This document shows positions 1 to 64,000 of a stretch of 64,000 bases of DNA, one piece after another (positions within the stretch are counted from its first letter, which is position 1; the number at the start of each line of letters is the position of its first letter). A program made the position numbers and the translations under genes. The DNA is taken from contig OZ220744.1 of assembly GCA_965116925.1 (NCBI GenBank), positions 2,752,001 through 2,816,000 of the forward strand, written 5' to 3'. The notes beneath the pieces were generated by a model, which ran no database searches, was not told the DNA's origin, and worked only from the letters and a program-made list of their open reading frames with translations. This DNA comes from Candidatus Poribacteria bacterium (GTDB lineage Bacteria > Poribacteria > WGA-4E > PCPOR2b).

Positions 1-926
1 TTTATACACCAAAAAATCCCTTTTCGGCAGAGGTCGTGAGTAAATATCGGATTACAGACAGTTCCAGTCCGAACTACGGTTGGCATGTCGTCCTTAATCT
101 GAAGGGAAGCAAAATGGTGGGAAAATATCGCATCGGTCAGAGTATCGGCGTGGTGCCGACTGGACGCTTCAATGACGCTGAGTTCAATTATGCACATGAG
201 GCACTGAACGATAAGATTCGCTTGTATTCAATCACTTCTGCTTGCTGGGGCGATGATTGGAACGGAGAAACCGTATCGCTATGTGTAAAACGCGAAATCG
301 CAGAGGATGCAGAAACAGGCGAATTGGTTTTGGGCGTGGATTCAAACTATATCTGTGATGCAAAGCCCGGCGATGAGATGCTCATCACGGGACCCGTCGG
401 TAAGAGCTTCCTACTACCGGATAACCCGCTCGACTACAATTACGTTTTCACAGCAACGGGAACTGGGATTGCCCCGTTTGTCGGGATGCTCATCGAGTTA
501 TTCAATCAGGGCTTTGAGCGGGAGGTCTGGCTTGTCTTTGGCGTTCCGTATTCGACAGACATCATGTATAACGAAGAATTTCTTTATTTCGCAGAACGCC
601 ACCCGAATTTTCATTATGCAACTGCGATCAGCCGAGAACAGACCAACGCACGCGGCGGCAAGATGTATGTGCAGGACCGGCTCGAAGAGCATCAGGACGA
701 ACTTATCCCCCTGCTAGCACAGCCGGATACCCTGTTTTATATGTGTGGGCTAAAGGGCATGGAATACGGCATCTATCCGTGGCTCTATCGGATCGGATCG
801 AACCTTGTCAACCTTCCGGACGGTCTGACTGTAGCGGACATTGAGGGGTTGCCCCGTGATGCTCCGGAGTGGTCAAAGATTGAGAGGGCGCGAGATAAAG
901 AACGCCTGTTCAAGGAAACGTACTAA
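1..926 (+). CDS. Ferredoxin--NADP+ reductase, plant/PetH type; 5'-truncated by the window edge
   Basis: The frame is open from the window start (YTPKNPF...). Motifs RLYSI, TGTGIAPF, LVFGVP, KMYVQDR, YMCGLKGM and C-terminal ETY match the FNR family. Confidence 0.9.
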   Translation, partial: YTPKNPFSAEVVSKYRITDSSSPNYGWHVVLNLKGSKMVGKYRIGQSIGVVPTGRFNDAEFNYAHEALNDKIRLYSITSACWGDDWNGETVSLCVKREIAEDAETGELVLGVDSNYICDAKPGDEMLITGPVGKSFLLPDNPLDYNYVFTATGTGIAPFVGMLIELFNQGFEREVWLVFGVPYSTDIMYNEEFLYFAERHPNFHYATAISREQTNARGGKMYVQDRLEEHQDELIPLLAQPDTLFYMCGLKGMEYGIYPWLYRIGSNLVNLPDGLTVADIEGLPRDAPEWSKIERARDKERLFKETY

Positions 927-1090
927 AACTTTAGAAGCACATTTGTTCTTCGGTACATTAGTTCATTTTTATCGTCCTACAGGGGTTAATGAAGCATAAT
1001 GCGTAACGAGTCATACGTAACGTCAAAACCTCTGGAAACGGCGAAAAGGACTTACGCATTATTCCTTACGCATCACGTTTCAATCCCCGT

Positions 1091-1915
1091 TTATCCTACC
1101 TCTTCACCATCAAGCCTACCAACCTGCAGATCGATCTCTTCACGGGTCTCCATCTTATCGATTTTGCCGTCCGCCATGTAGAAAATTCGATCCGAGACAT
1201 CAAGCATCTTTGTGTCGTGGGTGGCTGTGATAATCGTGACCCCATTCTCCTCATTTAGACTTTTCAGGAGGTCAATAATTTCAAGCCCGGTCCGTGTGTC
1301 TAGGTTTCCTGTTGGCTCATCCGCGAGGACAATCGCGGGATCGTTTGCGAGGGAGCGCGCAACGGCGACACGTTGTTGCTGACCACCGGAGAGTTCAAGC
1401 GGCTTATGCTGGACCCGTTCTCCTAACCCCACAGTGGTTAGCAGTTCAACCGCTTTTGTGCGGCTATCATCAGCAGTCATCCCAGCGAAAATCATGGGGA
1501 GGGAGACATTTTCGAGGGCGGTCATCACAGGGATGAGGTTGAACGACTGGAAAATGTAACCGATTTTACGGCAGCGCAGCCATGCCAATTCGTAGGCATC
1601 TAGTTGTGCGATATCCACTTCATCTATGTAGACCCTGCCCTCTGTCGGCTTGTCCAAGCCACCGATCATGTTGAAAAGCGTTGACTTACCGGAGCCTGAT
1701 GGTCCCATAATCGAGATGTACTCTCCACGGCGGATTTCAAAGTTGGTGCCTCGCAACGCCTCAACGACAGTGGTGCCCATCTCGTATTTCTTAATTAGAT
1801 TCCTGACCCGTACCGTGTTTTCCTTGGGTAGATCCCTTGCAAATCGGGCGGGCGTTTCTGTCGGCACGGCGGTCTGCCCTGCTGTTTCCGGAGATAGTCC
1901 TTCTAATTCTGCCAT
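1091..1915 (-). CDS. ABC transporter ATP-binding protein, LolD/MacB type
   Basis: Walker A GPSGSGKS, signature LSGGQQQRV, Walker B VLADEPTGNLD, H-loop ATHD. ATG at 1915 directly follows the upstream stop. Confidence 0.95.
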   Translation of the reverse strand: MAELEGLSPETAGQTAVPTETPARFARDLPKENTVRVRNLIKKYEMGTTVVEALRGTNFEIRRGEYISIMGPSGSGKSTLFNMIGGLDKPTEGRVYIDEVDIAQLDAYELAWLRCRKIGYIFQSFNLIPVMTALENVSLPMIFAGMTADDSRTKAVELLTTVGLGERVQHKPLELSGGQQQRVAVARSLANDPAIVLADEPTGNLDTRTGLEIIDLLKSLNEENGVTIITATHDTKMLDVSDRIFYMADGKIDKMETREEIDLQVGRLDGEEVG

Positions 1916-1916
1916 T

Positions 1917-2336
1917 TTACCTGTTTCCTTTCTTCGCTTTTTGGGGAACCGCAAATCCTACCATTCCCCGCTTGCCTAACTGCCGCATAAACGTGAACAG
2001 CGATGTCTCCGCCTCTTTTCTCGTCATGCGATATTTGTCACAAAGTTGTTTGACGATATAACCGATGGAATTATGTCCATCGCATAGTTGCCACACAAAG
2101 CCTCCGACATCGTCCAAGACAACCACACGGTTGGGAGGCAGCATAAAGAGTTTCGCTACCAACTTTAACCACAGCGTCTCCTTCTGAGGAATAACCAATG
2201 CAACTTCCCCTTTGTCATCGACCTCCCATTCGATTAACTGGTTGCGTAGCGGCAATGATTTTAAGATGTCCCCTCGATCCAGTTGGGATTCTGGACGTTT
2301 CTTGAGTCTGAGTTTGTAAAGGATTGCATTAATCAT
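1917..2336 (-). CDS. PqqD-family (RRE-like) protein
   Basis: LDDVGGFVWQLCDG...IVKQLCDKY...FMRQLGKRGMV is the typical PqqD pattern. Confidence 0.8.
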   Translation of the reverse strand: MINAILYKLRLKKRPESQLDRGDILKSLPLRNQLIEWEVDDKGEVALVIPQKETLWLKLVAKLFMLPPNRVVVLDDVGGFVWQLCDGHNSIGYIVKQLCDKYRMTRKEAETSLFTFMRQLGKRGMVGFAVPQKAKKGNR

Positions 2337-2385
2337 CGGTCTATTTGGTTCATTGGTACATTAGTTCATTGGTACATTATCCGTG

Positions 2386-2640
2386 CTATAGCGCAATTTC
2401 TGCCGTCGCGTACGCGAGAGCAAAGAGGAGGAATAGTATAGCGTAACCAATTTTTGAATTGCAATCAGGAAACTTCCTTTTGAGATCCGTTGCACAATAC
2501 ACGGCAACCGCTGCGGAACCTGTTAGGCTCACGCCGAGAAAAATCGGATCTGGAATGTCGAGTTCTCCGATGAAGTACCCCATCAAACCACAGAGAATAC
2601 ACCACAAGAACCAGACGGGACCAGAATCATACCACTTCAT
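2386..2640 (-). CDS. Small membrane protein (~84 aa, ~3 TM)
   Basis: ATG at 2640 after a purine-rich RBS; three hydrophobic segments. Confidence 0.6.
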   Translation of the reverse strand: MKWYDSGPVWFLWCILCGLMGYFIGELDIPDPIFLGVSLTGSAAVAVYCATDLKRKFPDCNSKIGYAILFLLFALAYATAEIAL

Positions 2641-2711
2641 CTCTCTTTCCCCCTTTGCCGTAATTGTGGTGCGTGGGTTCATGTTACGTTTCACGTTTCA
2701 CGCGTCACGTT

Positions 2712-3641
2712 TTAATGACGCCGGATGCTCGCCGCAATCTCTTCGGCTGTTCTCGCTGCATCCTGTTTGGCGATCGCTTGGACGACGTAGATCCGATTGG
2801 AGTGATGACAGTACCAGAGGTTCACGGCGAAAGTTTTGCGACGCATAATTTTGTCGATCACCAGCGCGGGACCAAAAGGCACGCGGTCTATGAGACGAGT
2901 TTCCTCTCCGATTAACGTTAGCCGTTCTTCTGCATCGCCGTTGCTGGATTCAATTGAGAAGCCATATCCACGGATGGCTTTGGCGTATCTCCCTCGAAAC
3001 CACTCCTCAAGATCTTGTTCCTTGAGCGTAACATCTGCGACTCCATACCGTTCGATGCTAACTTTTCGACTTCCATCTACGAACGAAAAGAGCAGGTAGC
3101 CCGACAACAGTTTATGCTTGTCGAGGCGATACCGCCGCGGAACTTCTGCATTGAGTTGGTAGGCACTCCAGAGCGTCGCCTGTCCTACCGGGTGATCTTG
3201 AACCGACCTAAATATTCGGCTAGTTGTCTCCTTAATATTTTCCTTGAGATGTCCCATAACCTGCACGATTGTAATTCGCTTGCAGATATGGCAGTGGAAG
3301 ATAACGCCGCTCGCCCGAAAATCGCCCTTCCAGTTGAAGAAAACAACCTCTCTGTCCTCGAAAAACGCCTCATCCTTGATTAGATTGACGTTACGCTGGA
3401 TGTGCAGGTTTGTATCTTTGCGTTTATAATTTTTGCGGACGAGCTTGAAATAGTCGTCGAGGACCTTTTGGAGGTCTGGTTTCTTCTGCTTTGATTCAGA
3501 CCATTTTAACTCAAGGCGCGGCATATCCGCGTCCTCTAGGCGCAGGTATCCACTTTTATCGTCACCAGATAATCCACTCAATTCCCAATCTGCGGGTAGT
3601 TCAAGGGTAATGCCACCCCACCCTAAAGTTGTCCATTCCAT
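2712..3641 (-). CDS. Hypothetical soluble protein of the transporter operon, with two internally similar halves
   Basis: 309-aa ORF; similar segments W.G...ELP..W.L...SG...SGYL and W.AY..EVP..Y.L....L.SGYL. Confidence 0.7.
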   Translation of the reverse strand: MEWTTLGWGGITLELPADWELSGLSGDDKSGYLRLEDADMPRLELKWSESKQKKPDLQKVLDDYFKLVRKNYKRKDTNLHIQRNVNLIKDEAFFEDREVVFFNWKGDFRASGVIFHCHICKRITIVQVMGHLKENIKETTSRIFRSVQDHPVGQATLWSAYQLNAEVPRRYRLDKHKLLSGYLLFSFVDGSRKVSIERYGVADVTLKEQDLEEWFRGRYAKAIRGYGFSIESSNGDAEERLTLIGEETRLIDRVPFGPALVIDKIMRRKTFAVNLWYCHHSNRIYVVQAIAKQDAARTAEEIAASIRRH

Positions 3642-3681
3642 AGTTGGTTCATCGGTACATTAGTTCATTGATTATGAAGTT

Positions 3682-3814
3682 GGCTCATGTTAAGAAAGCG
3701 TGCAACAGCAACCGAGTTTTCGTAGGGGTTGGGTCACCCAACCCTTACGGCGGGCGGGGAAACCCCGCCCCTACGATTTCGCTTCATATTTTGCACTTTC
3801 TTTTTACATGAGCC
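3682..3814. mobile_element. MITE-like element with a GTAG-type REP core
   Basis: Terminal inverted repeats GGCTCATGT...ACATGAGCC; 8-bp direct repeat ATGAAGTT on both flanks (3674-3681 and 3815-3822). Confidence 0.75.
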
Positions 3815-3878
3815 ATGAAGTTAACGGTTGAGGGCATCTAGGGCTTCCACACATGTCACTGATGGTCCCTGACGAATC

Positions 3879-4610
3879 TTAAAGCATTGGACTGTCAGGT
3901 CTGGGATTAGTCTCAGTCCTCTTATTCTCGGAAATCTTGGGGGTAGTGGACGAAGGAATTTCAAGTCCGGTCAAATTCTTAAGAATGGAACGAGCAGCCA
4001 TATGTACCAATTCATCAACAGCCCGTTTGTAAGTCCACTGATCCCCTGTTTGTACAGAAATCTCACCTGTTCCTTCCCAGACGACATCACCCATTGTACA
4101 TGACCAGACTTGTCCAAATATATTCATTTTGATTTCTTTTACTACTAATGGGTCTTTGCTCAAGATCCTTGGTGCAAGTCCCTCTGTTTGTGATTGCTCT
4201 AAGAGTTCGACGTACAATAGATATTCGACACCTACCACTGTCCCAATTTTTATCAGACTGCCTTTGTTCAAGATAGCTGAACGGTTATAGTTGTTTATCA
4301 GTCGTGAATAGTCTTCTATCAATCCCGCATTGCTGATTAAGGCTATTGTTTCAAGGTCCCCTATAAACTTACCTTCAGGAAATTTATTGCTAAGATCTTT
4401 ATTCAACTTATTTCCAAACGGTCTTCGTAATCCTTCCTGACTGGCGCTGGCAACAACAGGAAGTAAGCCCAATCCTCCTGCAGCGAGTGCCCCCTGTTTA
4501 GATTCTGTGGCAAAATAATCGAATTTGACATTCTGTGTAATAGGCGCTGCACAACCTGAAAAAATCACCAACATAAGGGGGAACAGTTTTTGGTGTATTG
4601 ATCGTTTCAT
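3879..4610 (-). CDS. Putative lipoprotein, possibly LpoB/CsgG-like
   Basis: Signal peptide with lipobox FSGC; C-terminal TMGDVVWEG strand; more AT-rich than neighbours. Confidence 0.65.
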   Translation of the reverse strand: MKRSIHQKLFPLMLVIFSGCAAPITQNVKFDYFATESKQGALAAGGLGLLPVVASASQEGLRRPFGNKLNKDLSNKFPEGKFIGDLETIALISNAGLIEDYSRLINNYNRSAILNKGSLIKIGTVVGVEYLLYVELLEQSQTEGLAPRILSKDPLVVKEIKMNIFGQVWSCTMGDVVWEGTGEISVQTGDQWTYKRAVDELVHMAARSILKNLTGLEIPSSTTPKISENKRTETNPRPDSPML

Positions 4611-4716
4611 CGGTTTTTCCTCTTTGAATGTCGAGATATGAATCTCGACCTACACGATCTGGTTACAGCACATTGCCTTGAATCCCGATTTATCGGGGCG
4701 GAGTGTGCCCACTACT

Positions 4717-6714
4717 TTAGAAAGGCTTGACAATCACCGCTTTAGAGACTAGCGCAATTGCAACCGTTCCCATTCCAATCAGTCCGACACCACAGACAAA
4801 GCCTGCTGCTAAAACGGGATTAAACATGAACCATCGTTTCAGTCCGAATATCTTAATCATGTAAAATCGACCGATAATTGCTCCCATTACCTTTGGAAGC
4901 ATCATGCCTGGATCTGCTCCGATGCCGCCGACGATCCCGTAGAACCACATACTCGGCATCTTTGCCACCCAGAGTATGCCGTAGATTGCCAGCGAGGAGG
5001 CGAAGCCTGCCGCAACATAGTTGCCACGAATGGCTTGCAACATCTGGCTGTTTCCGTCACGAAGCGAGGTTTTCCAGAGGCATTCGTTGGTCGCATAGAG
5101 GGGCCACCACGTCTGTGCGAATGGGTATTGCGCCGACGGAATTGGCGCAACTTTCCAGACAAAATGCCAGACCACAATGCCGGAGACGATCAGGATCGGC
5201 ATAAGCAGCAATCGTGCAGCGATACTACTGGTGAAGGTGGTGCCTGTCAATTCGAGGACACGCCAACTTTGGGTGCCACGTCCGTAGTCTTCGTCCGGCA
5301 GCGGGACGAACCAGATATCGATCTCCTCATAACGACTCAGGATAAATGTAGTTTCGTGGAGATAAGGGATCTCGAAAAGGTCACGGCCGAGGATCCCGTA
5401 CGTTCGCGCAGTGATGTATGAATTGATCGGGGTGTACAAAAAGGCGAATCCGATAAGGAAAACCAGTGGGAAGTTCGGCGCCATATAGGTGTGGACAATA
5501 TAGATAAAAGTGGTCATCCCAAAGAGCCATAGGATTGCCATCAACCAGAGCGGAAAATCGCCGCGTCCCGGTGGTGGTTCTCTTAACGATCTGCCTGCCC
5601 CTGTCTGTTCCTGTCGGGCTTGCTTAAACTTTATCACCATCGGAATCGAGGCTGCCATGCCAACGAGGGCGAAGCTGAACGATTTTCCCATCCCAAAGCT
5701 AATCCAAAAATCGAGACCGTTATATAAGCCTACACCGCGGACATCCAAGCCGGGACGCCACTGATGTAAAATCTCTGCGGGATAGAGAAGTCGTGGGTTC
5801 AGAATAAACTGGGTAAAGAATGCCCCTGCCAGCTCCGTCATGATAATGGGAAATGGCAGCACAAAACCGGTGAGTACCGCTCCGAAGTCGGTCGATAATG
5901 CGAATACACCTGTTGGCGCGATTTCTTCAATTACATTCGTGAAATCGATAAATGGAATTTTCAGGAGCTGTATCGGCGTTGTCATCATCACGCCTGTAAG
6001 TGAGGGGATACCGATATAGATAAATCCCCAGATCAAACCCGCCATAGATCCGACCGAAAAAACCCGCCACCGCCACGTTTCGACACGTCCGGTGGTTTCT
6101 GCTAAGGCGGTCGCGCCCTGTGCTTCGATGGGTGCCATTGGGTAGGGTAGCCGCTCCATATCCGCTGTCAGTCGAAACAGAAAGTAGCCTGCACTGATAT
6201 AGCGGATCTCCCCCAGCAGCTTGAATATCAGGAAGAATGCGATGGGCCAGAACCAGTCCATGTGCAAGAGCGAACGCTCTGCAATCGCTATCGCATCTTT
6301 CGGCGGCACAATCCAGAAAGGGATTTTATCCGCAATTTCATACGACGCAGCTTGTGGCGTATTGATAAAGTATGCGTACCAGATAAAGCCGCGATACTGA
6401 CCCCCGGACCCGACCGCTGCACCGGTGAGTCCAAGTAACATATAAAGCTCTTGTCGCCGAGCGGTTGTGAAAGATCGACGGGCTAGCTCTGTGAACAGGA
6501 TAACTGCGACCCACGGTGCTGCCCCTGCCCCGGATTGACCAGAGACGAGGGTCAGGTAGATTGACCCCGGCATCATCAGCAAGCCGACAAAAAGTGCGCC
6601 CAAAAAGACCTTCAGCGTTAGACCCGATTCAAAAGTGCGGATACCACCATCGATGTCGTAGCGCTGTGCCCAAACTTGCCACTCTTCTGCTTGTGTAATT
6701 CGTTCTCTTGCCAT
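4717..6714 (-). CDS. OPT-like polytopic peptide transporter, paralog 2
   Basis: 665 aa with many TM segments; motifs YLTLVSG, RQELY, ERLPYP, NPVLAAGF. Confidence 0.75.
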   Translation of the reverse strand: MARERITQAEEWQVWAQRYDIDGGIRTFESGLTLKVFLGALFVGLLMMPGSIYLTLVSGQSGAGAAPWVAVILFTELARRSFTTARRQELYMLLGLTGAAVGSGGQYRGFIWYAYFINTPQAASYEIADKIPFWIVPPKDAIAIAERSLLHMDWFWPIAFFLIFKLLGEIRYISAGYFLFRLTADMERLPYPMAPIEAQGATALAETTGRVETWRWRVFSVGSMAGLIWGFIYIGIPSLTGVMMTTPIQLLKIPFIDFTNVIEEIAPTGVFALSTDFGAVLTGFVLPFPIIMTELAGAFFTQFILNPRLLYPAEILHQWRPGLDVRGVGLYNGLDFWISFGMGKSFSFALVGMAASIPMVIKFKQARQEQTGAGRSLREPPPGRGDFPLWLMAILWLFGMTTFIYIVHTYMAPNFPLVFLIGFAFLYTPINSYITARTYGILGRDLFEIPYLHETTFILSRYEEIDIWFVPLPDEDYGRGTQSWRVLELTGTTFTSSIAARLLLMPILIVSGIVVWHFVWKVAPIPSAQYPFAQTWWPLYATNECLWKTSLRDGNSQMLQAIRGNYVAAGFASSLAIYGILWVAKMPSMWFYGIVGGIGADPGMMLPKVMGAIIGRFYMIKIFGLKRWFMFNPVLAAGFVCGVGLIGMGTVAIALVSKAVIVKPF

Positions 6715-6978
6715 AACAACCTAAGTCCATTAGTTCAAGGGTTCATGGCTAATTAAGTTACATTAAGGGACTCGATCCGAAACGATTCGGTCCTTCAGTG
6801 CCTTTAATGAGAAGAAGATTCTCCAAACTATCATCGCAATAGGAAGTCTCAGTTATGCTCAATTTCAGTTAGGTGTTGAGATATGAATCTCGACCTACTT
6901 ACCCAATCGGGAATCTATGTTTGTTTGGGGAATAACAATCCTCGTTTTCTGTTTCTTCTGTATGCTGCTCTATCCACG

Positions 6979-8073
6979 TTAGTCCAATGCTTGTAGGAAC
7001 GCTTCAAAACTGGAGGCTTGGATTGCTCTGAGATGCAGTTGTGTCAGACGCTCGGTATCTAGTATCAATTCAAGTTTCTGCTGAACGTGTTGTAGGTTAT
7101 TCTGCGGGAATCTCGCATTGAGTACTGAGAGAATATTTTTGATAGTAGTTTCGCGCGCGCCTTGTTCAATGCCTTGTTCAATACCTTGTGCCTTGCCTTG
7201 TTCAATGCCTTGTGCCTTGCCACGTTCAAGCAGCACTTCTGCCATTGACTGTGCCATTGAGGATACCTCCATTTCTTCTGTATGCCGATCTACCAAGGTT
7301 AGTAACTCGTTGTGTTCTTCAGCAGGACGGCGATGCAGAATCAATAACAACAGATACATAATTGCTCTATACCGCTGCTCCGATTCTGTCACATCCAGCG
7401 AGTTCAACTGTGATAGTGCTTGAACCAACGCTTCGCTTAGTGCCTCTCGACTTGCACCCTCTTTTTGAAGAACCGTTAGCAGCCAGCCCAACGGGTGCCC
7501 TGTCTTTGTTAAATCCGTCTCATCTGTTTCCTTCACGCTTAAAAACAAAGTGTCAAATTTGGGAACAAACCGAGAGAGTAGGTCCGGAATGTCCATTATG
7601 TCAGTGAGTGCCAAGGAAACGCTCCAACGCCGTTCCCCCGTATATAACACCATCGGGAGGATCGGACGCAAACGCCGCTCACTTCCCGGAACATCATCTG
7701 ACTCCCATTCCCTACGTTGTGCGTCCCACAGTTGCGTCATGTAAAACAGCACTCGAAATCCCATCAGCGGATCTACTGTAGATTGGTGTTCAAGCAAGAT
7801 ATAGATGAGCAGTTCATCGGTTTCCGAACCCCGCCGAAATGGCACGCTGAACACGAGGTCCGATTCCTGTTCTCGGAGTGTGTCAGAAATGAAGCTTCTG
7901 TTGAGTGGTGTAAGTTGGTCAAAATCTAAAAACGCTACCAGCTCGTTTGCAACGATTTCTACCAAGCCACGGACATATTGCTTGTCTTGGAACAACCACC
8001 GCGCGCTTCGGTCAGGAAAGTGTTCAATCGGAAAATCGACAGAAGCGCGTTCTTCTGTTTCCTCAGTTTGCAT
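6979..8073 (-). CDS. Rpn/YhgA-family PD-(D/E)XK nuclease (putative transposase)
   Basis: ESDLVF, YILLEHQS, RPILPMVLYTG and C-terminal GIEQG repeats. Confidence 0.9.
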   Translation of the reverse strand: MQTEETEERASVDFPIEHFPDRSARWLFQDKQYVRGLVEIVANELVAFLDFDQLTPLNRSFISDTLREQESDLVFSVPFRRGSETDELLIYILLEHQSTVDPLMGFRVLFYMTQLWDAQRREWESDDVPGSERRLRPILPMVLYTGERRWSVSLALTDIMDIPDLLSRFVPKFDTLFLSVKETDETDLTKTGHPLGWLLTVLQKEGASREALSEALVQALSQLNSLDVTESEQRYRAIMYLLLLILHRRPAEEHNELLTLVDRHTEEMEVSSMAQSMAEVLLERGKAQGIEQGKAQGIEQGIEQGARETTIKNILSVLNARFPQNNLQHVQQKLELILDTERLTQLHLRAIQASSFEAFLQALD

Positions 8074-8100
8074 AGTTTGATGAACTATTGAACCAATGAG

Positions 8101-10098
8101 CTAAAACGGCTTGACAATAACCGCTTTGGAGACTAGTGCGATTGCAACCGTTCCCATGCCAACAAGCCCGACACCACAGATGAAGCCTGCCGCCAAGACG
8201 GGATTATACATGAACCATCGTTTCAGACCAAACTGTTTGATCATGTAAAACCGACCGATGAGGGCACCCACCACTTTTGGAACCATCATCCCCGGGTCTT
8301 GACCGATCCCCCCAACAATGCCGTAGAACCACATACTTGGCGCCTTTGCCATCCAGAGCAGCCCGTAAATTGCCACTGAGGAGGTAAAGCCGGCTGACAC
8401 GTAATCGCCGCGAATGGCTTGTAACATCTGGCTATTTCCATCTCGAAGTGAGGTTTTCCAGAGACATTCATCGGTTGCGTAGAGAGGCCACCATGTCTGT
8501 GCAAAGGGATACTGTGAGGACGGGATAGGTGCGATCTGCCAGATGAAATGCCAGACCACGATTGTCGCAACAATCAAGAGCGGCACCATCAAGGCACGCG
8601 CTAGGACGTCGCTGGTGAAAGTTGTGCCGGTCAATTCAAGCACACGCCAATGCTGCGTACCCGCTCCGTAATCTTCATCTGGCAGGTGGACAAACCAGAT
8701 ATCAATCTCCTCGTAGCGGCTTAAAATAAACGTTGCCTGATGGATGTAGGGCAGCACGAAGAGCGGTCGCCCTAACACTCCAAATGTTCGTGCGTTGATA
8801 TAGGAGTGCAAAGGGGTATACAGAAAGGCAAAGCCGAGGAGGAAAGAAACGGGAAAGTTCGGGACCATCCGATGCACAATCCATACATACACCACCATGC
8901 TGAGACCCCATAAGCCGCCCATGAACCAAATTGGGAAATCACCACGTCCCGGCGGCGTTTGCAGCGAGCCTCGCGCCCCCGCCTCTTGTTGTTTTTTCCT
9001 TCTGAGGCTCAACATGATTGGGATGGACGCTGCCAAACCGACGGCAGCAAAGCTGAAGGATTTGCCCATGTTGAAACTCAACCAGAAATCGAGGTCATTA
9101 AACAGCTTAACGCCACGCATATCCAAGCCCGGACGCCACTGATGTAGGATCTCCAATGGGTAGAGGATTCGCGGGTTCAGGATAAACTGGGTGAACATCG
9201 CTGCAACGAATTCGCTAATAATAAGTGGAAACGGTAGCACAAACCCCTGTAGCATCATGCCAAAATCTGTCCATAGGGCAAACATCCCCGATGGTGCAAA
9301 GCTTTCGATGCTTGGGGTGAAGTCAATAAATGGGATTTTCAGAATCTGTATCGGTGTTGACATCATCACGCCTGTGAGCGCAGGAATACCGATATAGAAA
9401 AACCCCCAGAACAGTCCCGCCATGGAACCGATTGAAAAGACACGCCAACGCCATGTTTCGCCCTGACCCGTGGTTTCGGCTAATGCGGTCGCGCCTTGCG
9501 CTTGAATCGGTGCCAACGGGTAGGGGAGTCGCTCTAAATCTGCTGTCAGACGGAACAGAAAATAGCTCGCGCTAATATAGCGAACCTCTGCTAGCAACTT
9601 CATGACCAGAAAGATCGCAAGGGGCCAGAACCAATCCATATGCAACAGCGAACGCTCTGCAATTGCCATCGCGTCCTTTGCGGGTGCAACCCAATAAGGG
9701 ACTTTGTCCGCGATTTCATACGACTGTGCCTGCGGCGTGTTGATAAAGTAGGCGTACCAGACAAACGGATAGGCACGATATTGGATTCCAGAACCGACCG
9801 CCATGCCGGTTAGTCCCAGCAAAATGTAAAGTTCTTGTCTCCTTGCAGTTGTGAAAGACCGGCGCGCCAATTCTGTAAATAGAATGACCGCCACCCAAGG
9901 CGCAGCACCTGCGCCCGACTGACCTGCAACTAAGGTCAGATAGATTGACCCCGGCATCATCAATAGACCGATGAAGAGTGCACCTAGAAAGACTTTCAAG
10001 GTTAAGCCGGACTCAAAGGTTCTTAAACCGCCTTCAACATCATAACGTTGTGCCCAAGCTTGCCACTCTTCTGCTTGCGACACCCTTTCTCTTGCCAA
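8101..10098 (-). CDS. OPT-like polytopic peptide transporter, paralog 1
   Basis: 665 aa; TTG start after AGGAG; colinear and highly similar to 4717-6714. Confidence 0.75.
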   Translation of the reverse strand: MARERVSQAEEWQAWAQRYDVEGGLRTFESGLTLKVFLGALFIGLLMMPGSIYLTLVAGQSGAGAAPWVAVILFTELARRSFTTARRQELYILLGLTGMAVGSGIQYRAYPFVWYAYFINTPQAQSYEIADKVPYWVAPAKDAMAIAERSLLHMDWFWPLAIFLVMKLLAEVRYISASYFLFRLTADLERLPYPLAPIQAQGATALAETTGQGETWRWRVFSIGSMAGLFWGFFYIGIPALTGVMMSTPIQILKIPFIDFTPSIESFAPSGMFALWTDFGMMLQGFVLPFPLIISEFVAAMFTQFILNPRILYPLEILHQWRPGLDMRGVKLFNDLDFWLSFNMGKSFSFAAVGLAASIPIMLSLRRKKQQEAGARGSLQTPPGRGDFPIWFMGGLWGLSMVVYVWIVHRMVPNFPVSFLLGFAFLYTPLHSYINARTFGVLGRPLFVLPYIHQATFILSRYEEIDIWFVHLPDEDYGAGTQHWRVLELTGTTFTSDVLARALMVPLLIVATIVVWHFIWQIAPIPSSQYPFAQTWWPLYATDECLWKTSLRDGNSQMLQAIRGDYVSAGFTSSVAIYGLLWMAKAPSMWFYGIVGGIGQDPGMMVPKVVGALIGRFYMIKQFGLKRWFMYNPVLAAGFICGVGLVGMGTVAIALVSKAVIVKPF

Positions 10099-10341
10099 AT
10101 TTATGCTCCTTTCAGGACGCGAAGCGTAAAACGTAAAACGTGAAACGTGAAGGGAATGGGTAAATACAGGTTTTTAATGAAACACAGTTGTAAGATGTGT
10201 TCATGAGCTCAACCCTTCATTGGTATATTGCTTGGTTACCGATTTCTTAAAATCTTACATAACCACGAATCCACGATAACGAAATAGGGAGATTTGAAGC
10301 AATCTTTTCTCACGTTTCACACATCACGTTTCACGATCCTG

Positions 10342-10509
10342 CTATTTTTTTTCTCGAAAAAGCTCTTCCCAAACGTGGGCGATAATAATTCCAACAATGA
10401 GAATTAGGGCAGCGAGTAGTTGTGCCTGCCATCTGCCTTGCATAGCAAAAATCGAAAATACCCAAAAAATTGCACCGATAAAAATTAAGACATACGCTAG
10501 TTTTTCCAT
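10342..10509 (-). CDS. Small 2-TM membrane protein (55 aa), absent from the ORF track
   Basis: MEKLAYVLIFIGAIFWVFSIFAMQGRWQAQLLAALILIVGIIIAHVWEELFREKK*; AAGGAG RBS right after the giant gene's stop. Confidence 0.65.
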   Translation of the reverse strand: MEKLAYVLIFIGAIFWVFSIFAMQGRWQAQLLAALILIVGIIIAHVWEELFREKK

Positions 10510-10527
10510 TGATTCTGTTTTCTCCTT

Positions 10528-13500
10528 TTAATCCGCTGGTGCGGGTTGAGCAGCCAGACCGCCAACGCCCGGAGCGTCTTCCGTCTCGCTCTCTTGCCGT
10601 CCACGCTCATGGAACTCACCGCGGATATCAGCACTGAACGTCCGCCAAATTAGTAGCTGTTTTCGGACAAGGTTCAAGAAACGACGGTTGACGCGCTTCC
10701 ATGAAGCAATCTCCCCGCTCTCACGGTGGACATCGAGGTGAATCTTATACAACTCTTCCTCTTCTCCGCCGACCGGTGAGGTGACAAGCCGAATGGATTG
10801 GCTGACTCCGAGATCGTAGGGGGCGAGCCACACCATCATGCTGATGTTGTAGGCTTCTTCCTCTTCCTCTTTCCCTTCCACTACCACAGGCGTTCGACCG
10901 AAGGCGACCTGATCCGTGTAGAAATCGCTTGCGGATTCGTCGGCGTGTGCTTCAAAGTAATCGCGCATAAAGATATTTAAGCCGAGCGATTCTTCTGCCA
11001 ACACGGTGAAGGGGAGATCGAAGTGCCACTCGTCGCCTTCAGGCTCCGGCAGCTGCCATTTCCGTTCGATGTCAGGCACCGCCATGCGACTGGCTTTAAT
11101 TGCAGGATACAGTGTACTTCCAATCACGACAATCATTACAATAATGGTTGCTACCACTGTTGACATTGACGAGTAGTTGAGGGTCAATCCAGCAAGCAAG
11201 CCAAAGTTGACAAGGACGGTTGCGACTGCCTGGCCGAGCAGGTAACCGAGCACAGCACCGACAATCGCATACACACACGCTTCCGCGAGGAACAGGAAGG
11301 CGATATGCACGGGAGCGAGTCCGACAGAACTGTAGATGCCGATTTCACGGACCCGTTCGTAGACCGCACCGAGCATCGTGTTCAGAACGATCAGCGACGC
11401 AATTAAAATTGGTATGAATAGGTTACCCATACCGGAGAAAGAGGTCATTCCGATGGAACTGTAGAGATAGGTGTCCCGATCTTTTCCAACAAAGAAGTCG
11501 AGTGCGATTCGGTTCATCAGCGGTGCCATGATCAGGTCCAGTTTATCTGCCGCACTGAAGATTGTTGGATCGCCGGGCTGTGCTTCCATGTTGACAGCGA
11601 CGGAGCGTAACGTCCCGCCCTGATTCATGACTACATCATACGGCAGGATAGCCACAGCATCGGGAGGTAGATGAATATATTTCTCCAACTCTCCTTCCAT
11701 GGCTTGGTTCTGTCCTTGGGCGCCACCGCCTCGCGCTTCCTGCTGCTGCATCAGTTGGTAGTCAACAGGTGTCAGTTCTTCGCCATCATTATCCTGTAAG
11801 TCTTTGAAGCCGATACCGAGAACACCCGTAACGGTGAAGTCTGCGCCGTATACGGATACAGTCGCTTTGCCCATATCGGCTTCGGTGATGCCGAGCAGAT
11901 CCGCCATACCTTTGGGGAGGACACAAGCATAGGGCCATTGTGTGGGCCACTCTGCTTCATCGTCGGGGTGATACCATCGACCATACTGGAGGTAACGGTC
12001 AATTCCTGTTACACCGGGTTCATCTTGACTCATCCCGACCAACATGGTAGCAGAGTAGGTCTTTGGCTGACCGGTGGTAGTATTGACAGGCGGTACAGGA
12101 TCTTGCAGGTTGGGGGTGCGCTCTAGCTGCACAAACGACTGATCGCCGGTGCCCGCGGACTGATACCATGCGCGTGGCGCGACGATGTTATGCACTCGGA
12201 GGACGGATTCTTCGCCCAGCTCAATCAACGATCCCTCCTGACGTAATTGGGCTATGATTGCTTCAACCTCTACGTCAGCCTGCTCTGCCGATTTACCTTG
12301 CTGCCCCAGTCGTTTCTTCAGCAGTAACCGTAGATCTTTTTCAGGGATTTGTGTTTTCCGCAGATCATTTGTGAGTGAGTTGACAACAGGTTCTTCGAGC
12401 GGATTCCAATACTGATCTCGGATAAGCATCCCGGTGTAGCGCGGCGTTACGGAAGGTAGGTTGGTGCTGTTGGGATGCATAAAGGTACGCACCGATGTAA
12501 AGGAGATGACCGTAAAGGTGAGAATAACCAGTGTGCTACAGGTGAGGATGGTGCGGCCCTTCCGCTTACGCATATTGGAAATACCTAGACTGAAAGCGGC
12601 AGCGGAGGCAGACAAGCGTCCCACGTCTGCCTTGTACACTTTTGATCCCTCCTGCTTAATTTTTTCCACCTGTTCTTCAAATTTCCGGACGATGATGCTG
12701 ATCACAATTGCCGTCAACGCAAGGACGACGAACGCAATCAGGATGATAACCGGCGTCGTGGTAATCTGGAATGCGGGGTGCACCTGCGCCAAGAAGAAAA
12801 AGACAACGAGGAAGATCGCAGCTGTCCCCATAATCTGTTTTTGGACGGTTGGGAAAGCGAATATCAACCGTTCCATGAAGTAGGCGAACGGGATCAGGAG
12901 GGCGAGATAGAACATCACACCATTGACTACGTCATTGCCGGTTTTCTTCACATCGGGGTAGGCGCGGGATTCGTATCCCCACGCGGCGCGGGCAAGTTTG
13001 AGTGCCTGCTGATAGTCTTTTTGGGTGAGGGCAGCCTCCGCCTGATTTAGATGTTCGTTGGCGAATTGGTGGAGCTGATCAAGCCGATCGCTGCTGATGC
13101 CGAACCGTTTATACAGACTCGCCCGGTTCTCATCGAGCCACCACATATCGCGGACGACAACGTATGGGGTTACGCGAATGCTACCGTTCTCGCGGACAAC
13201 AAACCCTTCTCCGGTATAGAGTGTCGGGTTCTTCGTTCCGCTTTTACTCGCCTTGATCAATAGTAACCGTTTGCCGATTTGTCCATACGCCATGCCGACC
13301 TTGATACGACTGTTAGGCTCCGAATAAACGAGCGCGATAGGCTCAGTTGCCGAGATACCTTCCTGCTGCCACGGCTTCGATACGCCATACTTTTCTGGTG
13401 GGCTATCGCTTGCGGCATCAAAAACTTCCAGTTCACGAAGCGTTCGTAGGTATCGCTGATCCACAAGATCGTAGATAGTGGTAGACACACAGGGGAAAAC

Positions 13501-16500
13501 CACGATACGGCATCCACGACGGTGGGTGTTAATCGGTATCAGGTTCGGCAAGAGTTTCGCGCCGAAGTTACCGAGATCCGGTGCGTAGACAATATCACCG
13601 GAATCCGGGTGGAGGATATAAGCTTCCACCTCTTGCGTTCCTTTGAGGCGGATGGTGGCACGCCCCTCCATCGCAAGTCCTGCAACCTCAAAGTTTCCTT
13701 TATTGTCGCCCATTGCAATGAGATCGCCTCGCACCCCCATCATGGTTTTGTGCTGATTCCGCAAAGCGAGAATAGGATACTCCACCGGTTTGTTTGGTAG
13801 CGCGCTCTCACGGGCATCATACTCGACGACATCACCAAACAGGTTGCAGTAGAAGTTCCCCACCCGTGCTGCGGTGGGCATCTTCGGATCGCGCATCGCT
13901 TGGATAAGAATAGCGGCAAGGGTTTTCGCCTGTTTATGCAAGGCACCATCGTGGCTCAAATCCATTCGGTCAATTGTGTCGAGCGGGGTATCGGTCAACA
14001 CGCGTGCATCGTCGATGGTGGCAAAAGCAATTCCGGTAAAGCCGGTCAGGGTTGCCACTTCGCTATCAAAGGCTATCTTACCAGGTATGTAGGTCTTCCA
14101 GATCTTACCGCCACTAGCAGAGATTGCGTTGACAAAGTTGGTCTCACCACCAAACCCGGCGATATCAATGAGTGCCTTAATATCATCGACTTCCTCTTGT
14201 GTAAATTCGGACGGGTCCTCGTGGCGCAGGGCAAGCATCGCATCCATTCGATTGAGCAGGCGCACCTTATTCTTCCGGTTCTTCCGCGCCTCCCGGATAT
14301 CGTTTCGGATGAATCGTTCGACTTCCTTACGGATATAGTCCATATCCTTGAGCATATCCTCGGAAGGTTCGCCCTGATTTTTCATCTGCTCAAACTGCAT
14401 CTTCATCAATCGAGACACTCCGGATAGCCCGACCAACGTTGCGTAATGCTCAGTAACTAAGCTTTCAAGGCTCTTGCCCTCGATGGCTTTTTTCGGATCG
14501 ATGCCAGCTGCAACTGTCCATTGAGTATTCATCACCGCTTGGCGGATCTGATCGTCGGTGAAGGTCCATAGTTTCTGGATACGTTCACCGAAATCGGCAC
14601 CCTCTGCGTATTCGGCAAGTTTATTTCCGATGGAAGCGAACTCGCGGCGGAGGACAAATTCGGGCTGCTGGTCATAGAACCACCCTTTGTTGAATACGCC
14701 AAACTGGTCGTTCTGGCTGGAGAGGTCAATGGCGATAAAGAGAGAGGTGTAGTAACGATTAAAGATGTCTTGCAGTGCAATCGCTTGTTCGATGGAACGT
14801 ATCTTCCGTGTGTATTCTGACTCGCTGATACGTGCAATTTTCTCGACCCGTTTTTGTAGATTGCGAAATCGAGCGTTCCGCATCGTGAGCAGGTTATCAC
14901 GGAGGAGAATCTTGGTCTCCTCGTCCGGATCGCGGTCAAGACGGTCAAGGATGTTCAGCAGGTTCTGGAGTTCGACAATATCGTTTTTGGCTCGCCGCTT
15001 CACCATCTCTAGTAGATGCTGTTCTTCAAGCTGACCGAAGATCTGCTCTCGGACAGCCATCGCTCGGTCTGCTGCATCTTCAGGGAGATAGTGGCGGAGG
15101 ACGAGTGCCTCTTCGGCGAGGTAGGGACGGTTCAGCGACGCATGGCGTTCAAGGAGGGATTCAATTCGATAGCGTTCAAGGCGAGCGTTCCGCATCGCGG
15201 TTTCGAGGATACTCTGTTTATCTCTGGTCAGGTCATCAACCAAAATTTGGTCTAATTCTCGTGAGGTTGCTGTTCCCGTTGTCGGGTCCATCATCTCCAA
15301 CTTCTGGTGGAGTTGAGTCTGAACAATCTCAAACTGCTTGAGGGTTGCCTCATTGAGGAAGAGTTCTAGCTCATCCGCAAAGCCTGCCGGGAGGTGATCC
15401 GGTTTAGAACTTAACTGGGTGATAGCGTTTTTGATACTATCCTCTGCATCGCTGCTTGCGGGAATATTGGCGAGCGTTCGTTCAAGGAGTTGCCGTTCTT
15501 CTTCGATGTAGGCTTCCAGAGATTTTTCAGCGCGGTTGACAACCCTACGAGCTGACTTGATTCGTTCCAAACCCTTAAAGTCAAGATGGCGGTCTAACAA
15601 CTTCTCTTGGGCATACTGGAGGGTGAATTTCCGTGGATCTTCAAATTCCCAGTCCTGCAAATTGTCCGAGAGTCGCTGAACATCTACCTCCAGATACGAC
15701 GGTAGGTCACTCGGTACTGGTAGATAATAACGTCCCCCCTCCCGTTCCTTCGGTACGAGATAGCTGCTGTCTGGCGTTTGTACATATTTCCCTTCAATCC
15801 GTTCTGCCCTTAAATCCGCTTCCAATTTATCTATTGCCCAAACGTCCAACCGAGCCATCGGTAGGGCAATCTGTTCAATCAATTCACGTTGGGTGTCACG
15901 GCATTCAGCTAATGCTTGTGTGCGCAGTTTTAGGGTACGGTTAAGCATTGAACGCAGGAATTGAGTGGTCTGCAGCGCGTCTTTCTTGAACTTCGCGAGG
16001 TTGACCTCTAGTCGTGATTTTTCCTCTTCGGTGAATCCTTGCTTCTCCCGTTTCTTGGTTGTTTCGAGTTTCTTCTTCTCTTTCTCTTTTGCGTCACGCT
16101 GGGCGTTACGCAACGAGTCAATGTTGCCTTTGGTTGTCTGTAGATCGGAGAGGGTTGTTGCTAGGGAGGCGACATCTGCTTTGAGTTCGTGGACATCGTG
16201 GAAGAAGTTAGGGGGTAAATCTACCAGCACATTTCGGTCGATCGATAGCAGTAGCTTACGTCCCAGTTCCTCAAACTCAAAGAGGTCGGTACTTAAACCG
16301 CGACGCAGCCCGCGCATTGTCGGTGTGCCGGGAGAATCCGCTTCTCGTCCGACGATATCTTGACCAATCCCCTCCATAAATGCGCGCATACCCCCCAGTC
16401 CTTGGAAGTGGGCATCTGTTGCGACAAACAGAAGGGAACGCCCCGGTCGAAATTCCTCTTGGCTGAAGATACGAGCAAGCTCCAACAGAGTGGCAATGCC

Positions 16501-17949
16501 GCCGGTGGGATCGGCACCGGGTGCCATTGCGGGAACGACAGACATTGAGTCGTAATAGCCGGTGATAACAACCAATTCGTCCTTTAGGGTTGGGTCGCCA
16601 CCTTCAAGGAAACCACGAATGTTCTGCCCAATACGCTGTTCCCAAGTAATGGTACTAGTGAGACGTGCGTAAATTTTCTGAGGAGACGATTCCGATTGTG
16701 CTTCCCCTTCGCCAAGCATAGCCAAGAGTTCGTCGGCGTCCTCTTTAGCAATCCAGAAGCGGGGGATGTTGGCAGGGACCGTCAGGAATTTGTTCTCAGC
16801 CTCACCGCGGATAGTTGTCTCCGGCTCGATGAAGAGGACAGCTTTCGCGCCAAGCATGGCGGCGTTAATCCATTTGGTACTAGAGTTGAAGTCAACCAGT
16901 ACAACGCTGCCTTGGGGGATAAAGATGCTGGATTCATAGGCGGCAACAAACTCGCCTTCTTCGTCAATTTGCCCATTGTTGTTGTTATCAATACCATCAG
17001 TTGCATCGCCGGGGATTTCGTCTACGAAGGCGTCACCATCGTTGTCGATGCCGTCGGTATCCCATTGCAAGATCTCAGTTAGTGGGGGAATCTCACCGTA
17101 TTCGTCGATCTGTCCGTCTTCATTGTTGTCAATACCATCTTGCGTCTTTTGGAGATGGCCGTTAAGCACATCGTCAGTGATGCTGCCGACACCGATACGG
17201 AAACGGTGGGCGAGGTCTTCCAAAGTATCGCCAGGTTCAACTTTGTGCCAGAAACCGCCGATATCTTTGCCGTTGAACGAGGAGAGTTCCCCACTTCCCC
17301 CATAAAAGAGGGGCGCGGTCAGTCCACCGGTGGGAATAAAGAGCGAGTTGCCTTCGACCAGCACTAACTCGCCCGGTTCGTCGATTTCACCATCATCATC
17401 GTTATCGCTGCCATCGGTTGCTTGGTCACGGAGGTATTGGTTATGCGGGTCAGCCAAGATAGCTTGTGGGTCAACTTGATAGGATTTAGCAATTCCGTCA
17501 AAGGTTTCGCCTTGAACGACTACATGCGAGACACCGTTGGGGAGGAAGGAGGTGCGAACAAGGTTGGGCCAGATTGACCAGATTCGGTAAGTCTTCAGAA
17601 GCGTTTGATCTTCGGAAAGAATTTCTACCTTTCCATCACCGTGATCTATTGGAACAGAAACGGGAAACTCACGGCTCTCAACGTTTTGTAAGCCGATCTC
17701 GACAAATTGGTCAAAGATGTACTTGCTGCCTGAAGCGGCTTCATCGTAACCGGTGACGCGGGTGGGCAGATTGGAGAGTCGAGCGATGTCTTTTCGCATT
17801 CGGCCGATATCGACTTTGTCACTGATTTTGACTGCAACCTCCGAAAGCCCGACAGACAGCTGTTCGTCAACAGCGAAACCGCCGTGTGGAGATAGTAGCG
17901 CGAGAATGCAGAGCCATAGACTGATGTAATAATATCTCTTGATGATCAT
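10528..17949 (-). CDS. Giant fusion: M28-like peptidase/PA domain, 2 LysM, acidic repeats, long helical insert and FtsX-type ABC permease (~2473 aa)
   Basis: Signal peptide; RVTG, ITGYYDS, PGAD and FVATDAHFQGL (M28-like); LysM-like HVVVQGETFDGIA and HKVEPGDTLEDLA; DGxDNxxDGxIDE repeats; FtsX motifs SNMRKRKGRT and VYERVREIGIYSSVG. ATG at 17949 has a GGAGG RBS. Confidence 0.85.
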   Translation of the reverse strand: MIIKRYYYISLWLCILALLSPHGGFAVDEQLSVGLSEVAVKISDKVDIGRMRKDIARLSNLPTRVTGYDEAASGSKYIFDQFVEIGLQNVESREFPVSVPIDHGDGKVEILSEDQTLLKTYRIWSIWPNLVRTSFLPNGVSHVVVQGETFDGIAKSYQVDPQAILADPHNQYLRDQATDGSDNDDDGEIDEPGELVLVEGNSLFIPTGGLTAPLFYGGSGELSSFNGKDIGGFWHKVEPGDTLEDLAHRFRIGVGSITDDVLNGHLQKTQDGIDNNEDGQIDEYGEIPPLTEILQWDTDGIDNDGDAFVDEIPGDATDGIDNNNNGQIDEEGEFVAAYESSIFIPQGSVVLVDFNSSTKWINAAMLGAKAVLFIEPETTIRGEAENKFLTVPANIPRFWIAKEDADELLAMLGEGEAQSESSPQKIYARLTSTITWEQRIGQNIRGFLEGGDPTLKDELVVITGYYDSMSVVPAMAPGADPTGGIATLLELARIFSQEEFRPGRSLLFVATDAHFQGLGGMRAFMEGIGQDIVGREADSPGTPTMRGLRRGLSTDLFEFEELGRKLLLSIDRNVLVDLPPNFFHDVHELKADVASLATTLSDLQTTKGNIDSLRNAQRDAKEKEKKKLETTKKREKQGFTEEEKSRLEVNLAKFKKDALQTTQFLRSMLNRTLKLRTQALAECRDTQRELIEQIALPMARLDVWAIDKLEADLRAERIEGKYVQTPDSSYLVPKEREGGRYYLPVPSDLPSYLEVDVQRLSDNLQDWEFEDPRKFTLQYAQEKLLDRHLDFKGLERIKSARRVVNRAEKSLEAYIEEERQLLERTLANIPASSDAEDSIKNAITQLSSKPDHLPAGFADELELFLNEATLKQFEIVQTQLHQKLEMMDPTTGTATSRELDQILVDDLTRDKQSILETAMRNARLERYRIESLLERHASLNRPYLAEEALVLRHYLPEDAADRAMAVREQIFGQLEEQHLLEMVKRRAKNDIVELQNLLNILDRLDRDPDEETKILLRDNLLTMRNARFRNLQKRVEKIARISESEYTRKIRSIEQAIALQDIFNRYYTSLFIAIDLSSQNDQFGVFNKGWFYDQQPEFVLRREFASIGNKLAEYAEGADFGERIQKLWTFTDDQIRQAVMNTQWTVAAGIDPKKAIEGKSLESLVTEHYATLVGLSGVSRLMKMQFEQMKNQGEPSEDMLKDMDYIRKEVERFIRNDIREARKNRKNKVRLLNRMDAMLALRHEDPSEFTQEEVDDIKALIDIAGFGGETNFVNAISASGGKIWKTYIPGKIAFDSEVATLTGFTGIAFATIDDARVLTDTPLDTIDRMDLSHDGALHKQAKTLAAILIQAMRDPKMPTAARVGNFYCNLFGDVVEYDARESALPNKPVEYPILALRNQHKTMMGVRGDLIAMGDNKGNFEVAGLAMEGRATIRLKGTQEVEAYILHPDSGDIVYAPDLGNFGAKLLPNLIPINTHRRGCRIVVFPCVSTTIYDLVDQRYLRTLRELEVFDAASDSPPEKYGVSKPWQQEGISATEPIALVYSEPNSRIKVGMAYGQIGKRLLLIKASKSGTKNPTLYTGEGFVVRENGSIRVTPYVVVRDMWWLDENRASLYKRFGISSDRLDQLHQFANEHLNQAEAALTQKDYQQALKLARAAWGYESRAYPDVKKTGNDVVNGVMFYLALLIPFAYFMERLIFAFPTVQKQIMGTAAIFLVVFFFLAQVHPAFQITTTPVIILIAFVVLALTAIVISIIVRKFEEQVEKIKQEGSKVYKADVGRLSASAAAFSLGISNMRKRKGRTILTCSTLVILTFTVISFTSVRTFMHPNSTNLPSVTPRYTGMLIRDQYWNPLEEPVVNSLTNDLRKTQIPEKDLRLLLKKRLGQQGKSAEQADVEVEAIIAQLRQEGSLIELGEESVLRVHNIVAPRAWYQSAGTGDQSFVQLERTPNLQDPVPPVNTTTGQPKTYSATMLVGMSQDEPGVTGIDRYLQYGRWYHPDDEAEWPTQWPYACVLPKGMADLLGITEADMGKATVSVYGADFTVTGVLGIGFKDLQDNDGEELTPVDYQLMQQQEARGGGAQGQNQAMEGELEKYIHLPPDAVAILPYDVVMNQGGTLRSVAVNMEAQPGDPTIFSAADKLDLIMAPLMNRIALDFFVGKDRDTYLYSSIGMTSFSGMGNLFIPILIASLIVLNTMLGAVYERVREIGIYSSVGLAPVHIAFLFLAEACVYAIVGAVLGYLLGQAVATVLVNFGLLAGLTLNYSSMSTVVATIIVMIVVIGSTLYPAIKASRMAVPDIERKWQLPEPEGDEWHFDLPFTVLAEESLGLNIFMRDYFEAHADESASDFYTDQVAFGRTPVVVEGKEEEEEAYNISMMVWLAPYDLGVSQSIRLVTSPVGGEEEELYKIHLDVHRESGEIASWKRVNRRFLNLVRKQLLIWRTFSADIRGEFHERGRQESETEDAPGVGGLAAQPAPAD

Positions 17950-18017
17950 GATAATTCCTCCGATTTTTTTAATAGGCTGACCGGCGCATAGTATGCTATT
18001 GTGTTTAGATCTGTCAG

Positions 18018-18046
18018 ATTCTATCATAGTCACAAAGTCTTGTCAA
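18018..18046 (-). promoter_or_regulatory. Sigma70 promoter of the transporter operon
   Basis: TTGACA-N17-TAGAAT on the minus strand; supports the 17949 start. Confidence 0.75.
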
Positions 18047-18298
18047 GATGCAAAACGGATCTAATTCACAAAAACATAAAACGTGATTGGTTCATTTATC
18101 ATGTTTTAGATTTCATTCATGGAATGCCGATAAAATCGGGGATGCAGGGCGTAACTTCTATCAATTTCGTTTTATACCTTGCATTGGGCGACGTAATATG
18201 TTAAAATGTGAATCACAATCGTTAGAAGGTGCAATAAACACGCTTTTCTGCGATCGTACACCGTTTTTTACCCTAACCCCATAAGGAGGTATGTGATT

Positions 18299-18637
18299 AT
18301 GTCTGTTTCAGTACGTATTAAGGAACGTCGTGATAAACTCGGAATGACACAAACACAACTCGCCAAATCGGCGAAGTTGACTCCCGCAGCGATTTCACAG
18401 TTTGAGTCCGGTGCCCGGAAACCGGCATTCGACACACTTTCGAGCCTTGCCGATGCGTTAAAAGTTACCACAGATTACCTGCTCGGCAAAAAGGCGCACG
18501 ACTACGACGACCTTCTGGCGGATCCGAAGGTTAGTGTTATGTTTAGAGGTATCATGGACCTTTCTGAGGAAGATAAGGAGACGCTGATCGAGTTCTACCA
18601 ATTTCTTAAAGATAAAAACGGCAAAAACACGCAGTAA
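18299..18637 (+). CDS. XRE-family HTH transcriptional regulator
   Basis: MTQTQLA...ISQFESGARKP...LADALKVTTDYLLG; AAGGAGG RBS. Confidence 0.92.
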   Translation: MSVSVRIKERRDKLGMTQTQLAKSAKLTPAAISQFESGARKPAFDTLSSLADALKVTTDYLLGKKAHDYDDLLADPKVSVMFRGIMDLSEEDKETLIEFYQFLKDKNGKNTQ

Positions 18638-18665
18638 CACAATTTGATGGATCTGCTGCTTTGAC

Positions 18666-19553
18666 ATGAACCAGAGATCGTCCCAAAAACATCAGATTGC
18701 AGAACAGGTGTCCTCCAAACCCGCTCTAGAACCTGCCGAGGGTGCGCGACAGTTGTTGCGTGAACTAAATGTTCAGGACATCCCGATTCAACCGCGAAAT
18801 ATTGCAGAACAGTTGCAAATCGTCGTCTGGGAACGGGAGATGGAAAGCCAGTACGATGGCTGCTTAATGCGGGTTGGCGATACGTGGGGCATTCTGCTCA
18901 ACAATCTGATTCAATCAGAGTCCCGAAAGAACTTTACAATCGCTCACGAACTGGGGCATTACTACTTGGATGGGGGACAAACTGAGAGGCAAAATTTCGC
19001 TACAGATGCAAAGAACAGAGCGGCGGAATTTGCCCCTCAGCACCGTTGTCAGCGCGAAGATTTGCGTGGATTTGATTCGCACCAATTGGAAGAGCAACGT
19101 GCCAATCAGTTCGCAGTTGAGCTGCTGATGCCCTCTCCCATTTTTCGAGCGGACGCTACCGATCTGCCTAAAATCGGGTTGACGGCGATTGATACCCTCA
19201 CTGCCAAATATTCTACCTCTTTGACCAGCACGGCTATTCGCTACACACGCTTGAGTCCGCATGTTTGTGCGATTGTGCTGTCTGAGCGGGGGCAGATTAA
19301 ATACTTTGCTTATTCAGATGGCTTTCGTCAGAATAGTGATTGCTATCTCGCGAAAAATAAGCCCCTCCATCCCGACTCGGTCGCAGCCCTGCTTGACAAA
19401 GGTAAATCGAAAGAGGTGAAAGAACACCAGCGGAAAGTTCCGTTGTCCCATTGGTGTTCGACGCAATCGGATCAACCCCTCGTCGAGCAATCCCGCCGAT
19501 TGCCCCGCATGAATCAGGTGCTCTCGTTTCTTTGGTTGCCGGACGGGGCGTGA
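18666..19553 (+). CDS. ImmA/IrrE-family metallo-endopeptidase
   Basis: RKNFTIAHELGH, E..ANQFAVELLMP, then an HTH-like segment and a C-terminal domain resembling a GAF fold. Confidence 0.9.
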   Translation: MNQRSSQKHQIAEQVSSKPALEPAEGARQLLRELNVQDIPIQPRNIAEQLQIVVWEREMESQYDGCLMRVGDTWGILLNNLIQSESRKNFTIAHELGHYYLDGGQTERQNFATDAKNRAAEFAPQHRCQREDLRGFDSHQLEEQRANQFAVELLMPSPIFRADATDLPKIGLTAIDTLTAKYSTSLTSTAIRYTRLSPHVCAIVLSERGQIKYFAYSDGFRQNSDCYLAKNKPLHPDSVAALLDKGKSKEVKEHQRKVPLSHWCSTQSDQPLVEQSRRLPRMNQVLSFLWLPDGA

Positions 19554-19660
19554 AACGTGAATAATCGCCTGCCTGTAGGTCGAGTTTCTGTACTCGACAT
19601 CGACTCAGTTAGTTCATTAGTTCATTGATGATAGAGCCCATCAGAAAACTTAACGGGGCA

Positions 19661-19691
19661 CAAAAAAGGGGTGCATCCGAAGATACACCCC
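19661..19691 (-). terminator. Intrinsic terminator after the 443-aa gene
   Basis: GGGGTGTATC-TTCG-GATGCACCCC-TTTTTT on the minus strand. Confidence 0.75.
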
Positions 19692-19712
19692 TAGTCTATG
19701 AAGCATTTGCTC

Positions 19713-21044
19713 CTATTGTTCCGCTTCCCCGCCATCAGGCGTGTCGCGGGAAGGAGGCGTCCCGCTTGCAGGACGGTCGGGAGGGTGCGGCTCAAATTGC
19801 CGAGCCGCGTCAGGATCAGACTCCCGCAGACGACGAAGCCCCTCCTCTGTGCCGTATTGGTCTATCAACCGTTGCGCCTTATCAGCAGGATTAGTTGATA
19901 GTCCTTCAATCAAATCCGATCCAATCCCCTGTGGTGTCAACTGTTTTTCGAGATCTGCTACACTTTGAGGGGATATAGGCTTGACTATATCGGGAAGATC
20001 TGATGGAGAGACAGGAACATCAGAGCGAACCGGGGCACCATTGGCATTTTCATTGATGCTTCCCTCAGAAAAAGGGTCTGTTGCTGAATAGTCCCCACCG
20101 AATTCTGTTTCGCTACTTCCTGACGGGAGGGTGCCCTCTAATTTTCGCATCCACCCCGGTAGTGCGTCTTCAGCGATATCAGACAGCAACCGCACCTTCA
20201 CCGGCGGTTTATCAGACTGCCCCGGTTTGGCAAAAGAGTTTAATATACGTCCTCTTTCCTTCATTGCCAGATTGTTGTCGACATTCTCTTTTGCTCTTGC
20301 CGATAACGACACATCAATTTCGCCCTTTGCTATCTTTGCCTCAATCTCCGCCATCGAGATCTTTAATTGTTTACTGAGCCAGACCTTTTTTATGAACTCT
20401 TGACGTTCATAGGGATCTTTTATCGCATAGTATTCATCGGGTATCGGTTCGCCTGCTACCTCAACACGCGCTGGGTGCTGGTCCTGCTCAAATGCTTCTA
20501 AAATCGGCGGGTCCAACTCTGACGGTAATATCGCGTCCCCTTCCTCGTACTGCCTGTCGTGCGGGACAATCACGTTATGCAGTTGACCGTCAGGAGTTAC
20601 GATTCGCTGGACAACCTGACCTTTATAGGGCGAGTTCTCAGCGAGCCTTTTTAGATGTTTCTTGACATAAGGGTTTTTTTTACCCGTTATCTCCCACGCT
20701 TGCAGTTCTATATCCTCACGATCAAAAGGCACAGGTGTATAGATATACGTCCCAGCTACCATATAGACATACTCATCGCCCCGTTTCCCCTTGTAATAGG
20801 GGTTCGTGGTATCCGCCGTTGTGCTTGGGTCTGGATTTCCGCCCCCATGGGTATGCCCTTCGGTTAGATGGTCATGCCCATCTGTTTCTGTATGTTTAAC
20901 AGAACGATTAAACGCCTGAGTGGACGATATAAAATGCTCGAATGCAACATGCTTCTGGTATTCTCTATAACCGATGTAGCAGACCAACAGTAACGCAATC
21001 AGACCCACCACAACGAGATAAGGAGTAAAACGGTAATTCAACAT
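19713..21044 (-). CDS. Hypothetical membrane-anchored protein (443 aa), cassette A partner
   Basis: One N-terminal TM helix, a His-rich stretch and an acidic/Pro-rich C-terminus; GAGGAGG RBS. Confidence 0.75.
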   Translation of the reverse strand: MLNYRFTPYLVVVGLIALLLVCYIGYREYQKHVAFEHFISSTQAFNRSVKHTETDGHDHLTEGHTHGGGNPDPSTTADTTNPYYKGKRGDEYVYMVAGTYIYTPVPFDREDIELQAWEITGKKNPYVKKHLKRLAENSPYKGQVVQRIVTPDGQLHNVIVPHDRQYEEGDAILPSELDPPILEAFEQDQHPARVEVAGEPIPDEYYAIKDPYERQEFIKKVWLSKQLKISMAEIEAKIAKGEIDVSLSARAKENVDNNLAMKERGRILNSFAKPGQSDKPPVKVRLLSDIAEDALPGWMRKLEGTLPSGSSETEFGGDYSATDPFSEGSINENANGAPVRSDVPVSPSDLPDIVKPISPQSVADLEKQLTPQGIGSDLIEGLSTNPADKAQRLIDQYGTEEGLRRLRESDPDAARQFEPHPPDRPASGTPPSRDTPDGGEAEQ

Positions 21045-21122
21045 AGTAAAAACCTCCTCAATAGTTATGAGTCAGGACGAGGTTAACCGCCTGCCCCAAC
21101 CCACACGCTCATACGGATTCAC

Positions 21123-21497
21123 CTAACCTCCGCAGCTTGAATTGGAACACGTTACCGAATCAATGCGCCAATAATACCGCCCCCATTTTATACTATTCCA
21201 ATGGAAGTGTGTTAACTCACCAGTTATTAAGTGATAGGTGTTTGTTACATTCCAGCACTCCTCTCTGACGCGGGTTCGATGGATTGTGGTCGAACTTCCA
21301 CAATACGAGCAAGTGCCACTGATCGTATCCGATGACATATCTTTCCACTTGTATTTGTGACCAGACTCACTATACTCTAACCACCCTTGGTCAGCCTCAG
21401 CTCTCTCAGGTTGAAAACCAGCATATATCCCCAAACCAACTACCAATACCCCAACAATCAACAACGAAACTTTCAACTGTCCTTTTGCTGCAAACAT
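21123..21497 (-). CDS. Small secreted Cys/Trp-rich protein (124 aa), cassette A
   Basis: MFAAK start after GGGAG; signal peptide ending AEA; CSYC and C-terminal CSNSSC. Confidence 0.7.
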   Translation of the reverse strand: MFAAKGQLKVSLLIVGVLVVGLGIYAGFQPERAEADQGWLEYSESGHKYKWKDMSSDTISGTCSYCGSSTTIHRTRVREECWNVTNTYHLITGELTHFHWNSIKWGRYYWRIDSVTCSNSSCGG

Positions 21498-21528
21498 GGT
21501 AAATCTCCCTATTACCATAGTTCCGGCC

Positions 21529-21578
21529 AAAAACAAAAAGGGGCTGCGCCCTCAAATCGCGCAGCCCCTTTTTGTTTT
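21529..21578 (-). terminator. Leader terminator (attenuator) upstream of cassette A
   Basis: GGGGCTGCGC-GATTTGAGG-GCGCAGCCCC-TTTTTGTTTTT, ~30 nt before the ATG. Confidence 0.75.
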
Positions 21579-21645
21579 AAGTTGAAACTAATAGTTTAAT
21601 AAGGGTATACTATAAACAATTGTTAGGTGTTCATCCTAACAATGG

Positions 21646-21720
21646 CGAAGCGACTCGAGGTCGTGTCTCGTTTTGCTTCAGGGGGCTTCGAGCTGGACCT
21701 CGGAGCTCCCACAACTACCC
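21646..21720 (-). ncRNA. Conserved structured leader RNA, copy A
   Basis: Two hairpins shared with 23221-23287 and 24544-24610; starts just downstream of a consensus promoter. Confidence 0.6.
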
Positions 21721-21749
21721 ATTCTATACCATCTTGAAAAATCTGTCAA
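21721..21749 (-). promoter_or_regulatory. Sigma70 promoter of cassette A
   Basis: TTGACA-N17-TAGAAT on the minus strand. Confidence 0.75.
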
Positions 21750-21785
21750 CACTTTTTTTCTTAAAATCAACAATTTGCTGAGATT

Positions 21786-23051
21786 ATGGCAAAACCTTTT
21801 CGCGTTGCCGCTATCGTAACCACCTTTTTTCCGAACAGTCATGCCGGGGTGATAGTTCCCAAATTCCTGCGTGGCTTTCCCACCGACGATGGACTGATTG
21901 CGCCGCGTACCCAGCTCGCGTCACTCTTCATTGACCAGATCCATCAAAATGATGTTGGGCGGCAGATCGCTCACGAATACGATATCCCCATCTACGAGAG
22001 CATTCGTGCCGCGCTCACGCTCGGCGGCGATAGTCTGGCTGTGGATGCGGTGCTGCTCATCGGTGAGCACGGGGACTACCCACGCTCTGTACTGGGTCAG
22101 GAGATGCTGCCGCGGCGATATTTCTTTGAGCAGATCTGCGGCGTTATTGCGGAGTCGGATCGCCCCATTCCTATCTACAACGACAAGCATCTGTCCTACC
22201 GTTGGGATGATGCTCACTGGATGTACACAACCGCCACGCAGCTGGACATACCGCTCTGGGCGGGATCGGCGTTGCCGGTGGGTTGGCGGTGCCCGAACTT
22301 TGAGCATCCGTTGGGCGCACCAATCGAGGAAGCGTTGTCCATCGGGTTTCACATGATTGAACGGTACGGTTTTCATGCGCTGGAAAGCCTACAGTGTCAG
22401 GTGGAACGGCGACAGGGAGGCGAAACGGGTGTCTGTGCGGTGCAATGTTTGTCCGGTGATGCGGTTTGGCGCGCTGCCGATGAGGGACGATGGTCGTTTG
22501 AACTTGCTAACCATGCCCTCGGTACGATTGAAGACGGGCCCAAATCCCTCGATCCGTCGCAGGTCGAAGATCCACACGTCTTCTTGATTGAGTATAGCGA
22601 TGGGTTGAAAGGTGCGGCGTTGATGCTTGGCGATAACGGCTATGTGCGGAAGTTCGCCTACGCAGCCAAGCGTGGAGAAGTCATTGATGCAATGGAATAC
22701 CACACCGATTCGGGGGCGACCCATGCGGTTTTCAGCTATATGGGGCTGAATATTGAGGACTTCTTCCTGAGCGGTGTCCCGCCCAGTCCGGTTGAGCGAA
22801 CCTATCTGACGACTGGCATCTTGGAGGCGGTGATGCGCTCCCACGGCAGCGGTGGCTCACAGATCGAAACCCCGCACTTGGCTATAGGTTATACGGCTAC
22901 TGAATCCCAACTTCGACGACCCACTAGCACTCGCCCAACCGGTGCGTCCCTTTCGGCGTGGGAGATGCCGGAGCCGGGTGCCACTCCCGCTGCGGATTTG
23001 ATTCCTATCGGGCGCGATGGGACAATTCGGGGGCGTCGGCGTTTCAACTAG
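21786..23051 (+). CDS. Conserved hypothetical protein, possibly a Gfo/Idh/MocA-like oxidoreductase
   Basis: 421 aa; VDAVLLIGEHGDYP, YNDKHLS, YGFHALE and PVERTYLTTG motifs. Confidence 0.7.
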   Translation: MAKPFRVAAIVTTFFPNSHAGVIVPKFLRGFPTDDGLIAPRTQLASLFIDQIHQNDVGRQIAHEYDIPIYESIRAALTLGGDSLAVDAVLLIGEHGDYPRSVLGQEMLPRRYFFEQICGVIAESDRPIPIYNDKHLSYRWDDAHWMYTTATQLDIPLWAGSALPVGWRCPNFEHPLGAPIEEALSIGFHMIERYGFHALESLQCQVERRQGGETGVCAVQCLSGDAVWRAADEGRWSFELANHALGTIEDGPKSLDPSQVEDPHVFLIEYSDGLKGAALMLGDNGYVRKFAYAAKRGEVIDAMEYHTDSGATHAVFSYMGLNIEDFFLSGVPPSPVERTYLTTGILEAVMRSHGSGGSQIETPHLAIGYTATESQLRRPTSTRPTGASLSAWEMPEPGATPAADLIPIGRDGTIRGRRRFN

Positions 23052-23220
23052 GTTCTGTTGACATTTTATATTGATGCACCTACAACAGTATTTTGGGCAG
23101 GCACAAGCCCCCGATGAATCGGGATTAAGAAACCTGCCCCTACATTACATCGAATGACCCGAGCCAGCCCCGTCCACACTTTCTGATTGTATATTCGAGC
23201 GTTTCTGCTATTTATACACT

Positions 23221-23287
23221 CGAAGCGATTCGAGGACCCGCTCGGATCGTTTCACGGGGTCGGGAGGTGTCAGCTCCCAACCCCACC
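23221..23287 (-). ncRNA. Conserved structured leader RNA, copy B (orphan)
   Basis: GGGGTTGGGAG-CTGACAC-CTCCCGACCCC followed by TGAAACGATCCGAG-CGGGTC-CTCGAATCGCTTCG. Confidence 0.6.
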
Positions 23288-23294
23288 ATTTTTT

Positions 23295-24002
23295 TCAAGG
23301 TTCAGCCCACCCGTTTTCACGTAACATCTCCAACAACAGGGTATAGCCCTGATCCTTCAATTCAGGGTTTTGGGCATACAACACTTGCACCGCTGGCGGC
23401 GCAGCATTGCCCATCTGCGATTTGACTTCTGCTAAAAAATCACGCTGATCCTCTGCAGATAACGTATTGAGATGATCGACAATCATCGGGATCGCTTGAT
23501 TCATCGTCTGCAGCACTCGCTTGCGGACCACCGCTGCATCTTCGAGCGCTGCTTCCGTTTTGGCTGCCATTTCCTCTAGCTCCGCAAGGGATTGCTCAAA
23601 AGCAGCCGTATCGGCTGCAGTAGACGCCGAAACCGATGCTTTGTCGGGTTCAACTTCGCTCACAATTGGATCTAACAAGCCATCCGTATCCGATACGAGT
23701 GGATCCACCGCTTCATCAATTGGACGATGCGAAACGCTATCCGTCGATTCGACCGGTGGCGTCGTGCGCTCGTTCAGGATTGCCCGCCGTTCCGATGGAT
23801 CCGGTAGCAGATAGACCCGCTCCGACTCGACCGACTTCGACGGGCGCACATAAGCGAAATATACCACCCACGAAATGATCAGCGTCAAAACTACGACAAT
23901 CCCTAACCCGATGAACAGTGGCGACCGAAGCTCTTTCAGATACTCCCGCCACGATCGCCAGCCCTTGCCTGTCCGATCTCGCCAGTCGTAAAAAATCGGC
24001 AT
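23295..24002 (-). CDS. Hypothetical membrane-anchored protein (235 aa), cassette C partner
   Basis: One N-terminal TM helix, an acidic linker and a helical C-terminus; AAAGGAGG RBS. Confidence 0.75.
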   Translation of the reverse strand: MPIFYDWRDRTGKGWRSWREYLKELRSPLFIGLGIVVVLTLIISWVVYFAYVRPSKSVESERVYLLPDPSERRAILNERTTPPVESTDSVSHRPIDEAVDPLVSDTDGLLDPIVSEVEPDKASVSASTAADTAAFEQSLAELEEMAAKTEAALEDAAVVRKRVLQTMNQAIPMIVDHLNTLSAEDQRDFLAEVKSQMGNAAPPAVQVLYAQNPELKDQGYTLLLEMLRENGWAEP

Positions 24003-24020
24003 TTGAAACCTCCTTTAAGA

Positions 24021-24395
24021 CTATCCTGCACCCTGACGCTGCATGCACTCCCAATACTCCTGATCAGCGACAATGGCTTGAAGCATCGCCGCAGCCAAAG
24101 CCGCCTCCGCAGCCAAAAGAAAACCGAACGCAACCGCAATCGCAATCGGGTTTGCAGACGCGATCGCGGCAACTAAAGCGCCCTCCGCAGCAATGACCGC
24201 GACCAGTGCGGCTGCCTGCCATGCGAGCGCTACATTCAACGCATTGCGCTCCGATTGACAGACCTGTGCGATCGCTTCGACTGCCAAAAACGCCATAACA
24301 CATAACAGAATAACGCTGATTAACCGTAACAGGTTCCGATTCAACCTAAACGTAGGGACAGTGATTTGTGGTACGGGTAAAGCAAACGCAAACAT
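24021..24395 (-). CDS. Small secreted Ala-rich hydrophobic protein (124 aa), cassette C
   Basis: MFAFA start after GGGAG; signal peptide ending AIA; mature part has Cys near both ends around a long hydrophobic core. Confidence 0.7.
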   Translation of the reverse strand: MFAFALPVPQITVPTFRLNRNLLRLISVILLCVMAFLAVEAIAQVCQSERNALNVALAWQAAALVAVIAAEGALVAAIASANPIAIAVAFGFLLAAEAALAAAMLQAIVADQEYWECMQRQGAG

Positions 24396-24431
24396 AACAA
24401 AATCTCCCAACCGCCACCGGAAGCCACAAAC

Positions 24432-24466
24432 AAAAAAAGGCTGCGTCGTCACGAATCGCGCAGCCC
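24432..24466 (-). terminator. Leader terminator (attenuator) upstream of cassette C
   Basis: GGCTGCG-CGATTCGTGACGA-CGCAGCC-TTTTTTT; homologous to 21529-21578. Confidence 0.75.
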
Positions 24467-24543
24467 TAAGAAGTTTGTTGCCAAGCCAGTTGGCGTGATA
24501 GGTTGTGGGTTGACCGTCGGCATATTTTCCGACGACCGAAATT

Positions 24544-24610
24544 GGGCGATTCGAGGATCTGCTCGGGTTGCTTCAGGGAGGTGCGGAGGTATCAGCTCCA
24601 AGTCTCCCAC
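24544..24610 (-). ncRNA. Conserved structured leader RNA, copy C
   Basis: GGGAGACTTGGAG-CTGATAC-CTCCGCACCTCCC followed by TGAAGCAACCCGAG-CAGATC-CTCGAATCGC. Confidence 0.6.
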
Positions 24611-24724
24611 TTTATCTAAGGCGCAATTGACATGCCAAAAGTGACAATAATCGCACAAAGCCAGTCACCATCGAGCTTTCAACGCGAAATGTTAAAAAAG
24701 TCGTTGAAGTGATTAACCCAATTA

Positions 24725-24774
24725 TTAGCAACAGTTGCTAAGCAATAGTTGCTAACGTTAGCAACAGTTGCCAA
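24725..24774. repeat. Three tandem copies of the palindrome TTAGCAAC-A-GTTGCTAA
   Basis: Read directly at 24725, 24739 and 24758. Confidence 0.7.
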
Positions 24775-25068
24775 CCTTCTCGCAGACACCAACAGACTTA
24801 AAAAGCTGCGCGAAGTACACGGAGCATTTTATTATGACTTATCCCGACAAAAAGATAGGGAGTTATTAAAGTATTTTAACCAACTCAAACCAGAAACAGT
24901 CAAAGGCAAGCGTTTCGTGAACACAAAAAAGCGGTATCATGCCAGGGAATGAAACGACGCTTTAACATCTGATTCACCTCCTTGAGGGAGGTTTTCAGCA
25001 GGAGCGAATTCAGGAGTAGTGGGAGCGTAGGTGGGTTCCACACTCCCACTGACCCTACTTTGCGAAGA

Positions 25069-28018
<2,950 letters not shown>

Positions 28019-28020
28019 TT

Positions 28021-28190
28021 TATAGTGAATTCAAAAAATAAAGAAACAGTTGCGCCACCCGGTAGGTGCGGTTTGTAACCGCACCGCATCGGCGCAGTTA
28101 GAAACAGCGCCTACCAAACAGAAGAACGGTCGTTTCATTTTCCTAACCGCACCGGTTTGGCGTGTCCCATTAATTCTAAAATCTACTATA
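28021..28190. mobile_element. MITE-like element with a REP interior (second copy at 60895-61002)
   Basis: Ends TATAGTGAATTCAAAAAATAAAGAAACA and TTAATTCTAAAATCTACTATA are identical in both copies and form an imperfect inverted repeat. Confidence 0.7.
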
Positions 28191-28237
28191 ATCACCGAAT
28201 ATGTTAGATGTCAGGATTCGGAGATCCCTCCTACAGT

Positions 28238-28681
28238 TTATTCAAGAGGTCTTTTCATCTGAAAATGTGTTGCGTTTTCATCGACGATTGTGAATCCTAG
28301 TCTTTGGTAGAAGGCGGTAGCACGGGTGTTAATTTTTAGCACCTGAAGCGTCACAGGTTTTTGTTCACGGTTGGCATCCTCGATAATGCGCTTCATGCAC
28401 GCCGCCCCGATTCCTTTGCCTTGGTGCTCAGGCAGGATATAGAGTTGGTCAACCTTGAACGTGTCAGGGGTGTTCCGCGTTGACAAGAAACCGACGTCAG
28501 TGCCGTGCAACTGGATGATGCGAATCCCCTGTGAATCGAACCGCCTATTGTGCAGATCTCTTTGATAGGTGTCATCCCAGCCCCAGATCTGCTCCACATA
28601 TTCTCGGAACGCTGCTTTCTTAACGGCAAAAACAAATTCGCGGTCAGTTGCCTCTGCCTTGCGAATGCTCAACGCTTCCAT
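28238..28681 (-). CDS. GNAT-family N-acetyltransferase
   Basis: YILPEHQGKGIG and NTRATAFYQRLGF. Confidence 0.92.
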   Translation of the reverse strand: MEALSIRKAEATDREFVFAVKKAAFREYVEQIWGWDDTYQRDLHNRRFDSQGIRIIQLHGTDVGFLSTRNTPDTFKVDQLYILPEHQGKGIGAACMKRIIEDANREQKPVTLQVLKINTRATAFYQRLGFTIVDENATHFQMKRPLE

Positions 28682-28690
28682 CCAAGACCT

Positions 28691-29086
28691 CTATGTTCCC
28701 CCGCAGGGAAATTTATGCAAGCCATCGGGGATCTTAGACCATGGGACTGCCATTTCGGTCCAGATTTCTCGTGTGGGTCGTAGATCCTCAGAATTGTCTA
28801 GGGTGCCCGCCTTGATGAACACCAAGTCGGGGTAACGTGTAAACAATTGCGAACCACATTCCGGGCAGAATTCACGACTCTTTGTGAGGCCCTCATCATT
28901 CGTAGATTCGTATCCCTTAGTTTTACCGCTCAGTCGAAACGTGCTCGTTGGCACCCTAACTCCGACGTTGAACGCGCTGCCTGTGACTCGACGACAGTCA
29001 TCACAGTGGCAATAGGTCACAGACAGGGGTTCCGATTCGCTTGTATAGCTGACCGCCCCACAAAGACATCGACCTGTTAACGGCAT
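28691..29086 (-). CDS. GFA/CENP-V family protein
   Basis: GRCLCGAV, CHCDDCRR and FCPECGS. Confidence 0.92.
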   Translation of the reverse strand: MPLTGRCLCGAVSYTSESEPLSVTYCHCDDCRRVTGSAFNVGVRVPTSTFRLSGKTKGYESTNDEGLTKSREFCPECGSQLFTRYPDLVFIKAGTLDNSEDLRPTREIWTEMAVPWSKIPDGLHKFPCGGT

Positions 29087-29142
29087 TGGCAGCCTACCTT
29101 TCCAGATAGTTGGGTGCATCAATTCAAAAGGTTGAACCTATA

Positions 29143-29559
29143 TCAACTTCGTTCGGTCGCACACGTCGGACACAAGCCGTACAACTCTAGTTTGTATCCC
29201 TTCACTTCAAATCCCCGCGCTTTGAACTGCTGCGTATTAAGCGGTTCGGAGAGCGGTGCGTCAACATCAAGTAACCGATCACAACCTGTACAGATCAGGT
29301 GGTGATGGTCTGTGAGGTTTGCGTCAAAGCGCGCATATTCGCCATGCTCCACCTTCCGAATCAGACCGAGTTCGACCAACACGCTTAATCCCCGATAGAC
29401 AGTGCCCAAGCTGATGTGTGGCAGACGAACCTTTACCGCATCATAAACCTCTTTCGCGCTTGGGTGGTGTTGCTGCTCTCGCACCTCTTCAAGGATAATC
29501 TGGCGTTGACGGGTAAATCGATAGCCTTCTTGCCTGAGCCCTTCGCTTAACTCTTTCAT
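29143..29559 (-). CDS. Fur-family regulator, PerR-like
   Basis: TRQR, HPSA, ISLGTVYR, RFD, HHHLICTGC and CPTC; upstream of katG on the same strand. Confidence 0.92.
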   Translation of the reverse strand: MKELSEGLRQEGYRFTRQRQIILEEVREQQHHPSAKEVYDAVKVRLPHISLGTVYRGLSVLVELGLIRKVEHGEYARFDANLTDHHHLICTGCDRLLDVDAPLSEPLNTQQFKARGFEVKGYKLELYGLCPTCATERS

Positions 29560-29668
29560 ATTGACCCGCTTAGTTCATTGGTTCACTAGTTCATTGAACT
29601 GATGAACGATATACATTGCGTGCTTCATACAGCAGTTACGGCATACGGAATATACTTGCCATATTATT

Positions 29669-29727
29669 AGTAATAATTCCTATTACTGATAGATAGAATT
29701 ATACCAAAAAGGAATTGGATAGGTCAA
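29669..29727 (-). promoter_or_regulatory. Promoter with a Fur/Per-box-like operator
   Basis: TTGACC-N18-TATAAT on the minus strand (29727-29698), then the 19-bp inverted repeat AGTAATA-N5-TATTACT (29669-29687). Confidence 0.65.
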
Positions 29728-29886
29728 GTTAAAAATGTTTTTTTTATTATGAAAAGGATATTGGGTTCCATGGACATTCTGTTGTCGAGATATGAATCTT
29801 GACCTACAGGATACTTGCTCGTTTTGGGCGTGGTGGGAGGGTCGGGCAAGATGCCCGACCTATGTGTTCTCAAATGTCAACACGCC

Positions 29887-30951
29887 CTAGACGAGCGCGC
29901 TTACCACAGCATCCCCGACCTGTGAGGTGGTGGCTTGACCGTCGAGGTCCGGCGGTCGGGTTTCGCCCTTTTCGACTACGTTTAATACGGCTGCGTCGAT
30001 CGTGTCTGCTGCTTCCGTCTCGCCGACGAAGCGCAGCATCATGGAACCGGAGACAATCGCCGCCAACGGATTGGCGATACCTTGCCCCATAATGTCCGGA
30101 GCACTGCCATGAACCGGCTCGAACATTGAGGGAAATCGGCGTTGCGGATCGAGATTGCCACTCGGTGCCAGTCCCATGCTTCCGCTGATAATCGCGCCGA
30201 TGTCCGTGAGGATATCGCCAAACAGGTTGCTAGCGACCACCACATCGAAGTCCTCCGGCCTGCGGACAAAATCCATACATGCCGCGTCCACAAGCAGCGA
30301 TTCTGTCTCTATATCGGGATACTTCTCTGCCACACGCTCGAAGGCGGTATCCCATACAATCATGCCGTAACCTTGCGCGTTTGACTTGGTAACTGAAGTA
30401 ACTTTGCGTTTCTTGTTTCGTGCGCGCGCTTGCTCGAAGGCGTAGGTGATGACGCGCTCGCTGCCGTGACGGGTAAATACGCCGACCTGTACGCCAATCT
30501 CTTCGGGGAACCCTTGGTACTGAAACCCACCGACGTTGGCATATTCGCCCTCTGTGTTCTCCCGTATCACTACCAGATCGATGTCCCAAGGTTCTTTATC
30601 CTTGAGCGGTGCGTTGATACCGGGATAGAGGACGTTGGGTCGCTCGCAGACGTACTGATCGAATCTGCGCCGGATCGGCAGTAGAAGCCCGTTGAGTGTC
30701 AGATGGTCTTGGATGTCGGGGTGCCCGACTGCGCCGAGATAGATCTGGTCGAATTCTGCCAATATATCAAGGGCATCGGGTGGCATCATGTGCCCATGCT
30801 CGAAGTAGTAGTCTGAACCCCAAGGGAACTCAACAAAATCCCATGTGATGTCGTACCTGTCGGCGATGGTGTTGAGGACCTTGAGACCTTCTTCCATCAC
30901 CTCGATCCCAATTCCATCGCCTCGAATTACTGCAATTTTGTATTTAGCCAT
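29887..30951 (-). CDS. Tartrate/D-malate/isopropylmalate-type decarboxylating dehydrogenase
   Basis: GDGIGIEV, RENTEGEY, TKSNAQ, SNLFGDILTD and FEPVHGSAPDI. Confidence 0.9.
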   Translation of the reverse strand: MAKYKIAVIRGDGIGIEVMEEGLKVLNTIADRYDITWDFVEFPWGSDYYFEHGHMMPPDALDILAEFDQIYLGAVGHPDIQDHLTLNGLLLPIRRRFDQYVCERPNVLYPGINAPLKDKEPWDIDLVVIRENTEGEYANVGGFQYQGFPEEIGVQVGVFTRHGSERVITYAFEQARARNKKRKVTSVTKSNAQGYGMIVWDTAFERVAEKYPDIETESLLVDAACMDFVRRPEDFDVVVASNLFGDILTDIGAIISGSMGLAPSGNLDPQRRFPSMFEPVHGSAPDIMGQGIANPLAAIVSGSMMLRFVGETEAADTIDAAVLNVVEKGETRPPDLDGQATTSQVGDAVVSALV

Positions 30952-31116
30952 ATTTGTCCTTTCTGATGTTGGTTCATTGGTTCATTGATCTATTGGTGCC
31001 TCATTGCTATGCACATTGCGCTCCTCTGGAGCGCGTGGATTTGCCACATTGTCATTCTATAAACATTGCGCTCCTCTGGAGCGCGTGTTTCTGCTGCAGC
31101 TTACTTGGCTGGTGTA

Positions 31117-32418
31117 TTAAGAAGTGGTAAAGTCGTTCAATAGTTTCAATGCTGCGTCCACCATTTGGCCGCCGGCGTCGGGTGCGAGATAGCTGCTCCG
31201 CGCTAGCCATGTCTCATAGCCGCCGTGTTCATGCCCAAGTGGAGTTGGGACATAACCGGTGTAGTCGTTGGCGAGTTCGATGATAAATGTCGGGTCGAGC
31301 GGTGAGGCAGCCTTGAGATCAATACCGAATTGACAGAAGATCTCTCCCGTCAGCGCGGCCACTCCACAATCTCCGATGCGGAAGGCTTGGATCGGTGTCC
31401 TACGGGTATCTTCCCACTCGTTGACGAGGATCCGTTCACGTGCGTAGAGTTCATCAACAGTCGGATCATCGCTGGCGTTCCCCCATTTTGCTTCGTATTC
31501 GGCGAGTTCTGCGCTGGTCGGTTTCCGTATGCCGCATGTGATTTGCGTCTGCGCCGCCGAGAGCTCTATATCATCGTCCATCGGGGTGGTTTGCCACGTC
31601 CGCCACACCTCTGCTGCAACTATCCGAGCGACCTTTCGTGTCTGTACAAAGGGACGTCGATCCATCGGCGGGTGATGGACATTGATGTTATTGATGTCGC
31701 CGGAGCAACCGTTGGAGAGCATCGCAACAAAGTCCGTGCCTGCTGTCCGTTGAAGTTCTTCGGCAAACAGCCCGAAATAGTCTGCCGAGATCATGTGTCC
31801 TGGCGCACCGACATAGTGTAGGGCATAGTTGGCGAGAACGGCTATCGGTTCACCATCAACCGTCTCAACGAAGAGCGCGGCGATATCCGGATCGGTGGGC
31901 CCGACGGTTTCAATGATGTCGGGATTGTTATACCCCGGATTCATCTTCACCGTGCCATCTTTCATGCGGAACCGCCGGTTGAACACGCATCGTGGCTCTT
32001 TCCCGACACCGTAACCGAGTTTCGCCGGCTGCGCCCGTCCCGCTGCCAACTGGACAGCATCGGCGACGCGCACTGAAAAGAAGTCGAGGTAGCCCGGATC
32101 GGGAACGGTCTCAAAGCCCAGCTTCATCGCGGGGGCGGAGTGTGTATGCGTTCCCGCTATCAGCACTTGTTCTCCCGGAATCCCGACATGTTCCGCAATC
32201 AAGGCTTTGGCGGCGTCACATACTTCGCGGGGGATGCAGATGACATCACAGATGACAAAGGCGAGTTGCGTTGTCCCGTCGTCAAGTACCAGTGCCTTCG
32301 CGTGCAGTTCGTCGTGGACTTCCGTCGCATAGCGCGCCTTGAGTGAACCTGCAAGATATGCGCCGAGCGGCGGCGTGATGTTGGTCTGTGCAGCACCGGC
32401 TTTCAGCGTAGCCATCAT
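31117..32418 (-). CDS. Neutral/alkaline ceramidase-like hydrolase
   Basis: NITPP, THTHSAP, FNRR, NYALH, SADY, GCSGDIN, GEIF and GGYE. Confidence 0.85.
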   Translation of the reverse strand: MMATLKAGAAQTNITPPLGAYLAGSLKARYATEVHDELHAKALVLDDGTTQLAFVICDVICIPREVCDAAKALIAEHVGIPGEQVLIAGTHTHSAPAMKLGFETVPDPGYLDFFSVRVADAVQLAAGRAQPAKLGYGVGKEPRCVFNRRFRMKDGTVKMNPGYNNPDIIETVGPTDPDIAALFVETVDGEPIAVLANYALHYVGAPGHMISADYFGLFAEELQRTAGTDFVAMLSNGCSGDINNINVHHPPMDRRPFVQTRKVARIVAAEVWRTWQTTPMDDDIELSAAQTQITCGIRKPTSAELAEYEAKWGNASDDPTVDELYARERILVNEWEDTRRTPIQAFRIGDCGVAALTGEIFCQFGIDLKAASPLDPTFIIELANDYTGYVPTPLGHEHGGYETWLARSSYLAPDAGGQMVDAALKLLNDFTTS

Positions 32419-32527
32419 TTTCTCCTTTAGTTCATGCTAAGAAATGGTGTAGTGGAATTGGCGATTCCTATTCTGACTGCGCCAATGAACTGATGTACAA
32501 ATGATTTTTCACGTTTCACGCATCACG

Positions 32528-33259
32528 TCACCGAGTGTAACGGGCAAAGTAGAACGTCTTGAGCGGCGCCTCCGTATCGTTGATGAGGGTATGCCCTGGG
32601 TTTGACGGTGCAACAGAGACCGCATCGCCCGGAACTTGCCGATAGACGTTCTGGCTCACCACGTGGATGCCGTTCCCCTCTAACATATACCACACCTCAT
32701 CCATATCGTCAGCGTGTCCGTGGGTATCGGGGGTCTGCATCGCATCGATCGTTACCATCAGGACGGAATGCAGCTTCGCGAGTCCATCAGCCTCTCCGAA
32801 AATCGGGTGGACGAGATGGGTCCAATGTCCCTGACTAAGAGGATTCTTCCGATAATTTCTGATCAGGACATCTTCGCGGGGTGTTCCTTCAGCATCGGCG
32901 AGGGTTTCCTCCAATATCAGAAGTTCTAAGGGCGTGGTATTTGCCTCGTTGTTTAGGACATGCGTCGTCCCCGGCGGTACGATAATGCCGTCGCCTTCGC
33001 GGACCTCCTGCTTGAGGTCACCGCCTTCAAAAATTGCCTCCCCATCGACGATGTAGAAAATCAGTTGCCGATCGTCGAAAGATGTCGGTACCGAGGCGAT
33101 TCTCGACTCAAGGTAGCACCGGGAGAAGCTATCAATATAGTTGAGAGTTGCTCCCGGTTTGTGGGGATCGTCGGGATCTTTCTTGGAGAAGATTTCTCGG
33201 CGGATGATGTTGCCGTGTGTGAGACTTGAGGGGGATTGTAACCAACTTCTCATTTCCAT
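32528..33259 (-). CDS. Bicupin protein, copy 1
   Basis: Two cupin motifs: EGDGIIVPPGTTH and HGH...EVWY...PGH. Confidence 0.85.
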   Translation of the reverse strand: MEMRSWLQSPSSLTHGNIIRREIFSKKDPDDPHKPGATLNYIDSFSRCYLESRIASVPTSFDDRQLIFYIVDGEAIFEGGDLKQEVREGDGIIVPPGTTHVLNNEANTTPLELLILEETLADAEGTPREDVLIRNYRKNPLSQGHWTHLVHPIFGEADGLAKLHSVLMVTIDAMQTPDTHGHADDMDEVWYMLEGNGIHVVSQNVYRQVPGDAVSVAPSNPGHTLINDTEAPLKTFYFARYTR

Positions 33260-33341
33260 CTTTTGTTACCTCCAATTTCTCTAATTAGGGGTTATGCACT
33301 TCAGTAGCAAGGGCAACCACAAGTTTCTTAGTCCCGATCTA

Positions 33342-34076
33342 TCAGGGGTCTGCACTGCGTCGAAAGTAGAACGTCTTGAGCGGCACCTCCGTATCGTTGA
33401 TGAGGGTATGTCCTGGATTTGACGGTGCAACAGAGACCGCATCGCCCGGAACTTGCCGGTAGACATTCTGGCTTACCACGTGGATGCCGTTGCCTTCGAG
33501 CATATACCACACCTCATCCATATCGTCGGCATGTCCATGGGTATCAGCGGTCTGCATTGCGTCGATTGTTACCATTAGGACAAAGTGCAGCTTCGCGAGT
33601 CCATCAGTCTCTCCGAAGATGGAGTGGACGAGATGGGTCCAATGCCCTTGAGTCAGGTGTTGTTCTCGGTAGTTTCTGATAAGTACATCTTCGCGGGGTG
33701 CTCCTGGAGCATCGGCGAGGGTTTCTTCCAATATCAGAAATTCTAAGGGCGTGGTATTTGCCTCGTTGTTTAGAACATGCGTCGTCCCTGGCGGCACGAT
33801 GATGCCGTCGCCTTCGCGGACCTCCTGCTTGACGTCGCCGCCCTCGAAAATGGCTTCCCCGTCAACGATGTAGAAAATCAGTTGCCGATCGTCGAAAGAC
33901 GTTGGTACTGATGCGATTCGCGACTCAAGGTAGCACCGAGAGAAGCTATCAATAGAGTTAAGGATTGCTCCCGGTTTGTGGGGATCATCGGGGTCTTTCT
34001 TGGAGAAGATTTCCCGTCTGATGATATTGCCGTGTGTGAGACTTGAGGGGGATTGCAACCAGCTTCTCATTTCCAT
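33342..34076 (-). CDS. Bicupin protein, copy 2 (tandem duplicate)
   Basis: Near-identical to 32528-33259; start placed at the same MEMRSW. Confidence 0.85.
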   Translation of the reverse strand: MEMRSWLQSPSSLTHGNIIRREIFSKKDPDDPHKPGAILNSIDSFSRCYLESRIASVPTSFDDRQLIFYIVDGEAIFEGGDVKQEVREGDGIIVPPGTTHVLNNEANTTPLEFLILEETLADAPGAPREDVLIRNYREQHLTQGHWTHLVHSIFGETDGLAKLHFVLMVTIDAMQTADTHGHADDMDEVWYMLEGNGIHVVSQNVYRQVPGDAVSVAPSNPGHTLINDTEVPLKTFYFRRSADP

Positions 34077-34355
34077 TTTTCGTTCTCTCCCATTTTTTTC
34101 AGACGCAATAATTTTATTCAAACTGACCGCAGAGGCACAGAGAACGCCGAGAAATACAGAGAAGGATTAAAAAAGTAGTGTTAGACATAACCCTTTCTCC
34201 GAAAGAGATTTAATGAAAATTGAAGGTGGTCATATTATTTCTTTTTTTGCCTTTCTCTGTGCCCTCTGCGTCTCTGCGGTGAATCTATCCAGCAAAATTA
34301 TAGCACGATTTCTGAAAAAATGAGAGTCGAAAATGGATTAGCGGTCACAAGAAAA

Positions 34356-35921
34356 TTATGCAGGCATTACTACTACTTCAACTTCGTCAATGACAACCTC
34401 GCTATTTGTATCGGCGGCAATGTGTGTGAGTTGAATCCTTATACGGTTGTCACCATAGTTAAGCATCTCCTGATTCAGGTTGAACCACACGCTCGAAAAC
34501 GGCGGCAGCGGTCGTCCAAATGTTTCCAATCGACCATCTGGGTGAAAGACGCGCTGAAAATCTCGGATTTCAGTCCCGTTGAGTTCCACGGTGATTTCAT
34601 CTTTAGGGAGCAGCCCTTGTGCGGTGAAGTACAGGACGACTTGTGTTCTGGGTGCGGATTGTTCGCAGAGGCGGAAACGGTATTCTCCATCTGATCCGAC
34701 TTCACGGATGAGGGTTAGCTTGTCGTCCTTCACAGCCCCGGTCGGTGATACACCGCCCCATAGCGGATGGTAGCGGTAATGACGTGTCCCATTGGCGATG
34801 GTTTTGGGAGCACGTAGATCTCGCAGATAGCTCAATGAGAGCGGATAGCCTTCGACGGGGCCCGGATAGCGGGCGGTGCCTCCCTTTCGCGCCCAGTGAT
34901 ATTGGTAGTTGAAAACCGAAACACCGTTAGCACCCGCACCATAGAAATTTTGTGCAAGTGCCCGATAGTTCTCAGGTGTGAGCAGTGTCGTATCATCTCC
35001 GCGACACAACATAGGACTTAGTGTGGGGTACATCAGACAATCCGATCCGCGTGTCAACTGGCTAAATTCCTCGTAGGGCGCGTTGAAATCGGCAAAATGA
35101 AAATCACAGGGACAGATGTAGTCGATGAGACCTTCCCGAATCCATGTGCGGATATCGAACCCCAAGTTATGGCACTCTTCCAACGTTTGTGGGATCATTA
35201 CCCCCAATGTCAGAGTTTTCCGCTGCTGCGCGCCCCGCCGGTCCAACATCTCGCGTATCCGCCGCAGAAACTCGGTCATCACCGGCTGACGGTCGCGGGC
35301 AACGTCGGTGGGGAAACAGTGCCCGTGCCGAATATAGTTGAACAGCAAACCGTCAACATCGAACCGTTCTACCACCTCATCGGCGACGGAGAAGACGTAA
35401 TCCCGCACCGGCTCAAAGCTAAAGTCCTGACCGCCGGGAAATTCCGCTAGCTGCCACGCAGGGTTGTCCAGTATGAACCGTGCACCTTGATCACCGTTGC
35501 CGTGGCGATCGTTCATGCGAAACTTTGCGATGAACTCCATGCCTCGCTTGTGTGTCTGATCGATCAGCACCTCCAACGGTATGATGCCGGCGTCCATCAT
35601 GGAGACGAAACGTTGATGTTGGGGTCTCGCGTCGTACTCGAACTGGTCTGAACGAAAAAAGACTGTCCACCCCTGTGCGTAGATCGCTTGTGCGTAGGTA
35701 TCCACGCCGTGATGGGCAAGCTGATCAACCCATTCGATCAGATCCTCTCGTCGAGCGGGGTCCGCTTTCGCTGTAGCTGCATCTGGGGTGTGAGTGACCT
35801 GTTGTCCTACCTGATAGAACGCGAGATTGGATGGATCGCTTGTGTAGATCAGCCTTCGCTCGCCACGGGGTTCAAAGGTGGATAGTGCTTGATATTCAGG
35901 TTTTGTTGTTTCGTTGGTCAT
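34356..35921 (-). CDS. Glycoside-hydrolase-like TIM-barrel protein (GHL10-like) with a C-terminal beta domain
   Basis: HKRGMEFIAKFRMND.H, DFSFEPVRDY, FDVDG, TWIREGLIDY and GANGVSVFNY. Confidence 0.65.
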   Translation of the reverse strand: MTNETTKPEYQALSTFEPRGERRLIYTSDPSNLAFYQVGQQVTHTPDAATAKADPARREDLIEWVDQLAHHGVDTYAQAIYAQGWTVFFRSDQFEYDARPQHQRFVSMMDAGIIPLEVLIDQTHKRGMEFIAKFRMNDRHGNGDQGARFILDNPAWQLAEFPGGQDFSFEPVRDYVFSVADEVVERFDVDGLLFNYIRHGHCFPTDVARDRQPVMTEFLRRIREMLDRRGAQQRKTLTLGVMIPQTLEECHNLGFDIRTWIREGLIDYICPCDFHFADFNAPYEEFSQLTRGSDCLMYPTLSPMLCRGDDTTLLTPENYRALAQNFYGAGANGVSVFNYQYHWARKGGTARYPGPVEGYPLSLSYLRDLRAPKTIANGTRHYRYHPLWGGVSPTGAVKDDKLTLIREVGSDGEYRFRLCEQSAPRTQVVLYFTAQGLLPKDEITVELNGTEIRDFQRVFHPDGRLETFGRPLPPFSSVWFNLNQEMLNYGDNRIRIQLTHIAADTNSEVVIDEVEVVVMPA

Positions 35922-36000
35922 GGTGTTATGGCTCCGTTCGTTAGGGGTTCATTTGTTCATTCACTTTTCACGCATCAGGTTTTGGGTTTGAACCTTACAT

Positions 36001-37218
36001 CTAAAGGACACCGTTCCGGCGAAGTTTTTCAATCTCCTGCGGCGATATGTTGAGATAATCTTCGAGCACTTCCTCTGTATGTTCGCCCAGCTTCGGTCCC
36101 CGGCGATGTTCCGTTTTGGAATCACTGATTTTAATTGGGCTCGCCACCTGACGCGCAACGCCAAACTCCGGATGCGGAATCTCAAGAATCATCTCATCTT
36201 CGGCTACTTGTGGGTCACGGAATGCTTCCTCGACGGTGTTCACAGGAGCGCACGGGACTTCACCTTTGAGTCGTTCTAACCACTCAGCAGTTGTCCGCTG
36301 GCGAAACAGATCTTTCAGGATCGGCACCAGCGTCTCACGATTCTCCAAGCGATCAGCGAACCCCCGAAAGCGCAGGTCGTCCGCCAGTTCGGGTGCCCCC
36401 AGGATTCGCACCAGACTTTGGTAGAAGTTCTCCTTGGCGCACGCCACGACAATCCAGCTATCCTTTGTGGGCATCACCTGAAACGGCACCTGAGACGGAT
36501 GTGAGGAATCCGCCATCCGTTGTGGTTGATACCCCTTTGTTAGATGCCAAGCCCCCACATAACCCAGTTGCGACAGGGCGGTGTTGAACAGGCTCACATC
36601 GACATCGCATCCGAAGCCAGTGTCCCGCGCTCGCAGGATGGCACTCATTAAGCCGAGTGCCGCCATCACACCCGCACTCAGATCCACCAGCGATAGCCCC
36701 GTCTTCTGTGGTGGAGAATCAGGCTCGCCGGTTATGCTCATCCAACCGGCATAGCCTTGCATCAGATAGTCGTACCCCGGCTCCGCAGCGCGGGAGCCGC
36801 TGCGTCCAAAGGCGGAGAGAGAGCAGCATACGATTGAAGGCTTCACCTTTCCGAGAGCTGCGTAGTCCAAGCCGAGTTTGGCAGGTAGGTCGCCGCGCAG
36901 GTTGTTGAAAACGCCGTCCGAGATAGAGACCAGCCGGTGAAAGACCTCGGTTGTGTCGGGGTGTTGTAGATTTAGGGTGATACTCTTTTTGTTTCGATTG
37001 AAGCTTTGAAAATAGACGCTATCGCACTCAACCGTGTAGGGTGGGACATAGCGCGCCACGTCTCCGCCTGTTTCAGGGTTTTCGATTTTAAGGATCTCTG
37101 CTCCCAAGTCTGCAAGCATCATCGTTCCCCATGGACCGGCACCGAACTGTTCAACTGAGATGATCCGTACCCCCTCCAGAGGCGGGTGAGCACCGATATT
37201 ACTTTGATCTTCTGTCAT
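36001..37218 (-). CDS. Family III CoA-transferase (CaiB/BaiF)
   Basis: LADLGAE, NRNKKSITL, GYD and PKLGEHT. Confidence 0.93.
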   Translation of the reverse strand: MTEDQSNIGAHPPLEGVRIISVEQFGAGPWGTMMLADLGAEILKIENPETGGDVARYVPPYTVECDSVYFQSFNRNKKSITLNLQHPDTTEVFHRLVSISDGVFNNLRGDLPAKLGLDYAALGKVKPSIVCCSLSAFGRSGSRAAEPGYDYLMQGYAGWMSITGEPDSPPQKTGLSLVDLSAGVMAALGLMSAILRARDTGFGCDVDVSLFNTALSQLGYVGAWHLTKGYQPQRMADSSHPSQVPFQVMPTKDSWIVVACAKENFYQSLVRILGAPELADDLRFRGFADRLENRETLVPILKDLFRQRTTAEWLERLKGEVPCAPVNTVEEAFRDPQVAEDEMILEIPHPEFGVARQVASPIKISDSKTEHRRGPKLGEHTEEVLEDYLNISPQEIEKLRRNGVL

Positions 37219-37334
37219 CTATTTGTCCTTTGCTGATTTTCCTTTTGTCACGTGTGATTTAGGGCTCATTAGTTCATTGGTGGATCGGTTCATTTATTTT
37301 TTTATCCATCACGCATCACGTTTCACGTTTCAGT

Positions 37335-37850
37335 CTAAGCTGTTTCGGGGAAAAGATCCCTTTTAGGGGCACTGTCCCGTTTGTAGACCATGATAGCGCG
37401 CACGAGATCGATGACCACCGCCCCGTCCTGATTAATGCCCCGCGAGCAGACCCTGACAATACCCGCTTCGGGATAGGAGCTCGACTCGCGCTTCGATAGC
37501 ACCTCAGTTTCGCAGTAGAGGGTATCTCCAATAAAGACGGGGTTTGGCAGCTTGACCGCCTCCCAGCCCAGATTTGCCATTGCGTTCTCACTGACATCTG
37601 GAACGCTCATGCCGGTAATCAGTGCCAGCGTGAAGGTGCTATTGACGAGGATTTGCCCCCACTTTGTCTGTTGGGCGTAGTGCAGATCGAAGTGGAGCGG
37701 GTTGGTGTTATGGGTAAGTTGGGTGAACAGTGCGTTGTCTGCTTCCGTGACGGTATGTCCAAACCTGCTACGGTAGACATCCCCGACTTCAAAATCTTCG
37801 TAGAAACGCCCCTCCCAACCCGTTTGAATTTTATCTTTGGATCTCGGCAT
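37335..37850 (-). CDS. MaoC-family dehydratase
   Basis: GRFYEDFEVG, NTNPLHFD and PVFIGDTL. Confidence 0.92.
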   Translation of the reverse strand: MPRSKDKIQTGWEGRFYEDFEVGDVYRSRFGHTVTEADNALFTQLTHNTNPLHFDLHYAQQTKWGQILVNSTFTLALITGMSVPDVSENAMANLGWEAVKLPNPVFIGDTLYCETEVLSKRESSSYPEAGIVRVCSRGINQDGAVVIDLVRAIMVYKRDSAPKRDLFPETA

Positions 37851-38033
37851 CTATCCCTCCTGTTATATTTGGTTCATTGGTACAATAGTTCATTGGTTCA
37901 TTTCGTTTTCGCGTTTCACGTCCCGATTTCATCGAGGATCCCGCTACGCGGAGCATCACGTTTCACGCATCACGTTTCAGATGTTACCTATAACTCTACA
38001 ACGGATGTGGGGAATAATCAAGCCTTTTTGCCC

Positions 38034-38062
38034 TTGCGTCACCTTTGTGTATGTGCTATAAT
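38034..38062 (+). promoter_or_regulatory. Sigma70 promoter of smpB, giving a very short leader
   Basis: TTGCGT-N17-TATAAT with an extended TG; ATG only 9 nt downstream. Confidence 0.6.
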
Positions 38063-38071
38063 TCACCCACT

Positions 38072-38536
38072 ATGAAAGCTGAGAAGTCTGTTGCGACTAC
38101 GGGTCCAATTGCTAGGAATAAGAAAGCGCGGTTCGATTATCATTTGATGGATCGTTTCGAGGCAGGGATTGCCCTCCAAGGAACGGAGGTCAAGGCGATT
38201 CGTGCGGGTCGGATGAATTTGACCGATAGCTACGCTCGCGTTGACGATGGGGAGGTCTTTCTGATTGATGCCCATATCGGTCCTTACGAGCAAGGCAGTC
38301 GCGAGAATCATGAGCCGAAGCGGAAGCGGAAACTCCTGTTGAACCGTCGGGAGATTAAGCGGATCGAAGGGAAAACTCGACCGACCGGCATGACGATTGT
38401 GCCGACGAAGGCTTATTTCAGCAAGGGTAGAGTAAAGGTTGAAATCGCAGTGGCGCGTGGTAAGCACGACTACGATAAGCGCGAAGATATGCGGCGGGAA
38501 GTAGATCAACGGGCAATCCAATCGTATATGAGGTAG
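38072..38536 (+). CDS. smpB: SsrA-binding protein
   Basis: NKKARFDY, EAGIALQGTEVKAIR, RKLLL and GKHDYDKRE. Confidence 0.98.
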   Translation: MKAEKSVATTGPIARNKKARFDYHLMDRFEAGIALQGTEVKAIRAGRMNLTDSYARVDDGEVFLIDAHIGPYEQGSRENHEPKRKRKLLLNRREIKRIEGKTRPTGMTIVPTKAYFSKGRVKVEIAVARGKHDYDKREDMRREVDQRAIQSYMR

Positions 38537-38577
38537 CACTTGCGTATACCGATTATGCGTTAGGAGGAGGCGCAATT

Positions 38578-39033
38578 ATGGCTCTGAAATTTCGGTGTGA
38601 AAACTGTAGTAAAGATATTGCTGTTAGGTTCTTGGAAGTTGATGAGGTCGCCAAATGCAGAAACTGTGGGGCAAGTAATTCTGTTCCCGAATCTGCAGAA
38701 GCCATTAGTGACGAAGCCGCAGAAAGCATAATTAAGGCTACTGTTCCCGAACCAATAGAGGACATTAGTGCGGAAGCCATGAGTGTCGAACCCACGCAAA
38801 GTGTACCTATGGCTAAGGCGTTACGCAGAGTCAGTAGAATAGTAATAGGCATCGGAATTATTGTGGGAATAGTTACGGCTATAAGAGTAATGATTCGACA
38901 TCCCGCGCCCGATCAAACTATGGCAGTGGCTCTTAGCGGAGGGATGACATGGCTTATGAACATGTTTTTTTTCTGCATTCTTAATCTGCTTTGTTTAGGT
39001 ATTGCCAAGGTTGTGGCCTTGTTCAACAGATAG
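38578..39033 (+). CDS. Zinc-ribbon membrane protein
   Basis: CENC...CRNC followed by two C-terminal TM helices; AGGAGG RBS. Confidence 0.75.
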   Translation: MALKFRCENCSKDIAVRFLEVDEVAKCRNCGASNSVPESAEAISDEAAESIIKATVPEPIEDISAEAMSVEPTQSVPMAKALRRVSRIVIGIGIIVGIVTAIRVMIRHPAPDQTMAVALSGGMTWLMNMFFFCILNLLCLGIAKVVALFNR

Positions 39034-39063
39034 AAAAATCGGGATAGTTACACACTTACATAC

Positions 39064-39653
39064 GGGGGTGAAAAGGTTTCGACGAGAGTAGATGATGTAA
39101 AGGTTGCATGCCGAGGTCTCCGCAGGCCTCGTTAAACAGGCGGAAACAATTTAATTGCCGATGAAGAATTGGCTCTAGCTGCTTAATAAAAGCGGCTCGT
39201 CCGGCTAATTTGCGGTCCCGTCGAGTTAGCCCGACGTCAACAAACGGGCTGTGCGCCTTACTTGTTCTCAAGGGGCATGGCGCGAGATTTAACTTGAGAT
39301 AGTCCGCAGCGAATCCGGCATAAGGGAGTCCTATGGACGAAACACCAAAGCTTATGCTAAGCATGTAGTAGCCTTTATTGAAATGCTCTCGGACGCGGGT
39401 TCGATCAGTCTGGTCGACTTGGAGGGCAACCTCCTCGATTAAACTTGGCTTACATCGGTGAAACCTAAGAGATGGCGACATCTTATGGCAACACCGAGGG
39501 ATTGTATGGTCCTGTAGAGACTGTAATGATAGGAGATAATGTCAACGACAAATCTAGATCTCCTATAACACGCTAGGCTCCACCATTTTGGGTGGATGAA
39601 GATATAGTCCACGCCTCTGGGAAACCGGGGGGTCACGTGTCCCGCCACCTCCA
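39064..39653 (+). ncRNA. ssrA: tmRNA, intron-interrupted (exons 39064-39405 and 39640-39653)
   Basis: 5' GGGGGTGAAAAGGTTTCGAC; tag reading frame ADEELALAA* at 39157-39186; acceptor stem GGGGGTG/CACCTCC-A with the G3.U wobble; downstream of smpB. Confidence 0.95.
39406..39639 (+). ncRNA. Group I intron (234 nt, no ORF) in the tmRNA T-loop
   Basis: 5' exon ends in U paired to G in P1; R element GAGACTGTA and S element AAGATATAGTCC; P4 CGGTG/CACCG; GNRA-capped P2, P5 and P9; terminal G. Splicing restores GCGGG-TTCGATT-CCCGC. Confidence 0.92.
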
Positions 39654-39777
39654 TCTTTTTTAAGATTTTGAAACATTGGTTCAAGTGTAGTTACGGCATA
39701 CGGAGTATGCCTACTACTTTGGTTCATTGGTTCATTTTGTTTTCACGTTTCACGCATCACGTTTCATCTCCCATGAA

Positions 39778-39795
39778 TGGCAATATCCTTGTAAC
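39778..39795 (+). promoter_or_regulatory. Sigma54-like motif upstream of pspA copy 1
   Basis: TGGCAATATCCTTGTAAC; near-identical copy at 43565-43582. Confidence 0.5.
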
Positions 39796-39860
39796 CTCTG
39801 TTAGGCATAATTGAGTTAGTCATTTTGAACCCTAACAGTGTTACAAGGAGGAACTGAACC

Positions 39861-40559
39861 GTGCAAACGTTAAACCGAGCCAAGCTCATCGTGAGATCGC
39901 ATGTGAACGATCTCCTAGAGAAAGCAGAAGATACGCGTAAAACGCGAGGTCTTATGGTGGAAGAGATGCGCCAGAACGTGCGCCATGTCAAGGCTTTAAT
40001 CGCAGGTGCGATCGCAGATCTCAAGCTGATCGAACGGGAGATCGACGCTCATGGAACTGAAGCCAATAGGTGGGAGGATAAAGCGGTCTTCGCTTTAAAA
40101 AAAGGGGAGGAAGATCTCGCCCGTCGTGCACTCACTCGCAAAGGTGAGCATATAAAGAAGGCAGACCTGTATCGGGAACAGATCGAGACACAGCAGGAGA
40201 TAATTGACTCCCTCAAGTCCAGTTTGAAAACGCTGGAGACCAAGCTAGACACAATACGCTATCAAACTGCGAAATTGGCTGCCGCTGAAAGTTTAGGGGC
40301 ATTGCAATCCACCGTCGGCGCAACACCACCGGCTGATACAGTGATTGATACGACTGCGTTTGATGCCTACGATCGGTTGGTTGATCGTGTACGCGATCTC
40401 GAAGTACATGCAGAGGCGTTAGCGGAGTTGACGCAAGGCGATGACCTTGAGCAGCAATTTCATGAACTTGAGAACAGCGAAAAGGTCGAGGCGGACCTTG
40501 CGGCATTAAAAACCAAAGTCCGTCCTGATGATCCAGGGAGTGCACCCGCAACGGAGTGA
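39861..40559 (+). CDS. PspA/IM30-family protein, copy 1
   Basis: VNDLLEKAED, WEDKAVFAL..GEEDLARRAL and LEQQF..LE...VEADLAALK. Confidence 0.9.
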   Translation: MQTLNRAKLIVRSHVNDLLEKAEDTRKTRGLMVEEMRQNVRHVKALIAGAIADLKLIEREIDAHGTEANRWEDKAVFALKKGEEDLARRALTRKGEHIKKADLYREQIETQQEIIDSLKSSLKTLETKLDTIRYQTAKLAAAESLGALQSTVGATPPADTVIDTTAFDAYDRLVDRVRDLEVHAEALAELTQGDDLEQQFHELENSEKVEADLAALKTKVRPDDPGSAPATE

Positions 40560-40942
40560 TGCGGATGGCTGATTTTCATCGGTTACCGTCTCGTATTCAG
40601 GAGACAACCCAAGATCAACTGAGTGCAGATGAACAGGTCCGATTGTGCACCCTTGGCAGGTCTAGCCTGCTGAACCCCGATTTTGTTGTTATCACTTCTG
40701 ACCGGGTGTTGGTGTTGGAGGAGCGTCAGATGGGCAGTATGAGTGCTTCATACATCAACATTCGGTGCAATCTCTCATTTGCTCAGATTACGGGGGTCAA
40801 ACTGGACCAAAGCCTCAAACACCGCATCTTTGGTCAAGCTGCCCTTGAAATTACGGTGAACGGGGATAAACATCTGATTGACAACATCAGCTACCGCGAT
40901 GCGAAACGCGCAATGGCATTGATTTCCTCTTGCCACGAATAA
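40556..40942 (+). CDS. Bacterial PH-domain-like protein
   Basis: VVITSDRVLVL...FAQITGV...FG..ALEI pattern; overlaps the pspA stop codon. Confidence 0.65.
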   Translation: MMRMADFHRLPSRIQETTQDQLSADEQVRLCTLGRSSLLNPDFVVITSDRVLVLEERQMGSMSASYINIRCNLSFAQITGVKLDQSLKHRIFGQAALEITVNGDKHLIDNISYRDAKRAMALISSCHE

Positions 40943-40961
40943 CTTGTAGGAGGAAGCAGAT

Positions 40962-41654
40962 ATGGGCGATTTTCTAAACTACATCCTTGTTTGGTATAAT
41001 GTCTGGTTCACAGCACCGATTGCGTGTGTCTTTCTCTTTGCCATCTTCCAACTTGTTATGGGCGGTCTGGATTTTGGGGGCGGAGATACCGATGTAGGTG
41101 CTGATGCCGATGTAGAGGTTGATACCGATGTCGATGCAGACGTTAATGTTAACGGTAGTTCAGACGGAGGTGGCTTTTTCCCCGGCGTATTGGGGATTTT
41201 GAACGTTGGCAAAGTACCTTTTACGATTCTCCTGATGGCACTTTTTGGGACGTGGGGAATTTCGGGCTTGATTGTTAATGAGTTTCTGAATATCAACGTT
41301 CACTCCTCGCGCTCTACGCTCTGGATTTCTTTCGGGGCTGCGCTACTGTGTAGTATATTCGGCACCCGTTATCTCGCACTAGGGCTTTCAAAGCTATTTC
41401 CTGAAAGCGACCGCGCCACTAACGACTCTCACTTAATCGGTTTAAGAGGGCGTGTGATTAGTGGTCGGGTCACAACTACCTTTGGGACAGCCCGTGTCCC
41501 AGTGCCACAGGGACCCGAATTGACCGTCAGTTGTCGTGTCCGTGAGGGCGAGGATATTCCCTTAAAGGGAGACACGGTGGTTCTCATTGATTACGATTTG
41601 CAGGGACGGATTTTTGAAGTGACGAAAGAGGATAGTTCACTGATTTCGTTGTAA
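40962..41654 (+). CDS. YqiJ/NfeD-like membrane protein with a C-terminal OB fold
   Basis: TM helix, DADVD repeats, LNVGKVPF and LIGLRGRV; directly precedes the flotillin. Confidence 0.85.
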   Translation: MGDFLNYILVWYNVWFTAPIACVFLFAIFQLVMGGLDFGGGDTDVGADADVEVDTDVDADVNVNGSSDGGGFFPGVLGILNVGKVPFTILLMALFGTWGISGLIVNEFLNINVHSSRSTLWISFGAALLCSIFGTRYLALGLSKLFPESDRATNDSHLIGLRGRVISGRVTTTFGTARVPVPQGPELTVSCRVREGEDIPLKGDTVVLIDYDLQGRIFEVTKEDSSLISL

Positions 41655-41690
41655 TGGTTCGACGCGTATCCTTACGCGAGGAGGTTGAAA

Positions 41691-43532
41691 ATGGAAGGGC
41701 TTAGTGCGATACCTTTTTTCGGTATTATTGCTGTAATTGCAGCGTTTTTCCTGATTATGTTTTTTACCTACAAGGCGTTGTATAAAAAGGCACCTGCCGA
41801 TGCCGCCCTGGTCATTTCAGGTGGAAAAAACAAGAGCGTTGTTTTTGGCGGTAAAATCGTTAATCCACTGACAAAAGCCACACAACTAGTCTCGTTGAAT
41901 ACCATGCAGCTTTTAGTTCAGCGAACCGGACCGGATGCGTTAATTACAAAGGACAGTCTGCGTGTCGATATTGAAGCCCAATTCTATGTGAAGATTGAAC
42001 CCAATGAACAAGATGTTCTCAATGCGGTTGCGAGCCTTGGGGATAAAACCTTGGAGCCAAACAATGTGAAAGCGCTGCTCGAAGGAAAACTCGTCGGGAT
42101 ACTACGAAGTGTGGCAGCAACGATGGAGCTTCAAGAGCTTCATGAAAAGCGTCAAGATTTTTCAGATCAGGTTCGGGAAAGCTGCAAGGATGACCTTGAA
42201 CAGAACGGTTTTCAACTCGAAAGTGTTGCGGTGACGAATCTTGATCAGACCCCGCTTGACCAACTCGATGAGAACAACCGTTTTGATGTGGTCGCTATTC
42301 AGACTATCAATCAGGAGGTCCAAGAGCGGCAAACGCGGACAGAACGAATTAAGCATGAGAACAGAGTTAAGCAAGAAGAGGATAAACTGAAAGCGGACCT
42401 GGCGATCAAGCAGCAGGAGGAAGCAACGGAGACCGAGAGCCTAGAGGTCGAGAAGCGGCTGGCATTTGCTCAAGAGATGCAACGCAAAGAGGTTGCGACG
42501 AATAAAGTTGAACAAGAACGTGTCGTCAAAGAGGCGGAACTTCAGCAACAACAAGCCCTTGAGGAGGCACGCATCCGTCAGGAAGAAGCGGTCCAAGCTT
42601 CGCAGATTCAGCAGAAACAGCGGATTGAAACTGCTCGAATTGATCAGGAGCGGCAGGTCCAGGAAGCGGAGATTGAGCAGGGACGCACCGTCGAAGAAGC
42701 GCGCGTCCGTCAACAACAGGCGATCGAGGAAGCCAATGTAGCCAGACGAATCGTGCTTGTTGAGAGGAATCGCGAAGAAAAAGAGGCCCAAGCCGCAAGC
42801 GAAATTCAGGTTGCGGTGAAGGAGAAGGAACGCGAAATTGCCTCTACAGATCGATTGGCTGCAACCGCAGAACGAACCAGATCTGAAGCCCAAGTCTTGA
42901 CGGTGGAAGCGATTGAGGAGGCTGAACGTAATAGCCGAATTGCGTTAATCAAAGCCGAACAGGAAGCGGATGAAGAGCGCATTTCAAAGGAACGACTGGC
43001 GAATGCCGAAGCCTACGCGGTCATCGAAGCCGCTAAAGCGGAGCGAGAAGCCGCTGTTCTCAGAGCAGAAGCACAGAAGACCCTCGCTGAGGCACTTCTG
43101 GTGGAGGCAAAAGCGAAGGCGGAAGGGGAAGAGGCACTTATTGAAGCAAAGAACTCAGCGGATCAGCGAATTCTAAATAACGAGGCGCTGTTGAAACTGA
43201 TCCAATCCCTGCCCGAAGTCACAGGTGAATTGATGAAACCCGCGGAACAGATTGAGAGCATTCGCATCCTTGATCTTGGCGGCAACGGTTCCGGCAACGG
43301 TGCATCGGGCGGGAACGTTGGTAAGATTTTCGGATCCATTTTGCAGGCTGGTGCAGCGTTGCCAATGCTGAAGGAGGTCCTGAATTTTGGAGGTATTGAC
43401 ACTCAAGATCTCGCTAAGACCGTGAGCCAATACGTTCCCGGCTTGGATCTGACTGCCAAAACGGAAGCACCGGAGTCAACTGACCAAGATTCAACAAGCA
43501 CTGGCGGAGAAGACAAGCCTGAATCGGTATAA
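41691..43532 (+). CDS. Flotillin/SPFH protein, YqiK-like
   Basis: LITKDSLRVD, LESVAVTNLDQT, long EA-rich coiled coil and KPAEQIESIRI. Confidence 0.92.
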   Translation: MEGLSAIPFFGIIAVIAAFFLIMFFTYKALYKKAPADAALVISGGKNKSVVFGGKIVNPLTKATQLVSLNTMQLLVQRTGPDALITKDSLRVDIEAQFYVKIEPNEQDVLNAVASLGDKTLEPNNVKALLEGKLVGILRSVAATMELQELHEKRQDFSDQVRESCKDDLEQNGFQLESVAVTNLDQTPLDQLDENNRFDVVAIQTINQEVQERQTRTERIKHENRVKQEEDKLKADLAIKQQEEATETESLEVEKRLAFAQEMQRKEVATNKVEQERVVKEAELQQQQALEEARIRQEEAVQASQIQQKQRIETARIDQERQVQEAEIEQGRTVEEARVRQQQAIEEANVARRIVLVERNREEKEAQAASEIQVAVKEKEREIASTDRLAATAERTRSEAQVLTVEAIEEAERNSRIALIKAEQEADEERISKERLANAEAYAVIEAAKAEREAAVLRAEAQKTLAEALLVEAKAKAEGEEALIEAKNSADQRILNNEALLKLIQSLPEVTGELMKPAEQIESIRILDLGGNGSGNGASGGNVGKIFGSILQAGAALPMLKEVLNFGGIDTQDLAKTVSQYVPGLDLTAKTEAPESTDQDSTSTGGEDKPESV

Positions 43533-43564
43533 CAGGCAATCAAAGGTTGTCGATGACAAGTAAG

Positions 43565-43582
43565 TGGCAACATTCTTGTAAC
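43565..43582 (+). promoter_or_regulatory. Sigma54-like motif upstream of DUF151-pspA copy 2
   Basis: TGGCAACATTCTTGTAAC. Confidence 0.5.
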
Positions 43583-43641
43583 ATCCCTTGCACCATCGAC
43601 GACTCCAATTGAATTTCAAATTAGAAACCAAGGAGTCTCAG

Positions 43642-44175
43642 ATGAAAGAACAAGCCGATGAACACCTCCAAATGAACGGAAAGAATATGATCGCAGTGGA
43701 AGTGGCGTTCATTTCTATTGATGCGAGTAGTGGTGCACCCATCCTCTTTTTGAGGGAGACAGAAGGCGATCCAAAATTGGTGCTACCGATATGGATTGGA
43801 CAGGGAGAAGCACTCTCGATTCAATTCCAGCTCAAGGGTGAAGAGCCGCTACGTCCGATGACGCATGATCTGATGAAAAACATCATCGAAAACCTTGATG
43901 CGACAGTTGATGCGGTCTACGTACATACCATGAAGGACTCGACCTATTTCGGGCAGATCAATGTGGTAGTCAACGGCAAAACCTTGGAGATTGATGCGCG
44001 TCCAAGCGATTCGATCGCGCTCGCCTTGAGATTAAGGGCACCTATCTATGTGGCAGAATCGATTGTTCAAGAGATTGGCTTTCCTGAGACGGAGTTGAGA
44101 GAGGCAGAGCGGCAGCAGTCTCAAGACGAGTTAGAACATTTAGATGAAGAAACACTGGGCAGATATACAGTATAA
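43642..44175 (+). CDS. Bifunctional nuclease family protein (DUF151)
   Basis: LPIWIG..EA, RPMTHDL and IDARPSDSIALA; AAGGAG RBS. Confidence 0.93.
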   Translation: MKEQADEHLQMNGKNMIAVEVAFISIDASSGAPILFLRETEGDPKLVLPIWIGQGEALSIQFQLKGEEPLRPMTHDLMKNIIENLDATVDAVYVHTMKDSTYFGQINVVVNGKTLEIDARPSDSIALALRLRAPIYVAESIVQEIGFPETELREAERQQSQDELEHLDEETLGRYTV

Positions 44176-44205
44176 CCGTTGAGATGGCTAAGGGAGTGAC
44201 CACCA

Positions 44206-44865
44206 ATGCCAATCTTTGAGAAAATCAGGCGGATATTCAATTCAAACATAAATGACCTGCTAGATCGGGTTGAAGATCCGGAAAAGATCTTGAATCAACT
44301 CTTGGAGGATATGCAGCATGAACTCAAAGAGGTAAAAATTCAAGTTGCTGCGGCAATTCGGGATGCCAACAAGTTTGAAGCGCAGTATAAGGAGAACTCA
44401 GAGAGCGCTGAGAAGTGGGAGAAACGCGCCATTGTGTTTATTCAGAACGGCGATGATGCCCGCGCGAAAGAAGCCCTGCGCCGCAAGCGGTCTGCCGACG
44501 AATTGGCAGCGGGTTTTCGTGAACAATTTGAGGCGCAACAAGAGAGCGTTTCCGTACTTAAAGATGGGTTGACAACCTTAGAACAAAAAATTGAAGAGGC
44601 AAAGAGCAAACGTGCCTTGCTGATTGCTCGCCAAAGACGGGCAGAGGCGGAACGGACAATCCATCAAACCGTGTCGGGTATTTCGGATTCCAGTGCGTTG
44701 AACGCTTTTGATCGGATGCAGGACCGGGTGCTTGATGCGGAAGCGGAGGCTGAAGCATTTAGCGAAATGCGTCAACCTAGTTTGGAGGATGAGTTTGATA
44801 AGCTCGACAAGAAAGACGAAATTGATGATGAGCTCGCCAAACTCAAAGCCCGCTTAAAAGAATGA
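44206..44865 (+). CDS. PspA/IM30-family protein, copy 2
   Basis: SNINDLLDRVEDPEK, AFDRMQDRV and IDDELAKLKA. Confidence 0.93.
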   Translation: MPIFEKIRRIFNSNINDLLDRVEDPEKILNQLLEDMQHELKEVKIQVAAAIRDANKFEAQYKENSESAEKWEKRAIVFIQNGDDARAKEALRRKRSADELAAGFREQFEAQQESVSVLKDGLTTLEQKIEEAKSKRALLIARQRRAEAERTIHQTVSGISDSSALNAFDRMQDRVLDAEAEAEAFSEMRQPSLEDEFDKLDKKDEIDDELAKLKARLKE

Positions 44866-44887
44866 AAATAAGAAGGAGCTGCATCAA

Positions 44888-45061
44888 ATGGGATTACTAA
44901 AAAACATCGTCATCCTTGCGTTGATATTCCTGCTGATTTTAATCGCATTGAAGCTTGTTTTACCTGTTATCGCATGGGCGTTTGAGTTGGCTTTCACCCT
45001 CATCTTGCTCGGCGCGATCGGTTTTGCAATCGTGTATCTCTACCGAAAACTGCGTACCTAA
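44888..45061 (+). CDS. Small 2-TM membrane protein (57 aa), absent from the ORF track
   Basis: MGLLKNIVILALIFLLILIALKLVLPVIAWAFELAFTLILLGAIGFAIVYLYRKLRT*; AAGGAG RBS. Confidence 0.7.
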   Translation: MGLLKNIVILALIFLLILIALKLVLPVIAWAFELAFTLILLGAIGFAIVYLYRKLRT

Positions 45062-45120
45062 CGCGCACAATATACACCTAGTATACTGTCAGGCAAATTA
45101 TGATTGTCTATATGGATTGA

Positions 45121-45233
45121 GACTCATAATGCTTCGTAGGGGTCGGGTCACCCGACCCCCGCACTGGCAAATAAGGGCGGGGAGACCCCGCCCCTACAAT
45201 TTATTTTCGTGCTTTGCACTTTCTACATGAGCC
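45121..45233. mobile_element. MITE/REP element of the same family as 3682-3814
   Basis: Ends GACTCAT...ACATGAGCC; same GTAGGGG...CCCCTAC core; GATTGA on both flanks. Confidence 0.65.
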
Positions 45234-45316
45234 CTGATTGAAAGCAAACGATAACATATATAATAATTCCAAAACTTATATGACTGAGTACTAGACCATA
45301 TCCTCAATTGAGATAG

Positions 45317-45357
45317 AAAAAGCCGGGAAGGGGTATAACTCCTCACCCGGCTTTTTG
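45317..45357. terminator. Intrinsic terminator after the psp locus, possibly bidirectional
   Basis: AAAAGCCGGG...CCCGGCTTTT. Confidence 0.65.
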
Positions 45358-45413
45358 TGTTTAGGCTGCTTGTTGTCTGAATCAGGATTTGCAGGATTCA
45401 AAGATTAGCAGGG

Positions 45414-45529
45414 TAGGACTTACGCAGTTGAACGCTCCACGCCTTGTAGTTCGGCGATTTATCGCCGGCGGCAACTGTTCCCAACGCTCGATAAATCGGG
45501 CAACTACAATCTGAAGTGCGTAACTCCTA
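45414..45529. repeat. MITE-like element with AGGA(C/G)TTACGCA inverted ends (related copy at 50238-50339)
   Basis: TAGGACTTACGCA...TGCGTAACTCCTA with an internal REP-like hairpin. Confidence 0.6.
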
Positions 45530-45752
45530 CAGGATATAGATTCATTGGTTCATTTTCCAGATAGTCTCTTCTTGTAGGTCGGGATTTATATATTGACGAC
45601 ACCAAAACTAACGGTGGTGCAAAATTATTACGCTTGACATCGTTGAAAATAAACTGTTATCATAAGCCCGATTTTAGAAATGAGAGATCGGATTTCTATT
45701 ACACGTCAAGTGAATTAAAATTCCGCAATTGAAAAATTGAACGAGGTGGACT

Positions 45753-47606
45753 TTGAAAAGAAGCTGTTTTGTATTGATAATTAGTCTCCTCTGCTTGATT
45801 GTCCTTCAAACGAGTGCAGAGGTTAAATGGGATTCATCGAAATTTATGCCGTTGGCAGAGATCGCGCCCGGCATGAAAGGGGAAGGATATACCGTCTTTT
45901 CCGGCACAACTGTTGAGAAGTTCAGCTTTGAGGTTATCAGCATTGAGTACAACTTCTATCCCAACTGGCATGTGGTATGGGTCAAAGGCAGCGGCGAGAA
46001 CTTTGAAAAGACGGGTGTCGCCGGTGGCATGAGCGGAAGCCCGATGTACATTAACGGACGGCTCATTGGTGCGATTTCTCTCGGTTACCTTTACCAACGT
46101 GAACACGCAAACCTCATGGGAGTAACACCGATTGAGTTAATGGTTGAGGTAACGCAGCGCGGCATGCAGCCGAATTTAAGCTATCAAGGTGGGACGCGCT
46201 TTAACTTAGGGGCAGACACGGTATTAAACGGCACTGGCATGTTGCCTCTAACTCCCGATGAAAGACGTATCCCCGAAGCGCGGCTGGAGATGTCACCGAC
46301 ACCGGATCAGTTCGATAAGTCACCGCGTCTTGACATGCCTGTTGCATTCTCGGGATTGCCGACGGGGGCGATTGAATATTTCAAGCCGTTTTTTGACGCA
46401 TATCATCTCAGTCCGATACAAGGTGTGGGTGGAGGTTCACCGGTTAAAAGTGCACCGATTGAGCCGGGTCAGATTGTGGGTATTGAATTTGTCCGTGGGG
46501 CTTTCCCCATCTTCGGATACGGCACTATAACCTATGTTGAAGGCGATCAGCTTTTAGGCTTTGGTCATTCAATGTTCGGCGAGGGGAATGTCAACCTGCC
46601 GATCTCCGGCGGTTATGTTCACTTTATTTTGCCAAGTACGGTCAGATCATCGAAAATAGCTTCTCCGACACAACCGATTGGCACACTCGTCCAAGACCGT
46701 CAGGCAGCGATTGCTGGCTTGATTGGTTCCCATCCGAGTTTCATTCCCGTTAATGCCAACATCCAGACAATGGATGGGAAGGTCCATTCAACCCCCTATG
46801 AGGTAATCCGCCATCGAGATTTCTCGACGTTATACACCCTCATCCCGCTTTGGTACATTATTGATGGCATCGAAATCTACAGCGGTGACCACTCGGTCAA
46901 CGTTAACGCGAAAATTGTGCTGAAAGATCAGCCAAATCTGACATCGCGCGAAATTGTGCGGAGAAATGTATATTCCTCTAGCGGCTCACCGGGCTTTCAG
47001 GCGACCCGGGCCCTTACGCCGCTGTTTAGCTTAATTGGGAATCAATACGAAAAGATTGAGGTGGAACGTATAGACCTTGATGTCAAAATGGAGGACAAGC
47101 GCAAAACAGCGGTCATCGAAGCGGTGCGGATCGACAAGGATCGCTATCGCCCCGGCGAGAAAATTGCAGTGACTATGCGCCTGCGTCCATATCTCGAAGA
47201 GCCGATCATCCAGACCGGTACGATTACGATTCCGGAAGATGCTCCTGAAGGCATAACGACCCTACTCGCTATCAGTCCGAACTTATATGAAGGTTGGCAG
47301 CGGGCAAGGGCACCCTTAAACTATCAACCGACAAACATCAACCAATTGATTAAACTGTTGCAGCGGGAGGAAAACAACAGTGACATCATCTTGGAGCTGT
47401 TTGTGCCCAAGGTTGGTATGACCGTTCAGGGAGAAGAGTTTCCTGAGCTGCCGGTGTCGATGCTATCTGTGATGAGCACACCCACGCAATCTGGCGAAGG
47501 GGGCCCCACTCGCGGCACGACGTTGCATTTTGAAAAGGTGACCACGCCCTATGTGGTCTCTGGCAGTCGATTTTTGCGGTTTACGATTGACCGCAATGCA
47601 CCGTAG
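45753..47606 (+). CDS. SpoIVB peptidase S55-domain secreted protein
   Basis: PGMKGEGYTVF.G, GMSGSP.YINGRLIGA and GFGH; upstream TTGACA-N18-TATCAT at 45634-45663. Confidence 0.9.
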   Translation: MKRSCFVLIISLLCLIVLQTSAEVKWDSSKFMPLAEIAPGMKGEGYTVFSGTTVEKFSFEVISIEYNFYPNWHVVWVKGSGENFEKTGVAGGMSGSPMYINGRLIGAISLGYLYQREHANLMGVTPIELMVEVTQRGMQPNLSYQGGTRFNLGADTVLNGTGMLPLTPDERRIPEARLEMSPTPDQFDKSPRLDMPVAFSGLPTGAIEYFKPFFDAYHLSPIQGVGGGSPVKSAPIEPGQIVGIEFVRGAFPIFGYGTITYVEGDQLLGFGHSMFGEGNVNLPISGGYVHFILPSTVRSSKIASPTQPIGTLVQDRQAAIAGLIGSHPSFIPVNANIQTMDGKVHSTPYEVIRHRDFSTLYTLIPLWYIIDGIEIYSGDHSVNVNAKIVLKDQPNLTSREIVRRNVYSSSGSPGFQATRALTPLFSLIGNQYEKIEVERIDLDVKMEDKRKTAVIEAVRIDKDRYRPGEKIAVTMRLRPYLEEPIIQTGTITIPEDAPEGITTLLAISPNLYEGWQRARAPLNYQPTNINQLIKLLQREENNSDIILELFVPKVGMTVQGEEFPELPVSMLSVMSTPTQSGEGGPTRGTTLHFEKVTTPYVVSGSRFLRFTIDRNAP

Positions 47607-47734
47607 GCTGTTCGAGATTGACAGGTTATGCGTGAAATAAACTAATGAACCAAAGTAGTAGGCATACTCCGTATGCCGTAACCACCAATGAACCAATGAA
47701 CTAATGAACCAACCTAACGGAGGATTTCTCTTTC

Positions 47735-49837
47735 ATGATGTTTTACCGTGCTTTTTATATTTTTAGTGTCGCTGTCGTTTTCTTTTCGATCCATCTTCTA
47801 CCAGTGTTCGGGGTGACGACCCAAATCTGGGAACAACAGCACCAAAAGGATTTTGAATCTGGCAAACCCAAAAACGTTTCGATATCGAGTAAGGGCGAGC
47901 TTATGTTGGCTCCTAAATTGGACGCTTTTTTCGAGGATACCGAGGAGATATACGTCTGGTGCCTCGCTGAGGATTCCAAAGGAAACATCTATGCGGGCAC
48001 AGGAAATGGGGGCAAGATTTACCGGATCACTCCCGATGGTGAGTCATCACTCTTTTACGATTCGCCAGAGGTTTCAATCTTGACGTTGGCTATTGATTCC
48101 AATGACAACATCTATGCCGGTACAGCTCCCGACGGGTTAATTTACAAGCTCACGGACAGCAGTACCCCGCCAACAACGATACTCAGCTCGGAGGAGAAAT
48201 ACGTTTGGGCGATGGCCTTTGATGATGCTGGCAACCTATACGCAGCGACCGGAACTAGTGGGAAAATTTACAAGATTACGCCCGATGGACAGACCAGCGT
48301 CCTCTATGATTCCGATGAACGCAATATTTTATGTCTGCTCTATCATGATGGAAAGCTATATGCCGGGAGCGACGGCAAAGGTACTATCTATAGCGTCAAA
48401 ACAGAGAATGGTGCGGCAACTGTAATCTACCAAACGGGACAGAAAGAGGTACGCAGGCTTGTTATGGGGGCGCAAGGAGTAATCTACGCCGGCACTATCA
48501 CGACAGCGGCACCGCAGCCCGGTGGCCCGCCGCCCGGTCCGCCCACGCCTTCACCGCCCGGCAGTCGTAACGGTGAAGAAAAGAAGTCAAGGGTCTATAA
48601 GATTGAGCCGGATGGCATCGTGTCGGTCATGTGGGAGGTGCCCGAGCCCCTGATTCTGGCGATGGTAGCTGATTCGGAGGACGGACTGTATGTTGGTACG
48701 GGGGATAGTGGAAAACTTTATTGGGTCAACACAGACGGCGATTCTGTCTTTAAAGGCAAATGTAGTGCGAGCCAAATCGTGGCAATGCACCGCACTGCCA
48801 ATTTGAATCGGCTCCTGCTTGCCACAGGAAACAGTGGGAAGATTTTTGAGTTGAAATCCGATCACCTCGCTGAAGGAACGCTTGAATCCAAGACACAGGA
48901 TACAAAGGTCGTTTCGCGATGGGGTAAGTTATCGTGGGAGGGTGTCACACCCGAAGGAACAGCTATCTCTTTTGCCACTCGGACTGGTAACACAGAGAAA
49001 CCGAATAGCACTTGGAATGATTGGTCAGAAGAACTAACAGACCCCGAAGCGTCACAAATTACCAGTCCCGCCGCACGCTACATTCAGTGGCGTGCTAAAC
49101 TCACAACGAGTGAGCTATCCGCGACACCTGTCCTCAAAAAAGTGACCGTCGCTTCTGTTCAAGCCAATACCGAGCCACGGTTTACCTCGATTGCAGTCCG
49201 GCGAGGCGGTGCCCCGGAAAGTTCTGGTCCGCCCGAAGGCGTTCGTAGACCACGGGAAAGTCGGGCCCCTTCCAACCCCAGTTCGGAAGGCGACAGTACA
49301 AAATACACTGCCTCGTGGAAGGTGAAGGACGACAATAATGATACATTGCAGTTCGATGTCTATTATAAGGGAATTGATGAAACAAACTGGAAACTCCTCA
49401 AGGACGAGTTGAAGCAAACCAGCTACGCTTTGGATACTACCTTAATGTCGGACGGGCGTTATGTCATCAAAGTCAGCGCGACAGACAAACTCAGTAACCC
49501 GCCCAACTTTGCGAAATCTACCGAGAAAGTTAGCGACCCCTTCGATATTGATAACAGCCAACCGATGGTCACCGATATAACTGCGACCGCGAATGAAGAT
49601 CAAACCTATCAGATCTCCTGTACGGCGGCGGATTCGTTCAGTTACATCCAGAAGGCGGTTTACAAAATCGACAGCGATGAACATTGGCAGGTCATCTTTC
49701 CTGATGACGGCATCTTCGACTCCAAGCGCGAAACTTTATTACTTCACACCAACTCCCTACCCGCCGGTGAACACACCATCACCATTCGCGTTACCGATGC
49801 GGCGGGAAACATAGGTGTAGGACGTGCAACGTTTTAG
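47735..49837 (+). CDS. Secreted beta-propeller protein with C-terminal Ig/FN3-like domains
   Basis: Repeated DxxGNIYAGT..GKIY blades; TRTGNT..P...W.DWS; ARYIQWRA; DAAGN. Confidence 0.8.
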   Translation: MMFYRAFYIFSVAVVFFSIHLLPVFGVTTQIWEQQHQKDFESGKPKNVSISSKGELMLAPKLDAFFEDTEEIYVWCLAEDSKGNIYAGTGNGGKIYRITPDGESSLFYDSPEVSILTLAIDSNDNIYAGTAPDGLIYKLTDSSTPPTTILSSEEKYVWAMAFDDAGNLYAATGTSGKIYKITPDGQTSVLYDSDERNILCLLYHDGKLYAGSDGKGTIYSVKTENGAATVIYQTGQKEVRRLVMGAQGVIYAGTITTAAPQPGGPPPGPPTPSPPGSRNGEEKKSRVYKIEPDGIVSVMWEVPEPLILAMVADSEDGLYVGTGDSGKLYWVNTDGDSVFKGKCSASQIVAMHRTANLNRLLLATGNSGKIFELKSDHLAEGTLESKTQDTKVVSRWGKLSWEGVTPEGTAISFATRTGNTEKPNSTWNDWSEELTDPEASQITSPAARYIQWRAKLTTSELSATPVLKKVTVASVQANTEPRFTSIAVRRGGAPESSGPPEGVRRPRESRAPSNPSSEGDSTKYTASWKVKDDNNDTLQFDVYYKGIDETNWKLLKDELKQTSYALDTTLMSDGRYVIKVSATDKLSNPPNFAKSTEKVSDPFDIDNSQPMVTDITATANEDQTYQISCTAADSFSYIQKAVYKIDSDEHWQVIFPDDGIFDSKRETLLLHTNSLPAGEHTITIRVTDAAGNIGVGRATF

Positions 49838-50421
49838 TTCATTGGTTACGGCACACGGAGTGTGCCTACTACTTTGGTTCATTGAACTGATGAACGCTAT
49901 GCCTATCATCCCGTTGGGCTGTTGGGCGGTAACTTGCATAATCTTAGTGCAAGCCGTCACCATAATTAGGCAAAGGGTTCCGTAGGGAACGCAGATCTGC
50001 GTTCCCTACACAAGTTGCCACTTTAATCAGCCAAACATTAGAGATTGGAAACGACATGAATTTCATAGTATGTCCGAGTCGCCTTCCCGTATAAACTGCC
50101 CAGAAACCAGTCATAGCATGGGTTCTCCACTTTTTTATCTTTAGGACATTTTTTTCAAAAACTATGAAAACTATGAAAATTCTGAGGATTTTTTAACGGT
50201 GTTTTTTAACTAGAAACTTGCGTTATGAAATAGAAAAAGGAGTTACGCAGTTGGTTCATAAGTCCCCCTGATAAGGGGGATTTAGCGGGGTAAAAATAAA
50301 AGAAATTTCACGATGCGTGGTGACTTTGCGTAAGTCCTAGATTCCAATGGGGCTGATAAACGGGGTTGGACACAAACAACGGATAATGAACTTAATTGAG
50401 CCCATGGAGGATACATTCATC

Positions 50422-51828
50422 ATGAAAGGTCAAAATCTAACATTGACTGTGAGTCTAATCCTTTGCGGCATCGTATGCGGACAGGCACCTGCGGCAAGGG
50501 AAGTGTCTGAAGAAGCCATTATATTCCGTAAAACGAGAGATGCAGTTTTTACGATCTACGGAGACCGGGGACATGGGAGTGGTTTCTTGGTCGATAGGGC
50601 TGGGCTTATTCTTACCAATTCCCATGTGATTGCCGCTTCGAGCCGCATTTCAGTGCAGTTAAATCACCACACCCGCGTCCCGGCAACACTTCTCGCTGAA
50701 GACAGACAAAAAGATATCGCCGTTCTACGGGTTGCCCCAGAAGTCGTAAAGGAACTACCAATCCTTAAAATCGCCGACAGACCGGCTGCCGATCTTGCAT
50801 TCGAGGGCGAAAGAGTTATCGCCATAGGCAGTCCTCTAAACCAAACCCGTATTCTCACCTCTGGAATCGTCAGTAAAGTTGAGGAACGCGCCATTATTTC
50901 AGACGTGAACATTAACCCCGGTAATTCAGGGGGGCCCTTAATCAATATGGATTCCGAAGTTATTGCGATCAACACATTTGGTGATTTTGAATTCGGAATA
51001 GGTCCCGGAGTCTCAGGAAGCATTTTAATATCCCTTGCCCTGCCTCTCCTTAGCCAAGCCCGTGGCAGACTCCATGAAGAACCGTCCCCTTTCACTCTGC
51101 TGCCCGTTGTTCCTGAAGATCCTTTTCCGATAGAAGGCTTGAAATGGGCAGCTGAACGATGTGGGAAAGCTTCCAACTATAAGCTAAAAGCACCCGGTTT
51201 CGATATACAGATCGTAACTCCATCGCGTCGGTATTTTCTTACAAAGATTTCAACGGGACCTCTTACCGAGAAACGACGGCGCAGGGAAGCTGCTGCGGGG
51301 GTCCCTCAATCGGAGATGTATGATCCGTTAGGAGACTTCCTAAAAGAGTGGGCAGAGTATGTGGGAAAGTATAGTCCACTCGTGCAGATCCATGTTGTGC
51401 CAGCTATGGGTGAAACTACTGGTAGCGTACTCTTGAATGTACTTGGAGCGGCAGCAGCAGGTTACTCCGGCACCTACTACCGGGGTTCATCCACTTACGA
51501 ATTCAAATCAGATTTGCAGGACCTTGAACTAGTGGATGGAGGTCGGGTTGTCCCGGAGGTGCTCCGGGGAATGCGGATGATGCCCGTTTCTTTTTCTGGA
51601 AGATCCGTACAGATGAAAGACATTGCCCAAAGAGGCGTATTCGTGTATCTGCCAGAGGTATTCAAATCTCCTAATCTGCAACTCAGGATTCGTGATCTAA
51701 AAAAGCCGGGACAGATTATCAATGTTCCCATTTCACAGGCGTGTCGGGAGCAAATATTGGCGGATTTTGAGCCGTACATGGACATGCAAAATGCTGCGGA
51801 CGCAAGACTACGATTTATGATAAAGTAG
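50422..51828 (+). CDS. Trypsin-like (S1C) serine protease without an obvious PDZ domain
   Basis: GSGF, TNSHVI, DIAVL and NPGNSGGPL; ATG after GGAGG. Confidence 0.9.
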   Translation: MKGQNLTLTVSLILCGIVCGQAPAAREVSEEAIIFRKTRDAVFTIYGDRGHGSGFLVDRAGLILTNSHVIAASSRISVQLNHHTRVPATLLAEDRQKDIAVLRVAPEVVKELPILKIADRPAADLAFEGERVIAIGSPLNQTRILTSGIVSKVEERAIISDVNINPGNSGGPLINMDSEVIAINTFGDFEFGIGPGVSGSILISLALPLLSQARGRLHEEPSPFTLLPVVPEDPFPIEGLKWAAERCGKASNYKLKAPGFDIQIVTPSRRYFLTKISTGPLTEKRRRREAAAGVPQSEMYDPLGDFLKEWAEYVGKYSPLVQIHVVPAMGETTGSVLLNVLGAAAAGYSGTYYRGSSTYEFKSDLQDLELVDGGRVVPEVLRGMRMMPVSFSGRSVQMKDIAQRGVFVYLPEVFKSPNLQLRIRDLKKPGQIINVPISQACREQILADFEPYMDMQNAADARLRFMIK

Positions 51829-51856
51829 TAACCCAGATCGTCAAGGGAAATCTCAA

Positions 51857-52243
51857 ATGACTTACCGCTTGAGGTTTATGCGTGCCAATCAATGTTTGGC
51901 TCTAATATTAACCGCAGTCGGATTCATAGTATTCCAACAAGGTTGTGCGACACCTCATACCTATTCGTATGTGGGTCACACCACGTTTACTATAGACAAC
52001 GTGAATCGGTTACATACCGGGATGAGTCCCGATGACGTTCGAGACGTTTTTGGTGACCCTGACAAAATCTATGATGCTTCTTTCGGAAAAAATGTTGGGG
52101 ACCCGTGGACCGGCCGGGTCTGGCTTTACTTCACACAGGTAGATCGTAACTTCATATATGTCAAACGATACAAAAAGAATCTGTTGGTCTTTTATCCTCC
52201 CGGTGAGCAGATGAGGCTTAACCATTGGGTTATTGAAGAATAA
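51857..52243 (+). CDS. Lipoprotein, SmpA/BamE-like
   Basis: Lipobox-like QGC and LHTGMSPDDVRDVFGDP. Confidence 0.7.
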   Translation: MTYRLRFMRANQCLALILTAVGFIVFQQGCATPHTYSYVGHTTFTIDNVNRLHTGMSPDDVRDVFGDPDKIYDASFGKNVGDPWTGRVWLYFTQVDRNFIYVKRYKKNLLVFYPPGEQMRLNHWVIEE

Positions 52244-52258
52244 GTTTAGGGTGTACTT

Positions 52259-53131
52259 TTGTCAATTGAGGAAAATTCTATGATTATTGACTCACACAGT
52301 CACGCATGGCCACGTTGGCCCTACCAACCCCCTGTTCCTGACAGCGATAGTCGTGGCAGGATTGAACAACTCCTCCATGAAATGGATCGGCACGGTGTTG
52401 ATCAAGCCGTTCTGGTTTGTGCCAGAATCGATCACAACCCGGATAACAACGACTATATTTTCGAGCGTTCCAAGCAGTATCCGGACCGTATCATCCAATT
52501 TGCTGACGTCGATTGTTCGTGGACGGATACTTACCATACCCCCGGTGCGGCGGATCGGCTCGCGGCGGCGGCGGATCAATACGCACTGAAAGGGTATACG
52601 CACTATTTCAGGGGCGACGACGATGGCAGTTGGTTCTTTACAGATGAAGGGCAGCGATTCTTTCAGACCACTGCCGATCTCGGGCTAATTTCCAGCCTCG
52701 CAATGGGACCGCAGCTACAGGCTCCATTACGCAAATTGGCGGCGCAGTTCCCGTCCGTCACCTTTCTCTGTCACCACATGGGCGGCGCAAGAGCCGGGGA
52801 GGAACCCCCTTATCCGAACTTAAACGAGATCCTTGCGTCGGCGAAGGTGCCAAATATCAACATCAAGATGTCTGGGTTCGGGTATGTCTCCCAAGTTCCG
52901 TGGGGCTATCCTTATTCGGATACCGGCTGGATTGTCCGTGCACTCTACGAACATTTTGGTCCCGATCGTCTCTGCTGGGGGTCAGATTACCCTGTAGTCC
53001 GTTCCTACATGACCTACCAACACTCCCTCGAAGCGTTCCGCACACATTGCACCTTCATTCCAGATGCCGATAAGACAAAGATTCTCGGCGATTCCCTCCA
53101 CCGGTTATTGACCGTAGGACAGGGGGGTTAG
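52259..53131 (+). CDS. Amidohydrolase_2-family protein
   Basis: IIDSHSH, HHMG and FGPDRLCWGSDYP. Confidence 0.9.
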   Translation: MSIEENSMIIDSHSHAWPRWPYQPPVPDSDSRGRIEQLLHEMDRHGVDQAVLVCARIDHNPDNNDYIFERSKQYPDRIIQFADVDCSWTDTYHTPGAADRLAAAADQYALKGYTHYFRGDDDGSWFFTDEGQRFFQTTADLGLISSLAMGPQLQAPLRKLAAQFPSVTFLCHHMGGARAGEEPPYPNLNEILASAKVPNINIKMSGFGYVSQVPWGYPYSDTGWIVRALYEHFGPDRLCWGSDYPVVRSYMTYQHSLEAFRTHCTFIPDADKTKILGDSLHRLLTVGQGG

Positions 53132-53334
53132 TCGGTATCCGTACCCCCTTTAGGGGAGCACAACAATTTTACAGAAATCTCAATCATGATAGACGCTCTA
53201 GGATCAACCTTTTTTTGACTTCTGTTACAGTACAAACGTATAATATTTTTGCCTTACTTTTCAGCATACCCCCGTCACCGATGAAGATGTCGAATCACTT
53301 GTTTTTCCTTAAACAACCAAAGAGGAGGTTCAAA

Positions 53335-54474
53335 ATGAACATCAGAAAGTTTACCAAATTCGTGTCTGTCTTGACGATTGTCGCACTTATTGTGGGGATT
53401 TCCGTCTATGCCGCACCAGCTGAGGCAGAAGATGTAGAGAGAGAGATTCCTGTTGGCGTTGTTATAGCTCAGACAGGACCATTCGCTTCCCCGTATGGTC
53501 TGTCAATGCTAAATGGTTTTGAGCTAGCCCGCAAACAGATGAACGAGTCAGGAATCCTTGGCAATACCAAAATCACCTTCATCGTTGAGGATGATCAGAG
53601 CGTGAGCGCCGTTGAACCGGTTGAAAAACTGATTCATCAAGATGGGGTGGCTGCTATCGTTGGTTTTGCTATTTCAACGCAGCTTGAAGAGGTAATTCCA
53701 ATTGCCGAAGAAAATAGTGTTATCATTGTTAGCTCGGTCTCGTCTGCCCCAGGTCTGAGTGCGCGTGGCGATTTTATCTTCCGTTCAGGCCTTAACTCAG
53801 GTGTGCTTAATCCCGCTGCTGTCAAGGCGACTCACAAGAAATACGATTACAAGCGGGCAGCTACGATATATCACCACCGCGATACTTATTCTACGCGTAG
53901 CGACGAAGCGTTTCGGGCTGCACTTGACGAGAGTGGTGTCGAGATTGTCGCCACAGAAATCTACGCAGGTGACGAGACCGACTTTTCGGCACAATTAACG
54001 CGGATAATGAAGTCAAATCCTGATGTTTTCTTTATTTCTGCTTTAGGATCCCACATACCTCCGATTCTGATTCAGGCGCGCGAGCTCATGCCTGATATAC
54101 ACGTTATTGTTCCTGAACTGACCAGTATTGAGGTGGAAGCTGCGGGTGCTGCTGCCGAGGGGGCGGTTACTTCTATCGGTTGGCTCAGTACGGCTGACAC
54201 GCCGTTGAGTCGAGCATTCGTCGAGAGTTATATCAGGACATACGCGGCGGAGCCTCCGGCTTGGGCGGCACAGTCTCATGCTGCCTTCCATATTCTCGCC
54301 ATGGCAATTGCAAACGCGCAATCCGTCAATCCAAGTGCGATTCGGGACACGCTAGCGAAGACTACAGATTTGGACACCGTTTTGGGTAATTTCTCCTTTG
54401 ACCCCAACGGAGAGGCGGTCTATGACCCGATAGTCCTTATTGTCAAAGACGGCGCATTTGAGGTCTTTGAGTAA
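53335..54474 (+). CDS. Branched-chain amino acid-type ABC substrate-binding protein (orphan)
   Basis: Signal peptide; TGPFASPYG, IVEDD, IFR, TDFSAQLT and FSFDPNGE; GAGGAGG RBS. Confidence 0.9.
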   Translation: MNIRKFTKFVSVLTIVALIVGISVYAAPAEAEDVEREIPVGVVIAQTGPFASPYGLSMLNGFELARKQMNESGILGNTKITFIVEDDQSVSAVEPVEKLIHQDGVAAIVGFAISTQLEEVIPIAEENSVIIVSSVSSAPGLSARGDFIFRSGLNSGVLNPAAVKATHKKYDYKRAATIYHHRDTYSTRSDEAFRAALDESGVEIVATEIYAGDETDFSAQLTRIMKSNPDVFFISALGSHIPPILIQARELMPDIHVIVPELTSIEVEAAGAAAEGAVTSIGWLSTADTPLSRAFVESYIRTYAAEPPAWAAQSHAAFHILAMAIANAQSVNPSAIRDTLAKTTDLDTVLGNFSFDPNGEAVYDPIVLIVKDGAFEVFE

Positions 54475-54480
54475 TCCTCG

Positions 54481-54966
54481 GTGGAAATGCCAATCATGCC
54501 AGACGCTCCAAGTCCGAAATTTCTCGCCGATGAAAATGTGGGCAAACTGGGTAGGTGGCTGCGGATTTTAGGATACGATGTCGCCTACCAATCTCCCGCG
54601 CTCGATGCGCAGCTCGCGCTCAAGGCATTGCGTGAGAATCGGGTGATTCTGACGCGGGATCGAGAGTTTGTGGAGCGTCGTATGGTCGAGCGATACCTCT
54701 TACTCACCAACCAAGATCCCGTCGAGCAGCTCAAGCAGGTCATCCAGACGTTTCACTTGAAACTTGATCACAATTCTTTCTTTACACGATGCCTCGATTG
54801 CAATACCCCTATTGAATCCGTTCCCAAACCGGAGGTGCGATCGGTTGTGCCGGACTACGTCTATCGCACACAGGATCAGTTTCATCGGTGTCCGAATTGT
54901 AACAAACTGTTTTGGGCGGGTAGCCATACGACCAATTTTCAGGACTGGCTGAAGCGGGTGGGTTAG
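54481..54966 (+). CDS. Mut7-C RNase domain protein
   Basis: FLADENVGKLGRWLRILGYD, ILTRD, RCLDCN and CPNCNKLFWAGSH. Confidence 0.92.
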   Translation: MEMPIMPDAPSPKFLADENVGKLGRWLRILGYDVAYQSPALDAQLALKALRENRVILTRDREFVERRMVERYLLLTNQDPVEQLKQVIQTFHLKLDHNSFFTRCLDCNTPIESVPKPEVRSVVPDYVYRTQDQFHRCPNCNKLFWAGSHTTNFQDWLKRVG

Positions 54967-55419
54967 GAGAGTGGTGGTGAGGTTTTAGGGTTCATGTTTA
55001 TTGGGAACGTTTCCTATCTCTAATTGTCGATACTACGGTATTGAATGATTTTTTGGCATCCCTCCAACGGAACATGAGATACGAACTCGCTATAACAGCC
55101 CCTATGCTGTAAAGGATAACTATTATCTCAATCTTATCCGATTTAAAATCAGACGTTGCCTAAGCCACCAGAAATGCGAATACCGTTGAAATTAGAGAGA
55201 TTTGGAGTTTGTCTTCAAGGCTGCTCTTTCTGCTAATGTCATTCACCTCGAAAGTAACAATATAAGTTGTCATTTTGTCCCTCGGATATGTGAGCATTCA
55301 TCAATATGGTAGTCCCACTCTAGCACCTTTACGCTTAACATTGTGTATAACGGCATCACGCCTGTCAAGGATTATTCTTACGGAGATCTTCAATTTGCTG
55401 ACTCACTTTACGATAAATC

Positions 55420-56541
55420 CTACACTTCGATGATTTCCACATTTGCGCGGGGTAGGACGACCTTGTTTCCATCTTCCAGTTCAACTTCTAGCACGCGCAC
55501 CATCGCTTCCGTCTCAAGCTGTTGCAGTTCGACTGGCAGGGCACACACGCGTCCCAGTTGCCCGAAATAGGGTTCACGGATGATGCGAATCGGGGTGCCG
55601 ATATTGAGCGCGTCGCCTGTGCCTGCTGCCCCAACTGTCTCTGCCTGACCTTCGACGGGGATGATGATTTCTGGACGCACAACGCCGGCGCGGATCTGTG
55701 TCGCGCCATTGATCGAAGCCATCAGACCCTCCTGCGTTTTGAGCAGATCGAAGGTCCGTGCTGCCATGCTTATCTCTCCAAACCCTTCCGTGACGACCAG
55801 CGTCAGACCGAGTGACTCTGACCCCGTGATTGCGACCCCAAGTTCGTATCCTAGCAAGTCGCGGAGATCATCGTCGTGAATGCCACCCACAATTATCCCT
55901 TTAACGCCACCCCGAATTGCTTCCTGAATAGCATCATTCCCGACGACGGCACCACCGCAGAGGATTTTGTCTCGATGTGCGGGTTGGATGAGATCCTTGG
56001 TCAATGGGGCATCTGGAGAATCTACGACAACTTCAAGTGCTCCAACGGTCTCCCCGCCGACACCAAAAATCCCTTGGATATACGTTCCATACGCTTCGAC
56101 GATAGCCCCTTCGTTAGAGATAATCTCGACGACTGATCCAGAGATATGCCCCATGACATTGACAGGAATCGGGGCTTCACGAATGATGACCTGTCCTGTG
56201 ACATCGGAGATGCTTTCGATGGTTCCATCAATCGGTGCTCGCGCTTGCGACTTAAACAGGCCAAACAAGCCCTTGGTCTCGCCTATAATTTCGTCCTTTT
56301 CGATGGGTTCTCCCTCTTTTTTGAGCATGTAGTCCCTAATATCTTCGGTGGGGATACTTAGTAAATTTGCGATATTGACAAGTTGAACGTTTCCCGGCAG
56401 AGATGCTTTTGCGACCACATCCTCCGCCTCGATTTTATCCCCCATTTGAACAGTCACCTCTCCCTCAATTGGGAGTCGGCGTTCGTTGCGTATTGTTGTG
56501 CCCGCCGCAACTTTGAGTCCGGGGGTGTATGCGTGTGCCAT
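55420..56541 (-). CDS. Conserved hypothetical protein with barrel-sandwich-like and C-terminal KOW-like segments
   Basis: MAHAYTPGL, IQGIFGVGGE, ASINGATQIRAGVVRPE and IRIIREPYFG. Confidence 0.7.
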   Translation of the reverse strand: MAHAYTPGLKVAAGTTIRNERRLPIEGEVTVQMGDKIEAEDVVAKASLPGNVQLVNIANLLSIPTEDIRDYMLKKEGEPIEKDEIIGETKGLFGLFKSQARAPIDGTIESISDVTGQVIIREAPIPVNVMGHISGSVVEIISNEGAIVEAYGTYIQGIFGVGGETVGALEVVVDSPDAPLTKDLIQPAHRDKILCGGAVVGNDAIQEAIRGGVKGIIVGGIHDDDLRDLLGYELGVAITGSESLGLTLVVTEGFGEISMAARTFDLLKTQEGLMASINGATQIRAGVVRPEIIIPVEGQAETVGAAGTGDALNIGTPIRIIREPYFGQLGRVCALPVELQQLETEAMVRVLEVELEDGNKVVLPRANVEIIEV

Positions 56542-56688
56542 AAATTTGCCTTTTTGTGTAAGATCTAATCCGTTTCAAAAATCTGGGTTTAATTCGTTGT
56601 AGAACGGACTTAATGATAGCAAATTCCTTTGTAAAAGACAATTTGACGTACTCCCAAAGCTAAAGCATTGGGATTCTTATCCACTATG

Positions 56689-57840
56689 TTAGCCGGATTT
56701 ACATAGGTGCCAATTAAATTTGACACCTATCGGGGACGCCATCGCCCCAACTACGGGACTCAACAGGAATCCCGATACTTTGTTCCAGAGGTTGATTGCA
56801 CCAACACCGTCTCGGTGATACTGAAAACCACAATGGTTGCAGTGATAGTTCCGGTTAGTGGGCTTCTTTCGATTCCCACACCGTGGGCAGGTCTGTGAGG
56901 TATATGCCTCTGATACAAACTTGACTTTCAAACCTGCCAGTTCTGCTTTGTAGCATATCATGAATTGGAGACGGGCAAACGCCCATTGGTGAACCTTCTG
57001 GTTAGACTTCTTACTAAACTTCGCTCTTTGACGGATCCCTTTGAGTTTTCCTATCACTATCGTATCTGCCTTCGCCTTGATGCAGTCAGATATAAATCGA
57101 GATGTGATTTTATGTTCGGCGTCCTTCAGTTGAGCGTTTAACTTCGCGAGTATCTTGGTCTTGATGCGTTTTAACCGATACCAGCGATTACTTCGCTTGA
57201 CACACCTATCCATTTTGGATTGGATATATGCCTTGAACTTGTTGATATACTGTTTGGTAGCTCGCAAGGCACGACCGTTGTAGATTATCGTTTGTTCACC
57301 GTCATGCGACACTATCGGGTGAATCTCGCCCATGTCTATCGCAACCGCTTTGCCTGTTTCGTGTTTGGGTGGGGTGTGGACTTTGTAAACCAGTGAGAAA
57401 TAGTAGCTGCCTCGTTGGAAATACATTTCCACATAGACCGGTTCTACTGTGGATTGAAGCGTGATAGCCGGGTTGCCTTTACCGTTGGATAATCTCAATA
57501 CACCGTCTCTGAGTGAAATCGCACTCGACTTCCAACGCACCTTGAAAAAGTGTGGTGTGCGCTTAGGGGGCTTCGCTTGAGGGTTCGACTTAACAGCACG
57601 GAAATATGACTTGAGAGAATCGAAGTAGCTCTCAATTATCGCTTGAATCGTCTGACTATGGAGATTGTATCCACGCAAGCGCATATACTTTTGGACAGCA
57701 CCTTGAGATAACCAAAAGCCTTTTTTACGCTTGACCTTGCGAATCAGAGAAACCACCTTCGAGTAGACGCGTCCTGATTCAGTGGCAAGTATATCCAATT
57801 CAGACGTTGGAGACACTTTGATTTTCTTGGTAGTGTACAT
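56689..57840 (-). CDS. tnpB: RNA-guided endonuclease TnpB
   Basis: RuvC-I AIDMGE, YKAELAG, SEAYTSQTCPRCG, CNHCG and RuvC-III HRD. Confidence 0.93.
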   Translation of the reverse strand: MYTTKKIKVSPTSELDILATESGRVYSKVVSLIRKVKRKKGFWLSQGAVQKYMRLRGYNLHSQTIQAIIESYFDSLKSYFRAVKSNPQAKPPKRTPHFFKVRWKSSAISLRDGVLRLSNGKGNPAITLQSTVEPVYVEMYFQRGSYYFSLVYKVHTPPKHETGKAVAIDMGEIHPIVSHDGEQTIIYNGRALRATKQYINKFKAYIQSKMDRCVKRSNRWYRLKRIKTKILAKLNAQLKDAEHKITSRFISDCIKAKADTIVIGKLKGIRQRAKFSKKSNQKVHQWAFARLQFMICYKAELAGLKVKFVSEAYTSQTCPRCGNRKKPTNRNYHCNHCGFQYHRDGVGAINLWNKVSGFLLSPVVGAMASPIGVKFNWHLCKSG

Positions 57841-57935
57841 GGGGATTGTCTTTCCGTCTTTGATTCTCTATACCGTAGAGTGCAGGGGACACCACCTTGC
57901 AGTGGTGCGGTATTCCCCTACCGAAAGACAAATTA

Positions 57936-57964
57936 AGTATATCATATTTTGCCTGCAAATTCAA
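57936..57964 (-). promoter_or_regulatory. Sigma70 promoter of tnpB
   Basis: TTGAAT-N17-TATACT with an extended TG. Confidence 0.6.
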
Positions 57965-58063
57965 GGAGGAACAGGGCTAAAGCATAGCTTATATCCCAAG
58001 CCTAAACACTTGGGCTTGATGGGCTAAAGTTCCATTCGGTAAATCAAAAAGGTCACAAAGATA

Positions 58064-58092
58064 TTGACAATACAATTTCACCCCATTATAAT
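58064..58092 (+). promoter_or_regulatory. Consensus sigma70 promoter of the GHMP kinase gene
   Basis: TTGACA-N17-TATAAT. Confidence 0.8.
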
Positions 58093-58162
58093 GACGGAAA
58101 AGTGCCCACCGCAATATGTATCTGCATATTCAGTCATCTGATTTCTTAACCGGAGACGTTTT

Positions 58163-59647
58163 ATGGACGCGACCCCCGAAATCCTGAAGGGCAACAACCC
58201 GATGAAGGTGGAACAGATTTTCGGACCCGACATCAAGCCCTATGAGGTACTTGAATTTGAATCAATGCTGCGGTATGAAGATTTTCAAATGTTTGGCGAG
58301 TATGGGTTTAAAAAAAATGGGCGGGTCATCATTACGCGGGCACCGGCACGACTAGATGTGATGGGTGGAATTGCGGCACACTGTGGTGCTAACGTCTTTG
58401 GATTGACACTTGAACGTTCTGCTGTTGTTGGTTGTCAAGCGAAGCAAGATCGTCGGTTGAGTGCCTTAAGTTTTGATGCGGGGTTACACGGATATCAATC
58501 CGCTCTTCAGATCTCCATTGACGATTTCTACACGGCTGGAACCCTAAAATCCTATGGGGAGGTTCAATCGCTTTTCGCGCAAAATCCACGAGTCACATGG
58601 GCAGGATATATCCTCGGCGGATTTTTCGTACTCCTGAAAGAAGGGCTGGTTGATTGCCTGCCGCACGGTGTGACGGTTATTGTTAAGAACAATATTCCGG
58701 TAGAGGCAGGAATCGGTTCTTCCGCAGCGATCGGTGTTGCAACGCTCACAGCGATTAACCATCTGTATGAACTCAATCTAAGCGCACTCGATATCGCTCG
58801 AATCGAGGGGATTGTCGAGAACCGTATTGTCGGCGTGCCGTGTGAAACCGTAGACGCAATCACGGTTGCCGCCGGACAGAAGGATACCCCACTTTCCATC
58901 CGCAGTCAACCGGATCAAGTACTTGAGACTGTTTCCCTTCCTCCAAATACAAGATTAATCGGTATTCACAGCAGAGCGCGACGGAGCCCAACGAGTTCAG
59001 CCTATGCTGATGCACGTATCGCGGCATTTATGGGATTGACAATTCTGCAGAAGACCCTCAATCTGGAGGAACTACGCGATGACTATCTATGTGGGTTGTC
59101 CGTTAAGGATTTCCGTCAAAAGTGTTGGAAGGTCTTGCCGGCACGGATGAAGGGCGCAGATTTCCTTGACCGATACGGCGAGACGGTTGATTCCCTCACA
59201 GCAGTTGAGCCTCAAAAGGTGTACGGTGTACGCAGCCGCGTCGAACATTCGATCTATGAACATGCCCGGGTAGAACGTTTTATTGAACACTTCAAAGCGG
59301 CGAGCACCAATCCGCAGGGCATTCATCACCATCTCACGGAGGCGGGAAAACTGATGTACGCATCGGATTGGAGCAGTCGTTTCCGCGCCGGGCTCGGTTT
59401 ACCCGAAATTGAGCAGATTGTTCGGTCTATTCGGCGGGTCGGAGTCCACGGCGGTCTCTATGGAGCGAAAATTACGAGCGGCGGTAGTACGGTCGCAGTC
59501 CTCTGCTACGGCGATGTCTCTAACGCCATGATCCAGATTCTTTCCGCCTATAAATTGGCGTGGGGACTTGATGCAGAAGTGTTCGCCAGCTCATCGCCGG
59601 GCGCGTTTGAGTTTGGACACGTTATCTTGCGACTTAGCAAGGAGTAG
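58163..59647 (+). CDS. GHMP sugar kinase, galactokinase/L-arabinokinase-like
   Basis: RAPARLDVMGGIA, IPVEAGIGSSAA and GAKITSGG. Confidence 0.85.
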   Translation: MDATPEILKGNNPMKVEQIFGPDIKPYEVLEFESMLRYEDFQMFGEYGFKKNGRVIITRAPARLDVMGGIAAHCGANVFGLTLERSAVVGCQAKQDRRLSALSFDAGLHGYQSALQISIDDFYTAGTLKSYGEVQSLFAQNPRVTWAGYILGGFFVLLKEGLVDCLPHGVTVIVKNNIPVEAGIGSSAAIGVATLTAINHLYELNLSALDIARIEGIVENRIVGVPCETVDAITVAAGQKDTPLSIRSQPDQVLETVSLPPNTRLIGIHSRARRSPTSSAYADARIAAFMGLTILQKTLNLEELRDDYLCGLSVKDFRQKCWKVLPARMKGADFLDRYGETVDSLTAVEPQKVYGVRSRVEHSIYEHARVERFIEHFKAASTNPQGIHHHLTEAGKLMYASDWSSRFRAGLGLPEIEQIVRSIRRVGVHGGLYGAKITSGGSTVAVLCYGDVSNAMIQILSAYKLAWGLDAEVFASSSPGAFEFGHVILRLSKE

Positions 59648-59715
59648 GGGAGGCGAAAACGGGAAAACGAGAAGACGTTTACCACAGAGACGCAGAGAGC
59701 ACAAAGGAAAACAAA

Positions 59716-60852
59716 ATGAAACCCCTGCCCTTGTTCACTGATATTGTGATTGACGCGCCTATTACGGAAGGGGTGAAGTATGCAGGTTCAAAACTGAAAC
59801 TCTTGCCTCACATATTGGACCTGGCAAAAAAGACCGACGCCAAGACCGTCCTAGATGGTTTCTCAGGAACGACGCGAGTGTCCCAAGCGTTTGCAAAGAC
59901 AGGTTACCGAGTCCTCTGCAACGACATTGCCGCATGGTCTGAGGTATTCGGGGTATGCTATCTGCTCAATCGCAAAAGCAAAGCAGATTATATTGAACTC
60001 ATTGAACACCTTAACACACTGTTACCTAGGGATGGCTGGTTCACAGCGCGCTATGGAGGAAACCCGACAGCGGCGCAAGCGGATGGACTCAAGAAGCCGT
60101 GGCAGATTCATAACACACGGAAATTGGACGCGATACGGGAGGAGATTGATCGGCTCACCCTGACGAGAGTTGAAAGGGCGGTCGCGCTCACAAGCCTGAT
60201 CCTCGCGCTTGATCGGGTTGATAGCACCCTTGGGCATTTTGCCTCGTATCTCAAGGAGTGGTCGCCTCGATCGTATAATACCTTGACCCTTAAAGTGCCA
60301 AATCTCTTTTGCACCGACGAGCAGCATGAAGTATCGCGTCAGGACATCTTTGAACTGGTAAACGATAGCGTCGTTGATCTGGCATACTACGATCCGCCTT
60401 ACGGGTCTAATAATGAGAAAATGCCGCCCTCCAGGGTTAGATACGCCTCATACTATCATCTCTGGTCAACGGTATGCCTTAACGATGAGCCTGAATTGTT
60501 TGGCAAGGCGTTGCGGCGAAAGGACACATCGGACACTTTGGCTTCGTCTGTCTTTGAGGAGTTCCGAAGAAATGAGCGCACAGGCCGCTTCATCGCAGTT
60601 GAATCCATCGATCGATTGATTCGGAACACGCACGCTCGATGGATTATCCTCTCTTACAGTTCAGAGGGGCGCGCAACCGCCGGTGAACTCAATGAAATTC
60701 TTCGGAGTCACGGTTCTCTCGTTGAGGTCGTTGAAATAGACTATAAGCGGAACGTAATGGCAGAGATGCAATCAACCCACGATTGGGTGCGGAATGCTAA
60801 TATCCCGAATCAAGAATTTTTGTTTCTCATCGAAACAAACACCAATAATTAG
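59716..60852 (+). CDS. DNA adenine methyltransferase (D12/Dam-like class), orphan
   Basis: KYAGSK, DGFSGT, YYDPPY and LSYS. Confidence 0.9.
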   Translation: MKPLPLFTDIVIDAPITEGVKYAGSKLKLLPHILDLAKKTDAKTVLDGFSGTTRVSQAFAKTGYRVLCNDIAAWSEVFGVCYLLNRKSKADYIELIEHLNTLLPRDGWFTARYGGNPTAAQADGLKKPWQIHNTRKLDAIREEIDRLTLTRVERAVALTSLILALDRVDSTLGHFASYLKEWSPRSYNTLTLKVPNLFCTDEQHEVSRQDIFELVNDSVVDLAYYDPPYGSNNEKMPPSRVRYASYYHLWSTVCLNDEPELFGKALRRKDTSDTLASSVFEEFRRNERTGRFIAVESIDRLIRNTHARWIILSYSSEGRATAGELNEILRSHGSLVEVVEIDYKRNVMAEMQSTHDWVRNANIPNQEFLFLIETNTNN

Positions 60853-60858
60853 AAAGAT

Positions 60859-61090
60859 GGTTCATATTAAGAAATCGTGCAACAGAAACTGATTTATAGT
60901 GAATTCAAAAAATAAAGAAACACTTTCGCTCCCCATGTTTAGTAGGCGCTGTTTGCAACTGCGCCGATTTTGGGTGTTTCATTAATTCTAAAATCTACTA
61001 TAGTTCATATGTTCATTAGTACATTAGTTCATTTTTTACGTTTCACGCATCACGTTTCACGTTCTTAGCATTTTGCACTTACTTCTGACA
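60859..61090. repeat. Nested repeat composite: 3682-family ends enclosing a 28021-family MITE and short tandem repeats
   Basis: GGTTCATATTAAGAAATCGTGCAACAG left end; inner element at 60895-61002; TTTTGCACTT...GACAT right end. Confidence 0.6.
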
Positions 61091-61110
61091 TAAATCAAGG
61101 AGGTATATGA

Positions 61111-61977
61111 ATGTCCGAACAACCTATGCGTGGTATGTTTCCAGTCCTGATTACGCCCTTTGATGAGCAGGATCGCATTGATGAAGATAGCCTGCGGAGC
61201 GTCGTCGAGTACAACATCAGCGCTGGCGTCCACGGCGTGGTGATCGCGTTCGCCACAGAAATTATGAAACTCACCGAAGCCGAACGATTGCAGATTGCTA
61301 AAGTGGTGGTTGATCAGACGCGCGGTAGGGTGCCGGTCGTTGTGAATACCGGCGCGGTGTCAACCGTTGCAACCGTGCAATATAGCCAGCAAACTGAGGA
61401 CCTCGGCGTAACAGCGGTGATGTGCACCCCTCCCGCAGCGGATGCGCCGGTAGCCGAGAAAAAGGCGCACTTCAAGGCGTTATCCGATGCTGTCAGTGTT
61501 CCAATCTTCGTTCAGGAGGCGGGTACGTCGCTCGGCGGAGCACTACTACGACAAATCGCTGAGGAAACCGAGCACGTACGTTACGCTAAAGTCGAAAACG
61601 CACCACCAGCACAGAAGGTCTACGAAGCGGTCCAGCACGGAGGCGATCTGGTCACAGTCTTCGGTGGCGCGAGTGGAACTTACCTTATCGAAGAACTGCG
61701 CCGTGGTTCACAAGGCACGATGCCTTGGCCCAGCCTGCCACACGCTTTTGTTCAGGTCTGGGACCGCTGGGAATCCGGTGACGAAATCGCAGCCCGTAAA
61801 GTCTGGGAGCGGGAAATTGCCCCGATTCTCCGTGTGGGAGGGCTCGTCCACAAAGAGATTCTCTACCGCAAAGGCATTATCAAATCTCCACGTTGGCGTT
61901 CTCCGGGACCTGCTCCGCTCGACGACGTGGGTCAGCGGGAATTGGATGAGGTGTGCGATCGGTTAGGGATTGGTTGA
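61111..61977 (+). CDS. DapA/NanA-family aldolase
   Basis: LITPFD, GRVPVVV and Schiff-base Lys in YAKVE. Confidence 0.88.
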   Translation: MSEQPMRGMFPVLITPFDEQDRIDEDSLRSVVEYNISAGVHGVVIAFATEIMKLTEAERLQIAKVVVDQTRGRVPVVVNTGAVSTVATVQYSQQTEDLGVTAVMCTPPAADAPVAEKKAHFKALSDAVSVPIFVQEAGTSLGGALLRQIAEETEHVRYAKVENAPPAQKVYEAVQHGGDLVTVFGGASGTYLIEELRRGSQGTMPWPSLPHAFVQVWDRWESGDEIAARKVWEREIAPILRVGGLVHKEILYRKGIIKSPRWRSPGPAPLDDVGQRELDEVCDRLGIG

Positions 61978-62030
61978 TACACTTTGGTGCAAACTTTTTC
62001 CGTGAGAAATCGTCATAATATCATTGAATA

Positions 62031-62059
62031 TTGACATCTGGGAAAAGTTAAAATATAAT
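62031..62059 (+). promoter_or_regulatory. Consensus sigma70 promoter
   Basis: TTGACA-N17-TATAAT. Confidence 0.8.
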
Positions 62060-62112
62060 ATAAAATTATCTGCCATATTATCAACTCCGATTTTCTGTGG
62101 GTAAAAAAAGCA

Positions 62113-64000
62113 ATGTCAGTGAAAATTACAGAAGCAGACCTAAAAGCTGCCCTGCCCGACCTCACCACCACAGTGCGTTTTGCGGGACTCCACAAACCCG
62201 TTGAGGTGTATCGGGACAGATGGGGCATCCCTCATATTAAGGCGGAGAACGAAAACGACCTGTTTTTCGCACAAGGTTTTGTTACCGCGCAGGACCGGCT
62301 GTGGCACATGGATGCGGATCGGCATCGTGCGCTCGGCAGATGGGCGGAGTTCGCAGGACCGAACGGCGTGACTCAAGATCGGTTGTTGCGAGCAGCGGGA
62401 ATGGGTCGCACCGCAAAGCTTGATTACGAAATCGCCAGCCCTGAAGCCAAGACTATGGTTGATGCCTACACAGCGGGTGTGAACGCCTACCTTGATACAG
62501 TTCAAACTCTGCCTATTGAGTACACAATCCTTGACCAAACCCCCGAACGGTGGGAGAATTGGCACTGTCTCGCTGTCTACAAGATACGCAATACCCTCTT
62601 AGGAACATTTGAACCGAAACTCTACCGGATGCGCTTGGCAAAAACACTCGGTCCCGAAAGACTCGCTGAACTGATGAAGGGGTATCCGAATGGGCACCTG
62701 CTCACGGTGCCGCCGGGCGAGGTTTACGAGGGGGCTCCGCTTGAAGGGCTTAATGAATTGAGCGAGGCTGCTGGTGCGGCGAACTGGCTTGATGAGGTGG
62801 ATGCGGGGTCAAATGGCTGGTCAATCTCTGGTGAACTTACCGAATCGGGCTTGCCGTTAGTGGGCGGTGACTCACATCGCGCGCTTGATACGCCGAGTGT
62901 TTACTACCAGGTCCACCTCTCGTGTCCCGACTTCACAGTGATTGGGCACGCTGTGCCGGGGATGCCGGGCGCGCTCCATTTCTGCCACAACGAATATGTG
63001 GCGTGGGGGATGACGCATGGTGGCGCGGATACGCAGGATCTTTTTATCGAACGCTTCCGTGAGGGCCCGGAGGGTCGTGAATATCTGTTCAAGGGTGAAT
63101 GGCGATCCGCCGAGGTGCTGAACGAAACAATCGAGGTGCGGGATGCTGACGCAGTACCGTTGGAGGTAACGATTACCCACCACGGTCCCGTTGTCGCTGG
63201 GAATCCTGTATCGGGAGCAGGTATAACAATCAGTGATCCGGGGCTCATTGCCGGTTCCGACTGGGTCGATGCGGCACGCGATGCGATGCGATCGAAGTCC
63301 GTAGATGAGTTGCACCAAGCGTTTCGCAACTGGACAGATCGTGTGAATAATTACGCGGTCGCTGATGTGCACGGGAATTTCGGTTATCTGCACGAAGGCA
63401 AAATCCCGATTCGGCCTGAATCGAACGGCTGGCGCGCGGTGCCGGGCTGGACGGGTGAATATGAGTGGAACGGCTATATCCCTCACGACGAACTGCCAAA
63501 AGCCATCAATCCCGACACCGGGTACGCAGTCACCTGCAATCAACGGGTCGCCGGGCATGACTACCCCTACTATGTGGGGTTGTCTTTCACACCGGAGTAT
63601 CGCGCCCGGCGCGTTCAGACACAAATCCTTTCACTCGAACCGGGAACGGCGACCGTTGACGATATGGCACGTATTCACGCAGAGCGGGTTTCAAATCCGG
63701 CGCGAGTTTTCACAAAAGCGTTGATCCGAACCACGCCGCTTGATGAGGATTCAGCGGAAGCGCTGGAATTGCTACGAACATGGAACTATAGCATGGATCG
63801 TGATCAAGCCCAACCGTTGATTTACGCTAAGACCAAGACGTATGTTATCCAATTCCTGCTCGATCAACTGATGGGAGATATGGCAGCGGAGGTATTTTCC
63901 GGTGCTGCGGGAGGCGATGCCCATGCCCGTCAGATTGTCGTGAGGATGAACCAAGAACTTGATGGGAGTGACAGCCCTTTGCTGCCGCACGATCACGATT
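62113..64000 (+). CDS. Penicillin acylase family (Ntn-hydrolase); 3'-truncated and absent from the ORF track
   Basis: Hand translation gives VYRDRWGIPHI, AQGFVTAQDRLWHMD, nucleophile motif GSNGW, GDSHR and THHGPV; no stop seen before the window end. Confidence 0.93.
   Translation, partial: MSVKITEADLKAALPDLTTTVRFAGLHKPVEVYRDRWGIPHIKAENENDLFFAQGFVTAQDRLWHMDADRHRALGRWAEFAGPNGVTQDRLLRAAGMGRTAKLDYEIASPEAKTMVDAYTAGVNAYLDTVQTLPIEYTILDQTPERWENWHCLAVYKIRNTLLGTFEPKLYRMRLAKTLGPERLAELMKGYPNGHLLTVPPGEVYEGAPLEGLNELSEAAGAANWLDEVDAGSNGWSISGELTESGLPLVGGDSHRALDTPSVYYQVHLSCPDFTVIGHAVPGMPGALHFCHNEYVAWGMTHGGADTQDLFIERFREGPEGREYLFKGEWRSAEVLNETIEVRDADAVPLEVTITHHGPVVAGNPVSGAGITISDPGLIAGSDWVDAARDAMRSKSVDELHQAFRNWTDRVNNYAVADVHGNFGYLHEGKIPIRPESNGWRAVPGWTGEYEWNGYIPHDELPKAINPDTGYAVTCNQRVAGHDYPYYVGLSFTPEYRARRVQTQILSLEPGTATVDDMARIHAERVSNPARVFTKALIRTTPLDEDSAEALELLRTWNYSMDRDQAQPLIYAKTKTYVIQFLLDQLMGDMAAEVFSGAAGGDAHARQIVVRMNQELDGSDSPLLPHDHD

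Follow-up and report, generated by a model that had tools for sequence, protein, structure and literature searches.

A conserved type VII ABC gene set linked to OPT-fold proteins in a poribacterial sponge symbiont

The operon and its transcription

The window, a 64,000-nt stretch of contig OZ220744.1 from the sponge symbiont Candidatus Poribacteria bacterium, was checked for open reading frames, and the co-oriented run described in an earlier note on this DNA was recovered: a giant, two 665-aa proteins, a 309-aa protein (P309), a PqqD-like protein and an ABC ATPase are all encoded on the minus strand at the claimed places, as is every window feature given below. The core genes in the window encode the giant, a 55-aa protein, an OPT/YSL-fold protein, P309 with a tandem PsbP/Mog1-type fold, the PqqD-like protein and a LolD-type ATPase. 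The existence and conservation of the operon are confirmed, but the gene list in the note had both extras and gaps; the Rpn, 243-aa and 102-aa ORFs and the conserved 55-aa ORF were omitted. The first three are passengers. The Rpn/YhgA-like gene (364 aa, 6979..8073; PF04754, E 5e-30) has 13 tblastn matches within the genome and is matched in 3 of the 58 related loci, never at this slot. A lipoprotein-like ORF of 243 aa with a lipobox-like FSGC (3879..4610) recurs in 1/58 loci and a hydrophobic ORF of 102 aa (2386..2694) in 2/58; in the strain of RNA runs X1/X2, the former is absent and the latter is replaced by other sequence.

Upstream of the giant lies a sigma-70-type promoter-like site, TTGACA-17-TAGAAT with a TG extension (18018..18046; 11/12 matches). 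This site, previously called a promoter, scores highest among 14 promoter-like sites, a number not above the shuffled expectation of 17.7 ± 4.3. RNA contigs from two studies (X1-X3, X8) end at 17996-17998, and run X12, whose library type is not on record, reads on; these contigs, which reveal neither expression level nor whether one transcript spans the run and may derive from DNA in the libraries, hint only weakly that transcription starts shortly below the promoter-like site. In this window, the promoter-like site is adjoined by a divergent XRE/IrrE-like gene pair.

Architecture of the subunits

The giant (2473 aa, 10528..17949) begins with an ATG preceded by a GGAGG site. Hydropathy, Pfam and profile searches against the PDB divide it into a signal/anchor, an ectodomain composed of PA and M28 pseudo-peptidase domains, three extra membrane helices, an FtsX/MacB membrane unit whose periplasmic domain follows the first helix (Pfam and hydropathy), and a conserved cytoplasmic tail of ~190 aa. 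FtsX, M28 and LysM score above the Pfam cut-offs and PA and MacB_PCD below, although MacB_PCD exceeds its cut-off in the homologues L063, L078 and L081. The ectodomain bears LysM/acidic insertions plus long charged ones; LysM is inserted in poribacterial ectodomains and CBM32 in that of the Desantisbacteria locus L078.

Active M28 enzymes hold two metals through His, Asp, Glu-Glu, Asp and His. The corresponding motif columns of the window giant read GYYDS, APGADP, DAHFQ, DLSS and DTPLD, so that the first His is replaced by Tyr, Glu-Glu by His-Phe and the last His by Asp; Glu-Glu is absent from every row of two homologue alignments (A2, 13 rows; A4, 15 rows). By alignment, the catalytic and metal positions are thus replaced in this giant and degenerate in the aligned homologues, and the suggestion that a peptidase-like domain performs processing is therefore unsupported. 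Conserved His and Asp residues of the domain might still build another metal site. In profile searches of the ectodomain against the PDB, PA-M28 aminopeptidases rank highest (E 7e-20), ahead of nicalin (E 6e-10 to 7e-9), TfR1 (5e-7) and nicastrin (1e-3), which does not place the domain in the nicastrin/nicalin family. A D-x4-P-x-L-x2-GA loop aligns with nicalin without gaps and is lacking in the two best aminopeptidases. A special link to nicastrin found no support, as PF05450 passed its cut-off in 0/5 genomes and did not favor giants over other genes.

The core OPT protein (665 aa, TTG start, 8101..10098) matched nothing significantly in a sequence search against the PDB, and no Pfam model matches the OPT proteins of the window; structure prediction alone resolved the fold. 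The model (pLDDT 81.9) matched barley YS1 (Foldseek E 3.5e-9; VIA Z 21.7 over 554 residues, rmsd 4.3; next Z 3.9), predicting a YS1-type fold. PF03169 is carried by 4 of the 120 listed homologues and by most listed homologues of a divergent OPT member in genome G051. No relative was found on any viral contig searched. The second copy (665 aa, 4717..6714) is a tandem duplicate with 78% identity, which bears out the claimed paralogy. The two copies fall into separate clades in a quick tree (SH-aLRT 100), and two copies occur in 18/19 genomes of the same genus. The second copy is a local duplication in this genus; since most relatives beyond it carry one, a pair of OPT transporters as a design feature is unsupported.

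The 55-aa protein (10342..10509) has two predicted membrane helices and is present in 52 of the 58 Poribacteria-clade loci (L011-L068), with differences distributed over the codon positions as 331/127/454. No match was found in the compared loci outside this clade, and it is likely a Poribacteria-specific small subunit. P309 (2712..3641) has neither a signal nor a membrane segment, its profile found nothing significant in the PDB, and no Pfam family recurs across 118 members; again, the fold emerged only from structure prediction (pLDDT 94.4; Foldseek was also run). Residues 1-150 resemble cyanobacterial PsbP (Z 13.7, 139 aligned, rmsd 3.3) and residues 154-309 resemble Mog1 (Z 11.6, 138 aligned, rmsd 4.2), a fold also found in chaperone/immunity proteins such as SciW and TplEi. 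P309 is predicted to be a cytoplasmic adaptor.

The PqqD/RRE-fold protein (139 aa, 1917..2336; PF05402, E 1e-12) carries an N-terminal extension. Relatives of this subfamily lie directly 3′ of ordinary OPT genes in 3/3 haloarchaeal plasmids inspected (of 15 matches) and in 4/4 Planctomycetota genomes devoid of the machine; the core OPT and DUF6785 HMMs gave no convincing match to the haloarchaeal OPTs. Because it adjoins ordinary OPT genes even without the machine, the subfamily is an OPT companion rather than a RiPP marker, in line with the idea that PqqD acts here outside RiPP biosynthesis. The ATPase gene (274 aa, 1091..1915; PF00005) starts 1 nt after the PqqD stop codon, so the two genes do abut. 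Walker A, signature, Walker B and His switch are all present, and the best NCBIfam model is LolD (232.6 bits, below the cut-off of 307.75).

Distribution and parts outside the window

The neighborhood comparison across phyla that the earlier note proposed showed that the genes co-occur elsewhere. The order DUF6785 - P309 - PqqD - second FtsX - giant - OPT - ATPase is found in four Planctomycetota loci (L096, L097, L098, L101), and the Desantisbacteria locus contains the full set rearranged. In a set of 151 Planctomycetota genomes, giant and core OPT occur in the identical 27; DUF6785 (26 genomes), P309 (23) and PqqD (24) fall within or were counted in these 27, and DUF6785 lies ≤12 kb from the giant or core OPT in 17/26. 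Giants number 4, 3, 3, 2 and 1 in G045, G196, G197, G198 and G044, with one P309 each. The phylum of G045 has 11-28 DUF6785 matches and at least three giant matches in 30/30 genomes and is thus uninformative on absence. These tallies come from assembled genomes of unstated quality, and we did not rely on Fisher tests because related genomes are not independent. Taxa in the Atlas hint at archaeal members; no archaeal name was found among the 10 P309 relatives looked up or in the search with the G051 OPT, nor did an archaeal operon come to light. The literature searched yielded no account of this machine. Co-occurrence across genomes together with the model fold upholds the proposal that this is an uncharacterised type VII ABC system, conserved and including an OPT-fold protein.

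The window holds most of this machine but not all of it. The remaining parts, missed in the earlier note, map to other places in the genome: another FtsX subunit (C1:1263521-1264201) with its own ATPase, and 28 DUF6785 proteins, against one giant, one P309 and one PqqD. In other phyla, the genes for the second FtsX, its ATPase and DUF6785 are inside the operon, and they change the best reading of the machine. A local hhalign of another DUF6785 alignment with the core OPT was colinear over 403 columns (probability 70, E 4e-5), while global hhalign with the DUF6785 set of this genome gave no match; a motif is common to both families (26/28 and 73/75). These comparisons support, with moderate confidence, DUF6785 as a putative remote OPT homologue. 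Several phyla have 5 to 28 matches per genome, and the paralogues of one genome are more divergent (median 38%) than 62 distant core OPTs (median 51%). Genes adjoining DUF6785 look catabolic by family labels assigned from motifs, with weak, uncorrected enrichment (best p about 0.002-0.009 among 11 clusters). No paper on DUF6785 was found in the literature searched.

Proposed mechanism, alternatives and known systems

Starting from the genes present, their co-occurrence and linkage in operons, the model folds, an ATPase with intact motifs and a peptidase site that is degenerate, we infer coupling, direction and cargo as follows: with a probability of about 50%, a shared type VII ABC motor energises uptake via many OPT-fold carriers, as in ECF importers but with other folds. 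The FtsX unit of the giant, the second FtsX subunit and two ATPases would form a LolCDE-like heterodimer. Transferrin receptor and nicastrin-type domains bind cargo without cutting it, and the pseudo-peptidase ectodomain may do likewise. Since type VII membrane domains have no transport path of their own (PMC5985334), the ATP stroke would act on a pair of OPT-fold proteins, made up of the conserved core OPT and one variable DUF6785, which would move cargo inward. The PqqD-like and PsbP-like proteins would be adaptors on the cytoplasmic face, and one motor would be common to many exchangeable DUF6785 carriers. For the core, the cargo would probably resemble peptides or glycopeptides, and for the DUF6785 paralogues it would probably be varied small organics. 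OPT members are described in PMC3061005, PMC12687453 and PMC12284242 as taking in peptides, folate and peptidoglycan fragments. The reading is also favored by the copy pattern of few motor genes against many DUF6785 genes, by the divergence of the DUF6785 paralogues and their remote homology to the core OPT, by their catabolic-looking neighbors and by the LysM and CBM32 inserts of the ectodomain.

Several points stand against this reading. In PMC5985334, type VII proteins are classed as mechanotransducers and families I-III as importers, and known OPTs are described as proton-coupled and working without an ATPase. Ordinary OPT+PqqD pairs occur without ABC genes, and in G051, where the giant, OPT, PqqD and ATPase are all present, neither DUF6785 nor P309 was matched. 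The related genomes behind the co-occurrence are not independent, the DUF6785-OPT homology is only moderate, and the enrichment among DUF6785 neighbors is weak.

Nicalin has a role in multipass membrane protein biogenesis, and the motor with its nicalin-like ectodomain could instead insert, fold or reset OPT-fold proteins that are then proton-coupled carriers on their own. The nicalin profile match with its gap-free loop and the chaperone-type fold of P309 agree with such a factor, and a single core serving many clients fits equally well, but we regard it as unlikely: aminopeptidases outscore nicalin, Pfam Nicastrin stays below cut-off with no preference for giants, ordinary OPTs exist without the machine, and carbohydrate-binding inserts suggest an outside ligand. 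Less likely still is export or extraction of a glycopeptide, lipid-linked precursor or surface protein into the envelope, as by MacB, LolCDE or YbbAP, with OPT-fold proteins supplying substrate from the cytoplasm. Every characterised type VII system described in the relevant part of PMC5985334 acts extracytoplasmically, cytoplasmic peptide binding is known for the PqqD fold (PMC7470986), and LysM and CBM32 could bind wall glycans; yet the operons inspected contain no recurring gene for an adaptor, exit duct, LolA, amidase or precursor, and up to 28 scattered DUF6785 paralogues near catabolic-looking genes suit uptake better.

BceAB is an ABC-type sensor/regulator, and it is improbable that the ABC part similarly gates, and does not power, OPT-fold carriers that are independent of it: the large ligand-binding-type ectodomain, the conserved tail and the sensing roles noted among type VII homologues in PMC5985334 are compatible with sensing, but the loci inspected show no recurring kinase or regulator next to the operon. 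A RiPP pathway with PqqD as the leader-binding domain and M28 as the leader peptidase, suggested by PF05402 and by a PqqD-like gene near transporters as a cluster sign (PMC7470986), is already largely refuted, as the CxxxCxxC radical-SAM motif is absent from non-overlapping window ORFs of at least 100 aa, in agreement with the earlier note, neither such an enzyme nor a precursor recurs in the related loci inspected, the peptidase site is degenerate, the PqqD subfamily tracks OPT genes, and the sole conserved small ORF encodes a Poribacteria-limited hydrophobic two-helix protein.

More tentatively than the shared motor itself, we propose a new class of ATP-driven importers, in which a type VII mechanotransducer bearing a dead, receptor-like peptidase may be the common engine docking on any of as many as about 30 interchangeable carriers of OPT fold. 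A fold of secondary carriers would thereby be put to primary active uptake, with PqqD as the cytoplasmic subunit of the carrier, in Poribacteria, Planctomycetota, Armatimonadota, Latescibacterota-like and other little-cultured phyla. If true, two transporter folds deemed independent become joined, type VII ABC proteins gain an import role, DUF6785 is assigned a function, and the uptake of complex dissolved organic matter by Poribacteria and similar organisms is partly explained. Independently of mechanism, the PqqD subfamily is relevant to genome mining for RiPPs, in which genes of this kind pass as biosynthetic markers, and the prokaryotic OPT + PqqD pairs of Halobacterium salinarum NRC-1 make the companion role testable in a laboratory strain.

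Compared with OPT/YSL proteins (barley YS1, PDB 7WSR/7WST; PF03169), the core OPT has the same predicted fold, some PF03169-bearing homologues and the PqqD companion of ordinary prokaryotic OPTs, but differs in its 14-15% identity, its tie to an ABC motor and the multicopy DUF6785 paralogues. The giant has the PA + M28 architecture and lost metal ligands of nicalin, nicastrin and the transferrin receptor, a likeness drawn from profile scores, whereas its domain is fused to an ABC permease and scores higher with active PA-M28 aminopeptidases. The MacB/LolD-type ATPase with intact motifs and the FtsX/MacB unit with its MacB-type periplasmic domain are type VII features shared with LolCDE, MacB, FtsEX, YtrEF and YbbAP-TesA, and two different FtsX subunits suggest a heterodimer as in LolCDE; the LolD, LolC, MacB and FtsE models all score below NCBIfam cut-offs. 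Unlike these systems, the machine has a fused pseudo-peptidase ectodomain, three extra helices and constant linkage to OPT-fold proteins, PqqD and the tandem PsbP protein, and no LolA, MacA/TolC or EnvC was seen in the operons. In ECF importers, one motor is common to exchangeable S components. ECF transporters (type III ABC) consist of T and S components, as outlined in PMC8386196, whereas neither EcfT nor the S-component fold was found here: the motor is type VII with a huge ectodomain, the membrane subunits are FtsX-type and YS1-fold, and the partners are OPT-fold proteins of ~650 aa rather than S components of 6-7 helices. What the two have in common, known here from copy numbers, is one motor module with many scattered, divergent membrane partners.

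Operon structure and conserved genes

Every gene named in the earlier note is present in the window, all on the minus strand; the names of homologues indicate Candidatus Poribacteria as the source. The giant, a 2473-aa protein with M28-like and FtsX domains, starts with ATG at 17949, and a single nucleotide separates the PqqD stop codon from the ATPase start. The promoter-like site proposed to head this run is the best-scoring of 14 in the window, but 14 sites are no more than shuffled sequence gives. RNA contigs from two studies stop at 17996-17998, a weak hint of a nearby transcript start, and one run (X12) extends beyond. Adjoining the promoter, an XRE HTH gene and an IrrE/M78-like gene are encoded divergently (18293-19553, plus strand). 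Elsewhere in the window lie a tandem ORF pair with identical N-terminal sequence (32528-34121, minus strand) and a plus-strand cluster (39861-44865) which, from its translations, we take to be PspA-like and flotillin-like genes.

Among 58 loci of the Poribacteria clade, the giant and the core OPT (a 665-aa protein of predicted OPT/YSL fold) are found in all, the 309-aa protein P309 and PqqD each in 56, and an ATPase match in 54; gene order is unchanged, and absent members mostly reflect contig ends. The Rpn gene has matches in 3/58 loci, in other slots, the 102-aa ORF is found in two and the lipoprotein-like ORF in one. These three are passengers. Short repeated junction words (927-1090, 2337-2385, 3642-3878, 4611-4716, 6715-6978 and 10099-10341) border the passenger genes. 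One of them, a 16-mer at 952, 2355 and 3654, has four genomic copies; another, the 17-mer found at both 4633 and 6878, has 49. A 55-aa two-helix ORF (10342-10509), which the earlier note does not mention, is present in 52 of the 58 loci, and its substitutions follow a coding pattern.

Sequence searches with the 665-aa proteins gave no match in Pfam or PDB. The structural model (pLDDT 81.9) has barley YS1 as its sole match (Foldseek E-value 3.5e-9; VIA alignment of 554 residues at Z 21.7, the runner-up reaching Z 3.9), and a genome scan confirmed relatives in at least 526 pattern-matching stretches among the 602 matches listed. Two copies occur in 18 of the 19 same-genus genomes, and a quick tree separates them into one clade apiece. 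The duplication is local, and a standing design of two OPT transporters is not supported, as most relatives outside the genus carry one copy.

The giant subunit

Pfam domains of the giant comprise LysM, PA (below cut-off), M28, MacB_PCD (below cut-off) and FtsX. In profile ranking, PA-M28 aminopeptidases scored best, followed by MacB-type proteins, nicalin, TfR1 and nicastrin. Compared with the aminopeptidase 2EK8, the first His of the M28 site is replaced by Tyr, the Glu-Glu pair by His-Phe and the last His by Asp; no row of two alignments of giant homologues (A2, 13 rows; A4, 15 rows) keeps the Glu-Glu pair. The domain is a pseudo-peptidase, which would bind rather than cut its ligand; with its catalytic and metal residues replaced, the "processing" proposed earlier is not supported.

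Compact homologues span ~1500 aa, relative to which the window giant carries insertions at residues 137-205, 231-345, 545-1067, 1118-1259 and 1867-1922. The Poribacteria-specific insertions at 17949-16900 of the window (residues 137-345) contain LysM and acidic repeats; the repeat, D-G-x-D-N-x-x-D-G-x-x-D, has three matches and possibly binds calcium. In a homologue from Desantisbacteria, a CBM32 occupies roughly the position of the long insertion. Two further homologues with open frames of ~2780 aa (G152:C2:93202-98256 and G082:C6:26880-31913) harbor a large insertion beyond profile position 563. The ectodomain tolerates varied inserts.

Partner genes across genomes

The Desantisbacteria locus is ordered P309, PqqD, small FtsX, ATPase, DUF6785, giant, OPT. 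In the window's genome, a small FtsX of 226 aa (45% identical) and, behind it, a second LolD-type ATPase are encoded 1.49 Mb from the window (C1:1262780-1264201, minus strand; 8781-10201 of locus L088). This ATPase (242 aa) is 63% identical to that of the window and has no exact match to the latter's ADEPTGNLD pattern. The small FtsX was found in 39/41 genomes searched, and an ATPase adjoins it in all 12 loci examined, all from the same genus. DUF6785 proteins, remote OPT homologues that align colinearly with the core OPT, are encoded by 28 genes in the window's genome and have no match in the 14 control genomes searched. Runs of similar secreted proteins lie directly upstream of DUF6785 (C1:1966489-1971653, C1:6333031-6337585 and C1:2999259-3003368); they are possible cargo-binding partners.

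Across a single set of 151 Planctomycetota genomes, used for all genes (only seven candidates scored per genome for the core OPT, three for the giant), the core OPT and giant occur in the identical 27 genomes, DUF6785 in 26 and P309 in 23. The PqqD subfamily occurs in 28, 24 of them within the 27. Searches gave neither DUF6785 nor P309 in G051, no PqqD in G097, G139 and G163, and no P309 in G121, G138 and G139, of which G138 holds a divergent P309 in place. Kinship among genomes inflates this pattern, and operon linkage is the stronger evidence. From the positions of the matches listed, DUF6785 lies within 12 kb of core genes in 17/26 genomes. The full order DUF6785-P309-PqqD-second FtsX-giant-OPT-ATPase is found in 4 of 20 core loci, most others having giant-OPT with DUF6785 nearby, and a P309-PqqD-FtsX-ATPase module recurs apart from giant-OPT.

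P309 is modelled as two Mog1p/PsbP-like domains (pLDDT 94.4). With E values no higher than 1e-10, 699 of the 50%-identity representatives are related to it, and in locus L099 it is fused to PqqD. Plasmid matches to PqqD (15 records) are all haloarchaeal. In the three plasmids inspected, PqqD lies directly 3' of an annotated OPT gene, an ABC partner is absent from the gene run, and the N-terminal extension of the window PqqD is shared. Likewise, in 4/4 Planctomycetota genomes with this PqqD and without the machine, an ordinary OPT lies directly 5' of PqqD; one has a second PqqD match adjoining a radical-SAM-type gene. These placements bear out the use of PqqD outside RiPP biosynthesis. The two-gene unit (L110-L112 on the plasmids, L125-L128 in Planctomycetota) is followed in L125 and L126 by an ORF that is presumably an M20-like peptidase; no description of the unit was found in the literature searched.

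Proposed function and known systems

A single motor module that goes with one or a few ectodomain subunits and a large number of divergent carriers makes a shared-engine pattern, and ATP-driven uptake is therefore favored over assembly, export and sensing. Uptake would pass through the core OPT/DUF6785 pair, a reading to which we assign a probability of about one half; beyond gene content, folds and motifs, we infer every step. According to PMC5985334, type VII proteins convert ATP hydrolysis into work outside and move no substrate across their membrane. OPT proteins are carriers, the prokaryotic ones being uncharacterised in 2011 and often near peptidases, as stated in PMC3061005. Given the gene pattern, an assembly factor is rather unlikely and an exporter unlikely, while a sensor is quite improbable.

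The clues to cargo are mixed. The M28-like domain, OPT and PqqD point to peptides, and the LysM, CBM32 and DUF6785 neighbors to glycans and small organics. Among 93 genes neighboring DUF6785, we take six to be PhyH-like, four Zn-dehydrogenase-like and two esterase-like; their enrichment is weak, with p values left uncorrected.

The literature searched holds no description of the machine, in line with its earlier designation as uncharacterised; mention in supplements or subscription journals is possible. Its parts have known folds, and their combination matches none of the known systems tested.

Follow-up and report, generated by a model that had tools for sequence, protein, structure and literature searches.

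The window is a stretch of 64,000 nucleotides from the chromosome of a Candidatus Poribacteria bacterium, which is assembled as a single contig. It carries three related copies (A, B and C) of a leader element of ~190 nt. The genes around them and the parts of each copy are listed below.

Genes:
19692-19667: terminator behind the 443-aa partner gene
19713..21044, minus strand: 443-aa partner gene, N-terminally membrane-anchored (unit A)
21123..21497, minus strand: gene for a 124-aa secreted Cys-containing peptide, RBS at 21504-21509 (unit A)
21786..23051, plus strand: 421-aa gene of no known family, divergent from A and convergent on B
23295..24002, minus strand: gene for a 235-aa membrane-anchored partner (unit C)
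24021..24395, minus strand: gene for a 124-aa small exported/hydrophobic protein, RBS at 24403-24408 (unit C)

Copy A:
21721..21749, minus strand: sense σ70 promoter TTGACA-17-TAGAAT, 11/12 match, predicted start ~21714
21681..21710: hairpin P1 with a variable loop (-15.5 sense vs -22.2 kcal/mol antisense)
21646..21680: hairpin P2 (-10.4 sense vs -14.9 kcal/mol antisense)
21650..21659, minus strand: pre-emptor, the P2 3' strand that pairs with the terminator
21619..21643: hairpin P3, optional within the family
21618..21715, plus strand: predicted antisense RNA of ~100 nt with three hairpins
21582..21611, plus strand: antisense σ70 promoter TTGAAA-18-TATACT, 10/12 match, between hairpin 3 and the terminator
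21534..21568, minus strand: intrinsic terminator, with the pre-emptor target at 21551-21560
21514..21595, minus strand: extended ~35-bp hairpin enclosing the terminator and ending 4 nt ahead of the RBS; predicted to form solely after read-through

Copies B and C:
23190..23295: copy B, a 5' remnant, with P1 at 23256-23284 and P2 at 23221-23254
24480..24608: copy C leader, with P1 at 24576-24608, P2 at 24546-24575, P3 at 24512-24537 and P4 at 24480-24494
24546-24555: copy C pre-emptor
24432..24465, minus strand: copy C terminator
24623..24638, minus strand: σ54-type promoter motif (GG-N10-GC) upstream of leader C
24725..24774: three 17-nt palindromes

The original prediction had placed three minus-strand repeats here, with the TTGACA-17-TAGAAT promoter upstream of copy A (21749-21721). 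It also had homologous terminators after A (21568-21534) and C (24465-24432), directly before the RBS and ATG. All of these were recovered, as was the ability of the P2 3' strand to pair with the terminator (10 bp in A, 8 bp in C). The repeat length of ~70 nt covered a part of the element, and the GGAG/CTCC type of hairpin 1 does not hold for copy A, which has CGAG/CTCG.

The three copies exceed chance, with nhmmer E values of 1e-13 to 1e-17 under a model built from these same copies. Four extra copies in the genome, outside the model building, gave E values of 1e-9 to 2e-5. Among 150 Poribacteria genomes, 30 contain the element, with up to ~12 chromosomal copies per genome. We analysed 82 distinct copies; they are mutually related, so copy counts overstate the independent events. 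Pattern matches beyond Poribacteria scored at most 20 bits and were counted as chance (15 among the 80 genome matches listed, 24 viral and 2 metagenome). Contigs from RNA runs come from other strains, with only 5% of words present.

The proposed comparison with Rfam matched no riboswitch class, among curated aptamer models, and no orphan motif. At gathering score the tmRNA was the sole match in the whole window. At E<=10 the region 21000-25100 gave 14 terminator-type matches, which is chance level, and eight diverged loci gave none. Poribacteria-1 (RF03113) is from the same phylum and similar in length (107 positions), yet its covariance model had no match in the whole genome at E<=1. The literature search covered freely readable papers, with the main text of PMC5737381 among them, and gave no description of the element; that main text makes no mention of Poribacteria. 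Within sponge-type Poribacteria, the repeats belong to a family of putative gene switches that no catalogue lists.

Hairpins 1 and 2 are conserved for the antisense strand. An A.C mismatch on the sense strand is a G.U pair on the antisense strand. In 35 copies, the in-register cells of P1 and P2 hold 111 A.C against 10 sense G.U. The antisense fold is the more stable for P2 in all 77 copies compared, and for P1 in 72 of the 77. Relative to shuffled sequences, the median z is -7.2 for antisense and -4.3 for sense (antisense lower in 74/78). The consensus fold of one alignment reaches -31.75 kcal/mol antisense vs -6.16 sense. In a comparison with shuffles, 12 of 22 antisense pairs covary, and none of 500 shuffles reached that number. 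P3 shows two-sided change at 5/9 pairs and is absent from several copies. L242, a diverged copy from another genus that lay outside the models, keeps 9/10 pairs and again folds better as antisense (-9.0 vs -25.5). For copy A, the predicted antisense RNA folds at -47.2 kcal/mol vs -35.9 for the other strand. In the models, such an RNA would be stable and structured, with exposed loops, in the 70-140-nt class. P2 may act as an anti-antiterminator on the sense RNA, with a fuller predicted helix on the antisense RNA. The bias runs the opposite way in the antiterminator helix (G.U 62 vs A.C 16), and for the long terminator hairpin the sense strand is the favoured one in 58/73.

The leader had been read as an aptamer plus expression platform, with a kissing contact between the two loops. 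A cis-regulatory leader with a terminator/antiterminator switch stands (651/670 cells paired; three-state folding). The aptamer reading is weak: no positions vary more than the loops, and it is on the other strand that the hairpins are conserved. The complementary loop triplets are literally there in A, B and C, but family-wide they are no more frequent than chance. With 67 distinct loop pairs, permutation gave p=0.32 (Watson-Crick) and p=0.55 (with G.U), and the intramolecular kissing loop was rejected; a signal in the three B/C-type copies alone is conceivable. The P1 and P2 loops are hypervariable and re-assort freely. No selection for loops private to each copy was seen within genomes: both loops are identical in 4/192 within-genome pairs vs 18/2811 between-genome pairs. 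Full duplexes between paralogues are stable. YUNR loops are not general (6-13 of 40-42 loops).

A ligand-sensing riboswitch or protein-bound attenuator, in which a metabolite or protein stabilises sense P2 and so favours the terminator, is quite unlikely. Three-state folding is compatible with such an OFF switch. The P2 stems and internal loop are almost invariant, which leaves room for a binder at that internal loop, and B/C-type copies keep terminator and pre-emptor with no recognisable antisense promoter. Against it speak the variable loops without kissing signal and the structure conserved on the other strand, together with the missing Rfam match and the lack of a common metabolic theme downstream. 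This reading would also leave the internal promoter unexplained.

That promoter is widespread. An antisense promoter matching at least 9/12 positions occurs in 72 of the 82 copies, A included, with a spacer of 17 nt in 65 and 18 nt in 7. Full consensus hexamers are found as TTGACA in 7 copies and TATAAT in 2. Copy by copy, the comparison with shuffles gave mostly p<=0.05. The original prediction had overlooked this conserved promoter inside the leader. At the same level (at least 9/12), no antisense promoter occurs in copies B, C and eight others of the 82, nor in the seven new loci beyond the focal genus with a usable match. The only new locus with one is L224, a near-identical A-type copy. 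The long terminator hairpin includes the antisense -35 element and spacer in one of its arms, which may add to their conservation. A sense promoter of at least 9/12 lies no more than 75 nt away in 54/82 copies. The predicted antisense RNA covers the pre-emptor, and neither the terminator nor the RBS. A U-tract follows antisense P1 in B, C, L093:6608, L069 and L079; most A-type copies have none, so the 3' end of their RNA is undefined.

An intrinsic terminator stands between leader and start codon in most family copies and is missing in B and L066. The antiterminator pairing was parsed in 67 of the 82 copies. A 10-bp complement like that of copy A occurs in 0.2% of 20,000 random 130-nt windows of the genome. 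Six copies belong to a subtype with a different terminator, and these have a new P2:terminator pairing of 10-11 bp in a shifted register (-21 to -24 kcal/mol). In the intermediate transcript, the antiterminator is dominant in 47/68 copies; in the other 21 it is unfavoured even transiently. For the full-length transcript, the terminator is ahead by a median of 10.6 kcal/mol. A second inner antiterminator helix, in which the linker pairs with the 5' arm of the terminator, is weak and not consistent. The pairing, both promoter motifs and the bias of the structure towards one strand are shown by sequence analysis.

These counts also bear on a module of convergent promoters or a small RNA without attenuation. 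There, control would come from interference, duplex-triggered decay or other targets, the terminator would be leaky and constitutive, and the 10-bp match would be a relic of an inverted duplication. The antisense structure and promoter are indeed the strongest signals. The covariation of the antiterminator is statistically weak (partner-swap permutation p 0.06-0.12, 16 distinct pairs), and in L078 the same complement makes a simple adjacent hairpin. Nevertheless, the match is kept in 97% of cells despite freely varying adjacent loops, its common variants still allow G.U pairing on the sense strand, and the second register arose upon a change of terminator. We consider this module unlikely, although the least improbable of the alternatives.

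The reading that we prefer, with a probability of about two in three (0.68), is a cis-encoded antisense-RNA transcription attenuator. Transcription would start at the sense promoter (σ70, or σ54 in some copies), and the leader would fold into P1, P2 and usually P3. Once the terminator's 5' part has been transcribed, the pre-emptor would pair with it over 10 bp. This pairing would block closure of the terminator, and the peptide and partner genes would be transcribed. The facing promoter, ~100 bp off, would yield a stable RNA of three hairpins, able to base-pair with P1-P3. The antisense transcript would bind the nascent leader, probably via loop-loop contact, and occupy the pre-emptor, so that the terminator forms. 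Interference between the facing promoters probably contributes. We infer the production of both RNAs and termination upon binding. Most likely, genes whose secreted products vary strongly are silenced by a small RNA from the opposite strand. As a guess, promoter competition could give a threshold or a bistable output, variable from cell to cell.

A leader-peptide attenuator, mediated by ribosomes, is the least probable alternative, with hardly any chance of being right. Short open frames do run across P2 in some copies, but start codon, RBS and frame are all unconserved. Furthermore, σ70 copies start transcription at P1, so an RBS has no room.

The leaders lie ahead of shuffled cargo genes, which encode secreted peptides rich in Cys and partners anchored in the membrane. 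The searches gave no function for this cargo. The unit A peptide has no match in Pfam or Atlas, and its 443-aa partner has no significant Pfam match. Atlas searches with the cargo proteins were blank. Apart from one weak DUF, 9 of the 98 downstream proteins have Pfam matches at E<=0.001. A cargo search gave 294 homologues, and the 120 listed carry neither a Pfam nor a functional name. The structure model of a partner has a pLDDT of 66 and a best Z of 5.5, and its fold is uninformative. The 421-aa gene is syntenic in three other genomes (G002, G004 and G015).

Leader, peptide and partner form tandem arrays. Orthologous sites bear different cargo and swapped leaders, the whole block is missing from other strains, and palindromic cores repeat ~32 bp apart. 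These features would fit a repeated DNA junction, either a recombination site or an array of operators, that travels with the cassettes and involves no switch at the RNA level. Strand-specific G.U patterns and two-sided covariation are not expected from it, nor is an orientation fixed between promoter and RBS. We regard it as very unlikely; recombination is more plausibly a side effect of homology. Beyond the main reading, each peptide cassette might have its own RNA on/off switch, or one that cross-talks family-wide. The facing promoters would make output bistable, the sponge symbiont would display just part of its hypervariable exported peptides at any one time, and the leaders would serve as homology blocks for shuffling. 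We consider this possible but doubtful. If true, it would be an RNA-only system resembling antigenic variation, and its dozens of attenuators, coded by their loops, would amount to a natural library.

Other element classes were also considered. T-box-like and attC-like readings were dropped after inspection by eye. ANTAR targets are dual hairpins whose hexaloops have a conserved A1 and G4. The P1 and P2 loops do not conserve these; a search for ANTAR proteins had no match, but its controls were equally silent. Type I toxin-antitoxin, where an antisense RNA blocks translation or mRNA stability of a very small hydrophobic toxin, fits poorly: the first genes are mostly 80-150 aa with signal peptides, and the predicted antisense RNA misses the RBS. 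Copy control of the pT181/Inc18 kind proper was rejected: there is no Rep domain among the 98 downstream proteins, the copies are chromosomal, and Rfam gave no match.

Ibs proteins are tiny toxins under post-transcriptional control. E. coli Sib/ibs, a type I toxin-antitoxin family, resembles the present one in that several paralogous sense/antisense pairs lie on the chromosome and repression is specific to the cognate partner; Salmonella IbsA has 19 aa (PMC2943612). The Poribacteria element differs in its 80-150-aa signal-peptide products and its terminator switch. A scheme with the same anatomy is that of pT181 RNAI/repC and pIP501 RNAIII/repR, with an antisense promoter in the leader, a pre-emptor and an intrinsic terminator directly before the translation start (PMC5703833). 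In antisense attenuation of the pT181/pIP501/Anti-Q kind, a counter-transcript of ~100 nt takes up the pre-emptor, and the terminator can form. As in our element, transcription is convergent and the pre-emptor has the 5' arm of the terminator as its pairing target; the pT181 counter-transcript has 87 nt. Each of the two is a lone element that sets plasmid copy number through a Rep initiator, and pIP501 also employs CopR. The Poribacteria element is chromosomal and multicopy, has secreted-peptide/partner cargo and, with no match in Rfam, shows no sequence similarity to them.

Likewise, pCF10 Anti-Q/prgQ of Enterococcus faecalis has facing promoters, a termination-enhancing small antisense RNA on a 5' leader, switch-like output and export-related cargo. 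It is, however, a single copy on a conjugative plasmid with a 223-nt overlap and control by PrgX and pheromones (PMC3181467). The Poribacteria element has no linked repressor. Shigella RnaG/icsA combines convergent promoters (120 bp apart), attenuation with transcriptional interference, a surface-protein target and a non-Firmicutes host (PMC2879508). It differs as a 450-nt RNA from a single locus on the virulence plasmid. Its terminator arises by refolding inside the paired region, not as a downstream terminator freed from a pre-emptor. The antisense attenuators presented in PMC5703833, PMC3181467 and PMC2879508 (pT181, pIP501, pCF10 and RnaG on the Shigella virulence plasmid) are all plasmid-borne. 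The antisense attenuation scheme is known mainly from plasmids; here it is chromosomal and multicopy.

According to PMC3753616, the scarcity of natural transcriptional attenuators is a central roadblock in RNA circuit design. With more than 80 natural variants, scaffolds that stay conserved and ~40 distinct sequences for either loop, the Poribacteria family lends itself directly to testing the rules that make sense-antisense kissing specific, and may yield orthogonal parts. There is a hint, too, of the way in which a lineage of uncultured sponge symbionts controls its many secreted Cys-rich peptides, which have no annotation. As for method, a riboswitch-like candidate may be an antisense switch, and the strand of the G.U pairs discriminates.

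Copy B has neither terminator nor antisense promoter. On the plus strand, its P1 is followed by U7 and looks like a terminator. G002 carries a full version at its place (L093:6608). In copy C, P2 folds at -4.3 sense vs -15.8 kcal/mol antisense, and no σ70 antisense promoter is recognisable (best 6/12). The palindromes at 24725..24774 are probable enhancer-protein sites of a σ54 module. The genome has two σ54 genes, and this module is found again at five more places in it.

The three leader copies lie where the original prediction had placed them:

21646-21720, minus strand, copy A
23221-23287, minus strand, copy B
24544-24610, minus strand, copy C

The sigma-70 promoter ahead of copy A, the terminators 3' of copies A and C, and the complementarities between the second hairpin (P2) and the terminator (10 bp in A, 8 bp in C) are also present as described. 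The leader element is real and uncatalogued. An Rfam scan of the three copies, including Poribacteria-1, which had been suggested for this check, gave no match, and neither did the Poribacteria-1 model against this genome. We found no published account of the element in the literature searched, which included the main text of PMC5737381.

The genome (6.47 Mb, one contig) carries seven copies and an additional 3' half copy near 2,220,300. BLAST matched 17 of 19 further genomes from this genus and 0 of 21 others. The sense-strand covariance model finds it in 23 of 61 genomes. With the antisense-strand model, 30 of the 150 phylum genomes match, and these belong to four genera of three families. 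A pattern search gave Candidatus Poribacteria in 65 of the 80 matches listed; no match in other taxa and viruses scored above 20 bits. We analyzed 82 distinct copies from 71 sources, which are most, not all, of the matches listed.

The unit has about 190 nt, in the order promoter, first hairpin (P1), P2, an optional third hairpin (P3), linker, terminator, and RBS. A sense sigma-70 promoter (at least 9/12, within 75 nt) precedes 54 of the 82 copies. In copy C and several array-internal copies, a sigma-54-type motif replaces it; two sigma-54 genes are present in this genome. Most copies conserve a hairpin of about 35 bp around the terminator (21514-21595, minus strand), which ends just 5' of the RBS. 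Possible roles are release of the RBS once the polymerase has read through, or cleavage by RNase III.

The proposed terminator/antiterminator pairing holds across the copies. The 3' strand of P2 (the pre-emptor) pairs over 10 bp with the 5' arm and loop of the terminator in 67 of 82 copies, those that the pattern could parse. There, 651 of 670 cells are paired, with 62 G.U against 16 A.C, and the background for a comparable complement is 0.2%. Permutation gave weak support for covariation (p 0.06-0.12). Another terminator marks six of the 15 unparsed copies as a subtype, in which the P2 loop supplies a new pairing of 10-11 bp.

Three-state folding agrees with the switch. P2 forms in the early state (median probability 0.98). 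Once the 5' part of the terminator has emerged, the antiterminator exceeds a probability of 0.5 in 47 of 68 copies. At full length, the terminator is better by a median of 10.6 kcal/mol. Therefore, the default seems to be kinetically ON. Any occupant of the P2 strand would turn the switch OFF. A ligand or a protein could be this occupant, as in a riboswitch or a protein-bound attenuator, which is quite improbable; control by a leader peptide is scarcely credible.

A kissing loop had been suggested by complementary triplets in the loops of P1 and P2 (L1 and L2). Among 67 distinct loop pairs, permuted pairs are equally complementary (p 0.32 and 0.55). A single L2 sequence joins seven different L1. 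This intramolecular contact is not supported, and chance is the best reading of the triplets in A, B, and C.

The original prediction missed a predicted antisense promoter in the linker. On the opposite strand, the conserved linker presents a sigma-70 motif of at least 9/12 in 72 of 82 copies and at least 10/12 in 53, in a scan that demands A2 and T6, so that both positions carry no evidential weight. The spacer is 17 in 65 copies and 18 in 7. Variants reach TTGACA and TATAAT. The start of the antisense RNA would lie downstream of that of the sense leader, by about 100 nt or, where P3 is missing, by about 70 nt. It would span P3, P2, and P1, not the terminator.

Judging by their base pairs, the hairpins are built for the antisense strand. 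A sense A.C cell is a G.U pair on the antisense RNA. The in-register positions of P1 and P2 in 35 aligned copies hold 111 A.C cells but just 10 sense G.U cells; of the 25 columns, 19 contain A.C and 9 contain G.U. The antisense form is stabler in 77/77 copies for P2 and 72/77 for P1, and shuffle z-scores favour this strand in 74/78, although the copies are kin and none of these strand-bias counts represents independent events. For a single alignment of 32 diverse copies, the folding energy is -31.75 kcal/mol as antisense versus -6.16 as sense, and 12 of 22 pairs covary in the antisense alignment. The parts outside the antisense RNA (antiterminator helix, long terminator hairpin) lean to the opposite strand, which serves as a built-in control for mere base-composition bias. 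L242, a diverged copy of another genus, repeats both signals.

No recognisable antisense promoter was found in B, C, and eight other copies of the 82 scanned, nor in most distant relatives, whose architecture also differs. In another family, four loci (L236, L237, L238, L240) combine the P1-P2 core with 3' parts of another architecture. Two of them (L237, L240) carry a long P2 complement about 75-110 nt downstream, past a U-tract. The antisense RNA of copy A may extend into the divergent gene at 21786 (421 aa).

We infer both RNAs and the induced termination, and consider the element an antisense-RNA-mediated transcription attenuator with a probability of about 0.7. The antisense promoter could instead act by interference or yield an sRNA, leaving attenuation aside; this is unlikely. 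The plasmid pT181 has an 87-nt RNAI and a pre-emptor that pairs with the terminator 5' arm (PMC5703833), and its specificity shifts through first-hairpin mutations (PMC3753616). The Poribacteria element matches the attenuation of pT181 and pIP501 (PMC5703833) and Anti-Q of pCF10 (PMC3181467) and, with differences, RnaG/icsA (PMC2879508). As examples of this mechanism, the available part of PMC5415839 names pT181 and pIP501 and no others. The working would be the same, but the element does not belong to these families (no Rep gene, plasmid, or sequence match). Loops that vary on constant stems fit expectation, since the sense and antisense loops are the same DNA and change together. The loops are not more distinct within genomes than between, so they do not demonstrate private channels.

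Copy A is a predicted complete switch. Copy C is a divergent subtype with a putative sigma-54 promoter in front. Its P2 is poor as sense (-4.3 kcal/mol) and perfect as antisense (-15.8 kcal/mol), so its antisense promoter may have been lost, or its control may come in trans. Copy B comprises the 5' half of the leader that genome G002 has in full at the same position. In G002, the genes of unit C (124-aa exported/hydrophobic protein, 235-aa partner) are found across the 421-aa gene, where an A-type leader precedes them. Genomes G004 and G015 have other peptides at the A site, and in other strains the contigs lack 19544-21786 or 19691-25074. Thus, the cassettes belong to the accessory genome and are shuffled, with recombination between similar leaders as the probable cause. 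That the element is a DNA junction and no RNA switch is very unlikely.

The most frequent cargo is a signal-peptide protein of 80-150 aa, often Cys-rich and differing at nearly every site, followed by the gene of a membrane-anchored partner (235-450 aa). Pfam, Atlas, homologue names, and the partner structure model gave no assignable function for peptide or partner. The partners (19713-21044 and homologues A7 and A8) share a short C-terminal helical motif that starts YG(T/P)EEGLRRL and are otherwise divergent; at least 294 partner homologues exist, unannotated. Other cargo behind some copies is often exported, e.g. GMC oxidoreductase and lipoproteins. One leader clade (L002, L094, L100, L017, L030, L031) has the GMC oxidoreductase downstream in several genomes, with an N-terminal export-type signal.

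The surroundings of the cassettes present these features:

10528-18033, minus strand, 2501-aa ORF, parts of which resemble a peptidase and a permease by eye
18293-19553, plus strand, XRE-type HTH gene and IrrE/ImmA M78 peptidase gene, convergent on unit A (124-aa peptide, 443-aa partner)
24611-24860, minus strand, module of about 170 bp that combines three palindromes of 17 nt with a sigma-54 promoter
25069-29559, minus strand, katG and a Fur/PerR-family regulator, upstream of unit C
39072-39407, plus strand, tmRNA gene, with gaps at terminal acceptor-stem columns of the Rfam alignment

The HTH and M78 gene pair is syntenic in G002. In this strain, the cassette block sits between katG and the katG terminator. 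The module with palindromes occurs at five further places of the genome with no attenuator directly behind, and three of these are close to other peptide/partner-type genes.

Follow-up and report, generated by a model that had tools for sequence, protein, structure and literature searches.

The one recognizable tmRNA gene of this Candidatus Poribacteria bacterium is broken inside its T-arm, which raises the question of how a housekeeping RNA could be produced from such a gene and from where the interruption came. In the 64,000-nucleotide stretch of DNA analysed here (the window), ssrA occupies positions 39064-39653 of the plus strand, on which its parts, the intron helices and smpB also lie, and its T-arm is broken after TTCGAT (39405) and resumes at 39640. 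We hold with good confidence that this sole tmRNA gene is split at T-loop position 7 by an intron which is likely self-splicing and likely what is left of a selfish homing intron after loss of its endonuclease. Exon 1 (39064..39405), defined by its match to the Rfam tmRNA model RF00023 and by boundaries taken from intronless relatives, contains the 5' strand of the acceptor stem, the tag frame, the pseudoknot region, the 5' strand of the T stem and TTCGAT, its 3' end (position 39405) being GCGGGTTCGAT. Exon 2 (39640..39653), the sequence of which occurs in one copy in the genome, supplies the last T-loop base, the 3' strands of the T stem and acceptor stem and the discriminator A. The insertion point thus falls between bases six and seven of the T-loop (TTCGAT and T), and removal of the insert restores the T-arm of the host RNA: when the exons are joined in silico the acceptor stem, which is of the alanyl type, forms 7 of 7 pairs, including G3.U70, and all 5 pairs of the T stem form as well. 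TCT comes after the discriminator, in agreement with the statement of the initial annotation that CCA is not encoded. Read from the sequence, the tag frame (39157..39186) has a resume codon and specifies ADEELALAA and a stop, a peptide identical in all 18 genus members examined, and smpB, the gene for the protein partner of tmRNA (38045..38536; Pfam PF01668, E 4.3e-58), is situated about 530 nt upstream.

It had been anticipated that annotation tools could miss such a gene, and indeed ARAGORN reports no tmRNA at the ssrA locus, while the RF00023 match (136.7 bits at 39072-39407, cut-off 47) is clipped at both ends. This match is the only one of eight above the cut-off in a one-contig, 99% complete genome, the remainder being short and weak. 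An intact ssrA elsewhere in the genome, which together with a lack of spliced junction reads had been named at the outset as a refutation, was looked for and none was found, nor was an attR copy. A scan for promoters and terminators returned 0 and 0.

The interruption itself (39406..39639; 234 nt) starts after U39405 and ends with G39639. The claim that a group I intron here interrupts the T-loop of tmRNA is borne out by the core helices and by empty sites in relatives, and the helices P1 to P9 and the extra stem originally named are all present. P1 (39401..39417; TCGATCA/TGGTCGA) places U39405.G39413 at the 5' splice site, P2 (39421..39434) has a GCAA loop and shows compensatory changes at all 5 of its pairs, and the 5' strand of P3 (CTTGGC, 39444..39449) finds its partner GCTAGG at 39572-39577, whereas the P4-P5-P6 domain (39455..39513) and P8 (39579..39596) were delineated by helix inspection and homologue alignment. 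The 5' strand of P7 (39517..39523), with a bulged A39518, has its partner at 39605-39610 and includes the pair G39519-C39609, which from established group I chemistry we take to be the guanosine-site pair. Of the seven P7 pairs initially drawn we count five together with the G-C pair at the bulged A, since the final two are not conserved in other family members. An extra stem (39529..39566) in the P7.1 region lies between P7 and P3', and as extra stems at this place mark subgroup IA, that label is plausible for the intron. P9 (39614..39631) carries a GAAA loop and is followed by only 8 nt, and by inspection P10 with exon 2 is minimal (one U.G). The Rfam model Intron_gpI (RF00028) matches positions 39396-39631 with 37.3 bits (E 7.8e-8), which is below its gathering cut-off of 50. 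As stated in the available text of bioRxiv 2020.01.27.920355, Intron_gpI has no bacterial seeds, and 18-20 bits were used there. The minimum-free-energy fold has a z of -1.94, in itself weak evidence.

Comparison with homologues is consistent with this structure. From 32 parsed homologues we aligned 18 short ones, omitting the long introns along with a few more, and 61 pairs were counted. In it 93.7% of the cells pair, against 84.8% with shuffling (a value reached in 0 of 500 shuffles) and 36-49% in slid controls, and two-sided change occurs in 24 pairs against 17.8 shuffled (1/500), figures that overstate significance as the homologues are related and the structure was derived from the window. 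The count of further pair types was not above the shuffles (399/500). P3 is paired in 100% of the cells with two-sided change in 3 of its 6 pairs, the extra stem in 98%, and P9 in only 70.6% in the automatic alignment. All 18 homologues have the same U.G at the 5' splice site, the same G-C pair in the guanosine site and the same terminal G; P7 is likewise invariant (18/18) and hence silent on covariation. Judged from these aligned sequences, the core of P3-P7-P8 and P4-P6 is intact and supported by covariation.

By analogy with established group I chemistry, P7 would bind a free guanosine for attack at the P1 U.G pair, upon which the terminal G would occupy the guanosine site and guide ligation of the exons to give TTCGATT; CCA would be added after ligation by one of the two poly(A)-polymerase-family enzymes present in the genome. 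Splicing is likely, because the intron is conserved and because there is no other ssrA. The RNA data available consist of contigs from seven RNA runs and from one more run of unspecified type. Intron-containing contigs occur in six of the seven RNA runs, from four studies, though contigs are silent on level and the libraries possibly contain DNA; in X10 an intron contig is absent. The joint of 39405 with 39640 was not seen among the matches listed, but contig assembly may clip a short spliced end, so that this absence carries no weight, and the contigs of the 7 RNA runs yielded no spliced junction attributable to an intron-bearing strain. Exon-joined contigs do occur in X1, X2, X6 and X10, with 2-5 differences from exon 1 of the window, that of X1 at 39375 being the allele of the intronless G008, G009, G010 and G012; we rejected them as proof of splicing because their alleles belong to other strains. 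Missing upstream cover in X1 and X3 was also set aside as evidence, since relatives share no more than 41-79% identity in the upstream ORF.

The initial annotation took ribosome rescue to depend on splicing. This holds for trans-translation, which would so depend, but is overstated for rescue as a whole because the genome encodes an NFACT/RqcH-like protein, presumably a rescue backup; an ArfB-sized protein was not found in the genome, in which the two release-factor-family matches are of 356 and 361 aa. With such a backup at hand, with direct evidence of splicing absent and with the Rfam intron score below its cut-off, one might suppose that the insert is inactive or was created by assembly, with the tmRNA non-functional or encoded elsewhere. 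However, seven further members of the genus have the same intron, which also recurs in independent runs, its catalytic positions are invariant with substitutions that preserve pairs, and the tag frame and smpB are intact with no second ssrA, so that such a supposition is scarcely credible. The weak P10 and the 8 nt after P9 imply, on the other hand, that splicing may need help, and a host factor or maturase could be required, which would make splicing a limiting or regulated step of tmRNA supply. The compactness of the intron and the weak P10 are in keeping with this, as are the intron contigs in six of seven RNA runs, but contigs are uninformative on levels when libraries may contain DNA, the frequent clean absence of the intron in sister species speaks against a regulatory role, and the founding member of the class is described as self-splicing in the accessible part of PMC2729099. 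We accordingly regard a required helper as unlikely.

The distribution of the intron bears on its origin. Of 44 tmRNA loci from relatives, 36 are uninterrupted at the exact site, 7 carry the intron, and one more, that of G019, was resolved separately; the read-through loci fix the intron boundaries exactly and, along with the sequence, show the exon and intron coordinates of the initial annotation to have been exact. Within the genus 8 of 18 members (the genome of the window and 7 others) have the intron, as do 9 of 175 phylum relatives for this intron type; G016 and G017, in which a tmRNA match is absent, were excluded from presence counts. Introns in Candidatus Poribacteria records are 93-97% identical to that of the window in the core, four Poribacteria-type introns come from JGI metagenomes, and among the sequencing runs in which the stretch occurs are metagenomes of sponge, coral and marine origin, so that the host is likely sponge-associated. 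Viral contigs contained neither a match to the intron-end pattern nor any relative of the endonuclease described below. A 25-nt match in G050 was dropped as chance. On a 28-genome RpoB tree, in which several nodes have support of only 33-67, intron presence is scattered, with 6 changes as against 6.2 with shuffled labels, and intron and RpoB identity show a modest correlation (rho 0.44, from non-independent pairs). As a separate observation, the RpoB open frames of the genus range from about 1380 to 1800 aa (rpoB loci L105-L125), which suggests variable inteins or insertions.

The absence of a homing endonuclease ORF, also claimed at the outset, was confirmed: neither the ORFs of the window's intron nor a tblastn search of the rest of the genome revealed an intact endonuclease, as an autonomous homing intron would have. 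What had been overlooked is that this absence is likely a derived state, with the site of deletion visible in the extra stem. G019, of the same genus, has a 638-nt intron with 98% core identity to that of the window, the extra ~400 nt of which fall at window position 39545/39546, inside the extra stem, and contain a LAGLIDADG frame (PF14528, E 6e-8) broken by one frameshift. This is the only endonuclease gene found among the 175 phylum relatives. From the conserved 5' part of the G019 tmRNA (L046) ~27 nt are missing, which may be an artefact of assembly, and the frameshift could therefore be an assembly error as well. G003 and L086 retain the gene's final 18-22 codons, and in the window a frame ending DKSRSPITR-stop (39547..39576) matches the C-terminus of intact alleles and overlaps structural strands. 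The loops at the deletion junctions differ, being 19 nt in the window and four relatives (the loop common to G000, G004, G005, G007 and G013), 20 nt in G018 and 48 nt in G003, which suggests at least three deletions in the genus.

Furthermore, a protein search recovered a 14-member 90% cluster, of which 13 proteins, all from metagenomes, are full length (144-146 aa). These intact alleles are distinct from one another, 92-98% identical and known here as proteins, apart from their DNA context; they end in GKSTSPI[T/I]R (KSKSPIIR in one), which is a translation of the intron core, and the protein resembles the homodimeric I-MsoI and I-CreI (E 1e-5). The RNA-library contig X11 crosses at 39545 from the intron into the start of the endonuclease. 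None of the four Poribacteria-type introns from JGI metagenomes has an intact endonuclease. In the wider family, an intact frame occupies the same loop in 8 of 30 parsed introns (from 34 loci) and a split frame in 1 (Pfam was run on one). Eight records from Omnitrophota, Clostridia and Planctomycetota (L066, L071, L075, L079, L080, L094, L096 and L097) have introns at the same site with 57-64% core identity and a single-motif LAGLIDADG frame in the same loop, with short forms bearing deletion remnants as well, and the five proteins tested share 44-53% identity with that of the Poribacteria type. In these records the frame ends ahead of the 3' strand of the stem, whereas the Poribacteria-type frame crosses that strand and stops in P3'; the Omnitrophota forms also have one more hairpin after P7. 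The L072 intron (1215-1800, minus strand) and L167 have a 364-nt insert in the loop with little endonuclease similarity except at its end, which could be either a heavily decayed endonuclease gene or another insertion.

A cycle of invasion, decay and loss was reportedly described for homing endonucleases by Goddard and Burt in 1999 (cited in PMC3984707); here empty, full, broken and deleted states are all present within one genus, homing itself being the step that we infer. In such a cycle, an intron with a single-motif LAGLIDADG gene would spread by homing into empty ssrA alleles, the endonuclease gene would then be deleted, and at times the intron would be cleanly lost, while selection would continue to maintain the ribozyme, since the cell still has to produce tmRNA. 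The compact 234-nt form would thus likely be a deletion product within a homing-and-loss cycle. A purely vertical history, in which an ancestor of the genus or of the order gained the intron once, long ago, and clean loss and endonuclease decay then occurred repeatedly with no recent homing, has several points in its favor: one gain and six losses fit the tree at the same cost as six gains, the Poribacteria-type introns form a single clade (support 100) while related introns from other families stand further off (86-87% core identity), and the intron has diverged to a similar extent as exon 1. Yet the 13 distinct intact alleles imply that the endonuclease gene is still selected, the common ancestor of the five genomes that share the 19-nt loop also gave rise to G018 and G019 with other states, and G003, the deepest branch, is nearer to G018 in the intron (0.96) than in exon 1 (0.93). 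We therefore consider strictly vertical descent doubtful, and prefer homing followed by decay on account of the intact alleles and mixed junctions. The initial annotation had further proposed that the intron disrupts the ssrA segment used as attB, and it might be kept because it thereby blocks genomic islands. The T-loop sequence is indeed split, G000, G007 and G013 lack the joined 20-mer, and tmRNA genes are common island sites according to the accessible text of PMC11915505. However, a look at island occupancy in relatives showed an island in 0 of 10 intronless ones: in nine pspA lies within ~250 nt after ssrA, the tenth has a DDE transposase and not an integrase, and in the two intronless genomes tested the site is single-copy with the attR duplicate absent. 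No island pressure at ssrA is seen in this sample, and a role of the intron in blocking integration is very improbable.

Among six intron-bearing relatives, pspA is within 600 nt of ssrA in five, and G013 has other genes there, of which five were scanned, with housekeeping Pfam families in three and an integrase in none. In G008 (L129) a 417-aa DDE transposase lies ~100 nt after the intronless ssrA. In the window two REP-like repeats (39690-39720, a GGCATAC/GTATGCC hairpin, and 39736-39766) with ~135 and ~150 BLAST matches in the genome directly follow ssrA, and further on comes a conserved envelope-stress-like cluster (39861-44865) that encodes two PspA/IM30 proteins, a bacterial PH protein, YqiJ, flotillin and a bifunctional nuclease; seven of 16 relatives have a shortened yqiJ and lack flotillin. 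Between smpB and ssrA, a fast-evolving 151-aa ORF (38578-39033) with Cys pairs and predicted-looking membrane segments has no Pfam match, is 41-79% identical in relatives and is missing in G003 and G014. Two near-identical tandem ORFs (32528-33259 and 33342-34121) encode what, by motif recall, we take to be cupin-like proteins.

Intron-form tmRNA genes were reportedly first described by Williams in 2002. A total of 343 was counted in bioRxiv 2020.01.27.920355 and 883 from 21 phyla by Nawrocki, Petrov and Williams in 2025 (PMC11915505), most at T-loop position 7, as given in the accessible portions of these papers; the initial description of tmRNA T-loop introns as rare was hence overstated. 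In the same text, 36 of the 883 carry an endonuclease gene, which in 19 of the first 23 is in the P7.1 region. The intron of the window shares with the position-7 class the site after TTCGAT, the U.G at -1, the terminal G, the extra stem after P7 and the usual lack of an endonuclease, and at 234 nt is shorter than the class average of 293 nt given there. The extra stem at 39529-39566 is also marked in the published alignment of PMC11915505, as available, whose 98-sequence seed contains five records from our own pattern search, among them the Poribacteria record L086, nearly letter-identical to the window in P2-P4. The 287-nt tmRNA intron of Clostridium botulinum, called self-splicing in the part of PMC2729099 available, comes from a different phylum and, likened by description, has the same 5' exon end (CGAU substrate). 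The name Poribacteria does not occur in the 15 literature matches listed of 181.

The intron thus belongs to the catalogued position-7 tmRNA class, and class, site and phylum are already on record; what would be added here, of modest value, is that the life cycle of the endonuclease appears to be visible within one genus. In practical terms, genomes of this kind may be wrongly scored as lacking ssrA or as having a truncated one, and the intact endonuclease alleles make both target site and homing testable. The understanding of tmRNA and of group I introns is unchanged. We lean, by a small measure, towards the view that the sponge-associated Poribacteria are in the midst of an active homing cycle at ssrA, in which an I-MsoI-like homodimeric endonuclease reading the inverted repeat of the T-arm would convert empty alleles, and in which deleted forms would recur and may travel between species. 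Should this be so, the presence of all stages in one genus would offer a testable bacterial case of invasion, decay and loss in a housekeeping RNA gene.
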